Assembly: GCA_050181465.1 (NCBI GenBank)
Contig: JBFXDD010000002.1
Coordinates: forward strand, 117,320 to 181,319
DNA length: 64,000 bases
DNA from: Planctomycetota bacterium
GTDB taxonomy: Bacteria; Planctomycetota; UBA1135; UBA2386
Direction: 5' to 3'
Below the pieces are notes generated by a model. That model ran no database searches. It saw nothing but the letters and a program-made list of their open reading frames with translations, and was not told the DNA's origin. This document shows positions 1 to 64,000 of the stretch, one piece after another (the first letter of the stretch is position 1; every line of letters starts with the position of its first letter). The translations under genes were made by a program, and so were the position numbers.

Positions 1-2
1 CG

Positions 3-677
3 CACGTCACGATGCGTCGAGGTTCCAGCCCGGCTGCACTCGACGCCTTCGATTCCTACGGCCTCGGTTGGTTCCTGAGCGTGGTCGACGGCAAGAAGCT
101 GGTCGAGCATGACGGTGGAATGCCCGGCTACATCTCGAAGGTCGCGTTGATCCCAGCCGACGGGTTCGGAATCGTGCTCCTCAACAACGGGATGGACGGC
201 TTCGTCAACCTCGCGCTTCGACAAGCATTGATCGCCGCCAGACAGGCCAAGGACGGCGAGGACGGCGAGGCGCGAGCCTTCGCGATCATCGATCGCGTTG
301 CGGCAATCGCAACCAGGCGAAAGGCCGCAACCGCCGAGGAACGTCGGGCACGCGCAGCGACACGCGTCGAAGGCACCTCGCCCTCACTGTCGCTCGATCG
401 CTATGCGGGACGCTACCTCGATGGGAGCCTCGGCGAAGCTGCTGTCGAACTGCGTGACGGGGCGCTGCACCTGCGTGTCCTGCCGTCGGCAACCAAGCTG
501 TCGGGGACGATGTCGCATTGGCACCGCGACGTCTTCCGCGTCGACTTCCCCGACCGCTTCCTGCCCTTCGCTCTGGTGTCCTTCGTGCTGGATGTTCGGG
601 GCGGGGTCGAGTCGTTCCGCATCGATTGCCCGATCGACGACTTCGATTTCGCCGCGCTGCACTTCGTCCGTCGGTGA
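3..677 (+). CDS. serine hydrolase / beta-lactamase-family protein, C-terminal part (5' end lies outside the window)
   Basis: The frame is open from the window edge (codons 3-11 contain no stop). The segment LVEHDGGMPGYISKV resembles the conserved H/K-T/S-G box region of class-C-type penicillin-binding protein/esterase folds and is followed by a beta-rich C-terminal domain. The stop codon is at 675-677. Confidence 0.65.
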   Translation, partial: HVTMRRGSSPAALDAFDSYGLGWFLSVVDGKKLVEHDGGMPGYISKVALIPADGFGIVLLNNGMDGFVNLALRQALIAARQAKDGEDGEARAFAIIDRVAAIATRRKAATAEERRARAATRVEGTSPSLSLDRYAGRYLDGSLGEAAVELRDGALHLRVLPSATKLSGTMSHWHRDVFRVDFPDRFLPFALVSFVLDVRGGVESFRIDCPIDDFDFAALHFVRR

Positions 678-701
678 GCGAACTTGACTGTTTCCTGACA
701 G

Positions 702-2576
702 TTGCCGACGCGCCTCCCGGATACTGCGGCCATCGCTGCAAACTCTCGACCTACCGACGCCCGACTCCACGGCACCCACGGTCCCCGCGCTCGCTCCGCC
801 GGCGGCCGCTGGCTGCTCGTCGTGGCGCTGTCGGCACTGGCCCTCCTGATCCTCGCGACCGTGGTGCTCGGCCGCTCGCTCGGCCGCGCTGCCCGCGAGT
901 CGCACCTGCAGCAGACGCGTGCGCTGGACGTCCAGGCGTACCGGCTCGAGCGGCGTCTGCGCGACCCGCGTCTCCTCGAACTCGCGCCTGCATCCCATCG
1001 CTTCACGATGAGCGACGGCCGGATCGTGCGCGACGCCGGTCTCGAGCGACTCGACCGACCCACGCCCTTCGAGCCACAGCGCGAACTCGATGTCATTCTG
1101 CGCGAGAATCTCGCGCGCGTGGAAGCGGCGGGCGACCCGGCACGGATCGTCGAGGGGATCGCGGCTCTGTCGAAGGACCAAGCGGCGACGCCTCGCGCGC
1201 GCGATTGGCTGCGCATGCGACTGGCGTGGGCGGCCCACCGCGCGGGCGACTCGGATCGGCTTCGCGAGGCGCTCCACGCCGACTTCGATCACGACCCCGA
1301 CGCCAGGCTTTCTGCGATCCTCCTGCGCTGGCGAGTGGATCGCGAGTCTTCGCCCGAACTGCGGATTCCGACCGATCTCGAGGCGGCGTTGGCCTCGGCC
1401 AGCGGACCGGTTGCGGAACAGTTCGTGACACGTGCGCGCGAGAGTCTCGGTTCGTCGGCGATCGAGACGGTCGATCTCGTCGCCATGCTGGCCGCGATCG
1501 AGTTGCGACGAACGGTGTTGCGCTCGCTCATACCGCTGGAACCGGAACTCGCGCGTGCGATCGAGCCGGTCGTACAGAGCCTCCCCGCTCATGTGCTGCT
1601 CTTCGATCCGCGTGCTGCCGCTGGCGCGTTGGTCGGCTACGAGGAACTGCGGCGAGCGCTCGACGATGATCCTCGCTTCGCGCTGCGAGTTGCACCACCG
1701 TCGGCATGCCCCGCGCTCGAGCGCGACCTGCTCGCCGGACGATTGCGTCTGTCGATCGCGTCGCTCGACTCCGAACTCGATCTCGCGCAGCGCAGCTTGC
1801 TCGGGATCGGCGCCGCCTTGGCCTTGCTGTGCGGTGTCGGCAGCGTGCTGGCGTTGCGCGCGCAGCGGGCGGAGCGGGCCGCCGCGCGACTGCAAGCCGA
1901 GTTCATCACGACGGTCACCCATGAGCTCAAGACTCCGCTCTCCGGGATCCGACTGGTCGCCGAGCTGTTGAGCGAGGGTCACGTCGTGGCTGAGAACGAG
2001 CGCGCGCAGTGGCTTCGTCGATTGGTCGCGGAGTCTGCACGCCTGGGGATGTTGCTCGACAACGTGCTGGATCTCGGGCGCTTCGAGCGCGGCGAAGTCC
2101 GGCTCCGCCGCGAGGTCTTTGCGCTCGGTCCGCTCGTCGACGGCGCTGCGGGGATCCTGCGGCCGTTGCTCGAGCGCGATGGCTTCGAGCTGCGAGTCGG
2201 CACGCTGACCGAGGCTCTTGTCGTCGGGGATCCGCAGGCGCTGACCCAAGTCCTGATGAACCTCGCCGACAACGCGCGGAAGTACGGCCGCTCACCGGTC
2301 ATGATCGAGATGGTCGAGGACGCGGATTCCGTGGCCCTGGTCCTCAGCGATGCCGGGGATGGCGTGAGCGTCGAGGAAGAGAGTTCCATCTTCGAGCGGT
2401 TTCGTCGCGGCCGCGCGCACCGCGACGGCAGCATTCCCGGGGTTGGCCTCGGGTTGCACCTGTGTCGGACCATCATCACCAACCTGGGCGGGACGCTGAC
2501 GGTGCACGGCGCCCGCTTCACGGTGCGCTTGCCCAAAGCTCGCCCGGCACCCACAGCAGAGGTTCGAAATGAGTGA
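702..2576 (+). CDS. sensor histidine kinase (one N-terminal TM segment, large periplasmic/helical region, HisKA + HATPase_c)
   Basis: H-box FITTVTHELKTPLSGI, N-box NLADNARKYG, G1 SDAGDGV and G2 GVGLGLHLCRTI are present. A TM segment WLLVVALSALALLILATVVLG lies near the N-terminus. The start is a TTG at 702, so the exact start is uncertain. Confidence 0.85.
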   Translation: MPTRLPDTAAIAANSRPTDARLHGTHGPRARSAGGRWLLVVALSALALLILATVVLGRSLGRAARESHLQQTRALDVQAYRLERRLRDPRLLELAPASHRFTMSDGRIVRDAGLERLDRPTPFEPQRELDVILRENLARVEAAGDPARIVEGIAALSKDQAATPRARDWLRMRLAWAAHRAGDSDRLREALHADFDHDPDARLSAILLRWRVDRESSPELRIPTDLEAALASASGPVAEQFVTRARESLGSSAIETVDLVAMLAAIELRRTVLRSLIPLEPELARAIEPVVQSLPAHVLLFDPRAAAGALVGYEELRRALDDDPRFALRVAPPSACPALERDLLAGRLRLSIASLDSELDLAQRSLLGIGAALALLCGVGSVLALRAQRAERAAARLQAEFITTVTHELKTPLSGIRLVAELLSEGHVVAENERAQWLRRLVAESARLGMLLDNVLDLGRFERGEVRLRREVFALGPLVDGAAGILRPLLERDGFELRVGTLTEALVVGDPQALTQVLMNLADNARKYGRSPVMIEMVEDADSVALVLSDAGDGVSVEEESSIFERFRRGRAHRDGSIPGVGLGLHLCRTIITNLGGTLTVHGARFTVRLPKARPAPTAEVRNE

Positions 2577-3285
2577 TCGCCCGCGTCTCTTGGTCGTCGA
2601 GGACGACGCCACGCTCCGTGACGGTCTCGCACTCGCACTCGCCGGGCAGGATTGGTTCGTGGAGACCGCAGCGGACGGCGCGTTGGCCCAGCGGTTGCTT
2701 GCCGGCCTGAACTTCGATGTGGTGCTGCTCGATCTCATGCTGCCGCAGCGCAGCGGACTCGAAGTGCTACGAGGGCTACGCGCGGCCGGCAATCGCGCCG
2801 TCGTGATCGTGTTGACTGCCAAAGGCGAGGAGAGCGAGAAGGTGCTCGCGCTCGACCTCGGTGCCGACGACTACGTCACGAAGCCCTTCGGCTTGCGCGA
2901 GCTGATGGCTCGCGTGCGCGCGCATCTACGACGAATCGGCCGGTTGGATGCGAGTGCCCAAGAGCCGATCGGGGTGTTCCGACTGGGCGAGATCACGATC
3001 GATCTCGGCGCCTTCACGGTCCGTCGCGTGGAGGGCGAGGTCAGTTTGTCGCGCAAGGAAGCGGGAATCCTCGAGTTGCTTGTGCGTGCCAAGGGACGGG
3101 CCGTCGATCGCAACGAGATCCTCGATGTGGTGTGGGGGCGCGGCAGCGACGTGACCCATCGCACGATCGATACGCACGTTCTCAACCTCCGCCAGAAGAT
3201 CGAGGGGGAGCCGGCTTCGCCGCGGCATCTGCTCGCGGTGCACGGTGTGGGCTACCGCCTCGTGATGGACTCGACCGATTCTTGA
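2569..3285 (+). CDS. OmpR-family response regulator (receiver + winged-helix DNA-binding domain)
   Basis: Receiver motifs LLVVEDD and VLLDLMLP and the C-terminal Trans_reg_C-like RTIDTHVLNLRQKI...GVGYRL are present. The start overlaps the kinase stop by 8 bp (ATGAGTGA), indicating translational coupling. Confidence 0.9.
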   Translation: MSDRPRLLVVEDDATLRDGLALALAGQDWFVETAADGALAQRLLAGLNFDVVLLDLMLPQRSGLEVLRGLRAAGNRAVVIVLTAKGEESEKVLALDLGADDYVTKPFGLRELMARVRAHLRRIGRLDASAQEPIGVFRLGEITIDLGAFTVRRVEGEVSLSRKEAGILELLVRAKGRAVDRNEILDVVWGRGSDVTHRTIDTHVLNLRQKIEGEPASPRHLLAVHGVGYRLVMDSTDS

Positions 3286-3299
3286 CAGGACTTCGACCG

Positions 3300-6164
3300 A
3301 TGCTCGACCGCGCGGAGGCCCGTTTCGTCGTCAATCCTCACATGGCAAGACTCAGCTTGTGTGCGCTTCTCCTCCTCGCCGGTCTGACCACGGCGCAGGA
3401 GCTTCCGACCCACGACTCCCTTCGCGCCGCGATCGCGATCGAAGAGCTCGAGCACGACGTCGACGGCGCCATCGCGCGGTATTCCGCCCTCGCCGACGAC
3501 CAGACCCTCACCGATGCCGTGCGACGCCACGCCGCGCTCCGCCTCGGTCGCCTCCTCCGGGCGCGGGGCGAGGTGGCGTCGGCACGTGCCGCACTGGAAC
3601 GCGCGGCCGGCGGTGACGACGCGGTCGCGAAGGCCGCCCGCGAGGCTCTCGACGGCGTCGGTTCCGACGCGCGCGACGTGGAACTCGCCAAGCGCGCGGA
3701 GGCGGCGGTGGCGCAGATGACCGGCGAGACTCGCGGACCCGGCAGCGGTACGGCGACCGTCACGGTCGAGGACCTCGCCTGGTTCGGCGACCACGCCGTC
3801 CCGGCGATTCGGCGGGGGCTTGGTCGGGAAGACCTTCTCGATGCAACGCGCCGAAGCTTGTGCGACGTGCTTTGCAGGAGTGCGACTCCGGGGATGCTCG
3901 CTCTCTTCGAGGAAGCGCTGGCGGGGCCGCACGGCGCGTTTGCGGCGCTGTCGATTGCACAGCTCCCCGTGCAACCCAAGCAGCCCGAGCTGGTCACGGC
4001 GATGCTCTCGAGGGTCCTCGCGACGGCGCCGGACTCGGTCGCGGGCCCCTTGGTCGTCGGTCTGCGCGACACCCGGCTCATCGATCCGACGACCTTCGTG
4101 ATGCTGCTCACCGGCGATCGGGAGGCGACCCGGCTTGCCGCGATCGAGAGAGCCCTGAGCTACTTCGACCGGCAGAAAGACCAGGAACTCGCGGAGCAGC
4201 TCACGACGGCGCTGCCGAGTCTCTTGCAGCGGAAGTCGCGCCGCGAGGTCGAAGCGGCGCTGTCTCTGCTCGGAATGCTGGCGCCGTGGACGGGCGGCGC
4301 TCGCGGTCTGTGGCTCTCGAACATCTCGACGGCCGGCGGGCGACTCCTGCTCGACAGTCGGTTACCCAACCCGCGCCCGACGCCGACCCCGAACGAGAAC
4401 CTCGGCGCGTTCCGCGATGCCCTGGAGGTGGTCGGGCCGGTCCTCGGCAGTTGGCGTCAGGAACAACACGGCTTGCTGTGGATCCTCGACGACTATCTGT
4501 CTCGCGGTGCCTGGGAGCGGGAAGCGCTCGAGGTCGTGCTCCGCGCGATGGAACTCGGCTACTGGTGTCAGCAGACGCCGACGTGGCTGGAGCAACACGC
4601 GACGACTGCGGATGTCGGTCGGATCGTGACCGCGTTGGCGACTAGTCCTGGCTCGATCGCAGAGCTCGCGCCGATACTGCTTCGCAGCGGACTCACCGCG
4701 GCACATCTTCAGCCGCTCGTCGATCGACTGCATCGGTCCGCATTGGACGCCGCGGACGAGGACACGCTCCGGTGCGAGGTACTGTGCGCCGCCGTCGGCG
4801 TGGAGTCTTCGATCCAGCGTCTGCACGAGCTCTACTCAGCGAGCGTAGAGCGAGACCTGAATCGAGCCGCCCGCCATTGCCGGTTCCTCGTCACGATCGG
4901 CTTCGCGTCCGACCACGCGGTGACGACTCAGGTTCTGCACGCCGCGCTCGACTCGAAGTACCTATTTGGATCGCGGGCTGCCAAGGGCATGCTCGTGGCG
5001 ACACTGATTCGACGCGGTGATGGTCGCATCCTCGAGCGGCTCGATGCCCTGCCGACCTCGGTTCTGACCGAGCGGTTCTCGCTCGACGATCTTGGTGATC
5101 ACTCCCAGCCCAACATGACCGCGCTGGATGCCCTGGTGTTGACGATCCGAAGGGAGGATCGACTGGCATGGTGGCACGGCTATTCCGACGCGGAACTTCC
5201 AGGGATCTGGACTCGCTTGCTGGCCGGTAAGGACGGCGAGTGGCGTACCTGGCAGAGTCACCTCCGCCTGCCGTACCTCGCGATCGACCGACCTGCGACG
5301 CCCGCGCGCGTCGCGCTGCAGGCGGTGGTGATCGACGCCTTGATTGCGCGCTGCGCGCAGGATTCCTCGGGCTGGCATCACGGCGACATCGGGAGCACGC
5401 TGGCCGTCGGGGTGGCGGGAAGCGCGGTCGACGCCGGCATCCGGTCCAAGCTCGACGACCTGGTCCATGCGGCACTGCGTGCGCGCTCGGCTTGGATCGT
5501 GCAGCACACGGTGGGGCAACTTGGCGACCACGGTGATCGCTTCCGCCGCAGCTTGCTGGTGGCCGCCGCCCACGAGGATCCCGAGACCGCGCAGTCGGCC
5601 GTCGAGAAACTGGCCGAATCGGGGCCGTTGAGCGTGGAGGAGTGCATGGGTCTCGCGACGAGCTCCCTCGGGGACGTCGGTCGCAAGACCGCGTTCGCCG
5701 CCCTCGCCGAGCTTCGTGCCGGTTTCGACGTGCGTTACGTGCCCGTCCTCGATCACCCCGATCCTGCGGTGCGTGCGGCAGTCGTGAACTTCTTCGCGAG
5801 CACGATGGATCTCGCGGTCGTGCCGCACTTGCTGGAGCGGCTACGCGATCCGGCGACCGAAGTCCGCGATGCGAGCTCCGCTGCGCTCGGCGCGATTCGT
5901 CTCTACCACGAGGAGAAGCAGCGGTGGGCGGCTCTGCAACGCGGCGTCGTGCCGCTCGATGCGACCGCTGCGGCCGCGGCATTGCTCGCGCAGGCCGGCG
6001 AGAAGAACGACTCGGCACAGCGCGTGTTGGCGATCACGTCGCTCGGCGTGCTCGGCGCACCCGAGGTGCTTCCCAACCTGATCGGTTGGCTACGTGACCC
6101 GGATCCGGCGGTGCAGACGGCCGTGCGAGCGGCCATCACGGAGATCCACCAGCGGAAGCGTTGA
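3300..6164 (+). CDS. secreted HEAT/armadillo-repeat protein
   Basis: An internal ATG at 3300 (or 3342) precedes the signal-like segment ARLSLCALLLLAGLTTAQE. The C-terminus has repeated HEAT signatures (LDHPDPAVRAAVV, LRDPATEVRDASSAALGAI, LRDPDPAVQTAVRAAI). The upstream part of ORF 2652..6164 overlaps the response regulator and has shadow-ORF composition. Confidence 0.7.
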   Translation: MLDRAEARFVVNPHMARLSLCALLLLAGLTTAQELPTHDSLRAAIAIEELEHDVDGAIARYSALADDQTLTDAVRRHAALRLGRLLRARGEVASARAALERAAGGDDAVAKAAREALDGVGSDARDVELAKRAEAAVAQMTGETRGPGSGTATVTVEDLAWFGDHAVPAIRRGLGREDLLDATRRSLCDVLCRSATPGMLALFEEALAGPHGAFAALSIAQLPVQPKQPELVTAMLSRVLATAPDSVAGPLVVGLRDTRLIDPTTFVMLLTGDREATRLAAIERALSYFDRQKDQELAEQLTTALPSLLQRKSRREVEAALSLLGMLAPWTGGARGLWLSNISTAGGRLLLDSRLPNPRPTPTPNENLGAFRDALEVVGPVLGSWRQEQHGLLWILDDYLSRGAWEREALEVVLRAMELGYWCQQTPTWLEQHATTADVGRIVTALATSPGSIAELAPILLRSGLTAAHLQPLVDRLHRSALDAADEDTLRCEVLCAAVGVESSIQRLHELYSASVERDLNRAARHCRFLVTIGFASDHAVTTQVLHAALDSKYLFGSRAAKGMLVATLIRRGDGRILERLDALPTSVLTERFSLDDLGDHSQPNMTALDALVLTIRREDRLAWWHGYSDAELPGIWTRLLAGKDGEWRTWQSHLRLPYLAIDRPATPARVALQAVVIDALIARCAQDSSGWHHGDIGSTLAVGVAGSAVDAGIRSKLDDLVHAALRARSAWIVQHTVGQLGDHGDRFRRSLLVAAAHEDPETAQSAVEKLAESGPLSVEECMGLATSSLGDVGRKTAFAALAELRAGFDVRYVPVLDHPDPAVRAAVVNFFASTMDLAVVPHLLERLRDPATEVRDASSAALGAIRLYHEEKQRWAALQRGVVPLDATAAAAALLAQAGEKNDSAQRVLAITSLGVLGAPEVLPNLIGWLRDPDPAVQTAVRAAITEIHQRKR

Positions 6165-6165
6165 G

Positions 6166-7296
6166 TCAGCCGCCGCCGATGCGCTGGAGCAGACTCTTCG
6201 CGAGACCGCGGACGCGCTCTGCGCTCGCCGCCAGTTCCGCCTTCCGCGCTTCGCGCTGCACGAAGGCCTCGCCGTCTTCGAGTTTGATCGCACGGTCCAC
6301 GTCCGCCAGCAGCTTGTCGCGACTCGACTCGGCGAGCAACGCGGCGAGTGCGGCCGGATCATCGCCGTGCGTAGCGAACAGGTAGTGAAAGCGCGGCACC
6401 AGCAGGGCGTACAGCGGGTCCATGTTCGGCTCGGCACTCACGAAGGCCGCCGCGGCCGCTTCGATGGTGGTCCGATGCACGCGGTGCTTCTTCACCGCGG
6501 CGCGAATGTCGTCGTACAGCCGATCGCGCGGTGGGCCGCCCAGCGGTGAAACGTGTTGACGCTGGTTCAGGATCCGCCAGCCGAAGGGAACGGCATCCAC
6601 GTCGGGGATGTCGATGATCTCGCCGGAGTACCAAGCATCGTAGAGGGTGATTCCGGGGTAGGAACGCGCGGCGAGGTCGCAGAAGCGATGCGCGAAGTAC
6701 CAGCCGTACTGGCGCTGGGTGGGCTCACGATCGAGTGCGGCCAGGACTCGCGCGACGGCGTGGTCGGTGTACGGGGGGTAGCCCGCGAGAGCGTTGGCGA
6801 AGAGATCGGCGTAGCCGAGCGGTTCTCGGCGGACGATCTCACCGGTCAACCAGTCGTAGTCGACTTCGCGGCGCAGGTCGGGCAGGAACGCTGCGCGCGA
6901 GAAGCGCTGCTTGGCGGCGAGGTAGGGCTTGGCGTCGACAGGGTAGGGTCGGCGATCGTGCGGCCCCATCGCGTTGACGTAGTCGGCGTGGGCATCGGCT
7001 TCGTCGCCGAAGACCGGCTCGCTGATCCGCGCGCTCGCCACGCCGTCGAGGTCGACCGCGAAAGTGCCGACCCGCAGGGCCAGGGGATCGCCGGCCTGAC
7101 CCAAACTGCGCTCGAGCTGCCGCACGATCGCCGCCTGCTGCCGCGCACCGAGGCTGAGGAATTTCTGGAGGTCGGCGTCGCCGTCCTGTGCGGCCGGCGC
7201 GCCGGTGGAGACGACTAGGCCGAGGATCAGGCGGGTAGCGGGCGTCAAGCGAGTTGGTCGGTGGGGGCGAATCGCCGTCATCACGTTCACCTTCAT
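6166..7296 (-). CDS. hypothetical secreted protein
   Basis: Composition is protein-like (rich in W/Y/F/H), unlike the V/G/D/R-rich plus-strand shadow ORF 6553..7218. The internal start MKVNVMTAIRPHRPTRLTPATRLILGLVVSTGAPAAQ looks like a signal peptide. I recognise no family. Confidence 0.55.
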   Translation of the reverse strand: MKVNVMTAIRPHRPTRLTPATRLILGLVVSTGAPAAQDGDADLQKFLSLGARQQAAIVRQLERSLGQAGDPLALRVGTFAVDLDGVASARISEPVFGDEADAHADYVNAMGPHDRRPYPVDAKPYLAAKQRFSRAAFLPDLRREVDYDWLTGEIVRREPLGYADLFANALAGYPPYTDHAVARVLAALDREPTQRQYGWYFAHRFCDLAARSYPGITLYDAWYSGEIIDIPDVDAVPFGWRILNQRQHVSPLGGPPRDRLYDDIRAAVKKHRVHRTTIEAAAAAFVSAEPNMDPLYALLVPRFHYLFATHGDDPAALAALLAESSRDKLLADVDRAIKLEDGEAFVQREARKAELAASAERVRGLAKSLLQRIGGG

Positions 7297-7488
7297 CGTC
7301 GAAATGTCCGGGATCATGACAGCGGATCTGGCGGCGGTGCACCAGGGCGTCCTCCGCGGCGCCCGGAGACGCCGGTCGTGCGCTCCCGACCACAAAATTT
7401 CACTGCGCTTCGCGAAACCTCCCTCGGCGGCGGGGTTATTCGCTCCGTTCCCGTTCGGGCGCGTGGCCCGTGCGGGGACAACCGGACG

Positions 7489-7563
7489 GTAGGCTTTCCA
7501 CCGAGGAGTCAAAGGCACGGTGCCGGAGACTCCGGGGGCGAGGTGGAAAGCCTACGTTTTTTT
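7489..7563 (+). terminator. strong intrinsic terminator oriented for the plus strand (no plus-strand gene upstream)
   Basis: A perfect 14-bp stem GTAGGCTTTCCACC (7489-7502) pairs with GGTGGAAAGCCTAC (7542-7555). Inner pairing GGAGTC/GACTCC and GGCAC/GTGCC extends the structure. The hairpin is followed by G and seven T (7557-7563). Confidence 0.5.
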
Positions 7564-7643
7564 CTGGAGACCCGCGTCTCTGCGATCGGAAGCGCTGCCG
7601 GAACCACCCCGGTGCAGTCGCACGCGACACGAGCGATGAGACG

Positions 7644-8912
7644 CTACTCGTGCCGCAGGGCTTCCACCGGATCCATGTCCGCCGCCCGCCACGCCGGGTA
7701 GAGCCCGAACACCACGCCGACGACGAAAGAGATCCCGAAGGCCAAGAGGACGTGCGGCCACAGCACCACGGTCGGCTCGCCGAACAGCGGTGTGATCACC
7801 GCTTCGGGGATGAGCCATCCGACCGCAACGCCGAGCAGGCCGCCGAATCCGCTCAGCACCCCGGTCTCGACCATGAACTGCTGCACGATGTGCGTACGCT
7901 TCGCGCCGAGTGCCCGGCGAATGCCGATCTCGCGAGTGCGTTCGGTCACCGTCGCGAGCATCACGTTCATGATGCCGATGCCGCCGACCAGGAGGGAGAT
8001 CCCGGCCATGCACCCCATCATGAAGTTCCACTTGCGCTTGCTCTCTTCCGTCTCGCGCAGCAATTCCAGCGGGACGGTCACCACGTAGTCGGTCGACTCC
8101 CGATGGAAGTCCGCGGTGAGGGTTCGCACGACGTTCGCCGCCGGCATCACGTCCTCGGCGGTCCGCATCTTGATCTTGATCTCGTGCAGCTCGACGCGTT
8201 CGCGAGTCATGCTGCCGCCGCTGCGGGTGGTCGTCTCGTCGCCGAAGCGGAGCCGCGAGGTCGAGATCGGCACGAAGACGCACATGTCGAGCGGCGGGCC
8301 GACGCTGCCGCTGGAGCGGCCGAGTTCCTCGAGCACGCCGACCACCGTGTAGCGGTCCTCATTCACCCGGATCGAGTCACCGAGAGGGTCGTCGAGGGGG
8401 AACAGTGCCTGGGCTGCTTGATAGCCGAGCACGCAGACGTTCGCCGTGCGGACCAGGTCGACGGCGCTGAGCCAGCGGCCTTCGCGCACGCGCATTCCCA
8501 CCGTGCCCAAGAACGCCGGCTCGGTGCCGACCGTCACGCTCGAGAGCCAGTAGGACGGGCTGCGCATCTCGCTCGGCGTCTCTCGGATCTGCACGACCTC
8601 CTCCGCGCTCTCGAGAGTGTCGCGGATGCGTTCCGCATCGCGATACGTGAGTCCGTAGGCGCTCGCGGTCCACGGCGACTGGGAGGACGCGTCGGCAGTC
8701 GCCGGCGGCTTGCTGCTGCGGAGCAGGATGTTGGTCGAACCCATCGCGCGGATGCGTTCGAGGGCTTCGCGGCTGGCGCCTTCGCCGATCGCGAGCATGC
8801 CGATCACGGCGGCGACGCCGAACAAGAGGCCGAGCATCGTCAGCGCCGAGCGCAGCTTGTGGAGCAGCAGGCTCTTGATGCCCAGGCGGACCGTGCGGAG
8901 GAAAGCGCGCAT
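7644..8912 (-). CDS. ABC exporter permease, MacB/FtsX family (MacB periplasmic core domain + FtsX 4-TM)
   Basis: The N-terminus MRAFLRTVRLGIKSLLLHKLRSALTMLGLLFGVAAVI is typical of this family. The C-terminal FtsX motif REIGIRRALGAKRTHIVQQF is present. The ATG at 8912 forms an ATGA overlap with the ATPase stop. Confidence 0.85.
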   Translation of the reverse strand: MRAFLRTVRLGIKSLLLHKLRSALTMLGLLFGVAAVIGMLAIGEGASREALERIRAMGSTNILLRSSKPPATADASSQSPWTASAYGLTYRDAERIRDTLESAEEVVQIRETPSEMRSPSYWLSSVTVGTEPAFLGTVGMRVREGRWLSAVDLVRTANVCVLGYQAAQALFPLDDPLGDSIRVNEDRYTVVGVLEELGRSSGSVGPPLDMCVFVPISTSRLRFGDETTTRSGGSMTRERVELHEIKIKMRTAEDVMPAANVVRTLTADFHRESTDYVVTVPLELLRETEESKRKWNFMMGCMAGISLLVGGIGIMNVMLATVTERTREIGIRRALGAKRTHIVQQFMVETGVLSGFGGLLGVAVGWLIPEAVITPLFGEPTVVLWPHVLLAFGISFVVGVVFGLYPAWRAADMDPVEALRHE

Positions 8913-9613
8913 CAGCGACGGTTCTCCACGATGGATTCGAGCTTGCCGTCCGCCAGCCACAGCACGCGCTCGGCGTGCTTGGCCACGCTGTCGTTGTGGG
9001 TGACGATCACGATGGTCACTCCGTCGCGGTGCAGCTCGTCGAGGAGCGCGAGGATTTCCCTCTCGGTATTCGAGTCGAGGTTGCCGGTGGCTTCATCGGC
9101 GAGAAGGAACAGCGGGTCGTTCATCAGCGCGCGGGCGATGGCGACGCGCTGTTGTTGACCGCCGGACAGTTCGAGCGGGCGGTGGTCGAGTCGGCGACCG
9201 AGGCCGACGCGTTCCGCGAGTTCTTCGGCTTTGGCGCGCGACTTCGGGCCGATGCGATCCTGGTAGAACAGCGGAACTTCGAGGTTCTCGAGCACCGTGA
9301 GCTGCGGGATCAAGTTGAAGGACTGAAAGATGAAGCCGATCTCGCGGCCGCGCACCTCCGAAAGCTCGGAGTCGCTCAGCTTGCTGACGTCTCGACCGCC
9401 GAGGCGATACTCACCGGACGTCGGACGATCGAGACAGCCGAGCAGGTTCAATGCCGTGCTCTTGCCCGAACCGCTGCGGCCCATGATCGCCACGTACTCG
9501 CCGCGGTTGATACGGATGGACAGCCCGTTGAGTGCGCGGACGACGGTCTCGCCCATCACGTAGTGACGGTGGACGTCGACGAACTCGGCGATGGGGGTGT
9601 TCGAATCGCTCAC
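8912..9613 (-). CDS. ABC transporter ATP-binding protein (MacB/LolD/DevA-type)
   Basis: Walker A GRSGSGKST, the signature LSGGQQQRVAIARAL and Walker B FLLADEATGNLD are present. The gene overlaps the adaptor gene stop by 4 bp. Confidence 0.9.
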   Translation of the reverse strand: MSDSNTPIAEFVDVHRHYVMGETVVRALNGLSIRINRGEYVAIMGRSGSGKSTALNLLGCLDRPTSGEYRLGGRDVSKLSDSELSEVRGREIGFIFQSFNLIPQLTVLENLEVPLFYQDRIGPKSRAKAEELAERVGLGRRLDHRPLELSGGQQQRVAIARALMNDPLFLLADEATGNLDSNTEREILALLDELHRDGVTIVIVTHNDSVAKHAERVLWLADGKLESIVENRR

Positions 9614-11682
9614 TCGCCGTCCCGTCCGCCCGTGCGACGTTCGCCGCCGCTGCCCTCGTTGCCGCTGCCGCCGCCGCTGCCGTTCTCGGCCCGCGGACGA
9701 CGTGCGCCGCCCTGGCCGCGAGTCCCGCCGGGTCCACCCTGGCCACCGCCGGGGAAGCCGCCCTGCCCGCCCTGCCCACGTCCGCGCATCATCTGCTGCA
9801 TGAACTGTTCGCTCAGCGCCTGAAGCTCGGCGTCGCCTTCGATGGCGGCCCGCACGTCGGCGTTGCGCATCGCACGGAAGCCCTCCGTCTCGAACACTTC
9901 CTTCAACTCGGGGTGCTTCGCGAGAATCGCGGCTTGGAAGCTCTCGCGGGTGATCGGCGGGCCTTCCGTCGCCGCCGGGTCCGTGCCGACGGGCTTCTCA
10001 TCCGGCATCTGCGGCGGCGGTGCGTTCGCGTCGGCGATCACCGGCGCATCGGGGAAGCTCGGCTCAGGAACGCCGATCGGCGGGGCCAGGTAGATCTGTT
10101 GGCCGACGTCCAGACCCTCCAGGATCTCGACTTCCGACGTGGTCGCTCGGCCGATCTTGACGAGTTGCTCCTTCGGACCGGAGTTCGTCGCGAGCCAGAC
10201 GTAGCGATGCTTGTCGACTCGCCGCACCGCGGACACCGGCACCGCGATGGCATCGGGAACGGTACCGACGCGGATCTCGACCGACGCCGACATGTTCGGC
10301 CGCAAGGTCCCGCTCTCGTTGCGATCGTCGAGTTCGATCCAGGTCTTGTAGACCTTGCGGGTGCTGCTCATCCATCGTGACCCCGAGTCGGCGACCGGGG
10401 AAACTCGGCTGACGCGTCCGGTGAACACCTGGTCGGGCAAGGCTTCGAGCTGGATCACTGCGAGTTGCCCGGAGCGCACCTTGTCGATGTCGCTCTCCTG
10501 GATCTTCACCTCGGCGATCATGCGAGTGACGTCCGGCAGGATCATCAGTGTCTGTCGCTCGCGGATCGTGGCGCCTTCCTGGACGACGTCGCGACTGCGA
10601 TCGTCGACCTCGGCGGCGACTACGAGGCCGTCGGTGGGAGCGAGGATGACAGCGTTCGAGATCTGCTGGTCGTAGTTCCTCAGCCGCTCGTCAGCAAGCT
10701 CGTATTCCTTCTCCTTGCTGATCACGTCGGCTTCCTGGCTCGCGCGCTTTGCGGCGTTGGATGCCATCACCTTCTCCACGTCGAGAAGGGCGTTCGCGAG
10801 CTTCAACGAGAGATCAATCTTGGTCTTCAGCAAGGTGTAGGAGACCAGGATGTCCAGCTTCTGCCAGGCGATCATCACCTGGGACATCTGGCTCTGGTAG
10901 TCCAGCCTGTCGCCTTCGAGTTCGTTCTGCGTGATGTACTGATCTTGCGCGAGCGACAGGCTCTTGTCGTAGGTGTCCTTCGCCAGCGCGAGCCGCTGCT
11001 GCGCGATGTTGATCTGGTCGACCTGCTCGAGAATCTGCTGGCCGATCTCGCCCATCTCGTGATCGAGATGCGATTCACCGTCCTCCCCGGCGAGAAGGGC
11101 GACGACCTTCATCGGCAGCTCGGAGTACTGCGGTTTCTCGCGAACGGCGTTGCGCAGTCGCTCGACCAGTTGCGCGTTCGTGATGCGCTCTTCGATCACG
11201 TCGCCGCCCTCGGGACGGCGGCGACCGATCGACTTCTCGACGTCGATCTTGGCGATCTCGAGCTTGCTCTTGGACTCGGCTTCCGCCGACGCCAGCTCCT
11301 TGTCGAGGATGCCGAGGTTCTGGCGCGCCGCCTCGAGGCTCGCCTTGTTGCGCTCCACGGAGATCGCCTGCGTTGCGCGCTTCTCGCGCAGATCGCTGAC
11401 ATCGAGCTCGGCGAGCTTCTGCCCCTTCTTCACGACCTGCCCCTCCTTCTCCATGAAGATCAAGGTGGTCTGGCTCTCGATCTCCGAGCGGATGCGAGTC
11501 TCGTTGGCGGCCTTCAATTCGCCGTTCTCGCGAACGGTGATGAGCATGGGGCCACGTTCGACGAGATGGAGGTCGGGTGCGTTGCTTCCCGCAGCGCTGG
11601 GTGACGAGCCGTCACCACCGCAGGCCGAGAGGATGCCGAGAGTCAGAAGACCGATCGGCGTCGAGAGGTTACGGAGATTCAT
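9610..11682 (-). CDS. periplasmic adaptor (HlyD/MacA/DevB family) lipoprotein with a very long coiled-coil hairpin and a Gly-rich C-terminal tail
   Basis: A lipobox LGILSACGG is present. The N- and C-terminal barrel-sandwich/beta-barrel segments (LITVRENGELKA..., ILAPTDGLVVAAEV, GRVSRVSPVAD) are separated by about 300 residues of heptad-like sequence. The tail reads GRGQGGQGGFPGGGQGGPGGTRGQGG... Confidence 0.85.
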   Translation of the reverse strand: MNLRNLSTPIGLLTLGILSACGGDGSSPSAAGSNAPDLHLVERGPMLITVRENGELKAANETRIRSEIESQTTLIFMEKEGQVVKKGQKLAELDVSDLREKRATQAISVERNKASLEAARQNLGILDKELASAEAESKSKLEIAKIDVEKSIGRRRPEGGDVIEERITNAQLVERLRNAVREKPQYSELPMKVVALLAGEDGESHLDHEMGEIGQQILEQVDQINIAQQRLALAKDTYDKSLSLAQDQYITQNELEGDRLDYQSQMSQVMIAWQKLDILVSYTLLKTKIDLSLKLANALLDVEKVMASNAAKRASQEADVISKEKEYELADERLRNYDQQISNAVILAPTDGLVVAAEVDDRSRDVVQEGATIRERQTLMILPDVTRMIAEVKIQESDIDKVRSGQLAVIQLEALPDQVFTGRVSRVSPVADSGSRWMSSTRKVYKTWIELDDRNESGTLRPNMSASVEIRVGTVPDAIAVPVSAVRRVDKHRYVWLATNSGPKEQLVKIGRATTSEVEILEGLDVGQQIYLAPPIGVPEPSFPDAPVIADANAPPPQMPDEKPVGTDPAATEGPPITRESFQAAILAKHPELKEVFETEGFRAMRNADVRAAIEGDAELQALSEQFMQQMMRGRGQGGQGGFPGGGQGGPGGTRGQGGARRPRAENGSGGGSGNEGSGGERRTGGRDGE

Positions 11683-11704
11683 GATGAGAACGCCTGCGGA
11701 AAGA

Positions 11705-13465
11705 TCACTGACGGGGTCGGTTGTCGGGGACTTCCTGCGCCCCGTCGGGAACAGGCAGGTCGAAGTCGAAGCGCAGACCGCTCTCCTGCACGGCGAGACC
11801 TTCGAGGTCGCGCAGCAGACGCAGCTTGCTGAGGGTGTAGTCGACGGTTGCGGACGTGAGGCTGATGTTCGCGGAGAGCAACGAGTCCTGCGCGTCGAGC
11901 AGGTCGAGCGCGGAGGCGCGGCCGGCGTCGTAGAGTCGGGTCTGGCTGTCCACGCGGCGTTCGGCGACCGTGACGGCCTCCTTTTGGATCGTCCAGTTCT
12001 GCACGCGGGTCTGGATGTCGCGCAGAGCCAGCCGGATCTGCTGCGTGATGTTGTCCTTCAGCTCGTCGCGTGCGCGCATGCGTTCATCGAGCGTGATGAA
12101 GCTGGCGCGGTAGGCGTTGCGCTCGATCAGTCGATCCAACGCCAGGCCGAGGTCGAACCCGGCCGACCACGAGACCTGCGACCAATCGAAGACCAGCGCC
12201 TTGCCCGGTTCGGTGGGCACCGTGATGGCCGCGGAGAAGTCGAGCGTGCTCTCGAGCGCGTTCTCGGCGATGAACAACTGGCGCGCGGCATCCTCCACGC
12301 GATCCAGCGCAGTTCGATAGTCGTAGCGGCGCGACAGCGCCAGTGCGACGGCGCGATCGACATCGAGGTCGATCGGCTTGACCTCGGTGCTGCTCAGGCG
12401 CTGCAGCTCGGCTGGATCGAGTTCGATCGTCGCCTGCATCGGCAGTCCGAGTTGCTCCTTCAGGTTGTCCAGCGAGGTCTGGAGCTGATTCTCTCCGTTG
12501 AGCAGGTTGTTCTGCGCGCTGAGTTCGTTCTGCCGCGCGCGATCGAGGTCGCCGATCTGGCGCCGTCCGGCGGCGAAGAGTCGTTCGATCTGCTCGCGCG
12601 CGCGGCGGACGCTGTCGAGGTTGCGCCGCTGACTCTCCAGGTTCTGGATCTGTTCGAGCAGGGACAGGTAGGTGTTGAAGACGTCGACGGCGAAGGTCGC
12701 GCGAAACCGCTCGAACGAGCGAACGGCGTAGACGACGTCGCGCTCGGCTTGCGTGAGCTGCTCTCGGACGATCCGCGCGCCCGCGCCGCGCAGCAGGGGT
12801 TGCGTGATCGTCAGCCCGAGCAGCGACGATTCGCGAACCCCGTCGCCCCCGCTGAGGAGGTTCTTGAACAGGTTGTTCACGAAGGACGCGACCACCCGGG
12901 TGCCCGAGGGTGACCGCACCGAGGCGCTGAGGTCCTCGCTCAAGGTCCCGACGGCGTCGACGCCGTTGCCGGTGCCGTCGACGCCTGCCGTCGTGCCGCC
13001 GGCCCAGCGCAGTTCGAAGTCGCGCCGTGTGGTCGAGAGGGCGAGTGCAGTGCGGAAGAGGGTCTCCTTCTGCCGCATGAAGTCGCGGCTGTTGCGCGCC
13101 GCGACGTCGAGCGTGGCGGGGATGTCCAAGTGCACCGTCGGTGCCAAGCCCTGGGCGAGGTCACTCTCCATCTGCCGGCGCAGGGGGCCGGCGTGTCCGC
13201 CGATCGATTCCGCCTTCTGTTCGCCCGTCACCTGCTCATGGGCGCGGCCGAGGATCGTGTAGGCGTCGGCATCCGCTTCGCGCAGGTAGTCCACGGGCGT
13301 CGTGCAGCCGACGACGAAGAGCGGGACGAGAAGCGACGCGGGCAACGGGCCACGACGGCCGCTGCAGGGGCGGAAGGCGGGTGAGATCAAGGGCGGGGCA
13401 GGCGAGGGTCGCACACGGCGACCGCTGGAGACGGCGGAAGTTAGCGGCAAACTCGGGCTGGCCAT
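11705..13465 (-). CDS. TolC/NodT-family outer-membrane efflux protein (lipoprotein)
   Basis: A lipobox LFVVGCTT is present. Two OEP-type repeats are visible (LTQAERDVVYAVRSFERFRATF..., ALDRVEDAARQLFIAENALESTLDF...). The gene is the first of the tolC-adaptor-ATPase-permease operon. Confidence 0.8.
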   Translation of the reverse strand: MASPSLPLTSAVSSGRRVRPSPAPPLISPAFRPCSGRRGPLPASLLVPLFVVGCTTPVDYLREADADAYTILGRAHEQVTGEQKAESIGGHAGPLRRQMESDLAQGLAPTVHLDIPATLDVAARNSRDFMRQKETLFRTALALSTTRRDFELRWAGGTTAGVDGTGNGVDAVGTLSEDLSASVRSPSGTRVVASFVNNLFKNLLSGGDGVRESSLLGLTITQPLLRGAGARIVREQLTQAERDVVYAVRSFERFRATFAVDVFNTYLSLLEQIQNLESQRRNLDSVRRAREQIERLFAAGRRQIGDLDRARQNELSAQNNLLNGENQLQTSLDNLKEQLGLPMQATIELDPAELQRLSSTEVKPIDLDVDRAVALALSRRYDYRTALDRVEDAARQLFIAENALESTLDFSAAITVPTEPGKALVFDWSQVSWSAGFDLGLALDRLIERNAYRASFITLDERMRARDELKDNITQQIRLALRDIQTRVQNWTIQKEAVTVAERRVDSQTRLYDAGRASALDLLDAQDSLLSANISLTSATVDYTLSKLRLLRDLEGLAVQESGLRFDFDLPVPDGAQEVPDNRPRQ

Positions 13466-13649
13466 GGCCTCGCGTTGCCGTTTACGATCGTGCTACAGGG
13501 CGCGACCGCCGCGGCGCGTGCTGTGCGTGACGACGATCGTGCCGGGCCAGCGGGCTTTCGCTTGCGGGTCGGGTGCGGATTCCTCGATTGGGACGGCGGT
13601 CCCGTCGAGGGGTGCGATCGATCTCGCCGAGGGGCGGCAAAGCGACAGC

Positions 13650-14318
13650 ATGACCGAGATCCTGGTCACGGCCGGGCCGACGCGTGAACATCTGGACGAC
13701 GTTCGGTTCCTGAGCAACCCGAGCACGGGACGGATGGGCTATGCGATCGCAGCGGTGGCGGCGGCGATGGGGCATCGCGTGCATCTCGTCAGCGGTCCGG
13801 TCGAGCTGCCGACGCCGCCGGGAGTCGAGCGCATCGACGTGATCTCCGCCGAGGACATGCTCGCGGCCAGCGCCGCGGTGTTCCCCGGCTGCTCGATCGC
13901 TTTCTTCGTCGCGGCTGTCGCCGACCACCGCCCGGCACAGCGAGTCGTGGGGAAGCCGGCCAAGAATCTCGGCCGCTACTCGCTGGAATTGGTCCAGAAT
14001 CCGGACATCGCAGCGATCCTCGGCGAACGCAAGGGCGATCGGGTCTGCGTCGGCTTCGCGCTCGAGTCCTTCTCCGACGCGGAATCGCGCTCGGCCGCGA
14101 TCGAACGCGCGCGTCGGAAGATCGTCCGCAAGAACTTCGACGTGTGCGTGCTCAACGGACCGAGCGCGCTCGGCGGTGACCGCAGTGAGGTCATCCTGAT
14201 CGCGGCGGACGGCACGGTGCAGCCGCTCCCGCACGGCGAGAAACGCCAGCACGCGCGCGTGTTGATCGAGCGAGCGCTTTCGATCGCGTCGGCACGCCGA
14301 GGCCACACCGAATCATGA
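13650..14318 (+). CDS. coaB: phosphopantothenate-cysteine ligase domain protein (CoaB-like, stand-alone)
   Basis: From the internal ATG at 13650, MTEILVTAGPTREHLDDVRFLSNPSTGRMGYAIA matches the start of the CoaB half of Dfp/CoaBC. No flavoprotein CoaC half lies upstream. The upstream part of ORF 13302.. overlaps the tolC start region. Confidence 0.75.
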   Translation: MTEILVTAGPTREHLDDVRFLSNPSTGRMGYAIAAVAAAMGHRVHLVSGPVELPTPPGVERIDVISAEDMLAASAAVFPGCSIAFFVAAVADHRPAQRVVGKPAKNLGRYSLELVQNPDIAAILGERKGDRVCVGFALESFSDAESRSAAIERARRKIVRKNFDVCVLNGPSALGGDRSEVILIAADGTVQPLPHGEKRQHARVLIERALSIASARRGHTES

Positions 14319-14331
14319 AGAGGGCGCAACC

Positions 14332-17298
14332 ATGAGCAGAGCAACCAAGAAGTCCGCGGCGAACGATGCGAAGCGTCCCGAGGGGATTCCGATCGATCTC
14401 GGTCCCCGTGGGCGCGAGTTCCTCGGCATCCTGATCGTGGGCGTCGCGCTCTATCTCCTGGTGTCGTTGGCGACGTTCGACCGCTCGCAACTCGATGCCG
14501 AATCGATCCCGCGCGGCGGCATGCGCAACCTCGGGGGCGTCGTCGGCTACCACTTCGCGAACGGGCTCACGTGGTTACTCGGCGCCGGCTCCTGGGCTCT
14601 GTGTGCGGCGGCCATCGTCGGCGGCTTCGCCGTGTTCACCGGGCGTCGCATCGAGCGCGTCGGTCTCAAGCTCACGGGGCTCTTCGTGTTCGTTCTGATG
14701 CTGGCGATCCTGCTGGCCGGACCGCGCGGCGATGCGCTGCCGACGCGACTGTTCCCGCATGGGCCAGGCGGCGCGATCGCTGCCGCGCTGTCACCGCGGC
14801 TCACGCACTCGCTCGGTGGTTCGGGGCGGCTGTTGGTCGTCCTGTTCGGCGCGCTCGTTTCCTTGTTGCTCGCGACGGAGTGGTTGCTGTCGGCCTTGCT
14901 CTTGCGGCTCGGTGAGCGCGTCGAATCGACGGCCCGGCGCGTCGGCTCGATCCGGCCGCGGTTGGCGTGGGCCAACGAGAACTCCGCGCGCGAGGACGAG
15001 GCGGCCGAACCGACCGCGGTCCTCGATGCGCCGCGCGGCCGTGGTCGACGAGCCGGGCTCGCCAAGTCGTCGCAGTCGGGGGAGGCGGCCGCCGACGAGT
15101 CGGTGAGTCGGTCCGGCGACGCGGACGACGAGGCGGCGTCCCTCGCGGAAGCGCCGACCCGGCGTCGCCGCGGTCGCGCGCGGGTCGAGGTCGAGGCCGC
15201 TACCGGCGAGGCGCTGGAACTCGATGCCGAGTCGATCGAGGACGCCGTCGAGAACGCCGATGAGGACGACGCGCCGCTCGCTGCGCCGAACGAGAGGCGC
15301 GGTGCCTCGGCTGCCGAGGCGGCTGCAAAGGACGCGGTGCCCGCGGACGAAGATGCGGTGGACGCGGCGGTTGCACCCGAACCTGCGGTCGTCGAGGCCG
15401 CGAAGTCCGCCGACGCCGCTCTGCGAATCAACCGGCGCCGGGCCTCACGCACGCGCCCCAAACCGCGGCGTCCGCATCCCGAGTTGCCCTTCGACGAGCC
15501 GTGGAACTACCCGCCGCTCGAACTCTTCCGCGAGCCGCCGGAGCCCGAGCAGGACATCGGCGACCACGTGCTCGAGCAGAACAAGGAGGCGATCGAACGC
15601 CGGTTGGCTTCGTTCAAGCTCGATGCTCGCGTGGTCGCGGTGTCCGTCGGTCCCGCGGTCACGCAGTACGAACTCGAGCTCAGCGAAGGCATCAAGCTCT
15701 CGAAGGTGGTGGCCTACGAGCCGGACTTGGCGGCGGCCCTGCGGGCGCTCAACGTTCGCGTGGTCGCGCCGATTCCGGGCAAGGACACCGTCGGGGTCGA
15801 GGTGCCGAACAAGAAGCGGCAGATGGTCTACATGCGCGAACTGCTCAACGACTACGGGCTCGCCGAGGACCGCGCGATTCCGCTGTTCCTGGGCAAGGAC
15901 GTGGCGGGTGCCGCGATCGTCGAAGACCTCGCGCGCATGCCGCACCTCTTGATCGCGGGCACGACCGGATCGGGCAAGTCGGTCTGCATCAACTCGATCC
16001 TGCTCTCGATCCTGATGACGCGCACGCCGCGCCAGGTGCGGCTCGTGCTGATCGACCCGAAGATGGTCGAGTTGCAGGTGTTCCGGCAGGTGCCGCACCT
16101 CGCCTGCGACGTCGTCACCAACATGAAGCGGGCGCCACAGGTGCTCGATTGGGCGGTGCAGGAAATGGAGCGACGCTACACGCTGCTCTCCGAGGTCGGC
16201 ACGAACCACATCAAGTCGTTCAACAAGCTCGGCCGGGAGGAGGTCGAGCGTCGTCTGCAGCGTCCGGCGGAGGCCGCCGACACGCACCTGCCGTACATCG
16301 TGGTCGTCATCGACGAACTCGCCGACCTGATGAACGTCGCGCAGAAGGAGGTCGAGGAGTCGATTCAGCGACTTGCGCAGAAGTCGCGTGCGGTCGGTAT
16401 CCACGTGATCCTCGCGACGCAGCGGCCGAGCACGGACGTGATCACCGGCATCATCAAGGCGAACTTGCCGTGTCAGGTCGCGTTCAAGGTCAACCGCAAG
16501 ATCGACAGCCGCGTCATCCTCGACAGCAACGGTGCCGAGAAGCTGTTGGGGCATGGTGACATGTTGTTCGTGTCGCCGACGGCCGGGCAGATGGTGCGTG
16601 CGCAGGGCGCTTTCGTCAGCGAGGAGGAGACCCACGGGGTGTGCAGTTGGCTGCAACAGAACGGGCCCGATCAGTCCTTCATCCATTCGCTGGTGCAGAC
16701 CGAAACCGCGAAGAAGAAGGGCTTGTCCGAGCGGGACGACCTCTACGACAAAGCAGCCGAGATCATCCTTGGTCAGCAGCGCGGCTCGGCGACCCTCATC
16801 CAGCGCGCGCTGGCGGTCGGTTACACCCGCGCGACTCGCCTGCTCGAGATGATGGAGGAGGACGGCCTGGTCGGTCCCTTCCTCGGTTCGCGATCGCGGG
16901 AAGTCCTGATGACGGTCGAGGAATGGCGAGCCCGAGAAGCCGCCGCGGCCGAGATGGAGGACGAGTTCGACGAGGACTCCGAGGATGGGCTCGACTGGGA
17001 CGACGAGGATGCCTCGGCTGAGGAGGCCGACGAGGCAGACGCCGACGAGGAACTCGACGAGGAACTCGACGAGGACTCCGACTTGGACGCCGAGGATGAC
17101 GCGTCCGACGAGGACGCCGACGAGGACACCGACGAGGACATCGACGAGGAAACCGACGAAGAAACCGACGAGGACACCGAGGAAGAACTGGACGAAGAAG
17201 ACGACGAAGATTCGGCAGACGAAGACGACGAGGACGCAGAAGACGCCGAGGACGAGGATTCGGACGCAGAGGACGCCGACTCCGACGAGCGGGGCTAG
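14332..17298 (+). CDS. ftsK: DNA translocase FtsK/SpoIIIE (4TM N-domain, Ala/Glu-rich linker, motor, gamma wHTH) with a 115-aa poly-acidic C-terminal tail
   Basis: Walker A LIAGTTGSGKSV and Walker B YIVVVIDELADL are present. The gamma domain reads GSATLIQRALAVGYTRATRLLEMMEEDGLVGP. An SD-like GAAGAGGG lies upstream of the ATG. The tail spans 16951-17295. Confidence 0.9.
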   Translation: MSRATKKSAANDAKRPEGIPIDLGPRGREFLGILIVGVALYLLVSLATFDRSQLDAESIPRGGMRNLGGVVGYHFANGLTWLLGAGSWALCAAAIVGGFAVFTGRRIERVGLKLTGLFVFVLMLAILLAGPRGDALPTRLFPHGPGGAIAAALSPRLTHSLGGSGRLLVVLFGALVSLLLATEWLLSALLLRLGERVESTARRVGSIRPRLAWANENSAREDEAAEPTAVLDAPRGRGRRAGLAKSSQSGEAAADESVSRSGDADDEAASLAEAPTRRRRGRARVEVEAATGEALELDAESIEDAVENADEDDAPLAAPNERRGASAAEAAAKDAVPADEDAVDAAVAPEPAVVEAAKSADAALRINRRRASRTRPKPRRPHPELPFDEPWNYPPLELFREPPEPEQDIGDHVLEQNKEAIERRLASFKLDARVVAVSVGPAVTQYELELSEGIKLSKVVAYEPDLAAALRALNVRVVAPIPGKDTVGVEVPNKKRQMVYMRELLNDYGLAEDRAIPLFLGKDVAGAAIVEDLARMPHLLIAGTTGSGKSVCINSILLSILMTRTPRQVRLVLIDPKMVELQVFRQVPHLACDVVTNMKRAPQVLDWAVQEMERRYTLLSEVGTNHIKSFNKLGREEVERRLQRPAEAADTHLPYIVVVIDELADLMNVAQKEVEESIQRLAQKSRAVGIHVILATQRPSTDVITGIIKANLPCQVAFKVNRKIDSRVILDSNGAEKLLGHGDMLFVSPTAGQMVRAQGAFVSEEETHGVCSWLQQNGPDQSFIHSLVQTETAKKKGLSERDDLYDKAAEIILGQQRGSATLIQRALAVGYTRATRLLEMMEEDGLVGPFLGSRSREVLMTVEEWRAREAAAAEMEDEFDEDSEDGLDWDDEDASAEEADEADADEELDEELDEDSDLDAEDDASDEDADEDTDEDIDEETDEETDEDTEEELDEEDDEDSADEDDEDAEDAEDEDSDAEDADSDERG

Positions 17299-17473
17299 TC
17301 CGGGCTAGTCTCGCCCGCCGGCCGCTTTGCACTCCGGTCGCCTCGTGGCGGCTGGATCGTCGCAGCGCGCCCGCCTATCCTCCGCACACTCGCCGGGTGG
17401 GCGCTGGCGGTCCGAAGCGGCCGCGTTCGTGCCGTGTCGTCGTCAGTCCTCCGCGTGGCGAGGGGAGGTTCCC

Positions 17474-19174
17474 ATGACCGACCGACAGTCCACGCCGTCA
17501 TCGCCGCGGCCATCGTGGTTCGAGCCGCGCGTCGCCGTCGCGGGTGCGCTTGCCCTGGCGTCGGCGTTCTTCCTCGCCGCTGCCACGACCCTCCGTTTGC
17601 GCGGGATCGAAGCGGCGGGCTTTCCGGCGAACCTCGTCGGCGCGCTGCAAGACTGGTTCGGCTTCGAGCCGAGCTTCATGGTCGCCGCTCTGACGATGGT
17701 GTGGTGCTCGGTCTGGTTCTTGACCGGACGTTTCGATCGCCCCGTCGCTCGCGTCGTCCGCATCCTCGGGCTGGGGTTCTGCCTCGCAGTGCTGGTCGGC
17801 CTGCGTGGCGAGGGCGGGGGTGGCGAGGTCGGTAGCGCACTCGCGGCGCGCTTGGTCGGCGTCGTACCCGAGAGCGTTGCCGTCTTCGTCGTGGCGCTCG
17901 CAGTGATTGCGTCGCTGTTGCTCGCAACCGACTTCTTCTTCTTCCAAGCGTTTCGTCGCCTCGTCGAGCGCGCTGCGGATGGTGCGGTGCAGCACGGGGA
18001 AGGTGCGGAGCGCAATGAGATCGGCGACCTGTTCGTCGCTCGTTCCGGGACGGTTTCGGAAGGTGGGGAGGCGATCGCGTCCACCGCGCTCCAGGACATC
18101 GACTCGCTGGGCAACGATGGCGTCGAGGCGGCTGCGGTCGCGGAACTGGAGTCCTTGCATCTCCGCGAGGTGGCGCCGCAGCCCGCGATGCGTGAAGAAC
18201 CTGCGGCAGACTCCGATCCCGAATCGGTCGATGTCGACGTGTGGACTGCGGCTGCGGAAGTCGAAGCAGTCGAGGCGCGGCGTGCGGAACGACAGTCGCG
18301 TCGCGAGGCTCGCCGTGCGCGGCGCGCGACTCCCGTCGAGCTCGCGGCGCAGGACCTGAATGATGCCGATGCCGAGGTCATCGTCCCCGAGGACGAGCCG
18401 ATCATCGCCGAGGCTGACCTCGTCGTAGCGACCGACGTGGTCGCCGTCACGCCCGCGACTCTCGAACCCGCCGAACCCGCGACCGAGTTCCCGTCGGTCG
18501 AAGTTGCTGCCGAGGATGAGACGGTCGGCGCCACCGGCACAGCGGACGCGGACGACCTCGAAGCGCGGCCGTTCGATTCGCCGGAGGATCGCGACGACGA
18601 CGAGACCGACTTCGACTACGTGCTGCCTGCAGTTGCTGCCGCGGCGGTCGAGGTTCCCAGGCTTCGCCTCGAGCGACTCAGTGAGGAGATCGAAGAGAGC
18701 GAAGAGATCGGCGAACTCGAAGCGAGTGAAGAGTCGGTCGCGGAACTGGTCGAGGAGTCCGCCGAGCGGGGCGAGCGCGACGAGCAGGACGAGCCGGTGG
18801 ACTCCGAGTTGCAAGACCTCGCGATCTCGGCGGGTGAGGAGCACGCCACGACCGCGGCCGACCATGGGGCAGCCGCGGCGGCAATCGAGCCGACGACTCC
18901 TGAGCACGTCGTCGCCATTCCATCGATCGCTCCTCGCCAGGGCGCCCTGTTCGGGAGTGCTGCGAGCGACGAGGACTTGCTTCGCGAAGCAGAGGGGTTG
19001 GTGTTGACCCACCGCCGCGCGAGCGTCCCGTTCCTCAAGCGTCGGTTGCGGATCGGCGAGGACGAGGCCCGGGAAGTCCTGGAAGTTCTCGCTCGCCGCG
19101 GGGTCGTCGAACTGGAAGCCGGCGGCGAGCAGGCCCGCGTCCTCTCCGATGTGCGCGAGGATCCAGAGGCCTGA
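17474..19174 (+). CDS. FtsK-like protein lacking the motor: FtsK-type 4TM N-domain + long acidic linker + FtsK-gamma-like winged helix
   Basis: GGAGG lies 5-6 nt upstream of the ATG at 17474. Four hydrophobic helices occupy the first roughly 200 aa. The C-terminus LVLTHRRASVPFLKRRLRIGEDEAREVLEVLARRGVVE parallels the FtsK gamma domain. No GxxxxGK[ST] motif occurs anywhere. Confidence 0.65.
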   Translation: MTDRQSTPSSPRPSWFEPRVAVAGALALASAFFLAAATTLRLRGIEAAGFPANLVGALQDWFGFEPSFMVAALTMVWCSVWFLTGRFDRPVARVVRILGLGFCLAVLVGLRGEGGGGEVGSALAARLVGVVPESVAVFVVALAVIASLLLATDFFFFQAFRRLVERAADGAVQHGEGAERNEIGDLFVARSGTVSEGGEAIASTALQDIDSLGNDGVEAAAVAELESLHLREVAPQPAMREEPAADSDPESVDVDVWTAAAEVEAVEARRAERQSRREARRARRATPVELAAQDLNDADAEVIVPEDEPIIAEADLVVATDVVAVTPATLEPAEPATEFPSVEVAAEDETVGATGTADADDLEARPFDSPEDRDDDETDFDYVLPAVAAAAVEVPRLRLERLSEEIEESEEIGELEASEESVAELVEESAERGERDEQDEPVDSELQDLAISAGEEHATTAADHGAAAAAIEPTTPEHVVAIPSIAPRQGALFGSAASDEDLLREAEGLVLTHRRASVPFLKRRLRIGEDEAREVLEVLARRGVVELEAGGEQARVLSDVREDPEA

Positions 19175-19195
19175 TCGCGAGCGTCCCACGACGAG

Positions 19196-19225
19196 TTGTC
19201 CACGTTTCTCCACGCGTTCTCCACA
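19196..19225 (+). promoter_or_regulatory. three tandem DnaA-box-like 9-mers upstream of dnaB
   Basis: The boxes are TTGTCCACG (19196-19204), TTCTCCACG (19206-19214) and TTCTCCACA (19217-19225), compared with the consensus TTATCCACA. All three are on the same strand, with starts 10 and 11 bp apart. Confidence 0.35.
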
Positions 19226-19374
19226 GCGCCGAACGCGACGCCGAGACTCGTGAGCCCCGCGCACGAGCAAGCGAACGTCGAAGGCTTGGAGACCGCGCAG
19301 CGCTTTTGGCAAGATGCGCGGCCCGCGCGCGTGCGCGGCGATCGTGATCGATGAACCCAACGTCGGGAGGGCAG

Positions 19375-20730
19375 ATGGTCGACTTCGGACCAGCCAGTGA
19401 AGCGCGCGGGCGACCGCGAAACATCGAAGCCGAGCGCTCGGTGCTCGGTTCTCTCCTCCTCGACCAGGCGGCGATCGCGGACGTGGGTGCGCTTCTGCGT
19501 CCCGACGACTTCTGGGTCCCCAAGCATCGGCTGTTGTTCCAGGCGATCCTGCAGGTCTTCGAGGGCAAGGGGCAGGTCGATGTGCTCACCGTCGAGGAAG
19601 TGCTGTCGCGCGAAGGCGTGCTCGAAGAAGTCGGCGGTCGCGATGAGTTGTTCGCGCTGCTCCACAGCGTCGTGTCCGCCGCCGGCGTGAGCTATCACGC
19701 GGAAATCGTTCGAGAGAAGGCGATCCAGCGCAAGCTGCTGGAGACCTGCGAGGAGATCGCGGAACGCGCGTATCGGAACCTCGCCGAGCCGCGAGAGCTT
19801 CTCGACTTCGCCGAGGAGCAGATCTTCCGCATCGCGCGCATGGACGCGACCGGTCAGATCCAGAGCGTCGATCAACTGGTCCAGAAGGTCTTCGAACGGA
19901 TCGACTTCTTCCGCTCGAACAAGGGGCAGGCCACCGGACTGATGACCGGCTACCGCGACCTCGACGAGATGACCGGAGGCTTGCAGCCCGGTGAGCTCGT
20001 GATCGTGGCGGCACGCCCTTCCATGGGGAAGACCACATTCGCTCTCAATCTGTGTGAACGCATCGCGCTGAGCGGGAAGGGCGTGTTGATCTTCAGTCTC
20101 GAAATGTCGTCGCAGCAGATCATCTCCAACATGCTGTGCTGTCGCGCGCAGGTGAACGGCCAGGCGATGCGTCGCGGCCGCATCACCGAAGAGGAATACG
20201 AGAGGCTCCAGCATCACGCCGCGAAGCTCTACGAGGCGCCCATCTACGTCGACGACGGTGGCGGTCTCACGCCCGCGACCCTTCGATCGAAGTGTCGCCG
20301 TCACCGCCAGCAAGGCAATCCGCTCGCCTTGGTGGTCGTGGATTACCTCCAGCTCATGCACGGCGGGCAACGTATCGAGAGCCGCCAGCAGGAGATCGCG
20401 CACATCTCACGGTCGATGAAGGCGCTCGCTCGCGAACTCGAGATCCCGGTGATCGCCCTCTCGCAGCTCAACCGCGATGTAGAAGGTCGTGAGGACCACC
20501 GCCCCCGCATGAGCGATCTGCGCGAATCGGGCGCGATCGAGCAGGACGCTGACGTGATCGCGCTGTTGCACCGCGAGGACTACTACAAGCCGACCGAAGA
20601 GAATCGCGGGCTCGCACAACTCATCGTCGCGAAGCAGCGCAACGGCCCGACCGGGGACGTGACGCTGCAGTTCTTCCGTGAATACATGCGATTCGAGAAC
20701 TTCGCCGGCAAGGTGGAGCCGCTCGCGTGA
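19375..20730 (+). CDS. dnaB: replicative DNA helicase DnaB
   Basis: The N-terminal motif AERSVLGSLLLDQ and Walker A AARPSMGKTTFALN are present, along with the RecA-like C-domain segments LVVVDYLQLM and SQLNRDVEGR. GGGAGGG lies 4 nt before the ATG at 19375. The ORF track starts at 19351. Confidence 0.9.
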   Translation: MVDFGPASEARGRPRNIEAERSVLGSLLLDQAAIADVGALLRPDDFWVPKHRLLFQAILQVFEGKGQVDVLTVEEVLSREGVLEEVGGRDELFALLHSVVSAAGVSYHAEIVREKAIQRKLLETCEEIAERAYRNLAEPRELLDFAEEQIFRIARMDATGQIQSVDQLVQKVFERIDFFRSNKGQATGLMTGYRDLDEMTGGLQPGELVIVAARPSMGKTTFALNLCERIALSGKGVLIFSLEMSSQQIISNMLCCRAQVNGQAMRRGRITEEEYERLQHHAAKLYEAPIYVDDGGGLTPATLRSKCRRHRQQGNPLALVVVDYLQLMHGGQRIESRQQEIAHISRSMKALARELEIPVIALSQLNRDVEGREDHRPRMSDLRESGAIEQDADVIALLHREDYYKPTEENRGLAQLIVAKQRNGPTGDVTLQFFREYMRFENFAGKVEPLA

Positions 20731-23249
20731 CGTGCTCGACGAGTCGGCCGGACCGTCGTGCGACGTCGATCCGCTTCAGCGCCCTTCCACTGGTGCTGGT
20801 GGCGCTGACGTGGCTGCTCGGCGCGTCTGGATCGCTTCGGGCCCAGCAGGAGCGCGATCCATCCGAGGGCAAACCGATCGTCGAGATCTTCGTCGAGCCC
20901 AAGGATCAAGCCGAGCTCGTGGTTCGATTGCTTCGAACGCGCGTCGGGCAGCCGCTTCGCCTCGCCGACGTCAAGGAGGACGAGGAGATGCTCTGGCGAC
21001 GTCTCAAGCTGACGACGCGCGTCGACGTCCAGGATGTCGCCAACGGGGTCAATCTCTACTTCGTGCTCCTCGACGCCCAGGGATTCGACAGCTACGAGAT
21101 CCACGGGCTGCGCGAACTCTCCGATCGTGAGGTGCGGACCTTGCTCGGACTCGAAGTGCGGCAGCGCATGAACCGACGAGCCGCCGACCAATACGCCGCC
21201 ACACTCACGGAGCGCTACAAGCGAAAGGGCTACGCCTTCGTGCAGGTCCGGATCCAGGAGGATGCCGAGGCCAGCGTGCTGCACTTCTGGGTGGATGAGG
21301 GTCCGAAGGTCCGAGTCGACGAGGTGCGGTTTCTCGGCAACGAATCGTTTCCGGGTTGGATCGCGCTCGGCATGGCCGACAACGTGAGCGGCAGCTCGAA
21401 GATGCAGATGACTCAGGCAACGGCGGTGCCGTTCCTGATCCCAGGCGCCGAGTATTCCGAGGAGATCCTCGACGAGGATCTCGATCGCCTGCGCGTCTGG
21501 TATCGCCAGCGCGGCTTTCGTGATGCACGCGTGGAGCTGGTGAGCACCGACTTCCAGCCGGATCGATCGCGTGTCGATCTGACGATCCGAATCATCGAGG
21601 GTCGCCGATACAAGATCGCCAGCGTGGACTTGCTCCAGATTCCGTCAGGTGGCGAGGAGCCCAGATATCCGAAGGCGGAGATCCTCGAGAAGGTCAAGAC
21701 AGCACCTGGACAGTTCTACGAGTGGTTGCAGATCGACCTCGACAATCTTGCGATCGCTCGGTTCTACGGTGAGCGCGGTCACCCCCGCGAGGGGCAGTAT
21801 GGGCGTGCGATCCCGGACGCCTTCCGAATCGAAGATCCGGCGGAGCGGTTCGATGTCGACCGCGCCGAGGTGCACCTGACCTACGTCGTGCGGGAAGGTT
21901 CACCGAAGGTCTTGCGTGCCGTGCAGGTTCGAGGAAACGCGCAGACTCAGTCCCGCGTCGTCCTCCGCAAGATCTTCCAGATGCCGGGCCAGAAGCTCGA
22001 TCTCACGGAACTGGAGCGCTCGCAAGGGTCGCTCGATGCGCTGCGCTACTTCTCGAACGCCCAAGGCTTCGGGGGTACGCGGTTCGAGCTGCTGCCGGTC
22101 GAGGGCAGCACGGATCAGGTGGATCTCGCCGTCGAGGTCGAGGAAGGCGATACCGGCCAGTTGCTCTGGGGTGGTGGTGTCAGCTCGTTCAACGTGCAGG
22201 CGCGAGTCAACTTCGTGAAGCGCAACTTCGACATCACGAAGCCACCGTCGTCATGGAACCCCGTCGACTGGTTCACCGAGATCGGCAACAACCAGGCCTT
22301 CCACGGTGCCGGCCAGGAGCTCAACATCCTGCTGTCGCCGGGAACGCAGGTCAGCTTGTTCGACATCTCGTTCTACGAGCCCGATCTGTTCCGAACGCAC
22401 ATGGACACCATCGGGTTGCGCGTCGATGCCTACCGGCGACTGGTGTTGCTCGACTCCTTCCGCTCCGACTCCTTCGGGATCGACGTCGGCCTGTCGCGCC
22501 AGTTCACGGAGAACTTCTCGGTCGGCCTCTCGGTTCGCGAGGAATCCGTGCGGATCCGCGACATCCAGGCCAACGCTCCGGGAATCGTGTTCGATGCGGA
22601 GGGCACCAACGAGATCCGCGGGTTCAGCCTCAACTCGACGCTGACGGACCTGGACTATCCACTCGAGCCGACGCACGGCTACCGACTCAATGCCACCGGC
22701 GAGTTCGCCGGCGGCTTCATCGGCGGCGACGAGAGCTTCGTGAAGTTCGGCTTGTCGCACACGCAGTTCTTCCGGCTGTGGCGGGATGCGCGAGAGCGAT
22801 CGCACGTCCTTCGATGGCGGAGTTCGTTCGACTGGGGCCAGGGCTTCGGTGACTCGGATGACCTGTTCATCACCGAGCGCTTCTACATGGGCGGCGCCAA
22901 CTTGCGTGGCTTCGATCAACGCCGCGCCGGACCCTTCCAGTTCGGGCGACCGGTCGGCGGCGAGGCGCGGCTCTTGTCGAGCCTGGAGTACCGCTTCCCG
23001 ATCTTTTCGACGCGTCGCCAGGGCCAGTTGCGCGAGACCGAGGTCCTGCGCGGTCATCTGTTCGCCGACTTCGGAATGCTCGGGCTTTCGCTCGACGACC
23101 TCGGTTCGCCTCGCTTGTCGCTCGGTGTCGGGATTCGGTTCCTCACGCCGATGCTCAATGCCCCCCTGGAGTTCAACGTCGGTTGGCCGGTGTCGTCGGA
23201 AGATGCCGACGAGATGCGGCAGTTCTTCTTCAGCATCTCGCGCAACTGA
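20727..23249 (+). CDS. bamA: outer-membrane protein assembly factor BamA (POTRA repeats + Omp85 barrel)
   Basis: A signal-like segment ALPLVLVALTWLLGASGSLRAQQ is present. POTRA-like repeats are visible (IVEIFVEPKD..., VRVDEVRFLGNESF, YKIASVDLLQ, LRAVQVRGNAQTQ). The C-terminal barrel has FYMGGANLRGF and ends ...FFFSISRN. The GTG start overlaps the dnaB stop (GTGA), and the true start is uncertain. Confidence 0.85.
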   Translation: MTCSTSRPDRRATSIRFSALPLVLVALTWLLGASGSLRAQQERDPSEGKPIVEIFVEPKDQAELVVRLLRTRVGQPLRLADVKEDEEMLWRRLKLTTRVDVQDVANGVNLYFVLLDAQGFDSYEIHGLRELSDREVRTLLGLEVRQRMNRRAADQYAATLTERYKRKGYAFVQVRIQEDAEASVLHFWVDEGPKVRVDEVRFLGNESFPGWIALGMADNVSGSSKMQMTQATAVPFLIPGAEYSEEILDEDLDRLRVWYRQRGFRDARVELVSTDFQPDRSRVDLTIRIIEGRRYKIASVDLLQIPSGGEEPRYPKAEILEKVKTAPGQFYEWLQIDLDNLAIARFYGERGHPREGQYGRAIPDAFRIEDPAERFDVDRAEVHLTYVVREGSPKVLRAVQVRGNAQTQSRVVLRKIFQMPGQKLDLTELERSQGSLDALRYFSNAQGFGGTRFELLPVEGSTDQVDLAVEVEEGDTGQLLWGGGVSSFNVQARVNFVKRNFDITKPPSSWNPVDWFTEIGNNQAFHGAGQELNILLSPGTQVSLFDISFYEPDLFRTHMDTIGLRVDAYRRLVLLDSFRSDSFGIDVGLSRQFTENFSVGLSVREESVRIRDIQANAPGIVFDAEGTNEIRGFSLNSTLTDLDYPLEPTHGYRLNATGEFAGGFIGGDESFVKFGLSHTQFFRLWRDARERSHVLRWRSSFDWGQGFGDSDDLFITERFYMGGANLRGFDQRRAGPFQFGRPVGGEARLLSSLEYRFPIFSTRRQGQLRETEVLRGHLFADFGMLGLSLDDLGSPRLSLGVGIRFLTPMLNAPLEFNVGWPVSSEDADEMRQFFFSISRN

Positions 23250-23300
23250 GAATCGACTCGACCGACGCGAGCCGAGCGCATTCTCTCAGCCCATCCGTCC

Positions 23301-24860
23301 ATGGTTCGTTCGAAGTCCAAGTCGAAGGTCGTCGCTCTCGGTGAGACCGGGTTGTCGCTGTCGCAGTGGGTTGCACTCGGTGAGGACCAGAGCCGCATCG
23401 CGGTTCGCCCGGCGGCGCGGCGAAGAATCGCAGCGTCACGGCGCGTCGTCGTGGAGCGCGCGGCGAGCGGCGACGCCGTCTACGGTGTGAACACCGGATT
23501 CGGCAAGCTCGCGAGCGTGAAGATCGCGAGCGAGGATCTCTCGACCCTGCAGCGGAATCTCTTGCTGTCGCATGCCACGGGGGTGGGAGCGCCGCTGCCG
23601 CGGAACGTCGCGCGGATCGCGTTCGCGCTACGGATCCATGCGCTCGCGCGCGGCTTCTCCGGCGTGCGCGTCGAGTTGATCGAAGCGATGCTGGACCTGT
23701 TCAACGCCGGTCTGACACCGGTCGTGCCGAGCCAGGGTTCGGTCGGGGCATCCGGCGATCTCGCGCCACTGGCCCACATGGCGTTGCCGCTCCTGGGGGA
23801 GGGTGATTGCGACGACGGCCGTCGCATCCTCACGGGCGCGGAGGCGTTGCGCAAAGTGGGAAGGCAGCCGATCCAACTCGCCGAGAAGGAGGGGCTGGCA
23901 CTCATCAACGGCACGCAGATCATGACGGCCATCGGGATCGTGGCCACGAACCTCGCGGAGGAATTGGCGCGCGTTGCCGACATCTGCTGTGCGTCGACCA
24001 TCGAGGCTCTGCGCGCGTCGGCGCGACCCTTCCTGGAGCAGGTGCACCGGCTGCGGCCGCATCCTGGACAGCTCGCGACCGCATCGAACGTCTCTTCGCT
24101 GTTGCGTGGATCCAAGATCCTCCCGAGCCACGTCGATTGTGCGAAGGTGCAGGATGCCTACTCGATGCGCTGTGCACCGCAGGTGCATGGAGCGGCGAAG
24201 GACGGCATCGCGTATGCGCGGAGGGTCGTGCTGACCGAGGCGCACGCGGTCACCGACAATCCGCTGGTCTTTCCGGATGGCGAGACGGTGTCGGCCGGCA
24301 ACTTTCACGGGCAGCCGGTCAGCCAGGCGATGGACTACCTCAAGATCGCGGTGGCCACGCTCGCGAACATCAGCGAGCGACGGATCGAGAACTTGGTCAA
24401 CCCCGACATCTCGGGGCTGCCGCCGTTTCTCGCGAAGGACCCCGGCCTCGAGAGTGGGATGATGATCGCCCAAGTCGCTGCGGCGGCCCTCGCATCGGAG
24501 AACAAGACGCTGGCGCATCCCGCGAGCGTCGACACGATACCGACCTCGGCGAATCGCGAAGACCATGTCTCGATGGGGGTCACCGCAGCGAGACACGCGA
24601 TGCTCGTCCTCGAGAACACCGCCAATGTGCTGGCGATCGAATGGATCGCCGCCGCGGTTGCTCTCGATGCCGGCGAGCCGCTTCGTCCTGGCAAGGGCGT
24701 AGCGGCTGCGCATGCGTGTCTTCGCGAAGTGGTCGCGCCCCTTGGGGCAGATCGAGTACTGGCCACGGACATCCACAAAGCGCGTGCACGCATCGTGAAC
24801 GGCGAGCTCTCGGCTCGCGTGGAGAGGGCCGTCGGAAGGCTCGACCCGACTTCCGACTGA
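23301..24860 (+). CDS. hutH: histidine ammonia-lyase
   Basis: The MIO-forming motif GSVGASGDLAPLAH is present. YGVNTGFGKLA and the overall length of 519 aa are typical for HutH. Confidence 0.92.
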   Translation: MVRSKSKSKVVALGETGLSLSQWVALGEDQSRIAVRPAARRRIAASRRVVVERAASGDAVYGVNTGFGKLASVKIASEDLSTLQRNLLLSHATGVGAPLPRNVARIAFALRIHALARGFSGVRVELIEAMLDLFNAGLTPVVPSQGSVGASGDLAPLAHMALPLLGEGDCDDGRRILTGAEALRKVGRQPIQLAEKEGLALINGTQIMTAIGIVATNLAEELARVADICCASTIEALRASARPFLEQVHRLRPHPGQLATASNVSSLLRGSKILPSHVDCAKVQDAYSMRCAPQVHGAAKDGIAYARRVVLTEAHAVTDNPLVFPDGETVSAGNFHGQPVSQAMDYLKIAVATLANISERRIENLVNPDISGLPPFLAKDPGLESGMMIAQVAAAALASENKTLAHPASVDTIPTSANREDHVSMGVTAARHAMLVLENTANVLAIEWIAAAVALDAGEPLRPGKGVAAAHACLREVVAPLGADRVLATDIHKARARIVNGELSARVERAVGRLDPTSD

Positions 24861-24885
24861 AACCTCGCCGCGCGCGTTCTCTTCC

Positions 24886-25066
24886 AGCCCGGATGATTCG
24901 CGAACGCCTGCGGCGATCGCCGCAACTCGATGTCCCTCTGCGTCGCTACGTCGGCTCCTCCTCGGGAGCGTAGCGACGGCTACGCTTGGGTCGTCGCCCG
25001 GATCAGCTCCTTGCCGGGCATCGACCTGCGCTGATCTCGAGACGACGTCCACGAACAATCCGGGCT
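24886..25066 (+). repeat. copy A of a ~180-bp element with terminal inverted repeats (MITE/Correia-like), lying between hutH and hutU
   Basis: The 5' arm AGCCCGGATGATTCGCGAACG matches the reverse complement of the 3' arm, AGCCCGGATTGTTCGTGGACG. A perfect internal palindrome GCGGCGATCGCCGC lies at 24910-24923. A central 10-bp stem pairs CGTCGCTACG (24941-50) with CGTAGCGACG (24969-78). The copy is collinear with copies B and C. Confidence 0.8.
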
Positions 25067-25091
25067 GGCTTGGGCTACATTGCGCGGCGGC

Positions 25092-26750
25092 ATGACGACT
25101 ACGGCCTCCTCGTTTCGCGCCGCCCGCGGCAACCGGCTGACCTGCGCCAACTGGCAGATCGAAGCTGCGTGGCGCATGTTGATGAACAATCTGGATGCCG
25201 AGGTCGCCGAGGATCCGGCTCGACTCGTGGTCTATGGCGGTTCCGGTCGCGCTGCTCGCAGTCATGAGGCGCTCGAGGGCATCGTGGCGACCCTGAAGCG
25301 GCTGCGACCCGACGAGACCATGCTCGTGCAGTCGGGGAAGTGCGTGGGGGTCTTCCGAACTCACGAGAACGCACCGCGTGTGCTGCTCGCCAACGGCAAC
25401 CTGGTTGGCGATTGGGCCAACTGGGACGAGTTCCGGCGTCTCGAAGCTCTCGGTCTCGTGATGTACGGGCAGATGACCGCCGGGAGTTGGATCTACATCG
25501 GCAGTCAAGGCATCGTTCAGGGCACCTACGAGACCTTCGCGGCGTGCGGCCGAGCCCACTTCGGCGGCGATCTGCGCGGGCGCCTCGTAGTCACGGCCGG
25601 GCTCGGCGGGATGGGTGGTGCTCAACCGCTCGCGGCGACGCTGGCCGGCGCGACCTTCCTGGCGGCAGACGTCGACGTGACGCGCATCGAGAAGCGCCTC
25701 CAGACTCGATACCTCGACGTACTCGCGCCCGACATCGATCGAGCGATCGAACTGGCGTTCCGTAAGCGCGAGGCACGCGAGCCGGTCTCCATCGGTGTGG
25801 TCGCCAATGCCACCGAGTTGCTCGCCGCACTCGTGGCGAAGGGACTCGTTCCCGACGTGCTCACCGACCAGACCAGCGCGCACGACATGCTCAACGGCTA
25901 CGTGCCTGACGGCATGTCGTTGTCGGCGGCACTCGATCTGCGCGAGCGTGATCCGGCCGCCTACGTCGCGGCGGCGCGACGCACGGCGGTCGAGCACGTG
26001 CGACGGATGCGGCAACTGCAGGATCTCGGTGCAATCACGTTCGACTACGGCAACAACATCCGCACGGAGGCCCGCGACGGCGGAGTGGTCGACGCGTTCC
26101 AGATCGAGGGCTTCGTGCCCAAGTACATCCGGCCGCAGTTCTGCGAGGGCCGAGGCCCCTTCCGCTGGGTTGCGCTCAGCGGTGATCCGGCGGACATCGC
26201 ACGGACCGATCGCCTCGCGCTCGAGATGTTCCCCTCCGATCGCTCCCTCGCGACCTGGATCCGCGCGGCCGGCGAGCGCATCGCATTCCAGGGACTTCCG
26301 GCGCGCATCTGCTGGCTCGGCTACGGCGAGCGTCACCGCTTCGCTCTCGCCGTCAACGAACTCGTGCACCGCGGTGAGATCAGCGCGCCGATCGTGTTCG
26401 GCCGCGACCACCTCGATTGCGGGTCGGTCGCGTCGCCCTATCGGGAGACCGAGGCCATGGCGGATGGTTCGGATGCCGTCGCGGATTGGCCCTTGCTGAA
26501 CGCGATGCTCAACGTCGCCGCGGGCGCCAGTTGGGTTTCCATCCACCATGGCGGCGGCGTCGGAATGGGGAAGTCCATCCACGCCGGGCAGGTCACGGTG
26601 GCCGACGGCACGCCGGAGGCTGCGGCTCGCTTGGAACGAGTTCTGCTGGCGGACCCGGGGATCGGCGTCGCGCGCCATGCGGACGCCGGCTACGAGCGTG
26701 CCCTGGAGATCGCTCGACAACGCGGGGTCGACCTCGGCGGCGCGCGTTGA
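25092..26750 (+). CDS. hutU: urocanate hydratase
   Basis: [32 protein letters not shown]...[17 protein letters not shown] matches the conserved urocanase N-terminus, and the length is about 550 aa. The ATG at 25092 is preferred over the TTG at 25080. Confidence 0.92.
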
Positions 26751-27017
26751 GCCGGATCAGCACAGTTGCCGGCGGTGTAGCGAGACACGACACCACCGGA
26801 CCGCTCGGCGTGGCCTCTGCCCCCCTTGCAAAGGGTGTTTCGGCGGGGTGTTGTGGCGTCCGGCTCGACTGCCGCCGTGACGATCTCAGGCGGAGCCGCC
26901 GGGCCGTCGATATCGAATGAGAGACTGCGGCGCCGATGGCCCGCAGCGGCTCTGCAACGAGGCCCAGTGACCCGATTCCGCAGCCAAGACGACCAAGTTC
27001 CCGAACCGGCCAAGCCG

Positions 27018-27737
27018 ATGGCGGAGGACATGCTCGTGCTCGTCGACCGTCAGGTCGATCCGTACGTCGTCGCCTTCCACGATCCGACCTCGTATCGGGC
27101 GGAGCAGTTCCGCGGGTTGCGCAACCAGCTCATGGCCCTCAATCCGGACGGGTCACCAAAGAGCCTGGTCGTCACCTCGGCGATCAAGGGCGAGGGCAAG
27201 ACGATCACCTCGACCAACCTCGCGCTGACCTTCGCCGAACTCGAGCGTCACCCGGTCATCTTGATCGACGCCGATCTGCGGGACCCTTCCGTCGAGGGCT
27301 ACCTGGGACTCGAGCGCGGAGTCGGGCTGGCTGACGTCCTGGTCGAGCGTGTGCGCCTCCAGTCGGCGATCCGCGACACGGGGATGCGCGGTCTTCACGT
27401 TCTCGGCGCCGGCTCGGCGCTGGCGACTCCCTCGGAGATTCTCACCTCGCCGCGCATCGACGACCTGATTCGCCGGCTGAAGGAGCAGTACAGCTACGTG
27501 ATCATCGACACGCCGCCGGTGCTCCCGGCGACGGATGCCAGCGTGATCGCCGCGAGGGCCGACGGCACGCTCCTAGCCGTGCGTCTCGAGTACTCCGCCA
27601 AGACGCTGACGAAGGAGGCGATTCGCAATCTCAAGGATCTCGGAGCCAACGTGCTCGGCATCTTCATCACCGAGGTGCGCGGCGCGGATCCGGATAGCGA
27701 CCCGCGGTTCTCCTATCGCTCGCGGAGAGAGAGCTGA
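27018..27737 (+). CDS. CapB/CpsD-type BY-kinase-like P-loop ATPase (cytoplasmic domain only, no C-terminal tyrosine cluster)
   Basis: The N-terminal EQFRGLRNQL motif is present, as are Walker A SAIKGEGKT, Walker A' VILIDADLR and Walker B YVIIDTPP. The tail ...DPRFSYRSRRES has a single Tyr. The internal ATG at 27018 is used. Confidence 0.8.
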   Translation: MAEDMLVLVDRQVDPYVVAFHDPTSYRAEQFRGLRNQLMALNPDGSPKSLVVTSAIKGEGKTITSTNLALTFAELERHPVILIDADLRDPSVEGYLGLERGVGLADVLVERVRLQSAIRDTGMRGLHVLGAGSALATPSEILTSPRIDDLIRRLKEQYSYVIIDTPPVLPATDASVIAARADGTLLAVRLEYSAKTLTKEAIRNLKDLGANVLGIFITEVRGADPDSDPRFSYRSRRES

Positions 27738-27745
27738 GGGGCCCG

Positions 27746-28507
27746 GTGGGAGGGTTCCGCAAGGCGCTGGCCGAGGCCGTCCAGAAGCTCGCGACCAAGA
27801 CATCGGTCGACCAGCTCAAGCGACAGGGCGTGCGAGAGGTCAATGTCGTCGGATTGGATCGCATCGCGCAGTTCGTCGACGAAGCGGTCCATCGCAGTCT
27901 GCGGGACAAGCTCTTGCTGGGCGAGCGGGAAGCCATCGCCGACGCGACTCGTGCCGAGTTCCTCAAACTCATTCGCAGTAATGAGGAGCTGAAGCAGCGC
28001 AACGACCGCGCCAGCGAGGAAGTCGACGGCCTGCGTCGACAGATCCAGCAGTTGCGTCAGGAACTCGAGGGCAAGCTCGACAGCGCGCATCGCGAGGTGC
28101 GACCGAACTGGGAGCGTGAAGACCTCGGTATCGCAGAGACGGTTCGCGCGGTAGTTGCCGATGCGTTGAAACAGCGAACTCCCGGCAAGGGGTTGGAGCA
28201 GCGCGTCCTCGAGGTCGTGATGAGCCTCGTTGGCGAGGAGCGGCGCGCCACCTTGGAGGCCAAGGCCGCGGCTCGCGATCAGGAGGTCGACCTTCTGAAG
28301 CGGAGGATCTCGAAGCTCAACGAATCGTTGAGCGAGGCCGAGTCGCGGCTGGGCGTGATGGCTTCCGCGAAATCGGCCGACGACGGCATCGCATCGATCT
28401 ACCGCGAGGTCCAAGGCCTGGCGCCGGGAATCGGCGATCGTGAACGCAAACGAGAGTTGATGGCGGGCATCTTTGCTGCCAACCTCGCTCTCCAGAAGAA
28501 GACTTGA
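27746..28507 (+). CDS. coiled-coil protein, unknown function
   Basis: A GTG start lies 8 nt after the upstream stop, preceded by GAGGGG. Heptad-rich segments are present (EELKQRNDRASEEVDGLRRQIQQLRQELEGKLD; DQEVDLLKRRISKLNESLSEAESRL). There are no TM segments and no recognised domain. Confidence 0.6.
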   Translation: MGGFRKALAEAVQKLATKTSVDQLKRQGVREVNVVGLDRIAQFVDEAVHRSLRDKLLLGEREAIADATRAEFLKLIRSNEELKQRNDRASEEVDGLRRQIQQLRQELEGKLDSAHREVRPNWEREDLGIAETVRAVVADALKQRTPGKGLEQRVLEVVMSLVGEERRATLEAKAAARDQEVDLLKRRISKLNESLSEAESRLGVMASAKSADDGIASIYREVQGLAPGIGDRERKRELMAGIFAANLALQKKT

Positions 28508-28533
28508 ACGGAATCAGTGCGGAAGGGAGCAAC

Positions 28534-29604
28534 ATGAGCGATTCGGAACGAACCTCGGATGCCGCCAACAAGGATCACGGCGTCCTTTACCTCGGGATGG
28601 ATCTCGGCACCTCGCGGACCTCGGTGTCCGCAAGCAACGGTGTGCGGGAGACGGTGCTGTCGGTCGTCGGCTACCCGAAGGACGTCGTGAGCAAGAAACT
28701 GCTCAAGAAGGACGTGCTGTTCGGCAAGGAGGCTCTCGAGCGACGCCTTTCCCTGCGCTTGCACCGGCCGCTACAGAAGGGTGTCTTCAAGTACAACGAC
28801 TTGCCCGAGGGAGCGGATCGGGGAGAAGTCGAGATCGCGGCGCGCGACTTGATCCGAGAGGCGATTCGGCTGGCGCGTCCCCGCAAAGACGAACTGGTCT
28901 ATGCGGTGATCGGTGTGCCGGCCCAGGCCAGTATCCACAACAAGGAGGCCATCCTGGGTGCAGCACGCGCGTCCGTGGATTCCGTCATGCTCTGTAGCGA
29001 GCCCTTCGCGGTCGCGTATGGGCTCGACATGCTCGACGACGCGTTGATCGTCGACATCGGCGCGGGCACCACCGATCTGTGCCGCATGCACGGGACGATG
29101 CCGGAAGACTCCGATCAGATCACCATCCCCTTCGCCGGTGACGTGGTCGACGAGAAGCTCGAAGAGTTGATGCGACAGCACTGCGTCGGGGCGTCCTTCT
29201 CGCTCCAGATGGTGAAGGAGATCAAGGAGCGCTACTCGCACCTCGGCAACGCGCCGGAGCGAGCCTTGGTCACTCTGCCCGTCGACGGCAAGCCCACCGA
29301 GTTCGACGTCACGGACTTGGTCAAGCAAGCGTGCTCGATCGTGGTCGGGCCGATCATCGACGGCGTGCGGAAGCTCATCGGCTCCTTCGACCCTGAGTTC
29401 CAGCATCGGCTGCGCAACCGAGTGGTCCTCGCCGGCGGCGGCTCGATGATTCGGGGTCTGGATTCGGCAATCGAAGACGCGATGCGCAAAGACCTCGGCG
29501 GCGGCAAGGTGGTGCATGTCGATGAACCGCTCTACGGCGGCGCCAACGGTGCACTCAAGATCGCTCACGACATGCCCGCCGACTATTGGGAGCAGTTGCG
29601 CTGA
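28534..29604 (+). CDS. MamK-family bacterial actin
   Basis: The protein is collinear with my recollection of MamK. Matching blocks are LGMDLGTSRTSV, SVVGYPKDVVSKKLL, AVIGVPAQAS, SEPFAVAYGLD, IVDIGAGTTDLC, LAGGGSMIRGL and the C-terminal PADYWEQL. A strong SD GGAAGGGAG lies 5 nt before the ATG at 28534. Confidence 0.85.
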   Translation: MSDSERTSDAANKDHGVLYLGMDLGTSRTSVSASNGVRETVLSVVGYPKDVVSKKLLKKDVLFGKEALERRLSLRLHRPLQKGVFKYNDLPEGADRGEVEIAARDLIREAIRLARPRKDELVYAVIGVPAQASIHNKEAILGAARASVDSVMLCSEPFAVAYGLDMLDDALIVDIGAGTTDLCRMHGTMPEDSDQITIPFAGDVVDEKLEELMRQHCVGASFSLQMVKEIKERYSHLGNAPERALVTLPVDGKPTEFDVTDLVKQACSIVVGPIIDGVRKLIGSFDPEFQHRLRNRVVLAGGGSMIRGLDSAIEDAMRKDLGGGKVVHVDEPLYGGANGALKIAHDMPADYWEQLR

Positions 29605-29619
29605 CGTGGCGCGCTGACT

Positions 29620-30342
29620 TCAGAAGTCGAAGTCGCTCCGCAGGAGTTCGCGGAGTTCGTAGAACGTGCTGATCACGTAGTCCGGCTTCGTGCGTCCAGG
29701 GGTTGTGGAGTGTCGGCCCGAGCGCCGATTGTGCACCGTGATCATCCCGACTTCGTGCGCCGGATCGATGTCGTTGGTGGGATTGTCGCCGACGTAGAGC
29801 GATCGAGCCGGAGAGAGTCCGAGGTCTTGGAGAACTCTTCGGTAGAGCTTCGGGTTCGGCTTGTTGATCCCGACCTGCTCGGTGAAGTAGATCGCGTTGG
29901 GGGTGAGAAACTGGTACACGCGCAGTCGGATCACCTTCTCCGCCTGTTTGATCCCTAGCCCCGACGAGATGATTCCGCGCACCAGGCCGACTCGCGACGA
30001 GAGCCACTGCAGGACTTCATAGACATCGTCGTACACCTTGAGCTCGTGCCACTTCGTCTCGTGATAGGCGACGATGCCGGCCGCGACCAAGATGTCCGGG
30101 TTGATTCCCTCGCTCGCACTCGGCGGCAGCCGCTGGAGCACCTTGTCGAAGTGGGAGGGATAGTTGCTCGAGAACTCGGCGACGACTTCCGCAAGCTCTC
30201 GAAGGCAGTCGTCAACGCTCGCTCGAAGGCCGTGACGAACCATCGCGTCCATCGCCGCTCGCCGAGCCTTGTCGGCGAATACGGACGTGGAGAACAGCGT
30301 GTCGTCGATGTCGAAGAAGATCGCGTCGAGGGAACGGCCCAC
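29620..30342 (-). CDS. HAD-superfamily hydrolase
   Basis: Motif I FFDIDDTLF, motif II IISSG and motif IV YVGDNPTNDI are present. The gene is convergent with the actin gene. Confidence 0.85.
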   Translation of the reverse strand: MGRSLDAIFFDIDDTLFSTSVFADKARRAAMDAMVRHGLRASVDDCLRELAEVVAEFSSNYPSHFDKVLQRLPPSASEGINPDILVAAGIVAYHETKWHELKVYDDVYEVLQWLSSRVGLVRGIISSGLGIKQAEKVIRLRVYQFLTPNAIYFTEQVGINKPNPKLYRRVLQDLGLSPARSLYVGDNPTNDIDPAHEVGMITVHNRRSGRHSTTPGRTKPDYVISTFYELRELLRSDFDF

Positions 30343-30355
30343 GAGGAGGAATCCT

Positions 30356-30536
30356 AGCCAGGACGATTCGTGAACGTCTGCTGCGATCGCCGCAACTCGC
30401 GCCCGACCGCATCGCTGCGTCGGCTCCTGCTTGGCAGCACGGCGACCGGCTACGCTTCGGTGGTCTCCCGCCGCAGCTCCTTCCTCGGCATCGACCTGTG
30501 GCGATCTCGCGACGTCCTTCGCGAATCGTCCGGGCC
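30356..30536 (+). repeat. copy B of the ~180-bp inverted-repeat element
   Basis: The 5' arm AGCCAGGACGATTCGTGAACG matches the reverse complement of the 3' arm, GGCCCGGACGATTCGCGAAGGACG. The copy shares CTGCTGCGATCGCCGCAA, GGCTACGCTTCGGT and GGCATCGACCTG blocks with copies A and C. It lies between the secretin-1 stop and the HAD gene start. Confidence 0.8.
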
Positions 30537-30673
30537 AGCCAGGGCCGGCTCAGGCCTGGTGTTGCGCTTCCCGCTTCGACCCCTGCGAGCGGTTGGAGTT
30601 GTCCGTACGCAAAGCGAGCCGCCCCAAAGGGACGGCTCGAACCTCGATGCTGCAATATGGTCGCGATCGGCGA

Positions 30674-33280
30674 TCAGCGACCGTTCATCACGTCGCGGAC
30701 GTCCGTGATCGTCGCCTTGACCAACACCATCAGCGAGCTGTTCTCGTCGACCACGCCCTCTTGCTTGAAGAAGAAGGAGAGGAGCGGGATGCGGCCGAGG
30801 ATCGGCACTTCGGCTCGACGCTCACGGCTGAGCACCTGCCGGAGGCCGCCGATCAGCACTGAGCCTCCATCAGGAACGTCGATCGTGGTCGCGAAGGACC
30901 GAACGACGAGCTGCGGGAGCTGCAGGGTGACCGGCTGGGTTGTGCCGGCGAGCGAGGTCGAGAAGGTCGGGATCGGGCGAACCAGGTCCGCGACCGTCGG
31001 CTGCATGCTGAGGCTGATGCGACGACGATCGGCCGACACCGTCGGCTTGACGTCGAGCACGATGCCGTCCTGGATGACGTCGATCTTGGGATCGGCGATG
31101 AAGGCCGCCTGCGCAACTTCGACTTCGAAGTCACGGACGTAGGCCGTCTGGTTGATGATCGAGACGTAACCGCGCTCGTTGTTGAGCACCGTCAGGTTCT
31201 GACCGTTCAGCTCCTGAGCGTCTTGCTTCTTCTCGACCGCGGTGAGGATCGCCTGCAACTCGAGATCGTTGAGGAACGCGATGGCCGCGGTCATGCCGCC
31301 GTTGGCCGTCAGCGAGCTCCCGAGCGAGGAGGTGAAGCCGTTCTCGGTCCGACCGCGCAGGTCACCGTCTTGGCCGTCGTTGTAGAAGAAGCCGGAGAAA
31401 GGCTTGCCGGCCGGGTCACCCGTGCCCGAGTTGTCGAGACCACGGCTGGCGTTGTTGCTGAGGCCGTTGGTCACGTCGTCGAGCTGGGCCACGGTGCCCT
31501 TGGCGCCGGAGCCGCCCAGACCGCGGAAGTCCACGCCGATCTGCTGCAGGAAGTTCTGACTGACGTTGAGGAACTTCGATTCGACGGTCACGACCGTCGT
31601 GGCAAAGCTACGCAGGTCGTTCAGGATCGTCTCGACGCGGCCGAGCATGGCCGGGTTGGCAGTCACGATGAGATAGCCGCTCTCGGACTGATCGATCTTG
31701 CCGCCGCCATCGGTGTCCCAATAGGTGGGGTCGGTGGCTTCCTTGAGGTTGGAAGCAAGCTTGTCGAGCTCGATGAACGTGGTCTTCTCATCGCCCTCGC
31801 CGCCGGTGCGCGGAACGTCGCTCGAGTCGTCGCCGGTCGGGATGTCGCGGATGCGCGGCGGCAGGAACTGGGTCTTCGCGAAGATCAGATCGCGGACGTC
31901 CATGTAGACGGTCTCGTTCGAGCCACCGGCTTGCGCCTTCGTGGTGATCTGCACGACTCCGTCGCGGACGGTCCAGGCGAGCTGCGCGCTGCGGCCGGTG
32001 ACCTGGTTGAGCAGCGAATCGACGGCCATCGGCGCCGTGATGTCCATCACGATCTTGACGGCTTCCGAGTCGATGACCTCACGCGCCTCCGGCGTGATGA
32101 TCATGGACACGCCGGCGATCGCCTGGATGCGCGTCTTGACCTCGTCGACCGTGCCGTCCTCCTCGGTGAAGGAGATGCCGCTCAGCTTGGTGTCGCGCAG
32201 GATCTTGCGCAGCGCGAGATCATCGGGGTTCTCGATGAACTTGGGGCTGGAGGGAGCGACGCGATTGCTCGCGCGGGCCCAGATCGCAGCGTCGACGGCG
32301 AGCACTTCGTTCTGCGGGATGCGCAGGTCCTCTGCCGTCTCGCGCATCTGGCGGATGCGCTGCGCCCAGGCGCGATAGTATTCATCCGACCGCGATTCCC
32401 GTGCAGCCTTGATCGAGGCGTTGTGGAGTTCGCGGGCGACCTGATTCGAGGGGTCGGCTTCCAGCGCCTTGAATGCGAAGTCCTGGGCGAGTTGGAAGTT
32501 GCGCCGCTCGAAAGCCAAAGTCGCGTTGGCCAAGAGGCCGCCGACCTGTGCACGGATGCGGGCTTCGCGAGCCTCTTCCTGAGCGCGCAGTTCGGTAGCG
32601 GTGCGACGACGGATCTCGTCGCGCTCCGCACGTTCGGCGTCGTCTCGCTTCTTCTCGGCGTCGGCGAGCGCAAGTTTCGCTCGCGGCTCGAGATCGCCCC
32701 AGGCGACGTAGCGGGCGAGGTCGATGTTCCACAGCGCGCGTCGGAAGTCCTCGACCGCACGCGTGAAGTTCTGCTGTGCCAGCGCCTGCTGTCCGGAGTC
32801 CAGCAAGGACAGCACTTCGGCGCGTTGCCGTTCTTCTTGAATGGCGGCGAGTCGGGACTGTTCCTCGGCGAAGGAGGTCACCGTTCCTGCCGGCAGACCG
32901 AGCTCCGCGGAGACCACGTCGAGCAGGTTCTTCACTCGCGGGTCATCCGGCCGGAGATCGAAGGCCTTCACGAGTTCCAATCGCGCGGCTTCCAAGGCCT
33001 CGGGCGTACCCCTTCGGCGGAGGCTCTCTGCCCGCTCGAGGTAGTCCTCGAGCAGCAGGCGATTGCGTTGTGCTTGCAGGGAGTTGTCTTGATCTCCGCT
33101 GCCCGGAACGGGCGTTGGGTCCTGCGTAGACCCGCCAGCCGCGTTGCCGCGGCCAGTCGGTGTCGTGGCTTCGCCGCCGTTCCCTGCATCTCCCGACGAG
33201 TCGGTCGCAGAACAGGCGGAGAATCCGAACAGGAGAGCAGAGATCGAAGCTGCTAGGAGGCTTTGACGATCGAGCTTCAT
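30674..33280 (-). CDS. secretin-family outer-membrane lipoprotein (secretin-1) with a long helical/coiled-coil N-terminal region
   Basis: The internal start MKLDRQSLLAASISALLFGFSAC carries a lipobox. An N0/STN-like module reads VSMIITPEAREVIDSEAVKIVMDITAPMAVDSLLNQVTGRSAQLAWTVRDGVVQITTK. The C-terminal secretin domain reads ...IDVPDGGSVLIGGLRQVLSRERRAEVPILGRIPLLSFFFKQEG... Confidence 0.85.
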   Translation of the reverse strand: MKLDRQSLLAASISALLFGFSACSATDSSGDAGNGGEATTPTGRGNAAGGSTQDPTPVPGSGDQDNSLQAQRNRLLLEDYLERAESLRRRGTPEALEAARLELVKAFDLRPDDPRVKNLLDVVSAELGLPAGTVTSFAEEQSRLAAIQEERQRAEVLSLLDSGQQALAQQNFTRAVEDFRRALWNIDLARYVAWGDLEPRAKLALADAEKKRDDAERAERDEIRRRTATELRAQEEAREARIRAQVGGLLANATLAFERRNFQLAQDFAFKALEADPSNQVARELHNASIKAARESRSDEYYRAWAQRIRQMRETAEDLRIPQNEVLAVDAAIWARASNRVAPSSPKFIENPDDLALRKILRDTKLSGISFTEEDGTVDEVKTRIQAIAGVSMIITPEAREVIDSEAVKIVMDITAPMAVDSLLNQVTGRSAQLAWTVRDGVVQITTKAQAGGSNETVYMDVRDLIFAKTQFLPPRIRDIPTGDDSSDVPRTGGEGDEKTTFIELDKLASNLKEATDPTYWDTDGGGKIDQSESGYLIVTANPAMLGRVETILNDLRSFATTVVTVESKFLNVSQNFLQQIGVDFRGLGGSGAKGTVAQLDDVTNGLSNNASRGLDNSGTGDPAGKPFSGFFYNDGQDGDLRGRTENGFTSSLGSSLTANGGMTAAIAFLNDLELQAILTAVEKKQDAQELNGQNLTVLNNERGYVSIINQTAYVRDFEVEVAQAAFIADPKIDVIQDGIVLDVKPTVSADRRRISLSMQPTVADLVRPIPTFSTSLAGTTQPVTLQLPQLVVRSFATTIDVPDGGSVLIGGLRQVLSRERRAEVPILGRIPLLSFFFKQEGVVDENSSLMVLVKATITDVRDVMNGR

Positions 33281-33647
33281 CGTGATGAGGCTTCCGGGCG
33301 GCGCGCGCGACGACCGCGTTGGGACTTCAGGCCAAGGACGTTGGACGTCTCCGTGTCGTTTGCGGGAGCGACCCGAATCGAACCGAGCATGGGACGACCG
33401 ACATCGAAGGACGGGACAAGGGGGCTCGCGCCGGATGCAGAACGAGGGGTGATCCTGCGGCGCGAGGGCCAAAAGCTAGCGAGCCGGACCTGCCGGTGCC
33501 AGGACGAAGTCCGCGTGATTCTTCGTCGTTCGCCGTCGAATTTTGCCCTCGGCGTTGGCTCGAAGAACACGACCGCAAACCGGCACCTCGGCAGCCGTCC
33601 GGGCGCGCGCTGGGAGAACGTATCGACGTGAGCTAGCCCGGAACGCA

Positions 33648-33683
33648 ATCAGCCCGAGGGTCCGTCGGGACCATCGGGCTGAT
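33648..33683 (-). terminator. terminator-like hairpin downstream of the second exbD, with a second hairpin at 33690-33709
   Basis: ATCAGCCCGA...TCGGGCTGAT forms a 10-bp stem with inner GGTCC/GGACC pairing. An adjacent hairpin GCCGGCC-N6-GGCCGGC follows. Neither has a clear U-tract, which is common in GC-rich genomes, so confidence is low. Confidence 0.35.
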
Positions 33684-33737
33684 GGGGGGGCCGGCCAAGG
33701 TCGGCCGGCGCGAAGTGATCCTCGCGGACCGGTCGGC

Positions 33738-34301
33738 TCAGCGCTTCGCGGGTGCCGGGCCGCGACCGCCGCCGAAGTTGAGTTCTTCGAAGCCGATCGC
33801 CTTCACGCGGTCGACGACCTGGGCGACGTCGCCGTAGGTCGTGCCCGGCTGGGGTTCGATCACCACCGGGATGAGCTTGCGCTTCCCGGGGTTCATGGCA
33901 TCGGGAACCATGCTGGAAGCGGGGTCTGCTTTGATCTTCTCCAGTGCCTTCTCGAACTTGTCCAGTTGGTCGAAGGGGGTGGCGTTGATCGCATACTTCA
34001 CGCGGTGGCCGATGTAGGCCCACGCGGTCGGATTGCCCTTTTCATCGAATTCCTTCTGGTTCTGTCGACGGGGCGTCTTCTGCCCCATCTCGACGAGTTC
34101 GATTCGCAGCGACAGTTGCTCCTGCGGCTCGACTTTGAAGTTCTGCGAGCCCTTGTCCTTGGGCAGGAAGGCTTGCAGCTTCGATTCGAGCGACTTGAAC
34201 TCGATACAGAGGAAGAAAATGATCAGAAGGAAGACGCAGTCGATCATCGGCGTGAGATCGAGCTTGGCTTCTTGTTGGGCGTCGTCGAGATGGCTAGCCA
34301 T
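33738..34301 (-). CDS. exbD: ExbD/TolR-family protein (second copy)
   Basis: The motif LDLTPMIDCVFLLIIFFL contains the conserved TM Asp. The periplasmic C-domain reads IPVVIEPQPGTTYGDVAQVVDRVKAIG. Confidence 0.85.
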   Translation of the reverse strand: MASHLDDAQQEAKLDLTPMIDCVFLLIIFFLCIEFKSLESKLQAFLPKDKGSQNFKVEPQEQLSLRIELVEMGQKTPRRQNQKEFDEKGNPTAWAYIGHRVKYAINATPFDQLDKFEKALEKIKADPASSMVPDAMNPGKRKLIPVVIEPQPGTTYGDVAQVVDRVKAIGFEELNFGGGRGPAPAKR

Positions 34302-34370
34302 GGAATGAAAGTTCCTTGCTCAGTCCGAAGTTTGGGGTTGGTACCGAAGGACGAATGGATCCGCCCTCGC

Positions 34371-34907
34371 TCACTTTCCTTCAGCGAGCCGCTGAAGCAT
34401 TCTGGCTTCCTTGTCCTTGTCGCTCAGCGCCAACTCGATCTTGTAGAACGCGGCGTCGGGCTGGCTGCAGGAGGTCATGAACACGCCGACCCAGTGCCAC
34501 TCGGTCCACTTGTCGGCTCGGACGAGCACGGGGTCCTCCACGAGAGTGACCATCTTGCCGCCGATGTTCTCCTGCTTGGTTTCCTTGACGACGGTGTTCT
34601 TCCACTCCAGGAGCAGCTTGCGGATCTGCTCGGGAGCTTCCTTCTCCGAGTGCTTGCGCGGATCGAAGAACGGATTCTTCCGGTAGATGATCCGACCATC
34701 CTGAGTGATGTTCGCGATCGGACGAACGTCCGGCGGTTTGTTGTCGGGCGCCGCCTTCTCTGCCTTCGGCAGGATGAGGTCTTCCAGCTCCTTCTGGCTC
34801 AGGTCGATGACCAGAACGAAGAAGATCATGAGCAAGAAGACGCAGTCGATCATGGGCGTCATGTCCATCTCGACTTCCTGGTTCGCCTTGGCGGATGCTT
34901 TGGCCAT
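34371..34907 (-). CDS. exbD: ExbD/TolR-family protein (first copy)
   Basis: The motif MDMTPMIDCVFLLMIFFVLV contains the conserved TM Asp. The periplasmic domain is extended. Confidence 0.85.
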   Translation of the reverse strand: MAKASAKANQEVEMDMTPMIDCVFLLMIFFVLVIDLSQKELEDLILPKAEKAAPDNKPPDVRPIANITQDGRIIYRKNPFFDPRKHSEKEAPEQIRKLLLEWKNTVVKETKQENIGGKMVTLVEDPVLVRADKWTEWHWVGVFMTSCSQPDAAFYKIELALSDKDKEARMLQRLAEGK

Positions 34908-35042
34908 GGTGGTGCGTCCTCGATAAGTGGGGTAGGGGGAGCCCCGCGATCACGACCGGCAAGGCCGGACGGAACCGCTACGGCAAACGGCGGTGGGGGC
35001 TCTTGGGTTCAAAACTGCGGCCGGGCTGCGACCGCACCTTGA

Positions 35043-35783
35043 TCAGGCCTTGGTGCCCCCGGGGGAGGAACGGAACCGCTCGAAGAGGTCCTCGGCAATC
35101 GCGTTCACTTCGATCGTGGTGCGGACGACGCGGTTGCGGAAGGTGAAGAAGAACGCCGCGGTCGGGAGGGCCACGACGAGGCCGAAGATCGTCGTCACGA
35201 GCGCCAGCTTGATACCGCCGGCAAGGTCGGACGGCTGAACCGAACCGCCGGCATCCGCGATCTGACCGAAGGTCACGAACATGCCCGACACCGTGCCGAG
35301 CAGTCCGAGCATCGGGGCGGAGGCCGAGATCAGCGACAACCAGCCGATCTTCTGGAAGAGCTTGACCGTCTCCTCCTCCTCCATTTCGCGAACGCTCATC
35401 TGCACGGTCTCGAAGGAGTGACCGAGCTTGGACAGGCCGGCCTGCACCACGTTGGTGAGGTAGTTGCGATCGCTCTCGCAGAGGTCCATCGCCTCCTGGA
35501 ACTGCTCGGCCTCGAACAGGGCTTCCAGTTCGTCGATCACGTCCGGCGGCGCAAGCTTGTCGCGCTTGATCGAGACGAAGTTCTCGATGATGAGGGCCAC
35601 GGCGACGATCGACAGCGCGACGATCACGTAACCGATCGTTCCTGCGTTGGCGAAAGCCTCGACGACGGCGTTCTTTGACGGCGGCTTGTCCGCGGCGGCG
35701 TCTTGCGCGAAGGCAGTGCCGGCGAGGGTCAGCGGAGCGAGGTAGGTCAACAGACCGGAGAACAGGTTCGACTTGCGAATCAT
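35043..35783 (-). CDS. exbB: MotA/TolQ/ExbB proton-channel protein with an N-terminal signal-like extension
   Basis: The conserved C-terminal core reads LISASAPMLGLLGTVSGMFVTFGQI...GGIKLALVTTIFGLVVALP, and three TM segments are present. Confidence 0.9.
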   Translation of the reverse strand: MIRKSNLFSGLLTYLAPLTLAGTAFAQDAAADKPPSKNAVVEAFANAGTIGYVIVALSIVAVALIIENFVSIKRDKLAPPDVIDELEALFEAEQFQEAMDLCESDRNYLTNVVQAGLSKLGHSFETVQMSVREMEEEETVKLFQKIGWLSLISASAPMLGLLGTVSGMFVTFGQIADAGGSVQPSDLAGGIKLALVTTIFGLVVALPTAAFFFTFRNRVVRTTIEVNAIAEDLFERFRSSPGGTKA

Positions 35784-35941
35784 GGGTTCGAGGGGAGCTG
35801 GAACCGGGCGGACGGAACTGCGAGGGAAGTCAGCAACCGACCGGGGGACTTCGAGGGGCTGGAAGAGTGTGCGCAGCCGGGCGTCGCTTGGGAAGCCCCT
35901 GCTGTGCGGAAGGTGGAAAAAGGAAACCGCGGCCGCAGGTG

Positions 35942-37159
35942 TCAGCGCTTGAGTTCGGCGGCAGCGAGTGCGGCCCAGCGAGTGTCGGCGTACTCGCGAG
36001 TCACGGTCTCGAAATACTCGGCGGCTCGCGTCTGGACGTTCGGACCATCGCGATCGGGGCCGAGTGCCAGGAGAATGAGACCGGAGTAGTAGAGCGACTT
36101 GGCAGTGGCGGCCGCTGCGACGTCGTCGAGAAGGTTGGCGTCCGCGAAGGCGATCTGGGCCTTGCGGAGATCGTCGCCGCTACCGCCGGACTTCGCCTGC
36201 AGATAGATGGCTTCGCCTTCGCCGGCCTTGGCTGCTGCCCGAATGGCGTCGGAGGTGGCGCGCCGGCCGACCTCGTCTCGGAAGTAGCTCAGCGCGTCGG
36301 CGAACTTGCCCTGCTGGATCATCGATTCACCGGTGCCAACGAGCGCTTCCGCTTCGATCGCGATGGCCTCTTCGCTCTTGCGCTCCGCTTCGCTCAGCGC
36401 GCCGAGTGCCGTGGCAGCCGAAGCGAAGGTCGCGCGTGCGTTGGCAAAATCGCCGCGCGCCATCTGCGCGTTCGCGAGGCCGAGCTTCCCACGCGCACCC
36501 CAGATTGCCGACCAGCCGTTCCCGACCGCGTCGTCGGCGAGCTTCTTGAAGGTGCCTTCCGCTTCGGGGAACGCTTCCGCGCTGACCTGCGCGCGGCCCA
36601 GCGCCATCAGCGCGTCGGGCATACGCAGCGCGTCGGCATTCGAACCGATCCAGGCTTCGAGGCGGCGTGAGGCCTCGGCAGCCGCAGCCTTGTCCCGAGC
36701 GGAACCCCGCTGGAGGGCTTCGGCGGCGAGGAACTCGAACTCGGCCTTGAGCGGCGCGCGTCCGGTCTTGCCGGCGGCCGCCATGAAGAGGTTGGCAGCG
36801 CCGGCGGCATCCCCGGCTCGCATCGCGGCCTTGGCCTGGGCGACCTCTTCTGGTTGTCCGCCCCACTCGATGTCGAGCACGAGGACGGTCGGAATCTCCG
36901 ATGCTTCGGCCTTGCGCTTGTAGTGCACGGCGGTGGCTGTCGCGCTGGTGATCTCGACGCCGCGCAGGCGACGACCGTCTCGCAGCGAGATGACGTCGGT
37001 GCCGGAGTCCTGGGCGAGCACCTGCGGAGCGCACAGCGCGGTGAGGACGGTCATCGTGACCAGAGCGGGGATGAGCTTCATCGTCGACGAGAGTTGCGGA
37101 GTGATGAGGTTGCGACGTGTCGTAGCGGTGCGCGCAGGTGAGGGGTCCGACATCGTCAT
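35942..37159 (-). CDS. exported TPR-like protein (C-terminus resembles CpoB/YbgF-type TPR)
   Basis: The ATG at 37159 forms an ATGA overlap with the upstream gene stop. An alternative ATG at 37081 directly precedes the signal peptide MKLIPALVTMTVLTALCAPQVLAQ. Alanine-rich helical repeats are present, and the protein ends ...AAEYFETVTREYADTRWAALAAAELKR. Confidence 0.65.
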   Translation of the reverse strand: MTMSDPSPARTATTRRNLITPQLSSTMKLIPALVTMTVLTALCAPQVLAQDSGTDVISLRDGRRLRGVEITSATATAVHYKRKAEASEIPTVLVLDIEWGGQPEEVAQAKAAMRAGDAAGAANLFMAAAGKTGRAPLKAEFEFLAAEALQRGSARDKAAAAEASRRLEAWIGSNADALRMPDALMALGRAQVSAEAFPEAEGTFKKLADDAVGNGWSAIWGARGKLGLANAQMARGDFANARATFASAATALGALSEAERKSEEAIAIEAEALVGTGESMIQQGKFADALSYFRDEVGRRATSDAIRAAAKAGEGEAIYLQAKSGGSGDDLRKAQIAFADANLLDDVAAAATAKSLYYSGLILLALGPDRDGPNVQTRAAEYFETVTREYADTRWAALAAAELKR

Positions 37160-40044
37160 CGCTGGCTGTAGACCGCCTGGAAGAGGTTGTAGATGCGCAT
37201 CCCTTCCGGGCCGTAGGACTTCAACCTTGCGAAGTCGTCGAGAATGGTCTTCGCGGTGTTGTAGATGGTGTTCGCGTAAGCCACGAACTTGCTGTCTTTG
37301 CGCGAGGCGCGCTTCGCCAGCATGAACGCCTCGAGATGGTACTCGTACCACTCGAGCGAGTAGTCCTCGACGCCGCGATTCGGATTGAGCGCGTAGCGCC
37401 GATACTCGACCCAGTAGCGCTCATATGCGGGGATGGGGTCATCCATCCCGAGGATCTCCTGCGTGTTGCCGCGAGCGTCGAACTGGAACCAGCCACCCTG
37501 GGCCAAGCTCAGTAGGCGCTTCACCGGGTAGTTGGGCCGATCCTTGCGAGCTTCGTCGGCCGCCGTCAGGAAGCGCACCGCGTCTTCGAACTTGTCGCCC
37601 TGTCGCATCAGCGCTTCGCCGACTGCAGGCAGAATCCAATTCTCGACGTTGCTCTTCTGCTTTGGATCCTCGCCGAAGACCTCGATTCCGCGGCGACCCA
37701 ACTTCTCGAGCGACTTCCAATCGGAGAGGCTCTTCGCCAGGACGACGCCGGAATAGATCACGTCGAACGCGGGTGACGTCGCCGTGTCGTTGTAATCGAG
37801 CACCATGGCCAGGGCCGCGCGTCGCGCGGTCTGCAGCCTCTGAAGGACGGGTTCGAAGGTCTTGGCATCAGCACCCTTGGCGATGAGCGCCTTCTCCTCT
37901 TCCTCGATGGCCTTCACGTTGTCCCAGTGCGCCTTGAAGATCGCGGTCGAGAGGCCAGGCAGGAGCGAACTCTTCGGGTTCAGGGCCCGCAAGGTTCGGT
38001 AGTTCTCCTCGGCCTTGGCGATGCGGCCTGTCTGAGCCTGCATTCGCGCCATCATGTCGTAGCCGCTCGCGGCGAGTTCCTCCTCGCGCTTGCCGCGCTC
38101 TTCGATGAAGCGATTCAGGTCGGCGATGATCGCGTCGAAGCGGGTTGGATCGGCCGCCTTGCCGGTCGAGCCGGTCGCTTCCAGATAGTCGATGTACGAC
38201 GACCAGAACACGACCTTCGCGACTGCGGACTCGCGGGTGGTCTGCAACTCTCGTGAGTCCAGCTTCGCCGCCGGAGTCTCTATCCACGCCAGGTAGTCCT
38301 TGATCGCGGCACGAGCCTTCGGGATGTCGCCGGCGCGTTGCCAGATCTGCGGCAGCAGAGACTGTGCAGGTTCGTAGAACGGCGTGCCGACCGGGATGCG
38401 CGCGAGAGCGGCGGCCGCCTCGGGGAACTTGGCCTCGGTGATGAGCCGATTGGCTTCCTTGTAGAGACCCTTGGCCTCGCCGCCCGGGCCGCCGTACTCG
38501 GGCACGTAACGATCGAGGATCTGGCCGCCGATCTCGGTGAGAGCCGGAGTCATCTCCTTCGCATCGCGGGTGAACAGATTCCATGCGCGCTCGAGGTCGT
38601 CACAGACGTCCGAGGCACGCTCCTTGTCGTCCTTCCCGTGCAGTTCGAGACCGCGCATAGCCGCGCGGACGGACTCCAGGTAGCGCTTCTGCAAGGCAAA
38701 GGCTCGCGACATGAGCTGCCAGGCTTCCAGGCCGGAGCTTGCCTTCTCTGCGTCGTCCATCGCCGCGTACGCGCGCTTGAGCCCACGAGTCGCTCGCTCG
38801 TACTCCCGCTCTTGGTACGCGCCCTTGGCGACTTCGAAGAGGAGCGCGCCGTTGACCGCGCTGCCGCCTTCCAGGATGTCGCGAAGCGCATTCTTCGCCC
38901 GCACGCCGATGATGTCGCTCGGGTGCTTGCTGTTGACGAGCGCGACTTGCTCCAGCGCCTTCGCGACCAACTCGGGCTTGCCGGACTCGGCCATCGCGCG
39001 AGCTTCGGTCAGGAACACCGGATGTCCGAAACGGGGGTGCGCCACGTCGAACGGATCCGCTCCCTTCTCGCCGTACTTCGTCAGGTCATCGCGGAACTGC
39101 TGGCAGAGGGCCAGGGCTTCGTCGATTCGCCCGAGGTTGAAGAGCGTCTCCGCCGAACGGTCGTAGCACTCTTGCGCGAGGTTGAACATCGACTCGCGGA
39201 TCTCCGCGGGAAGTTCGATCTCCTCCGAGTCGAGGGCGTTGTGGATCGTGGCGAGCGTGTCCTTGTAGTCGCTCACGGCGCTTTCCATGTCGCCGAGCAC
39301 TTCGTTCGACTTCGCCATCTCGAACCAAGCGCGCTGACCGAGCAAGGTTTCTTCGCCGACGTCGAGGATCAGCTCTTCGAAGGTCTCACGCGCGACGTCG
39401 ACCAGCGTCTTTCGATCGGCGGCGTCGGCCACGCGCGCAGCTTCTCGCTGCAGCATGGCCTGGTAGAGCCACGCAACGTAGAAGTCGCGCTGCGCGGACG
39501 AGCCGTCCTCATTGCGCTTGCTGCGCAGCTTTTCTCGCACCTGCTTGGCGGCATCGATTCCGTCGCGGAACACCGAGCCGGCGTTCTCGCGCAGATCCGG
39601 CAGTTTGTCCGGAGCATCTTGCGCCGCGATCTCCAGTTCTTCGATCAGGAACTGGCCGTAGTCGAAGCTCGCCTCGAGCAGGGTTCGCCGAGCTTGGTCG
39701 CCGACCGGTTCGTTGCCGTAGGCAGCAATGAACTCCTTGCTCGACTCGACCGCTTCACGGAACAGCCGTCGCCGTTCCTCCGGGCGCGAATCGACACGCG
39801 CGCCGAGCAGCGAGACGTCGATTCCCAACTGGCGCACGGCCTTGGCCGCATCGGTGTCGCGGTACTCCTTCTGGAGCGCTTCGACTTGGTCCTTGGCCAG
39901 GGAGATGAAACCCAGGTCGGATGCCAGCTTGCGAACGAACTCGAGTTCGCGCTCGATGGCGGGGGAATTCTGGGCGAAGAGTTGCGCGGAACTGGCGACC
40001 ATGAGGCCGCACAGCACCGCAAACGCGGGCCGTGGAGTCGACAT
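37156..40044 (-). CDS. large exported TPR-repeat protein (962 aa)
   Basis: The internal start MSTPRPAFAVLCGLMVASSAQLFAQ is a signal peptide. TPR-like helical hairpins run throughout (e.g. YGQFLIEELEIA, AWLYQAMLQREAAR, EALALCQQFRDD, AEENYRTLRALNPKS). Confidence 0.7.
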   Translation of the reverse strand: MSTPRPAFAVLCGLMVASSAQLFAQNSPAIERELEFVRKLASDLGFISLAKDQVEALQKEYRDTDAAKAVRQLGIDVSLLGARVDSRPEERRRLFREAVESSKEFIAAYGNEPVGDQARRTLLEASFDYGQFLIEELEIAAQDAPDKLPDLRENAGSVFRDGIDAAKQVREKLRSKRNEDGSSAQRDFYVAWLYQAMLQREAARVADAADRKTLVDVARETFEELILDVGEETLLGQRAWFEMAKSNEVLGDMESAVSDYKDTLATIHNALDSEEIELPAEIRESMFNLAQECYDRSAETLFNLGRIDEALALCQQFRDDLTKYGEKGADPFDVAHPRFGHPVFLTEARAMAESGKPELVAKALEQVALVNSKHPSDIIGVRAKNALRDILEGGSAVNGALLFEVAKGAYQEREYERATRGLKRAYAAMDDAEKASSGLEAWQLMSRAFALQKRYLESVRAAMRGLELHGKDDKERASDVCDDLERAWNLFTRDAKEMTPALTEIGGQILDRYVPEYGGPGGEAKGLYKEANRLITEAKFPEAAAALARIPVGTPFYEPAQSLLPQIWQRAGDIPKARAAIKDYLAWIETPAAKLDSRELQTTRESAVAKVVFWSSYIDYLEATGSTGKAADPTRFDAIIADLNRFIEERGKREEELAASGYDMMARMQAQTGRIAKAEENYRTLRALNPKSSLLPGLSTAIFKAHWDNVKAIEEEEKALIAKGADAKTFEPVLQRLQTARRAALAMVLDYNDTATSPAFDVIYSGVVLAKSLSDWKSLEKLGRRGIEVFGEDPKQKSNVENWILPAVGEALMRQGDKFEDAVRFLTAADEARKDRPNYPVKRLLSLAQGGWFQFDARGNTQEILGMDDPIPAYERYWVEYRRYALNPNRGVEDYSLEWYEYHLEAFMLAKRASRKDSKFVAYANTIYNTAKTILDDFARLKSYGPEGMRIYNLFQAVYSQR

Positions 40045-40264
40045 CGGCGACGGATCGGGGTGCGAAGGTTCGCGCGTGGTTGCGCGCGGGCGATGGGACC
40101 GTGGGCGGGTCGGGGGTCTAGACCGCGCCAGTGAGGAACGGCGGAGTATAGACGCAGGTTGAGCCCAATTCACGTTCGAGCATCGACTCTCCAACTGCGA
40201 GGGAGGAGCGATCCCTAGCCGGCCTCGAAGTGGCCGACCGTGTCGACGTGCCCAGAAACGCAGC

Positions 40265-40292
40265 GAGGCCGGCGGGTGACCCCGTCGGCCTC
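40265..40292 (-). terminator. terminator-like hairpin downstream of secretin-2
   Basis: GAGGCCG-N14-CGGCCTC forms the hairpin. On the minus strand it is followed by GCUGCGUUUC. An AGTATA (TATACT on the minus strand) at 40145-40150 could serve as a -10 for the TPR genes. Confidence 0.3.
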
Positions 40293-40364
40293 GTCATGAT
40301 CGACTGCGAAACGGATTCGCGTCGCGCTGCACGTGCACCCGCGGCGAGTACACGCGCAGGGTGG

Positions 40365-43061
40365 TCAGCGCGTGCTCAGTAGCGTGTCCACCGCATCGGG
40401 CAGCACGCCGGGCTCGAACTCCGGCGCCAGGATGATCCGGGCACGGATGAGGATGATGATCTTGCGATTGAGCACGTAGCTGCCCTTACGGCTGAACAGC
40501 AGCGACAGACCCGGCAGATCCTTGAGGATCGGCACGCCGGAGACTTGGTTCTGCCGCTCAGCGAGCTTCATGCCGCCGAGCAGGATCGAGCCGCCGTCCG
40601 GCATCGTCACCGTGGTGCGGACGCTCTGCAGGTTGGTCACCGGCAGCTGGATCGAAACCGGTTGGCCGGCACCCAGCGTCGTGGTGAAGGTCGGGATCGG
40701 AAGCTGCAGGGTCATCACGGTCGGACGGAGCTCCATCGTGATGAAGCGGCGATCCGCGGAAACGACCGGGCGGACATCGAGCACGACACCGTCACGTACC
40801 ACACCGACGACCGGGTTCGCCACGGCAGCCGCCTGCGCGATTTCCACACCGAAGTCGCTGATGTAGGAGGTGGAACGCAGCGCCTGCATGTGCGCGCGGG
40901 TGTTGTTGAACACCAAGAGCCGCGGCGCCACGATCTCCTCGCTGCGCTCCTGCTTCGAGACCGCGCGCAGGATGAGCTGCAACTCGGTGTCGTCGAGGTA
41001 GGCGTACTGGAGGGAGAGGCCGCCGGAGTTGTCGAGGCCGCCTTGACGGCCGCCGAGCGCGCGATCGTAGAGGTGCTCGGTGCGCCCCATGATGTCGCCG
41101 TCGCCACCGTCGTCGAAGAAGACGCCCGGCTCGGTCCCGGAGCCGATTTGGCCGGGCGCCGCCGAGTTGATCTGCTCCGCACGACCAAAGTCGTCGAAGC
41201 GAAGGTTGCTGCGGTTGTTCCGCTCGAGGCCGCGGCCAGCGCGACCTTCCGAGGACTGATCGCCGAGACCGCGGAAGTCGACGCCGATGTCTTCGAGGAA
41301 GGAGTCCTCGACCTTCAGGAAGCGCGCTTCGATGTCGACTTGGATTCCGACCGACTGCCGGAGCTGGCCCAGCAGGCGCTCGATCTGCTCGTGAACTTCT
41401 CGGGTGTTGCGGACGAGCAACACACCGCTCTCGAAGTTGATCGTGTTGCCTTCGGTCCAGCTCTCAGCGGCGATGTTCGACTGGATCAAAGTCGTCAGGG
41501 TGCCGTCGTCGACCACGCTCGGGAGCGGATCTTCTTCATCGAGCCCGAGGCCGCCGTCGTCGGAGCCCGGGACGGTCAGGCGAAGCTGCGGACCGGGCTG
41601 ATTGCGGATGCCCTGCACGATGTCGCGCACTTCGTACTGCTTGAGATAGGCGCGGCCGATCGGTGTGGCGGCCGACACGATCTCGACGACCCCGTCACGC
41701 ACGTGCCACTTGAGGCCGGTCTGTGCCGCGATCACGTTGAGCGCCTTGCTCACCGGCATGTTCGCCAAGTGGAAGTCGGTCAAGGTCGTCGCTTCTTCGC
41801 CCGCCTCGGTTGCGCTCGGGGCGATCACGACGTTCACGTTGGTCGCGTCTTGGTAGTGACGAGCCCAGTCGCGCAAGGTCGCCGAGCTGAAGTGGTGCTC
41901 GATGCTGACCGAGTCGAGGATCTGGCGAACGGCGCGATCCTCGCTGGCTTCCATGGCCTCGGCCGGCGTGAACTCGCGGGGCTTGCGAGTCTCGAGCACG
42001 TAGGACCAGCGTTGCAGGTCGTAGACCACGGTCTCGGTCTGCGGCAGCAGCGAGCGGTTGATCTCGTCGAAGGCCTCGATCCACTGTTCCTTCCAACGCT
42101 GCCGTGCAACGTCGAGCTTGCTCTCGTGATTCGCTCGCGAGGCCAGGTCCAGGAAGGCCGCGACTTCTGCGTTGTTCGGGTCGATGGTGGCCGCTTGTTG
42201 CAGCGCCGATTCCGCGGAGCCGAAGTGGCCGTTCTGGAAGTCTTGGTTGGCCTGCACGAGCAGTCGCGACACGCGCTGTTCGCGCTCGAGTCGGCGGCGC
42301 CGTTCGGCTTCTTCGAGTTCCGCACGCGAGCGAGACTGCTCGTCGGCCAACTCCTTCTGCATCGCCTCGGCGCGACGCTGCTGCGCCATCTCGTACTTGC
42401 GCTGGATCTCCTTCTCGAGGTCCGTGCCCGGCGTCGAGAAGGCGTCGATCTGCAGTTGCCGCAAGGCGGTGTAGTAGTGCTCGATGGCGTCGGCGTAGCG
42501 ACCCAGTTCGAGTTCGGCGTCGGCCTGTTGCGTCAGCTGACGGACGCGGAAGCGAGTGCGCTCCTGCGCGACGCGCGCTTCGAGCACCTTGCTGTCGAAG
42601 GTGCGCGCGACGCGAGCGGTGTCATCCCCGAGGATCTCCTGCACGGAGAGAAGGATGGTTCGTGCCTCCTCGTTGGTCTCGTCGAGTTCGAGCACCTGAG
42701 TCGACTCGCGCAGCGCGTCGGCGTACAGGCGGTACTCGAGCGCACGGCGAGCCCGATCCAGGCCGTCCTGGATCAGCAGTCGGCGGCGTTCCTGACCGAC
42801 CTGTGCCGGCGGATCCTGGGGCTTGTCTTGTTCCCCGGAAGCGACTCCATACGACGCGAGGTCGAGCCGTGCGATCCCAGGCGATGGAGTCAAGGGCCGG
42901 ACTGCCGCGCCACCATTGCCGCCGTGACCGACGGCGCTGCCACCGGCCGTGTTCGGCGCGGTGTCTGGGGTGGCGGGTCCCTGCGTTCCCGAGCAGGCGA
43001 ACAGGAGAGCGGCGGAGGAGAGGGTGAGGCCGCGAAGGACTATCGAACGGACCATCTTCAT
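40365..43061 (-). CDS. secretin-family outer-membrane lipoprotein (secretin-2), paralog of secretin-1
   Basis: A lipobox SAALLFACSG is present, followed by a long coiled-coil/helical N-region. The N0/STN-like module reads VNVVIAPSATEAGEEATTLTDFHLANMPVSKALNVIAAQTGLKWHVRDGVVEIVSA. The secretin C-domain reads ...VTMPDGGSILLGGMKLAERQNQVSGVPILKDLPGLSLLFSRKG... Confidence 0.85.
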   Translation of the reverse strand: MKMVRSIVLRGLTLSSAALLFACSGTQGPATPDTAPNTAGGSAVGHGGNGGAAVRPLTPSPGIARLDLASYGVASGEQDKPQDPPAQVGQERRRLLIQDGLDRARRALEYRLYADALRESTQVLELDETNEEARTILLSVQEILGDDTARVARTFDSKVLEARVAQERTRFRVRQLTQQADAELELGRYADAIEHYYTALRQLQIDAFSTPGTDLEKEIQRKYEMAQQRRAEAMQKELADEQSRSRAELEEAERRRRLEREQRVSRLLVQANQDFQNGHFGSAESALQQAATIDPNNAEVAAFLDLASRANHESKLDVARQRWKEQWIEAFDEINRSLLPQTETVVYDLQRWSYVLETRKPREFTPAEAMEASEDRAVRQILDSVSIEHHFSSATLRDWARHYQDATNVNVVIAPSATEAGEEATTLTDFHLANMPVSKALNVIAAQTGLKWHVRDGVVEIVSAATPIGRAYLKQYEVRDIVQGIRNQPGPQLRLTVPGSDDGGLGLDEEDPLPSVVDDGTLTTLIQSNIAAESWTEGNTINFESGVLLVRNTREVHEQIERLLGQLRQSVGIQVDIEARFLKVEDSFLEDIGVDFRGLGDQSSEGRAGRGLERNNRSNLRFDDFGRAEQINSAAPGQIGSGTEPGVFFDDGGDGDIMGRTEHLYDRALGGRQGGLDNSGGLSLQYAYLDDTELQLILRAVSKQERSEEIVAPRLLVFNNTRAHMQALRSTSYISDFGVEIAQAAAVANPVVGVVRDGVVLDVRPVVSADRRFITMELRPTVMTLQLPIPTFTTTLGAGQPVSIQLPVTNLQSVRTTVTMPDGGSILLGGMKLAERQNQVSGVPILKDLPGLSLLFSRKGSYVLNRKIIILIRARIILAPEFEPGVLPDAVDTLLSTR

Positions 43062-43248
43062 GCGGATTCCAGGGCGGAAACTCGAGACGGCGGGGCGGTG
43101 AGCCGGAGGGGTCTATTGTCGACTTGGGCGAGGGGAGCCCGAGGCGTATTCCGGACGATGGAGCGCGCGGACCGTAGCCACGGGTCCGATCAGGGTCAAG
43201 GCGAAGAGGCGACCGGAGCGCACTTTCCTCGCTCGCTACCGAACGGCG

Positions 43249-44031
43249 TCATGCTCCGGCGTGGCCGACGCGCGGATCGTCCGGGCGGCCGAGCAGTCGG
43301 TTGACTCGCTTGATGTCTTCCCAGGTGTCGCGCTTCGCCGACGGCTGGCGCAGCAGGTATGCCGGGTGCCAAGTGGCGACGACCGGAATCCCGCGCCACT
43401 CCAGGTCCCGCGACCGCAACTGGTTCATGGGCAGCGCGGTGCCGAGGAGATTCTGCGCGGCGACGCGACCCAGGGTCACCAGGACTCTGGGGGCGATCGC
43501 CTGGATCTGCGCGTGGAGGAAGGGCATGCACGCGGCGACTTCGTCCGGCTCCGGGTCGCGGTTGTTGGGCGGGCGGCACTTGTTGACGTTGGCGATGAAC
43601 ACGTCGGATCGCCGCAGCCCCATCGCGTTCTCGATGATCCGCGTCAGCAGCTCACCGGCGGGGCCGACGAAGGGGCGCCCGGTCTCGTCTTCCCGCGCTC
43701 CCGGCGCTTCACCGATGAACATGACCTGCGCGGCCGCGTTGCCTTCGCCGAACACGACCGTCGAGCGCGTCTTGCACAGCTTGCAGCGGCGACATGCCGC
43801 GGCAACGCTGCGTAGTCCTTCCAGGTCGCCCGGAAGCTCGATTGGCGGAGCCGGCATCACCGGTGGGGCGACGGCAACCACGGCTTCGGCCACGCGCATG
43901 GGCGGGGCGGTCGGCCGTTGGGCGTCAGGTGACGGCGCCTTCGCCGGCAACCGGCAGCGGACCGGCAAGTCGCCGCCGTAGGCTTCCGCCGCGCCGCGGA
44001 TCCACAGCAGCAGAGCGGAGCGGAGGCTCAT
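43249..44031 (-). CDS. uracil-DNA glycosylase, family 4 (Fe-S type)
   Basis: The CRRCKLC cysteine motif is present. Motif A reads VMFIGEAPGAREDETGRPFVGPAGELL. The C-terminal HPAYLLR motif is also present. Confidence 0.85.
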   Translation of the reverse strand: MSLRSALLLWIRGAAEAYGGDLPVRCRLPAKAPSPDAQRPTAPPMRVAEAVVAVAPPVMPAPPIELPGDLEGLRSVAAACRRCKLCKTRSTVVFGEGNAAAQVMFIGEAPGAREDETGRPFVGPAGELLTRIIENAMGLRRSDVFIANVNKCRPPNNRDPEPDEVAACMPFLHAQIQAIAPRVLVTLGRVAAQNLLGTALPMNQLRSRDLEWRGIPVVATWHPAYLLRQPSAKRDTWEDIKRVNRLLGRPDDPRVGHAGA

Positions 44032-44056
44032 GGCCTAGGGCTCGCCTCCGCCCGAA

Positions 44057-45064
44057 TCAGAACGACCAGCCCACCGCGGCGATCAGGCGGTGATCCTGTC
44101 GCTCGAGGCCGGGGGCCGGGGTGTTGTCGTAGTCGAGGATCCACTGCAGCTGGGCGAACATGTTGTCGGTCAGCGTCGCGCGGGCGCGAGTGTCGATACG
44201 AGCGTAGAAGTCGTCCATGTCCTCGATGCTCGGGTAGAACTCGGCGTCTTGGAGCACGGTGAGTGTCGCCGTCGGCTGCCATCGCGCCCGATAGGCGAGC
44301 CGGACGGCCACGGTGTCGCTGTCCGGCCCGACATTGCGATTCTCCTCCACGTAGGTCAGACCCGCTTCGCCTTGCAGCGAGAAGTCCGCGTCGTCATAGA
44401 ACTGGTGACCGAGACCGCCACCGGCGATGAGACGAAGACTCAGATCGGACAGCTTGTCGTTCTCGGCGGTCACCTGCGCCCAGGCGTAGGTCTTCTTGCT
44501 GAAGAACCAGTCGTACTTCGCGGCGCCGAAGGTTCGCCGCTGCGTGGTCACCCAAGCGCCGCTGGACTTGTCTTGACCGTAGTCGAAGGTGCCGCGCAGG
44601 GTGAGGCGGTCATCGTCGGTGCGGCGAATCGCTTCGGCCGCCGCGTTTGCAGTCCGCCGCTCCGTGTTGCCGGTCGTGATCGAACCGCCGAGCGAGAACG
44701 ATCCGGTCCACTGCGTCGGGGGCGTCCAAGCGACCAGGTCGGCTGCGGTCAGGCTTCGGGGGCCGCTCGGGCCCTGAACCTGAAGCTGACCGTTGCTCAG
44801 GCCGGTGACGGTCGCCTCGAGCTTGTCGCCGGCCGAAGTGGCCAGCTTCAGCGGACCCGTCACGTTGAGCCCGGCGATCTCTTCGAGCTTCAGAGTGACG
44901 GTCCCGGCGGCCGGCGAATCGACGACGACGCCGCCCGACGTGATCGATTGCACCTTGCCGGAGATGCGATCGCCGTTGTTCAAGGTGACGGAATCCTGCG
45001 CCTGTGCGAACGAGATCGTCGCGCCCACGGCGGCAAGCGAAAGAAGAAAGGAAGCGAGCTTCAT
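44057..45064 (-). CDS. DUF481-like outer-membrane beta-barrel protein
   Basis: A signal peptide MKLASFLLSLAAVGATISFAQAQ is present. Alternating beta-strand pattern and YDWFFSKKTYAWAQVTAENDKLSDLSLRLIAGGGLGHQF are visible, and the protein has a terminal aromatic residue (...AAVGWSF). Confidence 0.7.
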   Translation of the reverse strand: MKLASFLLSLAAVGATISFAQAQDSVTLNNGDRISGKVQSITSGGVVVDSPAAGTVTLKLEEIAGLNVTGPLKLATSAGDKLEATVTGLSNGQLQVQGPSGPRSLTAADLVAWTPPTQWTGSFSLGGSITTGNTERRTANAAAEAIRRTDDDRLTLRGTFDYGQDKSSGAWVTTQRRTFGAAKYDWFFSKKTYAWAQVTAENDKLSDLSLRLIAGGGLGHQFYDDADFSLQGEAGLTYVEENRNVGPDSDTVAVRLAYRARWQPTATLTVLQDAEFYPSIEDMDDFYARIDTRARATLTDNMFAQLQWILDYDNTPAPGLERQDHRLIAAVGWSF

Positions 45065-45168
45065 GTGGATCGTTGGATTAGCGCCGGGCGACTTCGCCGG
45101 CCCGACGCGCTAAGAACGGCCGTCTAGCACAATCCAGCCATCCGACGCAGTCAACCAAAACCCCGGTG

Positions 45169-47964
45169 ATGTCGACTCCTCCGCGCCTGCCCCTCGGCCT
45201 CGCCGGACCGCTGGCCCTCGCCCTGCTCGTCGCGGCGGCCTTCCTGCCGACCGCGCTGGTCGCCGACTTCTTGAACTTCGACGACAACCGCCTTGTCGGG
45301 CCAGGCTCGGAACTCGGGAATGCCGGACTGCTCGGGGCGCTCGATCCGCGCCGCACCGTCGCCGATGCATACCTGCCGGTCACGCACGCCTTCTTCTGGC
45401 TGCAAGCGACAGTGTTCGGCGAGCGACCACTCGGATTCCACTTGGTCAGCGTGGTGCTGCAGGCGGTTGCCGCGGTCTGTGTCCTCCGTCTTCTCCTGCG
45501 ACTGGGCGTGCGCTCGGCGGTCGCACTCACCGCGAGCGCGGTGTTCGCGGTCCATCCCGCTCTCGCGGAGTCGGTCAGTTGGGTATCCGGACAAAAAGAT
45601 CTTTTGTCCGGCATCTTCGCTGCCCTGGCGCTGACTTGCGTCGCGCGTTCGCACGGCGCGTCGGCGGGCTGGCGCTTGCCGCTTCGAGCGATGCTGTTCG
45701 CGTTGCTCGCGGTCTACTCCAAGGCGACGGCGATCGTGCTGATCCCGTTGGCCTGGATCCTGGTGTTCTCGCTGCGGGCAAGGCCGCTGGGAACCGGCGA
45801 ATCCGGTGTTGTTTGGCCGATTGGCGCACGGCGCGCAGCATTGCTCATCACCGCGATCTGCGTCCCGGCGGCGGCGCATCATGCTGCGGTGGCGGCCGCC
45901 GGAGGTGTGATTCAAGCCGGCGACCTCGTGCAGCGATGCCTGCAGGTGCCTGGTGCGATGATGCACTATCTGCTCACAGCGTTGTGGCCAACAGACTTGG
46001 ATGTCTTGTATCCCGAAGTCAAGACGCTCGAGTCGTTTCGCGCCGGTGTCGGTGTCGCGACGATCGTGCTGGTGCTCGTCACCTTGATCGCCGTCCTTGC
46101 TCGCCGCCGGAACCCGGTCTTCCTAGCGGGTGTCGCGGTCTTCTTCGTGGCGCTGGCGCCGGCGAACACGGCCCTGCCAGCATCCTCGATCGCCGCGGCG
46201 GACCGCTACCTGTACCTGGCGTTGCCGGGGCTGGCACTCGCCATCGCGAGCCTTCCGAGCGTGGGTGTCGTGCTGACCGGCATCGCGATCTTGCCCCTGT
46301 TCGTCCTGACCAATGCACGGTCGGCGGAGTTTCGGTCGAGTGAGGCGCTCTGGCAGGCCAGCTTGGACCGCGACCCGGAGAACGCCTTGGCGCTGTTGAA
46401 CCTCGCCAATGCCCGATTGGCTTCGTTCGGCGGCTCCGACGTCGAGCTGACCGGGCTGCGCAACCTCGTCGAACAGGCCGAGGCAGTCGCCCGCTACCCA
46501 CAGCACCGTTGGCGCGCAGCCCGCGCCGGTTCGGAGCTTGCGCTGCTCGCCGGAGACGTCCAGGCGGCGACCCGCGCCGCTGGGCGTGCTGCCGTCGCCG
46601 CGCGAAGTTTCGACCCGCAGCAGCCTCATGCCTTCGAAGCGAGACTCGAATCCGAGCTGACCGCGGCGAGACTCGCACGGCGGGTCGGCGACGGCGAGGC
46701 GGCCTCCGGTTACTTCGCGGAGGCCGAGACGCTCTCGCCGGGTCATCCGAGCGTGCTCGCCTTCGATGCGGCGCGGCGATTCGGCGATGCCGCGGGTCCG
46801 GACGGCAGACTGGCCGCCGAGGCGCCCGAAGCGACGGCAGCCGCGGCGATTCTCGAGCGTGCGCTGGCGGCCGATCCGAACTCGTACGATGCGCTCTGGA
46901 CCAAAGGCCTCCTTCTGCGCGCGACCGGCCGGCTGCTCGAGGCCGAGGTCGCGCTGCGCAAGGCCGTGGAATCCGCTCCGTGGCGCGAAGAGGCGTGGGT
47001 CGCGCGCTGCGAGCTGTTCCTCGCTCAGCCCGACATGGCGAAGACCGCCGAGTCGATCGCCCGCGAAGGCATCATCCAGGTCGGCGATCGGCAGGCCGCG
47101 GGCCTCCAGTTTCGCCTCGCACTGGCCTTGGGTGCGCAGGGCCGACTCGACGACGCGAAGGCGTTCTATGAGGCCGCCCTGGCGCTGCGGCCGGGCGATA
47201 CCCAGATCCAGCAGGCACTCGCGGCCGTGCTCGGCGCGATCGGTGTGCGCGACCTGTTCGTGGCGACCCCCGACGCACTTCTCACGACCGCGGATCGCAT
47301 CGCCGCCCTCGATGCCGGCAATCCTAAGGGCAAGTTGCTGCGTGCGGTCGCCTATCGTGGCCAAAAGCGCCTCGCCGACGCGCTGATTCTGCTGCGCGAG
47401 GTGCGAGCGGTCATGCCCGGGGATCCCGAGGTCGAGCAGTTGTTCGCGGAGGCGCTGCGCGATCGTGGCTGGCAGCTCTGGCTCGCCGAGCCGGATCGCG
47501 ACGCTTCATGGGCCTACTTCGTCGAATTCCTGCGGAGCGCCCCTGCGAGTGTCGATCGTCAGGCCGTAGAGAACCTCGTCCGCGGCGAATGGGAGCGACG
47601 TTACGCAGCCGGCAAGGCGGCTCTCGTCGACCGCGATCTCGGCGCGGCCGAGGGACATCTGCGCGCGGCGCTCGCACTGCGGGAGGACGGCGCGCCTGCC
47701 CTCGAACTCGCGATGACGCTCCTCGCGCGCGACGGCGGGCCGGCGACGTCGCGCGAGGCGCTGCAACTGTGCGACCGCGCGCGCGACGACCAGGTGCGCT
47801 ACGGCCTCGACCGCAGTCTGCCCGTTCTGTACGGCTTGATGGCGCTCGATCGACTCGGCGACCGTGAGGAGTTGGTGGCTCGGGCGCGGGCATACCTCGA
47901 GGCGCCGGATGCCGATGCCCAGGAGGACGTCTTGGCGCGGATCAGGGTCTTCGCCGCCGACTGA
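45169..47964 (+). CDS. TMTC/PMT_2-like polytopic membrane protein fused to a C-terminal TPR array (putative glycosyltransferase-like)
   Basis: About 11 hydrophobic helices are present, with N-terminal FLNFDDNRLV and HLVSVVLQAVAAVCVLRLL...VSWVSGQKDLLSG motifs. TPR repeats occupy the C-terminal roughly 550 aa. Confidence 0.75.
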   Translation: MSTPPRLPLGLAGPLALALLVAAAFLPTALVADFLNFDDNRLVGPGSELGNAGLLGALDPRRTVADAYLPVTHAFFWLQATVFGERPLGFHLVSVVLQAVAAVCVLRLLLRLGVRSAVALTASAVFAVHPALAESVSWVSGQKDLLSGIFAALALTCVARSHGASAGWRLPLRAMLFALLAVYSKATAIVLIPLAWILVFSLRARPLGTGESGVVWPIGARRAALLITAICVPAAAHHAAVAAAGGVIQAGDLVQRCLQVPGAMMHYLLTALWPTDLDVLYPEVKTLESFRAGVGVATIVLVLVTLIAVLARRRNPVFLAGVAVFFVALAPANTALPASSIAAADRYLYLALPGLALAIASLPSVGVVLTGIAILPLFVLTNARSAEFRSSEALWQASLDRDPENALALLNLANARLASFGGSDVELTGLRNLVEQAEAVARYPQHRWRAARAGSELALLAGDVQAATRAAGRAAVAARSFDPQQPHAFEARLESELTAARLARRVGDGEAASGYFAEAETLSPGHPSVLAFDAARRFGDAAGPDGRLAAEAPEATAAAAILERALAADPNSYDALWTKGLLLRATGRLLEAEVALRKAVESAPWREEAWVARCELFLAQPDMAKTAESIAREGIIQVGDRQAAGLQFRLALALGAQGRLDDAKAFYEAALALRPGDTQIQQALAAVLGAIGVRDLFVATPDALLTTADRIAALDAGNPKGKLLRAVAYRGQKRLADALILLREVRAVMPGDPEVEQLFAEALRDRGWQLWLAEPDRDASWAYFVEFLRSAPASVDRQAVENLVRGEWERRYAAGKAALVDRDLGAAEGHLRAALALREDGAPALELAMTLLARDGGPATSREALQLCDRARDDQVRYGLDRSLPVLYGLMALDRLGDREELVARARAYLEAPDADAQEDVLARIRVFAAD

Positions 47965-48116
47965 TGCTGGTCGAAGGAATGTTGCTCGGTCGAACTCTCG
48001 TCGACCGCCTGCCAGGCCGGGCTGCGACCGCGGAACGACACTGGGTCCGGGCGCGCGTGGGCACCGCCGAGAGCGCGAAGGCGGAATCGGAGGCGCTGCG
48101 ACTCATCGCGCGGCCT

Positions 48117-48296
48117 AGCCCGGATGACTCGTAAACGTCTGCTGCGATCGCCGCAAGTCGCGCCCGGCGGCGTCGCTACGTCGTCTCCTCCCTGGCAGCG
48201 TAGCTACAGCTACGCTTCGGTCGTCGACCGACGCAGCTCCTCGCCGGACATCGACCTGCGGCGATCTCTCGACGACGTTCACGAATAATCCGGGCT
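48117..48296 (+). repeat. copy C of the ~180-bp inverted-repeat element
   Basis: The 5' arm (CT)AGCCCGGATGACTCGTAAACG matches the reverse complement of the 3' arm, (CT)AGCCCGGATTATTCGTGAACG. The central stem pairs GTCGCTACG with CGTAGCTAC. The copy is collinear with A and B. Confidence 0.8.
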
Positions 48297-48495
48297 AGTG
48301 CCTCGTGAGCCAAGCAACATTCGTTCGACCACGATCCTCGAGGTTGATGCGCGGGAGCGGAACCTGTAGCGTCCCGCAAGCCTCCGCGGACGCGGTTGGC
48401 GGGCGGTGGCGCGGTGGTCAGGCCGCGCCAGCAGTGCGTATTCCGTGACCGCGCAGCACCGCGGTCGGCTTCGCTCTTCGATCTGGGAGTTCGTG

Positions 48496-49224
48496 ATGGG
48501 CCGCAAGGGCCGTGATCTCTTCGAGTTGTTGCGTGAACGCGGCTCCAGCCTCGTTCGGCCGGCAGCCGCACCCGCTGCCCGTTCCACTCCGCCACGCGGT
48601 TCCCGCAAGTCGGCGTCGGCGTCGGGCGGGCTGCTGTCGAAGTTCCGCGCGGCCTTCGCCGGTCCCGCGGCACCGACCAAGGCGGCTCCGCTCGCTTCGC
48701 GCGGCGGGGCCGGTCTCGACGGCCTGGGGGTGGTCCTCGTGGCTCTCCTGTGCCTCGCCGGCGGCTTCTTCTTCGGGCGGCTCACCGCGCCGAACGCGCC
48801 GCAAGAGGAGCTGCGGAAGGGGGTGCCCTCGAAGACACCGGAGTGGGTGCCGACGAGCGTCCTCTCGAAGGCGGACGAGGAGGAGATTCTCTCGCACTTT
48901 GGATTCCCGCTCCTACAATGTTCCGCCCGTGATCGTCGCCGGGCGGCGGATGCCGCCACCTGGTTCCGCGATCAGGGGCTGACCCAAACCCGAATTCGCG
49001 CCGTCACCAGCGGTAGCCCGGGAGCGGAGCAGCTCTGGTACCTAGTGGTCTGCTACAGCAGTGAAGCGGACGGTGCTCGCGACCTCGATCGGTTGCGCGG
49101 CCTCGATCTGCCCACGCGATTCGACGACCCAGCGCGCGAAGAGCGCCTGTCGTCGCTTCGCAACGCCGTCAGCGGGCTCACGCAGGTCTACGATCTCCGA
49201 AAACTCATCCGCACCAACCAGTAG
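48496..49224 (+). CDS. hypothetical single-pass membrane protein (possible SPOR-like C-terminal domain)
   Basis: GGGAG lies 6 nt before the ATG at 48496. The N-terminus is basic and cytoplasmic, and a TM segment LGVVLVALLCLAGGFFFG follows. The C-terminal alpha/beta-looking domain gives only a weak family call. Confidence 0.5.
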   Translation: MGRKGRDLFELLRERGSSLVRPAAAPAARSTPPRGSRKSASASGGLLSKFRAAFAGPAAPTKAAPLASRGGAGLDGLGVVLVALLCLAGGFFFGRLTAPNAPQEELRKGVPSKTPEWVPTSVLSKADEEEILSHFGFPLLQCSARDRRRAADAATWFRDQGLTQTRIRAVTSGSPGAEQLWYLVVCYSSEADGARDLDRLRGLDLPTRFDDPAREERLSSLRNAVSGLTQVYDLRKLIRTNQ

Positions 49225-49255
49225 CGCGAGCCGTCGGTGCCGCGCCGCCACTCTC

Positions 49256-49489
49256 ATGTCCATCCACGCCAGTCTCAAGATCTCCGGCACCGGCAAGGGC
49301 AACCGCAGCGTTTGGACTCGTATCGAGCGCCTCGCGGTCCTCAAGCGGGAAGGCCGCTGGAGCGAGGAGAAGTCGGTGCTCGGCCTCCCCAAGGTCCGCA
49401 CCAAGTTCAAGGCCAAGACCAAGAAGCAGTTGAAGGCCGAAGCGACTGCCGATGCGCCGGCCGCTGCCAAGCCCGCCGCGAAGAAGTGA
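49256..49489 (+). CDS. small basic protein (77 aa; resembles the 'small basic protein' family I recall as TIGR04137)
   Basis: From the internal ATG at 49256 the protein reads MSIHASLKISGTGKGNRSVWTRIERLAVLKREGRWSEEKSVLGLPKVRTKFKAKTKK... This matches the family pattern SLK..G...RNVLTR.ER...LK..G.W.....V.GLPKV followed by a Lys-rich tail. Confidence 0.65.
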   Translation: MSIHASLKISGTGKGNRSVWTRIERLAVLKREGRWSEEKSVLGLPKVRTKFKAKTKKQLKAEATADAPAAAKPAAKK

Positions 49490-49536
49490 CCGCGCGCGTT
49501 GCCGATCCGTCGCCATCGCGCTGATCGGACTCGTTC

Positions 49537-50310
49537 ATGAACACAGCGCCTGCTCTGGCGCGCGCGGCGCTCATCGAGATCTTTCACTCGATCCAGGGTG
49601 AAGGTCGTTTCGTGGGCGAACCCATGACCTTCGTGCGCGTGGCGACCTGCCCGCTGCGCTGCCGCTACTGTGACACTCCCGGTAGCTGGCGCGCTCGCCC
49701 TGAGTTTCCGGTCCACGGCCTCGATCGCTCCGTTCGCAACCCGGTCGACGCCGGCGCGGCGCTGGAGCTGGCACGGCAGGCGGCAGCACGATCGCCGTTC
49801 GTTCCGGTCGGGCCTTGGCGGATCTCGATGACCGGTGGCGAGCCCTTGGTCTTTCCCGAGTTCGTTCGCGAATTCGGTGCGGCGCTGGGCGAGTCGGGCC
49901 GCCTTCACCTCGAGACGGCGGCACACGACGCCGATGCGCTGGCGAAGTGCTTGCCGGTCATCGCGCATCTGAGCGCCGACTGGAAGTTGCCCGAGACTCT
50001 CGAGTCCGGCGACTTCACGGCGCAGCACCGCGCGTGCATCGAAACGGCCGCGTACAGATCGAGCGCGACCATCGACGTCAAAGTGGTGTTGACCGGCGCG
50101 GTGCGCGACGAGTCCTTCAACTCGATGCTCGAAGCGTTGGCGCCATTTCGCGAACGCGTGCTGCTCATCCTGCAGCCGGTGACTCCGGCCCGGCACGTGT
50201 CCGACCCGCTTGCCGTCGATCGACTCGAACAGTTCACGAGAGCCGCCGGCAGTGTCGGATTCCTGTATCGAGTCGTGCCGCAGACGCATCCGATGCTCCG
50301 GCTCTTGTGA
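49537..50310 (+). CDS. queE: 7-carboxy-7-deazaguanine synthase (radical SAM)
   Basis: IEIFHSIQGEGRFVGEPMTFVRVATCPLRCRYCDT contains the QueE N-terminal motif and the Cx3Cx2C cluster. Confidence 0.85.
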   Translation: MNTAPALARAALIEIFHSIQGEGRFVGEPMTFVRVATCPLRCRYCDTPGSWRARPEFPVHGLDRSVRNPVDAGAALELARQAAARSPFVPVGPWRISMTGGEPLVFPEFVREFGAALGESGRLHLETAAHDADALAKCLPVIAHLSADWKLPETLESGDFTAQHRACIETAAYRSSATIDVKVVLTGAVRDESFNSMLEALAPFRERVLLILQPVTPARHVSDPLAVDRLEQFTRAAGSVGFLYRVVPQTHPMLRLL

Positions 50311-50342
50311 CCTTCACCGCTCGGCCGACTATCCTCGGCCGC

Positions 50343-51548
50343 ATGGTGTCGGTCCGCTGGTTGCGCACAGCCTTGATCTCCGCGGTGACCGCGTGGTCGT
50401 CGATCGCGACTTCGTTCGCGCAGGACGCCCGCACACCGGGGTGCACCAAGTGCCAGGCCGTAGGCAGCACCGAGTGCAAGGAGCACCGCGGCGTGACGCT
50501 CGAGCAGGAACGTGCGGTCCAGTTCTGCTCGGTTGCGGCTGCTTGCCGCAAGTGTTCCGGTGCGCTCGACGTCGACTGCCCGAAATGCGAGCGAGCGGAG
50601 CTCGAGGCTGCGCTGGAGGAGCGCCGGGCACTTGTGGCTCGATGGTTGGAAGGCCGCCGTGCAAGTGTCGACCGATTCTGCAAGTCGAAGTCTCTGGAGC
50701 ATCTTCGCACCCCCTTCTTCGACCTGAGCTTTGGGCTAGCGGGCACCACGATCGACAAGAAGACCGTCGATCCGCATCGGCGCATGCACCTCTACGGGGA
50801 GCGACTCGAGATCGTGCGCTCACGGTTCTGCGAGGTCCTCGGATTGAGTGCTGCGGACTTCCCTTCGGAAACCGAGGACAGCTCGACGCGGATCGGTGTG
50901 CACATGTTCGCCGACGCCCGTGATCAACGAGAGATGACGCCGCGCCTCACCGGCATCGGGGTCATGGGCAACAACGTCAAGCTCACGGGCGGCCTGCCGG
51001 TGTGGGTCGTACTCGAAGATCCTCGCTCCATGCCGAAGGACGTCGATCTGCACCGCGTCGTCGTCCACAACGTGGTGCATCTGCTGATCTCCAACTTCAC
51101 ACCGGTGAAGGAACTGGGCTTGGGCGGCGACGGCTGGGTCGATGAGGGTCTCGCGCACTGGTTCGAGATGGAGATCGACGGTCGTTGCTCCGCGTACTGC
51201 GTGGAAGAGGCCACCATTCAGCCCGGTACGAACTGGCGGAACGGTCGCTACCGGTCGGGAATCCGTCAGCTCCTCGAGACGGGCCAGATCCGCAAGTTCG
51301 TGGCGATCCACCAGAAGAACAGCGAGCAACTCGAACTCGAAGAGCATGCGCACGCGTTTGCCTTCGTGGACTTCCTGATCACGACGAAAGGTGGGCCTGC
51401 GATGGCGGACTTCGTTCGGCGGCTCAAGTCCGGCGAAGCGCAGCGCGATGCGCTCAAGGCGGCGTTCGGTATCACGCCGTTGACCTTCGACGACGCGTTC
51501 CACGCCTTCGTTCGCGAGCGCTACCCGGAAAAGGAAACCGCGCGGTGA
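50343..51548 (+). CDS. secreted protein with an N-terminal Cys-rich (CxxC x4) module and a DUF1570/peptidase-MA-like domain with a degenerate metal site
   Basis: The internal ATG at 50343 precedes a signal peptide ...AWSSIATSFAQD. The CxxC motifs are CTKC, C-x-x-C in ECKEH, CRKC and CPKC. HNVVH stands where HExxH would be expected, and EGLAHWFE follows downstream. Confidence 0.6.
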   Translation: MVSVRWLRTALISAVTAWSSIATSFAQDARTPGCTKCQAVGSTECKEHRGVTLEQERAVQFCSVAAACRKCSGALDVDCPKCERAELEAALEERRALVARWLEGRRASVDRFCKSKSLEHLRTPFFDLSFGLAGTTIDKKTVDPHRRMHLYGERLEIVRSRFCEVLGLSAADFPSETEDSSTRIGVHMFADARDQREMTPRLTGIGVMGNNVKLTGGLPVWVVLEDPRSMPKDVDLHRVVVHNVVHLLISNFTPVKELGLGGDGWVDEGLAHWFEMEIDGRCSAYCVEEATIQPGTNWRNGRYRSGIRQLLETGQIRKFVAIHQKNSEQLELEEHAHAFAFVDFLITTKGGPAMADFVRRLKSGEAQRDALKAAFGITPLTFDDAFHAFVRERYPEKETAR

Positions 51549-53107
51549 GTCGATCCATCGGCCGTCTCTTGGGCATCGTTCTCTCGGCGACCGTCGTCAC
51601 GACGCTCGGTCTTCGAGCGCAACCGCTGCGCGCGGAACGACAGTCGTTCGCCCGCCTCATGCAGTTGCGATCGGAGTTGTTGGACGCCTGGTTGCGGTCC
51701 GACCCAGAACGACGCGCCGACCTCGCCGAAGCGTTCGCTGCCGCGGACGATTCCGATCCCTTCGCCGCGACCATGTCCGCCCTCGCGGCTGCCGACGGCC
51801 GCGCACTCGACTTCCTCGCGCGCGTGCGCGGCGGAACCGTGCTCCTGGCGCTGCCCGAAGTGGTGGACGGGGAGCGCTTTCAGGCCGTGCATGCCACGCT
51901 CTGGAGCCCTCGACGGCTGCCCGACGAACTGCCTCCGCTGGTGGTCGAGTTCGAACTCTTGGAAGCGGACGGCAAGCCCATTGCTCGTTCGCGTGTCGAT
52001 CGTCGCACGGCGCCCGACGATCTCACTCGCTACCGAGCCAAGGCGGAACTGCCGCTCGAAGATCGAACGCCGCGCCGGCTGCGGGTCCGAGCCCTCGTCG
52101 CGCTCGGTGACTCGGAGCCGGCGTTGATCCACGAGAAGGAGGTGTTCCTCCAGCCGGACTTCGCGAAACGTGCCGAGAAGCTTCCCATGCTGCTGCTCGG
52201 GACCGCTCCCGATGTCGCTCGGCACGATGGGGTGTTCGCAACGCTGCCGTCGTCGGCGCGTGTGGGGCTGCCGGCGGCCTCGCTTCGCGCGCTGACTTGG
52301 TCGGTGGAGCAGCCCTTCTCCGGCGAACCACGGCTGCCAAACGCGCATCCGCTCGAAGATCTCATGGCCGCTGAGGCATTTCGCGATGCGCTTCGTGAAG
52401 GCGAAGACGCCTTCGCGGCACTGAAGGGAAGACGAACGATCGCGGTTCCGCTCGGCGAGCGCAGTGCGGCCGGCTCACCGCTGGGTGATCACGCGATGGT
52501 ATCGATCGACTTCGATGCGGTCCGCGCGGATCGCGCGAGCGGTGTGCGTCGACCACTGGTCTTGGTCCTGCCGGGCACTCCGAGTTGGTCGGCTCGGCTG
52601 CACCGCCCGGACTCGCCCAAGAGCCTTCATCCGGCGTGGACGGTCGAGGCCCTTCGGAGAGTCGACTTCGATTCGAGAGGCCGCGGCCATCTCGTCGTCA
52701 TGGAGTCGCCCGGTCGATTCCGCAGCGCTGTCGGGGCGGTGCTCGATGTGTTGGAGCAGCTGCGTGAGTTCCTGCCCATCGACGAGGTACTGCTCGTCGG
52801 TGAACGCGAGGGCGGCTACGCGGTGGCGCGCGCGGCGTTGTCTGCGCCCGGTGTTGCGAGACGCGTGGTCGTCATCGACGGCGGTGGCGTGACTCGGGCC
52901 GACCTGGAGCAGCGAGAGGACGTGGAGTTTCTCGTCGTCGGCTCGAACGCATCGGCATCGCTCGAAGCCGTCACCAAGCTCGCCGAAGCGACCGGTCGGG
53001 CGCGGTGGCGGCCCGTCGGTGCGGTGCCGTGGCCGATCGTGATGCCGAGCGCTCACGACGCCATCGAGGAGTTCTTGTTCGGCGAGGGTGGGGGACGACC
53101 GCGCTGA
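51545..53107 (+). CDS. hypothetical secreted protein with an alpha/beta-hydrolase-like C-terminal region lacking the nucleophile
   Basis: The GTG start forms a GTGA overlap with the upstream stop. A signal-like segment RLLGIVLSATVVTTLGLRAQ is present. GEREG stands at the position expected for GxSxG in ...VLLVGEREGGYAVA... Confidence 0.5.
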   Translation: MSRSIGRLLGIVLSATVVTTLGLRAQPLRAERQSFARLMQLRSELLDAWLRSDPERRADLAEAFAAADDSDPFAATMSALAAADGRALDFLARVRGGTVLLALPEVVDGERFQAVHATLWSPRRLPDELPPLVVEFELLEADGKPIARSRVDRRTAPDDLTRYRAKAELPLEDRTPRRLRVRALVALGDSEPALIHEKEVFLQPDFAKRAEKLPMLLLGTAPDVARHDGVFATLPSSARVGLPAASLRALTWSVEQPFSGEPRLPNAHPLEDLMAAEAFRDALREGEDAFAALKGRRTIAVPLGERSAAGSPLGDHAMVSIDFDAVRADRASGVRRPLVLVLPGTPSWSARLHRPDSPKSLHPAWTVEALRRVDFDSRGRGHLVVMESPGRFRSAVGAVLDVLEQLREFLPIDEVLLVGEREGGYAVARAALSAPGVARRVVVIDGGGVTRADLEQREDVEFLVVGSNASASLEAVTKLAEATGRARWRPVGAVPWPIVMPSAHDAIEEFLFGEGGGRPR

Positions 53108-53119
53108 GCGTGGCCGCCT

Positions 53120-53803
53120 TCAGGCGCGCACTGCGAGCACGAGCCACTGCTCACTCCACAGCGGCAGGAGTGGGCGTGCGGCCACGGGACGCAATCCGGC
53201 TTCGCGCAGGTCACACAGGAAGGTGCGCAAGGTCACACCGCCGCGGGAACTGCGCGGCTTGTGCTTCCACTTGCGCGACATCCACCGTCGCAGGTGTTGC
53301 ACGCAGAAGGAGTGAAAGAAGGAAACGATCAGTGGGCCGTTGCTGACGCGAGCGAGTTCGCGAAGCAGTCGCACGCGCGCTTCCGAGGTCGGAACGTGAT
53401 GCAGGAGGCGGTGGCACAGGACACCGGCGAAGGAGTGATCCGCGAAAGGCAGTGCGAAGGCACTGGCGCGAATGCGCGGTCCGGTCGGCTGCTCGATCGC
53501 GGTGAGCATCTCGGCGGCGTAGTCGAGTTGCACCACCGGGCCGGGCAGCTCCGGACTCATGCGGCCCGCACCGCACGGCGCGTCGAGCCAGGGGCCGTGT
53601 GCGTCCGGAATGCGCGCCAGCAACGCACGCAGCGCCCGTCGTTCCCGGCGATCGGTTCCACGGCCGCTGTTCACCGAGAATCGTCGATCGCGGTACCCGA
53701 GGGCCCAGCCTGATTCGCGCTGGAACGCGAGTTCGGGGCGATCGGCGGGTCGCGGTTGTGGTGGAGGGGAGGTCAAGCCGGGAGCGGATATCGGTCGATC
53801 CAA
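53120..53803 (-). CDS. class I SAM-dependent methyltransferase
   Basis: Motif I reads WLDAPCGAGRMS. The post-I/II region reads ASAFALPFADHSFAGVLCHRLLHHV. The start is uncertain. The ORF runs to an ATG at 53938, but that would overlap the divergent PilZ gene by 128 bp. TTG at 53803 and GTG at 53674 are alternatives. Confidence 0.7.
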   Translation of the reverse strand: MDRPISAPGLTSPPPQPRPADRPELAFQRESGWALGYRDRRFSVNSGRGTDRRERRALRALLARIPDAHGPWLDAPCGAGRMSPELPGPVVQLDYAAEMLTAIEQPTGPRIRASAFALPFADHSFAGVLCHRLLHHVPTSEARVRLLRELARVSNGPLIVSFFHSFCVQHLRRWMSRKWKHKPRSSRGGVTLRTFLCDLREAGLRPVAARPLLPLWSEQWLVLAVRA

Positions 53804-53810
53804 AGCGAGG

Positions 53811-54101
53811 ATGATCGGCAGCGAAGCCCCGCGGGACCAGGGTGAAGACGGCGATCGGCGCTTTGGACAACGGGTCCCGGCGACCGGCACCGTGGTCGTG
53901 GACTTTGCCGCACTGCGGGTCGCCGGTCCCGCCCGCAATGCTTCGGCCAGCGGCGTCTACTTCGTCGCCGAGAGCGATGCCCAGGTCGAAGTTCTCATCG
54001 ACGGGCGAGCGCGACGGGCGCAGCTCGTTCGACTCGAAGCCCTGGGCTCGGGTCGAATCGGGGTCGCGGTGCGATTCGTGGATGACCTCGCACCGGAGTG
54101 A
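53811..54101 (+). CDS. single-domain PilZ protein (putative c-di-GMP receptor)
   Basis: The internal ATG at 53811 is preceded by GCGAGG. The motifs RFGQR (RxxxR) and, about 22 residues later, NASASG ([D/N]xSxxG) are present. The end ...AQLVRLEALGSGRIGVAVRF is typical for PilZ. Confidence 0.65.
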   Translation: MIGSEAPRDQGEDGDRRFGQRVPATGTVVVDFAALRVAGPARNASASGVYFVAESDAQVEVLIDGRARRAQLVRLEALGSGRIGVAVRFVDDLAPE

Positions 54102-54113
54102 GTCGGGCGTAGC

Positions 54114-55571
54114 TCAGAGCAGCGGGATGAGGATCGGCGAGGGCCGGATGTCCCCTTCGTTGCGACCGATGTTCGTCGGAAGACCCGCATCGTCGACATA
54201 CGTGGCTCGCGCGGCATCGAAGTAGCCACGCCAAGCGAGGTAGCGCTGCTTCTGTGCGCCGGTCAGGCGAGCGCCGTTCTGGACGACGTGCACATGGTCG
54301 TCGAGGATTGTGTTCGTGCCGTCCTGGTTGGCCCCGATGGGGGTGACGAACTGAACGATACCCATGCCGCCGAGGCCGCCGACGGGTCGAGAGGGCCAGT
54401 TGAAGCCGACCCGGTCGTACTTCGAACGGATCTCGCTTCCCCCGAATACCCCCTGCAAGCCGGCTCCGCCGTCGGCCGACACCGCAAAGGAGAAATCGTT
54501 GTTGGCGTAGGTCTCGCCGTGGGCGACGAACTCGATGCCGGTCGAAGATCCGACGATGACGAGTCCGCCGGAGCCGCCGCCGCCGCCGCCGCCGTGAGTG
54601 TTGCCGCCGGCCTGCTCACCGCCGCCGCCGTTGCCGCCATCGGCATCGATTCGGCCATCTCCACCGATGTGCACGAGCCCGGCCGCGAAGAGGATGACGA
54701 CTCCGCCGCCCGCCCCGCCGCCGCCGCCCTTGGCGTCGTTGTGGAAGTTCGGGTCGAGGATCGTGCAGCCCTGCCACGACAAGTCACCACCACCGCCGCC
54801 GCCTTGGCCGCCGATCAGGGCACTCAGTTCCCCTCGTACCAGGCTTCGGCGGAACACGTTGACGCCGGTGCCGAGGAAATCATTGTCGGGAATGCCGTCG
54901 ACGAAGACCGCGCTTCCGGGCGCTCCCCCCGGCAGGCTCACGGACGATGAAGTGCATCCCGAGCCGCCGACGCCGAGCTGCTGGATGTTCGCGGTGCCGT
55001 TGGAAAGCACGAGGTAATGAGGGTCGCCTGCGGTTGCGAAACTGCCGCCACCTCCGGCTGAACCTCGCCCGCAATTCTGGGCGCAGGACAGGAGCCCGGG
55101 GAATCCGCCCAAGTTCTGGCTGTTGGCGAAAGACCAACCCTGCTGACCGCTCGGGCTTCGACTGACCGATGAGGGACTGCCCATTCCGCCGTCGCTCCCG
55201 CCGCACACCGCTCGTCCGCCGATGGATGGAAAGTTGGCGGAGTTGAGCGTGTCGACGCGCTGGCCGTCGCCGCCCCGCACCGAGAGTTCGCCGTCGATCG
55301 TCACCGATCCGGTGGCGAGGATGATCAGTGGATTCGGGCCGCTGCCGCGCACCCGGACTCCGGCGGGGATCACCACGTTGCGAAACTGGTAGATGCCGCC
55401 GGCGACCTGGACCGGGCCGCACGACGTGTGGACCACGCCGAACGAGGTGTTCAGCACCACTTCCGGCGCGGTAGGGAGGAAGTCGCAGACTGCCTGCGCG
55501 CTCAGGGTCGCGCCGCACAGAAGCGTTGCGGTCAGCGGTTGCAGAATTCTGGACGGAAGTTTGGTTCTCAT
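54114..55571 (-). CDS. secreted glycine-rich, probably beta-helical repeat protein
   Basis: A signal peptide MRTKLPSRILQPLTATLLCGATLSAQA is present. Repeated hydrophobic-strand and poly-Gly turn units occur (GGQGGGGGGDLSW, KGGGGGAGGGVVILFAAGLVHIGGDGRIDADGGNGGGGEQAGGNTHGGGGGGGSGGLVIVGS). Confidence 0.6.
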   Translation of the reverse strand: MRTKLPSRILQPLTATLLCGATLSAQAVCDFLPTAPEVVLNTSFGVVHTSCGPVQVAGGIYQFRNVVIPAGVRVRGSGPNPLIILATGSVTIDGELSVRGGDGQRVDTLNSANFPSIGGRAVCGGSDGGMGSPSSVSRSPSGQQGWSFANSQNLGGFPGLLSCAQNCGRGSAGGGGSFATAGDPHYLVLSNGTANIQQLGVGGSGCTSSSVSLPGGAPGSAVFVDGIPDNDFLGTGVNVFRRSLVRGELSALIGGQGGGGGGDLSWQGCTILDPNFHNDAKGGGGGAGGGVVILFAAGLVHIGGDGRIDADGGNGGGGEQAGGNTHGGGGGGGSGGLVIVGSSTGIEFVAHGETYANNDFSFAVSADGGAGLQGVFGGSEIRSKYDRVGFNWPSRPVGGLGGMGIVQFVTPIGANQDGTNTILDDHVHVVQNGARLTGAQKQRYLAWRGYFDAARATYVDDAGLPTNIGRNEGDIRPSPILIPLL

Positions 55572-55681
55572 CTGGGGCTTCAGTTGGCTGGTAGGCATTG
55601 ATTCGGGGCGGGTGGCATATCCCCGCGCCGAGCGGGCGTAACGCCGCGCCCGAGGTTCCGATGCGGTATCCTCTTTCAGCG

Positions 55682-56191
55682 ATGAACCTCCGCGATCAGC
55701 TCGAGAAGGCCAAACTGCTGTCGAAGAAGGACGCCAAGCGCCTCGCACACGAGGAGCGCGTGCATCGCAAGGAAGTCGGTCGTGAGGGCATCGAGGCCGA
55801 GAAGTCCGCGCGAGAATCAGAGCTCGTGGCTGCTCGGGAACAGCAGCGACTCACCGATGCCGAACGGCAGAAAGTGATCGAGGCCGAACGCAAGCGCGCG
55901 GAAGAACTCGCCGCGTGCGAGGCCATCTTGGACACCGAGGTGCGCGCACCGTCGCGTGGTGCGCCTTGGTATTTCGAACTCTCCGACGGTCGCGTGCCCC
56001 ACCTCCGGGTGGACGACTCCGATCGTCACAAGCTCGTGCTCGGCAACGTGTGTGTCGTGCGCCGCACCACGGCGGACTCGCATTCGTACGGCCTGCTTCC
56101 GACCCCGCTCGCGCAGCGGGTCGCCAAGATGCTGCCCGAGCGGGTCGTGTGGTCCGCTCCGCCTGCGAACCTGAATTCGGCGCGCGTCTGA
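55682..56191 (+). CDS. DUF2058-like protein
   Basis: MNLRDQLEKAKLLSKKDAKRLAHEER is followed by a Lys/Glu/Arg-rich helical stretch and then a small C-terminal domain. This layout matches the DUF2058 (YaiL-like) family as I remember it. Confidence 0.65.
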   Translation: MNLRDQLEKAKLLSKKDAKRLAHEERVHRKEVGREGIEAEKSARESELVAAREQQRLTDAERQKVIEAERKRAEELAACEAILDTEVRAPSRGAPWYFELSDGRVPHLRVDDSDRHKLVLGNVCVVRRTTADSHSYGLLPTPLAQRVAKMLPERVVWSAPPANLNSARV

Positions 56192-56207
56192 GTCGGTTCG
56201 ATCCCGC

Positions 56208-58328
56208 TCAGAACTCGATCAGTGCCTCGTCGACCGCGATCGCGGCGCGACGCGAGAACTCCAGGCGACCACGCGCATCGACACCGATCAGACGCACGAC
56301 GAGCTCATCACCGATCGCGAACTCACGGTCGGGCTCGCGTCGGTTCTCGAAGAGTTCGTCGCGACCGACGAGCCCTTCGACGACCTCGTTGATCCGCACG
56401 AAGATTCCGAAGCTCTCGACGCGCGTGACCAGCCCCTGGTAGTAGCCGCCTCGGCGCGGCACTCCGCACACCTTGCCGACCATTCGCAGGGCCTTCTTCG
56501 CGGCTTCCTCGGCAGCGGCATAGATGCGCACGACGCCTTCGTCGTCGACGTTGATCGACGCACCGGTTGCGGCGCCGATGCCCTTGATGGTCTGGCCCCG
56601 CGGACCGATGAGCACGGCTACGGAGTCGGGCATGATCGTGGTGCGGATCACGCGTGGCGCGCGCGGCGCGAGGGTTTCGCGCGGTGCGGCCAGGACCGTC
56701 TTCATCGCGGCGAGCACGTGAAGTCGCCCCCGTCGCGCCTGCTCGAGCGCCTGCGCCAACTGCTCGGTCGAGAGTCCGCCGACCTTGTTGTCGAGTTGGA
56801 GTGCCGTCACTCCGAGCTCGGTGCCGACGACCTTGAAATCCATGTCCCCGAGGTGGTCTTCGTCACCGAGGATGTCGGTCAAGACGGCCGTGCGTTCGCC
56901 GTCGGTGACGAGTCCCATCGCGATCCCGGCGACCGGTCGCGTGATGGGCACGCCGCACTGCATGAGAGCGAGACAGCCGCCGCACACCGTCGCCATCGAC
57001 GAACTGCCGTTGCTCTCGGTGATCTCCGACTCGATGCGGATGGTGTAGGGGAACTCTTCGAAGCGGGGCAACACCGCGAGCAGGCCGCGCCGTGCGAGTG
57101 CGCCGTGACCGATCTCGCGACGGCCCGGTCCACGCAGCGGTCGGGCCTCATTGACGCTGTACGGCGGGAAGTTGTAGTGGAGGATGAAGGGATCGGTGAC
57201 CGAACCACCGAGGGTGTCGGTCCGCAGCGCTTCCTCGGCAGTTCCCAACGTGCATGTCACGAGCGCTTGCGTTTCCCCACGCGTGAACAGCGCGGAACCA
57301 TGAGCTCGTGGCAGCAGCCCGACTTCGCCGCTGATCGGGCGCACGTCATCGAATCCGCGACCATCGAGGCGATGGCCCTCGGCGAGGATCGCCTCGCGCA
57401 CGAAGGTGTACTTCGCCTCTTCGAAGGCCGCTGCGAGCGACTTGCTCTGCTCGGGAGCGGCACTCGCAAGCAGTTCCGCCTTGGCCGTGGCGATCGCGCG
57501 GAGCCGCGCGGCCTTCTGCGTTTGCATCAGCGCCGCTCGGAGTGACTGCGCGGTCGATTCCGGCAGACTCGGCAGCGTCGGCGGAGTGGGGGACGGCAAC
57601 TTGTCGATCGCACCGACCTCGGCGATGCGAGCCTCGACGAGCTGGCTGATCGCCTTCTGAAGTCGTGCGATCCACTCGCCGGCCTGGGCGAGCGCCGCCA
57701 TGCAGGTCGCCTCGTCGACCTCCCGCGCGCCGCCCTCGACCATCACCAAACCGTCGGGACCTGCACTGACCACGAAGTCGAGTTCTGCGGCGTCGCGCCG
57801 CATCAGCGGTGGGAAGGGCGTGAAGCCGTCGCCGACCTTGACCAGCCGGATCCCCGCCGCCGGACCCTTGGCGGGTGCCGGGCTGAGCGCGAGCGCTGCG
57901 GTGGCGCCGACGATGGCGAGTGTCGACAGATCCGCGGCCGGGTCCGCGGACAGCACGATGACCTGCACCTGAACTTCGTTGGTGAAGCCGTCGGGGAAGA
58001 GGGAGCGGATCGAGCGATCGACCAGCCGGCTCACGAGCACCTCGTGGTCGCTGATGCGTCCCTCACGGCGACCGTAGGCACCGGGGATTCGCCCCGCGGC
58101 CGCCAGCTTCTCGCGATACTCGACCGTCAGGGGGAAGAAGTCGACGCCCTCGCGAGCCCCGCCGAGTACCAGAGTCGTGAGCAGCACGTTGTCGCCGCTG
58201 GAGACGACGACCGCCGCCGATGCCAAGCGCGCGATTTTGCCGGTCTCCAGCGTGAGGGTCGTGCCGGCGATGGTGAGAGAGACCGAAGCCACGCGCGGAT
58301 GCTCGCCGCCCGCGCGCGCGCAAGCCAA
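56208..58328 (-). CDS. pnp: polyribonucleotide nucleotidyltransferase (PNPase)
   Basis: Two RNase PH domains are present (LETGKIARLA..., FPPYSVNEARPLRGPGRREIGHGALA). The KH motif is IGPRGQTIKGI and the S1 domain is YQGLVTRVESFGIFVRI. The start is a TTG at 58328 or a GTG at 58292. Confidence 0.92.
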   Translation of the reverse strand: MACARAGGEHPRVASVSLTIAGTTLTLETGKIARLASAAVVVSSGDNVLLTTLVLGGAREGVDFFPLTVEYREKLAAAGRIPGAYGRREGRISDHEVLVSRLVDRSIRSLFPDGFTNEVQVQVIVLSADPAADLSTLAIVGATAALALSPAPAKGPAAGIRLVKVGDGFTPFPPLMRRDAAELDFVVSAGPDGLVMVEGGAREVDEATCMAALAQAGEWIARLQKAISQLVEARIAEVGAIDKLPSPTPPTLPSLPESTAQSLRAALMQTQKAARLRAIATAKAELLASAAPEQSKSLAAAFEEAKYTFVREAILAEGHRLDGRGFDDVRPISGEVGLLPRAHGSALFTRGETQALVTCTLGTAEEALRTDTLGGSVTDPFILHYNFPPYSVNEARPLRGPGRREIGHGALARRGLLAVLPRFEEFPYTIRIESEITESNGSSSMATVCGGCLALMQCGVPITRPVAGIAMGLVTDGERTAVLTDILGDEDHLGDMDFKVVGTELGVTALQLDNKVGGLSTEQLAQALEQARRGRLHVLAAMKTVLAAPRETLAPRAPRVIRTTIMPDSVAVLIGPRGQTIKGIGAATGASINVDDEGVVRIYAAAEEAAKKALRMVGKVCGVPRRGGYYQGLVTRVESFGIFVRINEVVEGLVGRDELFENRREPDREFAIGDELVVRLIGVDARGRLEFSRRAAIAVDEALIEF

Positions 58329-58346
58329 CGCTTTTCGCGGTGCCGC

Positions 58347-59066
58347 TCAGGCGCGGTCGCGATGGCCTTCGGCGAAGCAGGCCGGCGGTCGACGCAGGCG
58401 ACCGAGGTGGCGACCGAGTTCGGCGAAGAGGCGCTTGCGGGCGCGCATGATGCGGATGCCCACGGTTCCCGCCGGCAATCCGAGTTGCTGGCTGGCCTCC
58501 TGATAGGAGACTCCATCGCGCACACAGAGGTTGAAAACGGTGCGGTAGTGCTCGGGGAGCTCTTCGACGGCGCGGCGGAAGGCACCCATCAGTTCTTCCT
58601 CCTCGACTGCGCTCTGGTCACGGTGCTCGACCAAGCTCGCCAGCGGATCGTCGCGACCTTCGTCGAGGTGGAGACTGCTGATCGGACGCGGCCGACGTCG
58701 TGCGTTGCGCAGTGCCGTGAGAGCCTGGTTGCGAGCGATCTCGAAGATCCAGGCGCGGAAGTTGGTGCCGAGCGTGTAACCGTCGTTGCGCAGGAAGACC
58801 TTCTCGAAGACTTCGTGCGTGACCTCGGTCGTCAGCCAAGGATCGCGCACCAAGCCGCGCACGAAGTGCTGCACGCGACGACCGTAGCGATCCTGGAGGG
58901 TGCGGATCACGAAGTCGGCTTCGCCGGCCCGAAGGCGCTCGATCAACTCGTCATCGGTCGGCTCGTCACAACCCGCGGCCGCCTCCGGCGACACTTGGGG
59001 AACCCGGCTGGTATCAGCGGGCCAGTCTTGGATGTCGAACTTCGAAGCGAGCGCCGACATGGTCAT
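58347..59066 (-). CDS. ECF-type RNA polymerase sigma factor
   Basis: Region 2 reads VTHEVFEKVF...FRAWIFEIARNQALTALR. Region 4 reads VSYQEASQQLGLPAGTVGIRIMRARKRL. The gene lies 19-55 bp upstream of pnp. Confidence 0.85.
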   Translation of the reverse strand: MTMSALASKFDIQDWPADTSRVPQVSPEAAAGCDEPTDDELIERLRAGEADFVIRTLQDRYGRRVQHFVRGLVRDPWLTTEVTHEVFEKVFLRNDGYTLGTNFRAWIFEIARNQALTALRNARRRPRPISSLHLDEGRDDPLASLVEHRDQSAVEEEELMGAFRRAVEELPEHYRTVFNLCVRDGVSYQEASQQLGLPAGTVGIRIMRARKRLFAELGRHLGRLRRPPACFAEGHRDRA

Positions 59067-59252
59067 GTCATCGTCACAAGCAAGTCTCGTGCCGGTGACT
59101 CATCGAGCGCTGTCGACAGACGCTAGTTCATTCTCGCCAGAGACTTAGGGCAATACCGCAAGCCGCAATTGGCAGTGGTGCCAACTTCAATAGGCACCCG
59201 CGCGCCCACCGCGGTTGGCGGCGAACTCGGCTCGCTCCAGGCCCACAATCCC

Positions 59253-60236
59253 TCAGACGGGAAACAATTGCGCGCCGCCATCGAGGGCCGCGTCGAGCAG
59301 TGCCAGGTTGCGGGCGAGGTTCTGATCGTCGATGCCAAACTTGAGCCTGCCGAAGCGGAGCCGCCGCATCGCCAGGTAGACGATCGCCGAGCGGATGCCC
59401 CACTCGGACTTGATGCGGTCGGAGCCCCATCGGGTGCCGAACCAACGCTCGAGCAGCGATCGCTTCCACTCGTTGCCGCGCGTGCTGTGGATCCAGAGCC
59501 ACGCGAAGTCATGGTCCTCGTTGCCCGTGCCGATCCGCTCGAAGTCGATCAGGAAGGGATTGCCCTCGGCATCGACGAGGATGTTCTGCTCGGTGAAGTC
59601 GCCGTGGACCACGACCGGCAGTCGGGTCTCGGTCCAGCGGACCGCTTCATCGAAGAAGTCGAGGGCGCGGCGCCAACGTCGTTGTCCGATGACCGACAGC
59701 AGCGGGTCGTACATCAGTCGCACTCGCTCGACGTAACTGACCACATCCCAGTGATTGAGCGGGAAGTCACGCCGCCCGAGCATCGACTCGGCGCGCAGCG
59801 ACCGAAGCGCGTCCATCACCGTCATCACTTGGTCGATACCGAGCGATTCCTCGCTCGGGCCGGGCGCGCCGACGATCCACTCGAGCAGGATCCAGCGCGG
59901 GGGATCGAGCGGGTCGAGAAGGACGGTGCGAGGTGCGGGGATGTCGCGGCGATCGGGGTCGACGCCGTCCAGGTAGCGGTAGAAGGCGCACTCCCGACGG
60001 GGAAAGTCGTCCAGTCGAACTTCGGGCGGGTAGAAGCGCGCGTCGTCGGGGCGCACGAACTGCTTCAGCACGAACTCGCGACCGGTTGGCCCGCGGCATG
60101 GCAACAGCAGCGACGAATGATGGCCCGACAGCGGACGCAGTCGCACGGCCTCGTTCACGACGAGACCCAGTTCGTCCAGGGTGGCGCGGGCTGCGATCAA
60201 GGCCTCTTGCTCCGCGGTGGTCGTTGGTTCGTTCAT
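59253..60236 (-). CDS. aminoglycoside-phosphotransferase-fold (APH/ChoK-like) kinase
   Basis: The catalytic/Mg region reads VVVHGDFTEQNILVDAEGNPFLIDFERIGTGNEDHDFAWLW. The internal ATG at 60236 avoids overlap with the upstream cytochrome gene. Confidence 0.75.
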   Translation of the reverse strand: MNEPTTTAEQEALIAARATLDELGLVVNEAVRLRPLSGHHSSLLLPCRGPTGREFVLKQFVRPDDARFYPPEVRLDDFPRRECAFYRYLDGVDPDRRDIPAPRTVLLDPLDPPRWILLEWIVGAPGPSEESLGIDQVMTVMDALRSLRAESMLGRRDFPLNHWDVVSYVERVRLMYDPLLSVIGQRRWRRALDFFDEAVRWTETRLPVVVHGDFTEQNILVDAEGNPFLIDFERIGTGNEDHDFAWLWIHSTRGNEWKRSLLERWFGTRWGSDRIKSEWGIRSAIVYLAMRRLRFGRLKFGIDDQNLARNLALLDAALDGGAQLFPV

Positions 60237-60294
60237 GCCGGGGACCGGGACTGGGGCCCGCGCGAGATGCGCGTCGCGCCCGCGCGCACAGACC

Positions 60295-61245
60295 TCACCA
60301 GGAGAAGTCCAACTCCTCGAGCAGGCTTTCGGAATCCAGGAATCGATGCACGATACGAACTTTCGCCGCGATTGCACCCGCCGCCCGCGGCCAGGCGAAG
60401 CGACGAGTCTCGTCGACATAGAGGAGGTTCTCGGCATCGATGACGACGTTCCGGCGATCGACCACGCGTTGGCTGTCGAGAGACTCGACGGTGAACTCGA
60501 AGGCGCGCCCGACCAGTCCCGGCACGCGATGGCCCGCGCGGTTGGCGATCGTCAATCGGAGTTCCTCAGCGGTCGCGGTCACCTCGACTTCGAACGCGGA
60601 TGCCGCGAACTCCGCATCACCGGGGCCCAGCAGTTCGTGTCGTCGGCCCTCGCGAATCGTTGGGGTCGGCTGCCCCGTTCGAGGGTCGTTGGCGATCGGT
60701 CGTTCGACGTGAGGCATGTGGCAGCGCACGCAACCCTTGCCGGCCCGCGCGGCGGCGGACTTCGCGTGGTCGCGGGCCAGCGGGAGCACCGGGCCGATGC
60801 GCAGGTCGTGACAGCCGGCGCACAGCCGTGAGGACGACGCTTCGCGAAAGAGCGGATCGCCGTCGGGGGCGTGGCCGTCTGCGCCCGAGCCGAAGGGACC
60901 GTGCACTTGTCCGCGGTGGACGTGGCAGGCCGCGCAGTCGACCCCGTGGTTGCGATCGGCTTCGCGCACGCGCGGTGGGCGACCCAGCCGCTCGTGCACG
61001 GAGACCGGCGCGTGGCATCCCATGCACCGCTCGGGAGACTTGGTGCGGGCGAGTTCCGCTTGCCAATGCTCGTCGACGAAGGCCCGCGCGTGGGCGCTCT
61101 CGCGCCATTCCGTCGCGATGTTGCGGTGGCAATCCGCGCACTTGCCGGCCGTCGGTGAGCAGGCGGCAGACAGGGTCGCCGGCTCCGTAGGCGCTCCCAG
61201 CCACGCGGCCATCGCCAGGATCGAGAGCACCGCCAGCGCGCGCAT
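60295..61245 (-). CDS. pentaheme c-type cytochrome with a non-heme C-terminal domain
   Basis: A signal peptide MRALAVLSILAMAAWLGAP is present. There are five CxxCH motifs: CADCH, CMGCH, CAACH, CAGCH and CVRCH. Confidence 0.85.
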   Translation of the reverse strand: MRALAVLSILAMAAWLGAPTEPATLSAACSPTAGKCADCHRNIATEWRESAHARAFVDEHWQAELARTKSPERCMGCHAPVSVHERLGRPPRVREADRNHGVDCAACHVHRGQVHGPFGSGADGHAPDGDPLFREASSSRLCAGCHDLRIGPVLPLARDHAKSAAARAGKGCVRCHMPHVERPIANDPRTGQPTPTIREGRRHELLGPGDAEFAASAFEVEVTATAEELRLTIANRAGHRVPGLVGRAFEFTVESLDSQRVVDRRNVVIDAENLLYVDETRRFAWPRAAGAIAAKVRIVHRFLDSESLLEELDFSW

Positions 61246-61495
61246 CAGCGCAGTGTTGCAATCTTCGACGCTGCGCTCAACCCGCAGCGTGAGGCGAAGA
61301 CCTTGGTCGTGTGACGCCCATGGTCTCGCGAGATCGCCGCAAGACGGCCACCATTCGACCTTTGGCTCAAGCGCGGGCTACGGCACCGACGAAATTCCGG
61401 GTTACACCGTCGTGTCGCGAATCGATCCCACAGACCCTGGAGCCGACCGAAACGTCGAAGACCTCGCGCTCGACGTCGCTGCCGTGATCACGGCG

Positions 61496-62698
61496 ATGGC
61501 GCGAGGTGAGGGAGAGCTGGCGGAAGCAGACCTCACGCACCTCTTGGCGCGAACCCGGGAAGTCTTCCAGCGGAAGAAGGAGATGTCGGGGACGAAGAGC
61601 GACACCTTCGCGCTCGTCGCCGAGCATCTGTTCTCGCGGGTGCGCCGCGCGCTCCGGACCTTCCTCCGCTCCGCGGACCAGAAGAGTGAAGTACGACAAG
61701 CCGAGTGGGTGCTCGGTGCCGTCATCGGTCAGGCCGCGCTTGGCGAACTCGCGGCAGCCTTCGATCGAACGATGTTGGCGTCGTCCGGCCCGCAGGACTA
61801 CAGCTTCGCGGGTCGAGCGGACTTCATCGCCATCGAGGAAGTGCTCCAGATGTTGGGCTCCGGCAAGCACACCGGCTGCCTCAGCCTCGAGAAGCACGAC
61901 AACCGGCTCGATATCTTCATCCAGCGCGGTGTGATCGCCTTCCTCGATCCGCACGCGGTCGTTCGCCGCGTTCTGCCGGGGGCGACGCCGATGGAATACC
62001 GCGAGATCGGCGCCGACCTGCTTGCGCGGGCACAGGTCCGCCATCGGGAGGAGGGCACTCCGACCGTGCTGACGCTGCACGAAGCCGGAGTGTTCCGTGG
62101 CGCAGAGCTGCGCGGTGTCGTCCGTCAACTCGGTGGCGAAGTGCTGTTCGACTTCTTGCGAGCGCAGGAAGAAAGCTACTTCTCGTACCGCAAGCTCGAC
62201 ACGCTGCCCGACTTCGCGCTGGCATACGACCTGCGACTCGGGATCACGCCGATCCTTCTCGAGACGACCAAGCGACTCGACGACTGGCGTACGCTCCGGT
62301 CGGTGTTTCCCGACCCGCGGGCTGCGATCAAGCCGATGCCGGACATGCTCGCACGCATCGCCTCCCTCACGCTGGGCGTCGTCGAGATCAAGCTGTTGAC
62401 CATGATCGACGGCGAGAACTCGCCCGAGAAGCTGGCCCAAGCGATCGGACTGCCGATCACCGACGTCTATCAGCTGCTGGTGCAACTCGCGCGCGAGGGT
62501 GCCATCGAAGCTGCCGGACGCTTCGAAGGGATCGATCACGCCGTGCACAACGTCCAAGACTCCTTGCAGGCGGCCTTCGACGCGCTCGACGCGAACGACG
62601 ATGTCCTCGCGGTCGAGAGTGCCCTCGATCGCGTGCTCGGCGGCGACCTGGGGGCCGGGCCGCGCAGCGGCGCCAACTCGCGGTTCCACCTGCGCTGA
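61496..62698 (+). CDS. DUF4388-domain protein
   Basis: GRADFIAIEEVLQMLGSGKHTGCLSLEKHDNRLDIFIQRGVIAFLD matches the DUF4388 (PatA-N-like) pattern. The start is an ATG at 61496 or a GTG at 61412. The upstream part of ORF 60950.. overlaps the cytochrome gene. Confidence 0.6.
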   Translation: MARGEGELAEADLTHLLARTREVFQRKKEMSGTKSDTFALVAEHLFSRVRRALRTFLRSADQKSEVRQAEWVLGAVIGQAALGELAAAFDRTMLASSGPQDYSFAGRADFIAIEEVLQMLGSGKHTGCLSLEKHDNRLDIFIQRGVIAFLDPHAVVRRVLPGATPMEYREIGADLLARAQVRHREEGTPTVLTLHEAGVFRGAELRGVVRQLGGEVLFDFLRAQEESYFSYRKLDTLPDFALAYDLRLGITPILLETTKRLDDWRTLRSVFPDPRAAIKPMPDMLARIASLTLGVVEIKLLTMIDGENSPEKLAQAIGLPITDVYQLLVQLAREGAIEAAGRFEGIDHAVHNVQDSLQAAFDALDANDDVLAVESALDRVLGGDLGAGPRSGANSRFHLR

Positions 62699-62708
62699 GT
62701 CTCGACGA

Positions 62709-64000
62709 TCAGCGGCTGCGCCGGTAGACGGCGATCCAGAGGTCGCGTCGATAGGCCGCCTCGGCAGCGACCGCGACTCGGCGGAAGCCTGCCGCATCGA
62801 ACCACGCGTCGAGGGCGCTGAGCGCGCGCGCGAATCGGGTCTGCGGCCGTCCGAAGATGCGGCTGCGCAGCGTACGCATCAGGTGATGTGCCGAGACGGG
62901 ATGGAAGAAGGACACCAGCACGGCGCCGTCGGCGATGCGGGCGGCTTCACGGCAGACGGCGTGCGCGATGTCGTCGGGGACGTGGTGGAGGAATCGGAAG
63001 ACGATCACGCCGTCGAACGCGCGATCCGCAAAAGGCATCGCCAAGGCATCGGCGCAGGCCAGCCGATCGTCGGCCGTGGGATCCTTCCCCTGCGCTGCCT
63101 CGGCCAGCATGGCACGAGAGCGATCCGCTCCGTGCCAGCGGGTATCGAGATCCTCGCACAGGGATCGCAACCGTCCGCGGCCGCAGGGCAGATCCAAGAC
63201 GTGTGCACCGGGTGCGAACGGCCATACCGACGCGAGCAGCGAGCGCTCGCGACCGTCGCGGGACCTGCTCCGCTCGCCGTATCGCTTGGCGCGGAGCGCG
63301 GCGTCGTAGCGACCGTGCGTATCGAACGGCGGCAGGGCGGAGATCACCGCGCGCGTGCGGGTGCCGTGTCCGCTCGCACGGAGCATGCGGACCGCCGCCC
63401 GGAGCGCGAATCGCCGCGCGATCACGATCCCCGCGGCAGACTTGATCGTGCGGCGCAACATGCGCACGAGATCCCGTCCCGACGCGCGACCGCGGCGGCC
63501 TCGATGGAGGTCGATCACGCCGAAGTCGACGCCGCCTTGGTCGTTCGGCGTCGCGAACACGTGCTCCAGCGACAGGTCGGGCAAGACGAAACCGGCGCGG
63601 ACGAGCGCGCCGGCGAAGTCGGCTGCCGCCAGCACCGTGCGAGGATCCACCCCGGTGCGAAGGAATCGGTCGCGCAGACTCTCACCCGCCAAGTTCGCCA
63701 GGAGGCAGCAACTGGCGGCACCGTCGATTCCGAGTGCGACCGCCCGAGCGGCGCGGAACCCGCGAGCCTGGAGGTCCTGGGCCATGCGCACCTCGCGTTC
63801 GGCGTCGTGAGTGCAGCGCGGCTGCGACCAGCGATTGCGCCAGCGGTTCTTCGCCTGCGTCCTCGTGAATCGTTTCAGCCAGTAGACCCCGCCATCGTCC
63901 GAGTGCACGCGGTGCACGTTGCGCCAGCGATTGGGGGGCAGCACGGGTTCCGTCTCGGCCCGCGCGAGTGTCCGCTCCAGATCGACGAAGCTCGCGCGCT
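62709..64000 (-). CDS. fusion protein: lipopolysaccharide-kinase (Kdo/WaaP)-like N-domain + class I SAM methyltransferase C-domain (5' end may lie outside the window)
   Basis: The N-half reads VYWLKRFTR...EVRMAQDLQARGF...LPDLSLEHVF...FGVIDLHRG. The C-half reads HVLDLPCGRGRL and ALAMPFADRAFDGVIVFRFLHHVP. The frame stays open from the GTG at 63944 to the window end. Confidence 0.65.
   Translation of the reverse strand, partial: RASFVDLERTLARAETEPVLPPNRWRNVHRVHSDDGGVYWLKRFTRTQAKNRWRNRWSQPRCTHDAEREVRMAQDLQARGFRAARAVALGIDGAASCCLLANLAGESLRDRFLRTGVDPRTVLAAADFAGALVRAGFVLPDLSLEHVFATPNDQGGVDFGVIDLHRGRRGRASGRDLVRMLRRTIKSAAGIVIARRFALRAAVRMLRASGHGTRTRAVISALPPFDTHGRYDAALRAKRYGERSRSRDGRERSLLASVWPFAPGAHVLDLPCGRGRLRSLCEDLDTRWHGADRSRAMLAEAAQGKDPTADDRLACADALAMPFADRAFDGVIVFRFLHHVPDDIAHAVCREAARIADGAVLVSFFHPVSAHHLMRTLRSRIFGRPQTRFARALSALDAWFDAAGFRRVAVAAEAAYRRDLWIAVYRRSR

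Follow-up and report, generated by a model that had tools for sequence, protein, structure and literature searches.

The window that we analysed is a 64-kb stretch of DNA (contig C2:117320-181319) from a 5.31-Mb genome assembly, referred to here as G000, which consists of 122 contigs with 66.5% G+C and is 88% complete. Three copies of one short repeat are found in it, at 24886-25066, 30356-30536 and 48117-48296, all lying between genes and all in a single shared model orientation. Copy A occupies the spacer between hutH (stop at 24860) and hutU (start at 25080/25092); the product of the latter, urocanase, was closest to urocanases of Planctomycetota MAGs, with 72-77% identity. Copy B is enclosed by two minus-strand genes, a HAD hydrolase gene whose start is at 30342 and a secretin gene whose stop is at 30674, and copy C is preceded by a TPR protein gene that stops at 47964 and followed by one starting at 48406. 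The features, with the flanking tetranucleotides included in the outer coordinates, are as follows.

24884 to 25068, plus strand: MITE copy A in the hutH-hutU spacer, core 24888 to 25064 (CCCGGATG...CAATCCGGG)
24884 to 24887 and 25065 to 25068: decayed target duplications of copy A, CCAG on the left and CTGG on the right
24888 to 24908, plus strand: left terminal inverted repeat of copy A, CCCGGATGATTCGCGAACGCC, the presumed transposase-binding end
25044 to 25064, minus strand: right terminal inverted repeat of copy A, reverse complement CCCGGATTGTTCGTGGACGTC
30354 to 30538, plus strand: MITE copy B in the secretin/HAD hydrolase spacer, core 30358 to 30534
30354 to 30357 and 30535 to 30538: flanks of copy B, CTAG on the left and a decayed CCAG on the right
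48115 to 48298, plus strand: MITE copy C downstream of the TPR protein gene, core 48119 to 48294
48115 to 48118 and 48295 to 48298: flanks of copy C, CTAG intact on both sides

Other repeated sequences were also seen in the window. The secretin gene next to copy B (30674-33472, minus strand), which has that copy just downstream of it, is paralogous to a second secretin gene about 10 kb away at ~40365-43061, and segments of the two genes (repeat families D10 and D11) are 70-72% identical in DNA sequence. In addition, a long 12-nt periodic GAC/GAG-rich repeat run (family D1, 25 registers) is present at 16931-17272; the protein segment that it would encode, if coding, is strongly acidic and rich in Asp/Glu.

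The alignment of the three copies was collinear over ~181 columns with a mean column identity of 84%, and the similarity collapsed directly outside the common ends. The first-pass annotation had described three collinear, same-orientation and intergenic copies, and the coordinates, the alignment and the gene neighbours all agree with this description. The shared blocks that it quoted, CTGC(G/T)GCGATCGCCGCAA, GGCTACGCTT(C/G)GGT and CATCGACCTG, are likewise present in the alignment. A repeat search within the 64-kb window recovered the same three copies, as its families D2-D5, and no further one. Copy C was found to be 95% identical to the family consensus described below, and copies A and B are 85.6% and 83.9% identical to it.

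To determine the size of the family, an nhmmer profile was built from the three window copies and searched against the whole 5.3-Mb assembly. It gave 770 hits, which were reduced to 477 non-overlapping loci, the weaker match of each locus on the opposite strand being due to the palindromic nature of the element. Of these loci, 301 are full-length, 180 bp being the most frequent length, and 176 are partial; together they amount to 69.6 kb, or 1.3% of the genome, and both strands are used equally. When copy A was used as a BLAST query, more than 50 further full-length matches were obtained in the genome (E 1e-44 to 1e-54). The high genome-wide copy number that had been proposed from three copies in the window was thus borne out. 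The identity of individual copies to the consensus peaks at 92-96%, with a maximum of 98.3%; young copies with 97% or more include C16:89126-89305 and C12:36397-36576. The element carries no gene, and 87% of all MITE bases lie outside called genes. An overlap of more than 30 bp with a called gene was noted at 76 of the 382 places into which the loci group; the gene calls are approximate here, and gene ends may run into copies.

The core of the element is 176-177 bp long and reads CCCGGAT...ATCCGGG, so that the consensus with its flanks is CTAG|CCCGGAT...ATCCGGG|CTAG. Among 136 copies of exact length, conservation was high over positions 1-180 and fell to background beyond, except for two flank bases on each side (CT on the left, 0.92 and 0.88; AG on the right, 0.79 and 0.92). 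The terminal inverted repeats are ~21 bp long, and the two consensus ends are identical over 25 nt including CTAG. The length of ~21 bp given in the first-pass annotation is therefore correct for the ends, but the adjoining CTAG is a target duplication, and the symmetry continues beyond the ends through the whole element. Indeed, the entire element is an imperfect palindrome that is predicted to fold into one long hairpin, the two strands having folding energies of -120 and -140 kcal/mol and z-scores of -13 and -15. Shortened forms of 62-153 bp, with recurrent size classes near 89, 128 and 152 bp, have kept both ends together with the CTAG flanks and have symmetrically lost the hairpin tip. 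Two subfamilies could be distinguished by compensatory changes at the pairs 37/143 and 65/115, and they also differ in the paired versus mismatched state at 47/132 and 62/118. These differences indicate that complementarity of the arms has been kept in the proliferating lineages, either through selection acting on the mobile form or through repair of one arm from the other. On the evidence of its sequence the element is classed as a MITE, for which it shows all the defining features that can be tested. The earlier assignment to MITEs or to Correia/ERIC-type elements holds for the former, as shown by size, ends, dispersed copies and ends shared with an insertion sequence (IS, see below); Correia and ERIC are functional analogies only and not homologues.

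We then considered the CTAG on either side of the core. CTAG was present on both sides in 103 of 285 full copies, and the majority of the remainder were one base off. The number of flank mutations rose with divergence, the identity to consensus being 93.9% in copies with no flank mutation and 86% in those with four, as expected if an original CTAG decays in situ with the age of the copy. No target-site duplication had been recognized at first, and the CT...AG around copy C had been taken as a mere extension of the palindrome. Both statements have to be revised: CTAG is the duplication, it is intact on both sides of copy C, and it was mistaken for an extension of the inverted repeat because it is itself palindromic. 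Taken alone, the copies in G000 fit a 4-bp CTAG duplication, a 2-bp TA duplication or an extended inverted repeat equally, so the call of 4 bp is drawn from relatives and from the features of the transposase family.

These relatives are of several kinds. In G003, a genome of the same genus, IS1380-family elements with 38-39% amino acid identity have the structure CTAG|CCCGGAT...TCCGGG|CTAG. Two copies of an IS in another genome (G033) have 5-bp direct repeats, GTCAG and CTGAC, that directly abut CCCGG, and the element terminus is therefore CCCGG. Metagenomic relatives of the IS with 48-82% amino acid identity have cores of ~1.68-1.69 kb, two of them of exactly 1687 bp, and are flanked by CTAG/CTAG, CTAG/TTAG or TTAA/TTAG. 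One IS1380-family relative with 48% amino acid identity (L149, 1407-3094; ena:ERZ25039554 contig_63) ends in CCCGGATTATTCATGA and has TTAA and TTAG as its flanks. In a related MITE family of G022, copies are flanked by CTAA/CTAA and CTCG/CTCG, which are direct repeats and not palindromic. Within the IS1380 family, IS1247 is 1672 bp long and has a 5-bp direct repeat (PMC3281130). From these flanking sequences we conclude that the target is CTAG, or more loosely YTAR, and that it is duplicated as 4 bp.

A separate pattern was noticed among copies with both flanks mutated. Mirror-image pairs (CCAG...CTGG or CTGG...CCAG) occurred in 11 copies, copy A of the window being an example, and direct pairs in 2, where ~2.7 of each would be expected if the two sides mutated independently; repair templated across the hairpin may be the cause. 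Inheritance of mutated flanks, as overhangs carried along in the manner of piggyBac, was considered and rejected, as the seven CCAG/CTGG copies do not cluster (mean pairwise identity 0.852) and hence form no subfamily.

The partner element was sought genome-wide in two ways, through pairs of MITE ends more than 230 bp apart and through transposase families, and both converged on C7:90946-92636. An IS with a core of 1687 bp lies there, flanked by CTAG on both sides and with ends CCCGG...CCGGG. It has a single open frame of 452 aa from the first ATG, the product of which matched the IS1380 family transposase model NCBIfam NF033539 with 346 bits (cut-off 180) and PF13701 with 389 bits over positions 7-426 of 435. 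Counting CTAG, all 23 of 23 bases at the left end of this IS agree with both MITE ends, and 19 of 20 do so at its right end. The first-pass annotation had seen no transposase, which is true of the window itself but not of the genome, and the search that it proposed for a transposase with matching ends succeeded at this locus. Members of the IS1380 family are ~1.55-2 kb long, with a single ORF, short inverted repeats beginning with CC and a direct repeat of 4-5 bp. The IS on C7 agrees with the family in length, in its single ORF, in its CC-start inverted repeats and in having CTAG on both sides. Beyond the terminal ~21 bp, no similarity was found between the MITE interior and the C7 IS, which means that the MITE did not arise from it by a simple internal deletion. 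The partner IS lacks the subterminal motifs CTGCTGCGATCGC and GATCTCGCGAC (MITE positions 22-35 and 146-158), which are conserved across MITE families from three genera (G000, G020 and G022; L035, L151-L157).

A second, partial copy of the IS is located on contig C122, with 95% DNA identity and a preserved end that is even nearer to the MITE end. This contig region (1-2596) contains the last 629 bp of the IS, with ...CCGGG|CTAG ending at 1011, joined to a different DDE_Tnp_1 frame at 1222-1740. Such a structure indicates that insertion sequences break the assembly, so that the count of one intact and one partial copy in an 88%-complete assembly is probably an underestimate. Other candidates were discarded: the remaining DDE_Tnp_1 (PF01609) genes are not bounded by MITE ends, and other pairs of MITE ends 1-6 kb apart belong to distinct MITE copies that enclose ordinary genes and no transposase. 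A structure model of the transposase, obtained from an 82%-identical homologue with 45 aligned relatives, had a mean pLDDT of 86.8. In a fold search with this model the best solved structure was Tn5 transposase (E 1e-8, TM 0.45-0.48), and piggyBat was weaker (E 6.5e-3, TM 0.33); a sequence search against the PDB gave no meaningful match.

The genome was then examined for the target itself. Base composition would predict 16380 CTAG sites, but 1485 were counted, an approximately 11-fold depletion; the counts for the other tetranucleotides in which A, C, G and T each appear once are 5,000-69,000. The ends of MITE copies account for about 30% of the CTAG sites (420-445), while 614 are in called genes and 451 in other non-coding DNA. 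Thus 58% of the free CTAG sites are genic, yet ~87% of MITE bases lie outside called genes, which suggests selection against insertions in genes.

The 477 loci group into 382 places, 80 of which hold two to five units. All units have one orientation in 76 of these 80 arrays, and no two-unit array is inverted, where half would be expected to be inverted if orientation at the palindromic target were random. Every one of the 21 adjacent pairs of full-length units abuts with zero gap and in the same orientation, the period being 180 bp (176 + 4). Examples of arrays are C2:181403-181762, just beyond the end of the window, and C4:124587-125353. The scarcity of CTAG is probably what explains these exact 180-bp head-to-tail arrays. 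If new copies enter the CTAG that borders an older one, this would account for the register and frequency of the arrays, but not for the near-absence of inverted pairs; for the latter, instability of perfect 360-bp palindromes or local duplication is possible. Adjacent units were more alike than random pairs (92.7% versus 86.6%), so local duplication or gene conversion may have had a share in forming the arrays.

To follow the element outside G000, orthologous sites were compared in three genomes of the same genus (G001-G003). The gene pair around copy B is present in all three, with spacers of ~130-210 bp compared with 331 bp here, and no MITE sequence was found in these spacers; at the site of copy A in G003, the hutH-hutU gap is 19 bp and holds no MITE. 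Absence was read in these comparisons from spacer lengths together with the missing MITE sequence, as the intergenic DNA of these genomes is too diverged for base-precise alignment of junctions and yielded no alignable empty site. A presence/absence difference had been proposed at the outset as the test that separates a mobile element from a conserved RNA, and such a difference was found, the sites that could be checked being empty for copy B in three genomes and for copy A in one. The three genomes hold ~1, 6 and 0 MITE copies, and G002 also contains fragments of the same IS with 77-81% amino acid identity.

Related MITE families with the same ends and CTAG flanks were found in G020 and G022, which belong to two other genera of the same family. 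Two copies close to the consensus, likewise with flanks of the CTAG type, were detected on contigs of a MAG labelled Dehalococcoidia (L031, 3792-3971, JBFWUX010000034.1; L032, 2792-2971, JBFWUX010000039.1). These contigs are otherwise without similarity to G000, which points to horizontal spread or to mis-binned contigs. A survey of 400 genomes of the phylum gave no further match, which is weak evidence as only two candidates were scored per genome. Taken together, the counts in the congeners, the families in G020 and G022 and the copies in the Dehalococcoidia MAG show that the expansion is specific to the lineage of G000 and that the element type is older.

In our view these observations are very probably explained as a whole by a MITE that is moved in trans by an IS1380-family DDE transposase, inserts into CTAG with a 4-bp duplication, targets its own ends to form arrays and then decays neutrally. 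From the match of the ends, the transposase of the C7-type IS most likely acts in trans on the ~21-bp ends of the MITE, and the DDE enzyme would carry out cut-and-paste transposition. The element inserts into CTAG, which is duplicated to give 4 bp on each side, so that each insertion adds one extra CTAG to a CTAG-poor genome. New insertions would often enter the CTAG at the end of an existing copy and give rise to head-to-tail arrays with the exact period of 176 + 4 bp. Copies already in place decay neutrally, with symmetric deletions removing their middle, and the long hairpin is a consequence of the palindromic origin and not a host function.

A more elaborate account on the model of piggyBac appears unlikely as a combination. 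It joins CTAG-restricted insertion, seamless excision, self-targeting, an extra subterminal signal and arm-templated repair. The regenerated CTAG would itself be targeted and produce the 180-bp arrays; the motifs CTGCTGCGATCGC and GATCTCGCGAC may be an extra signal for the transposase or a host factor, which would explain why the MITE outnumbers its partner several hundred to one; and arm-to-arm templated repair would explain both the compensatory changes between subfamilies and the excess of mirror-image flanks. The likeness to eukaryotic piggyBac lies in a 4-bp palindromic target with central TA (TTAA for piggyBac, CTAG here), in ends of the form CCC...GGG, and in the one IS relative flanked by TTAA/TTAG. 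IS1380 elements are not known to excise seamlessly, and the fold search ranked Tn5 first and piggyBat only weakly. IS1380 transposases have been used as the prokaryotic outgroup of piggyBac (PMC10813416).

It is very unlikely that the MITE is moved by some other transposase, such as an IS630/Tc1-type enzyme that duplicates TA within CTAG, or an IS5-type enzyme. IS630 inserts at CTAG and duplicates TA, and the C-TA-G flanks and the 180-bp period fit 178 + 2 as well as 176 + 4. However, no DDE_3 match above the cut-off was obtained in the genome, the remaining PF01609 matches are not bounded by MITE ends, and the only gene that is so bounded belongs to the IS1380 family. The non-palindromic 4-bp repeats of relatives (CTAA/CTAA and CTCG/CTCG) and the 5-bp repeat abutting CCCGG also speak against a TA duplication.

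A further reading, that the repeat is an immobile structured RNA or regulatory element conserved for a host function, such as a terminator, an RNase III site or a stabiliser of mRNA, was found highly improbable. The hairpin is very stable and copy A lies inside the hutH-hutU junction, both of which would suit such a role. The consensus, moreover, has five A-C mismatches and no G-T mismatch, so that an RNA from the minus strand would fold 20 kcal/mol better. This asymmetry was followed up as a possible sign of a functional RNA and did not hold: the overall excess of 798 A-C over 352 G-T stems only from inherited high-frequency variants, and rare stem substitutions are symmetric (280 A-C versus 290 G-T), which indicates that the copies decay neutrally, with no selection on single copies for an RNA fold. 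With respect to co-directional flanking genes, 83 copies are on the same strand and 86 on the opposite one, and orientation showed no bias indicative of a strand-specific function when set against flanking genes, the local gene strand or GC skew. No Rfam 15 family reached the gathering threshold anywhere in the window, copy A had no match at E<=1, and it is without a terminator-like T run or a promoter-like site. The checkable orthologous sites in the congeners lack the element, and no host function is indicated.

The least credible alternative is a REPIN-like hairpin doublet moved as single-stranded DNA by a RAYT or another HUH (Y1) transposase, for although the single long hairpin (-120/-140 kcal/mol, z -13/-15), the hundreds of intergenic copies and the compensatory pair changes at 37/143 and 65/115 would agree with it, PF01797 (Y1_Tnp) had no match in the 88%-complete genome while the same search was positive in 6 control genomes, a target duplication is present where REPINs have none, a DDE-type IS1380 element has identical ends, and orientation is unbiased with respect to GC skew, taken as a stand-in for the replication strand.

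Returning to the MITE mobilized by an IS1380-family transposase, its nearest parallels are the IS-derived MITEs of other bacteria. MITEPye1 of Paracoccus yeei is a bacterial MITE linked to the IS1182 family and present in 1-3 copies per chromosome (PMC11578231). Like it, the present element is small and non-coding, has terminal inverted repeats matching those of an autonomous IS together with flanking direct repeats, is mostly intergenic with a predicted long stem-loop, and is presumed to be moved in trans. In contrast to MITEPye1, it has ~480 copies, an IS1380-family partner, a strict CTAG target, exact 180-bp head-to-tail arrays and an interior unrelated to the IS. The C7 partner resembles the members of the IS1380 family (IS1380, IS1247 and ISEcp1) in its size (1687-bp core), its single 452-aa DDE transposase, its CC-start inverted repeats and its 4-bp duplication, whereas the 180-bp element has no transposase and is a derivative or parasite of that family. 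With REPINs/RAYT, Correia of Neisseria and ERIC of enterobacteria it shares the character of an abundant, intergenic, hairpin-forming repeat; unlike these, it has no RAYT gene that could be found, a CTAG duplication in place of TA (Correia) or none (REPIN), no sequence relationship to them and a host of a different phylum. A limited search of the literature mentioning both IS1380 and MITE returned no MITE tied to IS1380, with entries in ISfinder being possible, and the link may be one that is rarely described. The element is thus a new MITE family that is ordinary in kind, and not a new type of system.

For the genome of this organism, it is now possible to mask ~480 loci, which make up 1.3% of the sequence, and to name them as a single MITE family, and contig breaks and odd gene ends near MITE loci gain an explanation. 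For the family of elements, the data provide a clear case of a high-copy MITE tied to the IS1380 family, with a strict target that the host genome avoids 11-fold. The scarcity of CTAG would steer insertions to intergenic DNA and to the element's own ends.

Follow-up and report, generated by a model that had tools for sequence, protein, structure and literature searches.

An ancient Planctomycetota locus with two secretins, TPR proteins and ExbB-ExbD motor genes, and a possible pilus-like role

Introduction

To our knowledge, all secretins described so far are passive, gated rings in the outer membrane and belong to ATP-driven machines. Alignment complexes of the PilM type work with a PilB/PilC-type ATPase and platform that are usually encoded at separate loci, and in Pseudomonas the separation of pilMNOPQ from pilBCD is established. 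Factors that pilot or insert secretins include GspA/GspB (ExeA/ExeB) and the pilotins PilF and Tgl, and ExeB was once described as TonB-like. The mshI-J-K-L-M-N genes of MSHA, in which a TPR gene (mshN) follows the secretin, presumably represent an analogue in gene order of the locus described below. Among stators driven by the proton motive force (PMF), AglRQS is composed of one ExbB-like and two ExbD-like subunits.

The cluster Amuc_1098–Amuc_1102 of Akkermansia muciniphila encodes a secretin with an N-terminal BamD/pilotin-like TPR region (PMC4960237), together with a PilM/FtsA-like protein and small signal-peptide or bitopic proteins (PMC5332112). A different module of the PVC group consists of a TPR gene, one tolQ-like gene and two heterologous tolR-like genes, followed by genes for inner-membrane-tethered vWA proteins with a TonB-like SHLS helix (Mol Biol Evol 2025; PMC12204202). 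In addition, type IV pilus assembly and natural transformation depend, in a way still unexplained, on TonB3 in P. aeruginosa and on TonB2 in A. baumannii (PMC8811193).

Here we describe a locus in which two secretin genes bracket genes for two TPR proteins, one ExbB and two ExbDs, found in a 64-kb stretch of a Planctomycetota MAG (the window).

Results

The features of the locus, from its upstream to its downstream boundary, are as follows:

43249..44031, minus strand: uracil-DNA glycosylase (UDG) gene (PF03167)
40365..43061, minus strand: secretin-2 (SecA ortholog), 898 aa (PF00263)
40264..40293, minus strand: GC-rich hairpin with a 13-nt stem and a 4-nt loop, from an inverted-repeat search
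37156..40044, minus strand: TPR962, large periplasmic TPR/helical-repeat protein, 962 aa (weak Pfam TPR matches)
35942..37159, minus strand: TPR405, smaller CpoB-like TPR protein, 405 aa (weak Pfam TPR_7/TPR_16 matches)
35043..35783, minus strand: ExbB/TolQ-family proton-channel subunit (PF01618)
34371..34907, minus strand: ExbD/TolR type a, 178 aa (PF02472)
33738..34301, minus strand: ExbD/TolR type b, 187 aa (PF02472)
33281..33737, minus strand: non-coding spacer of 457 nt, upstream of secretin-1
30674..33280, minus strand: secretin-1 (SecB ortholog), 868 aa (PF00263)
29620..30342, minus strand: HAD-family hydrolase gene (PF00702/PF13419)

The seven ORFs from secretin-2 to secretin-1 were all recovered at the coordinates given in the initial annotation, as were the ATGA overlap between the stop of TPR962 and the start of TPR405 (a gap of -4), the hairpin after secretin-2 and the spacer before secretin-1. 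Of two further hairpins, proposed to follow the second ExbD, no more than short palindromes were recovered, and for a possible -10 element a promoter scan gave no sigma-70-like promoter. The hairpin at 40264..40293 starts 72 nt downstream of the secretin-2 stop and could act as a terminator or in RNA processing. The spacer contained neither an ORF nor a match to Rfam. Both gaps that flank the motor block were kept in size among relatives, with medians of 271 nt between secretin-2 and TPR962 and of 414 nt (45 loci) ahead of secretin-1, and these kept gaps of around 270 and 410 nt suggest separate transcription units. There are probably three such units, formed by secretin-2, by TPR-TPR-exbB-exbD-exbD and by secretin-1, the latter probably having its promoter and 5' leader within the spacer.

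Both secretins matched PF00263 well above the gathering score (84.2 bits for secretin-1 and 81.7 bits for secretin-2, cut-off 27.5) and over positions 1-168 of the 169 in the model, which supports the secretin C-domain assigned to them at the outset. They are also paralogous, as had been claimed, with 31% identity over the full length (E 4e-84), and each carries a lipobox (LFGFSAC and LLFAC). That two secretin paralogs are paired and inherited together is in itself unusual. The proposed N0/STN-like module was upheld by structure and left unsupported by Pfam: the AlphaFold model of secretin-2 showed confident alpha/beta domains at 373-477 and 519-572, and the top Foldseek match for the secretin N-region was N0-N1 of EscC, with InvG and PilQ N0 matched too, whereas the Pfam STN match stayed under threshold (16.4 bits vs. 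a cut-off of 28.4) in secretin-2 and did not appear in secretin-1. The architecture of secretin-2 comprises a lipoprotein signal, a linker, a helical/TPR region (around 87-336), the N0-like (373-477) and N1-like (519-572) domains and the secretin domain (701-877); secretin-1 has the same architecture and is likewise a lipoprotein. Weak Pfam TPR matches were also obtained for secretin-2, and PilF and BamD were among its Foldseek matches.

The best NCBIfam match of secretin-2 was Amuc_1098_fam (NF042912), at 112.9 bits against a cut-off of 750, in an alignment that included the N-terminal region (residues 224-734 on model positions 120-616); ten distant members of the family likewise scored under this cut-off. 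MshL was among the best secretin-domain matches of the secretins, and the MshL, PilQ and GspD matches of secretin-2 were all under their cut-offs. Assignment to PilQ (TIGR02515; 93.9 and 54.7 bits for the secretins vs. 284) was rejected, as was that to GspD (TIGR02517; 60-71 bits vs. 351), for which the model contained N0 and one N domain only. No gsp genes were found within the 64-kb window. Secretin-1 and secretin-2 both belong to the 'long' lipoprotein secretins of the PVC group, with a fused pilotin-like TPR region plus N0, N1 and secretin domains, as in the Amuc_1098 type.

The cleavable-looking signal peptide reported for TPR962 was confirmed, and TPR405 has one likewise, the canonical form being obtained from an alternative start at 37081; no lipobox was present in either protein. 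In TPR405, a small N-terminal beta domain is followed by the TPRs. Its profile (36 orthologs) matched CpoB (6g5s, E 2.7e-11), whereas the NCBIfam model tol_pal_ybgF gave 23.5 bits, below the cut-off of 90. For the TPR962 profile (41 orthologs), CpoB/YbgF and BamD were the best natural PDB matches.

The assignment of one ExbB and two ExbDs also held, with scores above the cut-offs of PF01618 and PF02472. ExbB reached 87.3 bits on PF01618 (cut-off 22.9), and its hydropathy profile revealed three transmembrane segments in addition to a cleavable-looking signal peptide at the N-terminus; the TolQ and ExbB equivalog models were both under cut-off, TolQ scoring best. On PF02472, ExbD types a and b scored 51.9 and 62.6 bits, respectively. 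Type a has the transmembrane motif TPMIDCVFLLMIFFVLVIDLSQ with a conserved Asp, kept in 49 orthologs, and type b the motif TPMIDCVFLLIIFFLC followed by KLxAYLPKD, with an FGGG motif towards the C-terminus. T-P-M-I-D was invariant in 33 aligned type-b orthologs and retained by those of type a, and the likeness between the two ExbDs was confined to the transmembrane helix that bears the conserved Asp. The type-b gene is duplicated in some relatives, producing a third ExbD, and a search of genomes and metagenomes with the type-b profile returned 3191 proteins at E<=1e-5.

Pfam scans of the sizeable ORFs agreed with the initial annotation in finding no GspE/PilB, GspF/PilC, pilin, prepilin peptidase or TonB in the 64 kb, and gave no TonB_C, TolB, Pal or vWA domain either. 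No prepilin motif or GspE-type Walker A was detected in the six frames of the window, nor any Pro-rich TonB-like ORF or visible PilM/N/O. Pfam matches to a TonB-dependent receptor were absent from the window, in which no Ton system was recognised, and neither TolA, TolB nor Pal was found there, the CpoB-like similarity of the TPR proteins being the only trait of Tol-Pal. Nothing of the Glt type surfaced in the scans of the window, which used general Pfam models rather than Glt-specific ones, and the window offered the motor neither another partner in the outer membrane nor another transducer. As the motor comes without a dedicated TonB, TolA, TolB, Pal, vWA or TonB-dependent receptor, its most obvious partners in the outer membrane are the secretins on either side.

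The block UDG–secretinA–TPR–TPR–ExbB–ExbD–ExbD–secretinB–HAD recurred in ~165 related loci, defined as those of secretin-2 orthologs, among which the same gene order was recorded for 80 genome loci (Sec2 identity from 78% to 37%) and for 79 metagenome loci. Of 112 informative loci, 81 had the motor between the two secretins, as did 48 of 79 loci in which both secretin ends were visible. In this gene-neighbourhood survey, the clustering of secretin with TPR, ExbB and two ExbD genes, on which the initial annotation had been built, proved strongly conserved and ancient. However, UDG was also found upstream of SecA or PilM (96/107 loci) and HAD downstream of SecB (18 of the 25 loci showing that position). 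They are the conserved upstream and downstream boundary markers, respectively, and neither is considered a functional part; because the conservation of these unrelated genes equals or exceeds that of the motor, synteny alone is weak evidence here. Among the loci, one belongs to a MAG with the label CL500-15, the name of a lineage placed in the OM190 class.

At least five independent losses removed the motor/TPR segment that lay between the secretins and left both secretins full-length, so the motor is either dispensable or can be encoded elsewhere. In 17 PilM-less loci, the two secretins had neither PilM nor the motor beside them. After loss of ExbBD, TPR962 was still found between the secretins in L014, L024 and L059/L078, and a TPR405 homolog was located there in L090, where PilMNO is present; TPR962 and PilMNO occurred together in L087, L093, L156 and L157.

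As to the PilM genes of early-branching and outgroup relatives, PilM plus bitopic (PilN/O-like) genes were located directly upstream of SecA in L056, L086, L087, L088 and L090, and PilM and bitopic genes also preceded the SecA ortholog in L093, L101, L129, L144, L147, L150, L152, L156 and L157; in these relatives, pilM-N-O is placed between UDG and SecA. Locus L156 contains on one strand PilM, two bitopic genes, SecA, both TPRs, ExbB, three ExbDs and SecB, with gaps of 14-164 nt, and in L129, L148 and L150 PilM and two bitopic genes form a co-directional array with SecA, the small TPR, ExbB, two ExbDs and SecB. The PilM of L156 scored 110.8 bits on PF11104 (full length) and 155 bits on TIGR01175 (NCBI pilM), above the threshold of 133, and 252 bits on Amuc_1101_fam (cut-off 650), on which that of L090 reached ~250 bits. 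The presence of PilM-type genes directly before the orthologous secretins assigns the secretin pair to a type-IV-pilus-like machine of the PVC type. The covariation of the secretins with type IV pilus loci, against which the initial annotation had set its own model, is therefore partly borne out, as PilM/N/O-type genes adjoin the orthologous secretins of relatives, and the claim of a secretin machine without ATPase or inner-membrane platform was not sustained, given that a PilM above the TIGR01175 cut-off and PilN/O-like genes adjoin the secretin pair there.

In a neighbour-joining SecA tree rooted on the paralog (trees were built without support values), the PilM-bearing loci formed an early-branching grade, several of them with the motor, and in two large derived clades pilMNO was gone from the locus and the motor retained. 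As PilM-bearing, motor-containing loci branch early, the full locus looks ancestral. Furthermore, secretin-1 and SecB of L086 were reciprocal best matches (35%), indicating that the secretin duplication is older than the split from the PilM-bearing lineages. The fuller form of the locus is UDG / pilM–two bitopic–secretinA–large TPR–small CpoB-like TPR–exbB–exbD(a)–exbD(b)(–third exbD)–secretinB / HAD, and the window contains a derived copy of this ancient Planctomycetota locus, from which its lineage has lost pilMNO.

The locus shares with Amuc_1098–1102 an outer-membrane secretin of ~900 aa with an N-terminal BamD/pilotin-like TPR region, but its scores lie far under the family cut-offs (113 vs. 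750; 252 vs. 650), making the two distant relatives and not members of one family. Two paralogous secretins, two extra TPRs and ExbB-ExbD-ExbD distinguish the planctomycete locus, none being reported for Akkermansia, and the window itself has no PilM-like gene. With the type IVa PilMNOPQ of Pseudomonas, Myxococcus and Thermus, the relatives have in common the order PilM, bitopic, secretin and the N0, N1 and secretin core, as well as an ATPase and pilins that are presumably placed elsewhere. In contrast, the planctomycete secretin has no AMIN domains, is lipid-anchored and fused to a TPR region, scores under the PilQ, MshL and GspD cut-offs, and is one of two, with a PMF motor in the cluster.

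The machine first proposed for the window was self-contained, made of stator, TPRs and secretins and driven by the PMF only, with no cytoplasmic ATPase, platform or pilus, and might serve for instance to import or export macromolecules through a PMF-gated secretin. It agrees with a window free of ATPase, platform, pilin and PilM genes, with a motor that has no other visible partner and with the two derived clades that keep the motor without pilMNO at the locus. However, early-branching lineages embed the orthologous secretins with PilM/N/O-type genes and the same motor, and the 17 loci with neither PilM nor motor indicate that partners are routinely encoded elsewhere. Moreover, as ATPase and pilin genes of type IV filaments are normally unlinked from pilMNOPQ, and platform genes usually lie at separate loci too, their absence from 64 kb says little. 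Such a PMF-only machine is very unlikely.

Discussion

On balance, we slightly favour the explanation of the whole locus as a trimmed copy of a widespread, pilus-like PilM/N/O and two-secretin locus with a built-in ExbB-ExbD motor and two TPR proteins, a combination that has not been described before. The secretins would be the outer-membrane conduits of a type-IV-filament (pilus-like) machine, by analogy with established type IV pilus and type II secretion biology, and a PilB/PilC-type ATPase, platform and pilins would be expected elsewhere in the genome. ExbB and the heteromeric ExbDa/ExbDb pair could form a PMF-driven 5:2 inner-membrane stator, whose long periplasmic ExbD parts may engage the two periplasmic TPR proteins, the cluster encoding no TonB/TolA-like transducer. 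These proteins, in turn, might bind the secretins at their N-terminal TPR/N0 part, and proton flow would then drive either the assembly or seating of the secretin rings across the peptidoglycan layer or their opening and closing. A parallel would be offered by Pseudomonas and Acinetobacter, whose type IV pilus assembly and DNA uptake depend on TonB3/TonB2: a PMF-linked component of the Ton family is needed there for a PilQ-dependent process, although it is a TonB identified by genetics and encoded outside pilMNOPQ, whereas the planctomycete locus encodes a stator in cis and no TonB is seen. In principle, AglRQS–Glt of Myxococcus and GldLM/PorLM of type IX are also PMF stators that energise an outer-membrane-linked machine, but neither secretins nor PilM take part in them, and no Glt, Gld or Por components were seen in the window. 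The likeness to the AglRQS layout pointed out initially holds for gene order, which is its sole basis, and the PVC combination of TPR, tolQ and two tolR (PMC12204202) is closer.

The motor may plausibly be coupled to the secretins, judging from the TPR genes that stay with the secretins after ExbBD loss (L014, L024, L090), the ATGA overlap in the window and the tight gaps (0-44 nt) inside the TPR–ExbB–ExbD–ExbD block of L091. Alternatively, two unrelated systems may share one syntenic block, namely pilus secretins and a Tol- or Ton-like TPR–ExbB–ExbD–ExbD envelope system for tethering or constriction, or for energising receptors elsewhere. UDG and HAD are equally conserved neighbours without a plausible role, the motor has repeatedly been lost from beside intact secretins and is flanked by the larger conserved gaps, both TPR proteins most resemble CpoB/YbgF, the TPR partner of Tol-Pal, and ExbB scores best as TolQ. 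The order TPR405–ExbB–ExbDa–ExbDb is also that of the TPR–tolQ–tolR–tolR module found with other partners elsewhere in the same superphylum; as those partners are the quite different vWA proteins, the module may be generic and portable. There is no vWA in the window, where the next gene is secretin-1. Against two unrelated systems, no TolA, TolB, Pal, TonB or TonB-dependent receptor was found in the window or around the module in the ~165 surveyed loci. Besides a TolQ/TolR-like stator and CpoB-like TPR proteins, Tol-Pal has TolA, TolB, Pal and YbgC, all absent from the planctomycete block, which in turn has two ExbDs and its TPRs upstream of the stator instead of at the operon end. Furthermore, the module lies inside the pilM…secretinB array, not beside it, and has been kept there across the deepest sampled splits, and loss of ExbBD leaves the TPR genes beside the secretins. 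Two independent systems are somewhat unlikely.

The TPRs and ExbBD could instead be a dedicated secretin-assembly device, acting in biogenesis only (piloting through peptidoglycan, inserting) and not in the working cycle. The resemblance of the TPR regions to the lipoprotein assembly factors BamD and PilF, the pilotin-like TPR region fused to the secretins and the persistence of secretins without the module in some lineages, as for an accessory factor, would fit such a device. However, pilotins are normally lipoproteins and the TPR proteins have no lipobox, and no peptidoglycan-binding or ExeA-like ATPase component was found; the data do not separate assembly from operation, and we regard a role restricted to assembly as unlikely. 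A further-reaching form of the favoured explanation, distinctly unlikely as it stands, is that the stator directly gates or powers the double-secretin conduit through the two TPR proteins, as a PMF-energised secretin, which in PilMNO-less lineages might even work free of a pilus, for example in the uptake of large polymers into the enlarged planctomycete periplasm.

A PMF stator in one ancient array with PilM/N/O and two secretins would suggest a second energy input to a type-IV-filament machine, and would provide a testable handle on why Pseudomonas and Acinetobacter depend on TonB-family proteins for building type IV pili and taking up DNA. The locus is related to the Akkermansia cluster Amuc_1098–1102, home of the much-studied Amuc_1100, and represents a conserved, abundant envelope apparatus in the largely uncultured Planctomycetota, whose cell-surface structures and macromolecule uptake lack a molecular explanation. 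If true, a PMF-gated double secretin might be the long-sought route for the uptake of large polymers by planctomycetes.

The gene cluster

When the minus-strand reading frames at 30674-43061 were checked, all seven genes of the initial annotation were present as described. In Pfam, secretin-1 and secretin-2 scored 84 and 82 bits, respectively, on PF00263, one protein matched ExbB (PF01618) and two matched ExbD (PF02472), with weak TPR matches for the 962-aa and 405-aa proteins (TPR962 and TPR405). The two secretins are paralogs over their full length, with 31% identity, and both carry an N-terminal lipoprotein signal, and cleavable-looking signal peptides were found in both TPR proteins and in ExbB. 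The likeness between the two ExbDs (types a and b) is limited to the transmembrane helix bearing the conserved Asp. By NCBIfam, ExbB is closest to TolQ/ExbB, with a weak TolR likeness for the ExbDs; a profile search with ExbD-b gave 3191 matches and, among the matches listed, orthologs only. For both TPR-protein profiles, the closest natural PDB matches were CpoB/YbgF and BamD.

The gaps along the cluster are, in order, 320, -4, 158, 135, 69 and 457 nt, so that the ATGA overlap (the -4 gap) and the long spacer previously proposed were borne out, and the hairpin 3' of secretin-2 is real, with a 13-nt stem. No promoter-like site was found in the cluster, the output of the promoter/terminator scan being no better than chance, and an Rfam scan of the cluster gave no credible element.

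Secretin family and architecture

The protein records include an exact copy of secretin-2, from a Planctomycetota MAG. Both secretins fell far under the cut-off of every curated secretin family of NCBIfam, and the closest match of secretin-2 was the Akkermansia Amuc_1098 family, with an alignment that spans the N-terminal region. In the literature (PMC4960237), Amuc_1098 is described as an outer-membrane secretin of high abundance to which a BamD/pilotin-like TPR domain is fused. An AlphaFold model of secretin-2, built on a 10-sequence alignment, had a mean pLDDT of 55 and was usable for the N-terminal domains alone: a helical/TPR part (87-336), an N0-like domain (373-477) and an N1-like domain (519-572) were confident, and the secretin domain/barrel was left unmodelled from that alignment (pLDDT < 40). 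The top Foldseek match of this model was an N0-N1 fragment of EscC, and further matches included InvG, PilQ N0 and the TPR lipoproteins PilF and BamD.

Word-indexed protein searches, first with secretin-2 and then with an alignment as query, retrieved 13 close relatives and nothing more distant. An exhaustive search of representatives with residues 1-560 gave 1009 clusters at 50% identity (E <= 1e-3), many of them about 860-950 aa long and aligned across residues ~85-560, so that a family of considerable size is defined by this architecture. The ten members that were sampled all fell under threshold on the same NCBIfam models.

Inside the secretin domain, all family members also have an insertion of some 100 residues that is rich in Gly and Asp (secretin-2 ~590-700, window ~40960-41290); it bears two motifs seen throughout the family, [IV]GVDFRGLG and F[FY]DDG[GQ]DG, the latter by appearance an acidic loop that may bind cations. 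This insertion is absent from the AlphaFold model of secretin-2.

Conservation of the locus among relatives

A genome scan with one genome per species detected at least 350 relatives, and the best 80 were examined; nearly all of these were labelled as Planctomycetota or planctomycete lineages, with identities from 78% to 37%. The MAG of one of these loci, L024, bore the label CL500-15, the name of a lineage that is assigned to the uncultured class OM190 (PMC5607371). When gene neighbourhoods were checked by tblastn with the window proteins, the order UDG–Sec2–TPR962–TPR405–ExbB–ExbD–ExbD(–ExbD)–Sec1–HAD was found in most sufficiently long loci, UDG and HAD being the flanking uracil-DNA glycosylase and HAD-hydrolase genes. 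The co-linearity that the initial annotation had left to be checked is deep. Tight spacing was conserved between TPR962 and TPR405 and among ExbB, ExbD and ExbD, and the motor block was set off from the two secretins by median gaps of ~271 and 414 nt; the motor block is probably transcribed separately from the secretins. Neither GC content nor skew stands out in the cluster, where the GC profile is flat, and this, together with vertical conservation between the same flanking genes, makes a recent horizontal acquisition of the locus unlikely.

There were exceptions, in which Sec2 was followed directly by Sec1 or only by TPR gene(s) before it. When all loci were tallied, the motor followed SecA (the secretin-2 ortholog) in 81, the secretins were adjacent in 24, TPR genes alone intervened in three and four had other arrangements. 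As the exceptional loci are scattered on the Sec2 tree, at least five independent losses of the intervening genes are implied. UDG was conserved in 96 of 107 loci, HAD in 18 of 25 and the motor in 48 of the 79 with both secretin ends visible. UDG and HAD are without plausible functional link, yet they are kept at least as well as the motor, and adjacency alone is thus weak evidence in this clade.

Scattered lineages have a recurrent third ExbD that is a type-b duplicate; both type-b copies of L156 are lengthened to 241-252 aa.

Loci of relatives with a third ExbD
L002/L040, L016, L028, L031, L032, L035, L038, L039
L061, L065, L081, L083, L111, L142, L156

PilM-bearing relatives

Distant loci were obtained by placing family members from the secretin-2 1-560 search in their genomic context, and a metagenome scan seeded by an outgroup SecA added 79 further loci.

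Gene order at individual loci of relatives (SecA and SecB, orthologs of secretin-2 and secretin-1)
L086: UDG–PilM_2–two hypothetical genes–SecA–SecB
L087: UDG–PilM–2 genes–SecA–TPR962-like
L088 (complete 9.3-Mb genome): PilM–1 gene–one secretin
L090: UDG–PilM–3 genes–SecA–small TPR–SecB–amidase–HAD
L091/L092: SecA–TPR–TPR–ExbB–ExbD–ExbD–SecB–HAD (gaps of 0-44 nt inside the TPR–ExbB–ExbD–ExbD block)
L156: UDG–PilM–408-aa bitopic–404-aa bitopic–SecA–TPR (1110 aa)–TPR (374 aa)–ExbB–ExbD–ExbD–ExbD–SecB (one strand throughout, gaps of 14-164 nt)

In reciprocal comparison, the two secretins of L086 pair as best matches with Sec2 and Sec1. In L087, the gene called by its position as a second secretin encodes the TPR962-like protein. 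The PilM of L156 matched PF11104 over its full length (110.8 bits), TIGR01175 pilM (155 bits, cut-off 133) and the Amuc_1101 PilM-like family (252 bits). For the bitopic proteins that follow PilM (250-510 aa), neither Pfam nor NCBIfam gave a match.

The PilM homologs are long (549-694 aa; L156 4160-6241, L086, L087, L088 and L090), and that of L156 has a transmembrane helix (429-456) C-terminal to the actin-like domain, a PilM–PilN-fusion or GspL-like topology. The gene between SecB and HAD in L090 (16973-17554) encodes an Amidase_2 protein of the N-acetylmuramoyl-L-alanine amidase type, which may be a peptidoglycan-remodelling accessory.

Mutual exclusion of PilMNO and the motor at the locus, which would have suggested a functional replacement, is rejected, as both are present together in four metagenome loci (L129, L148, L150 and L156). 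In a neighbour-joining tree of SecA, rooted on the paralog and without support values, the PilM-bearing loci form an early-branching grade, and two large PilM-less clades are derived, with the window inside one of them. On the simplest reading of these gene orders, the ancestral locus would have contained pilM-N-O, both secretins, both TPR genes and the motor, and different segments would afterwards have been deleted or relocated in different lineages.

Other genes of the window

In the rest of the window, Pfam scans detected no secretion ATPase, platform or pilin and no TonB, TolA/B, Pal, vWA or TonB-dependent receptor, and six-frame motif scans of the window found no prepilin signature or GspE-type Walker A. 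What these Pfam scans did detect there were housekeeping genes; among the genes found are FtsK, DnaB, BamA, hutH/hutU, a MacB-type efflux set, UDG, DUF481, PNPase and an ECF sigma factor. Several features were recorded:

7644-13492, minus: tripartite efflux set with MacB-type permease (MacB_PCD + FtsX), unusually long HlyD-family adaptor (815 aa) and TolC-like OEP; the stop-to-stop frames of adaptor and OEP overlap at about 11705-12057
14266-19174, plus: complete FtsK (4TM, alpha, motor and gamma domains), followed at once by a 621-aa ORF whose sole Pfam match is the FtsK gamma domain
26781-29604, plus: co-directional genes for a ParA/MinD-like ATPase (AAA_31), a 253-aa coiled-coil protein and an MreB/Salactin-like actin homolog, convergent with the HAD gene
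45166-47964, plus: 932-aa protein with C-terminal TPRs, divergent from DUF481–UDG, unrelated to TPR962 and in the same position in many relatives (L004-L044 and others)
48370-56218: run of ORFs without Pfam match and with coding-like GC3, around a methyltransferase gene
48370-49224, plus: ORF of this run
49042-50313, 51521-52474, 52475-53119, 54114-55850 and 55817-56218, minus: ORFs of this run

The actin-like gene at 28504-29601 was considered as a missing PilM and rejected: it matches MreB_Mbl/Salactin, not PilM_2, and its similarity to the PilM of L087 is marginal (E 9e-5). In L014, too, the coiled-coil and actin-like genes are situated just past HAD. Many planctomycetes are without FtsZ, and cytoskeletal genes of the bacterial actin and ParA-like kinds attract interest in this group.

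Nature of the locus

The secretin pair and the PilM of the relatives are homologous to the PVC-type pilus-like cluster of Akkermansia, Amuc_1098–1102 (PMC5332112). The initial annotation had proposed an ATPase-free machine in which a PMF-driven stator is coupled to a secretin; the coupling stays a live hypothesis, while the premise of no ATPase and no platform is undermined by the relatives. PilM/N/O-type alignment complexes act with PilB/PilC-type ATPases, platform proteins and pilins, usually encoded at other loci, and their lack within 64 kb is thus no evidence for an ATPase-free machine.

We lean slightly towards the motor working together with the secretins. ExbB and a heteromeric ExbD pair would form the stator and, with the two CpoB-like TPR proteins of the periplasm as intermediaries, would assemble or gate the secretins by way of their N-terminal TPR/N0 part. 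This coupling is supported by the module's position inside the array, kept since the deepest split sampled, by the TPR genes that remain beside the secretins after ExbBD loss and by the lack of any other visible partner for the motor, and it is weakened by the UDG/HAD control, the repeated losses and the likely separate transcription units. One precedent is that type IV pilus assembly and transformation require TonB3 in P. aeruginosa and TonB2 in A. baumannii (PMC8811193). Another is a recently noted module of TPR, tolQ and two different tolR genes in the PVC group (PMC12204202), although its partners there are vWA proteins, whereas Pfam detects no vWA in the window.

In the literature searched, including that on the composition of crateriform structures, no description was found of ExbB/ExbD embedded in a secretin or PilMNO locus or of a paired-secretin pilus locus in Planctomycetota. 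We classify the locus as a type-IV-filament machine of the PVC type whose secretin is duplicated and into which a PMF stator is built.
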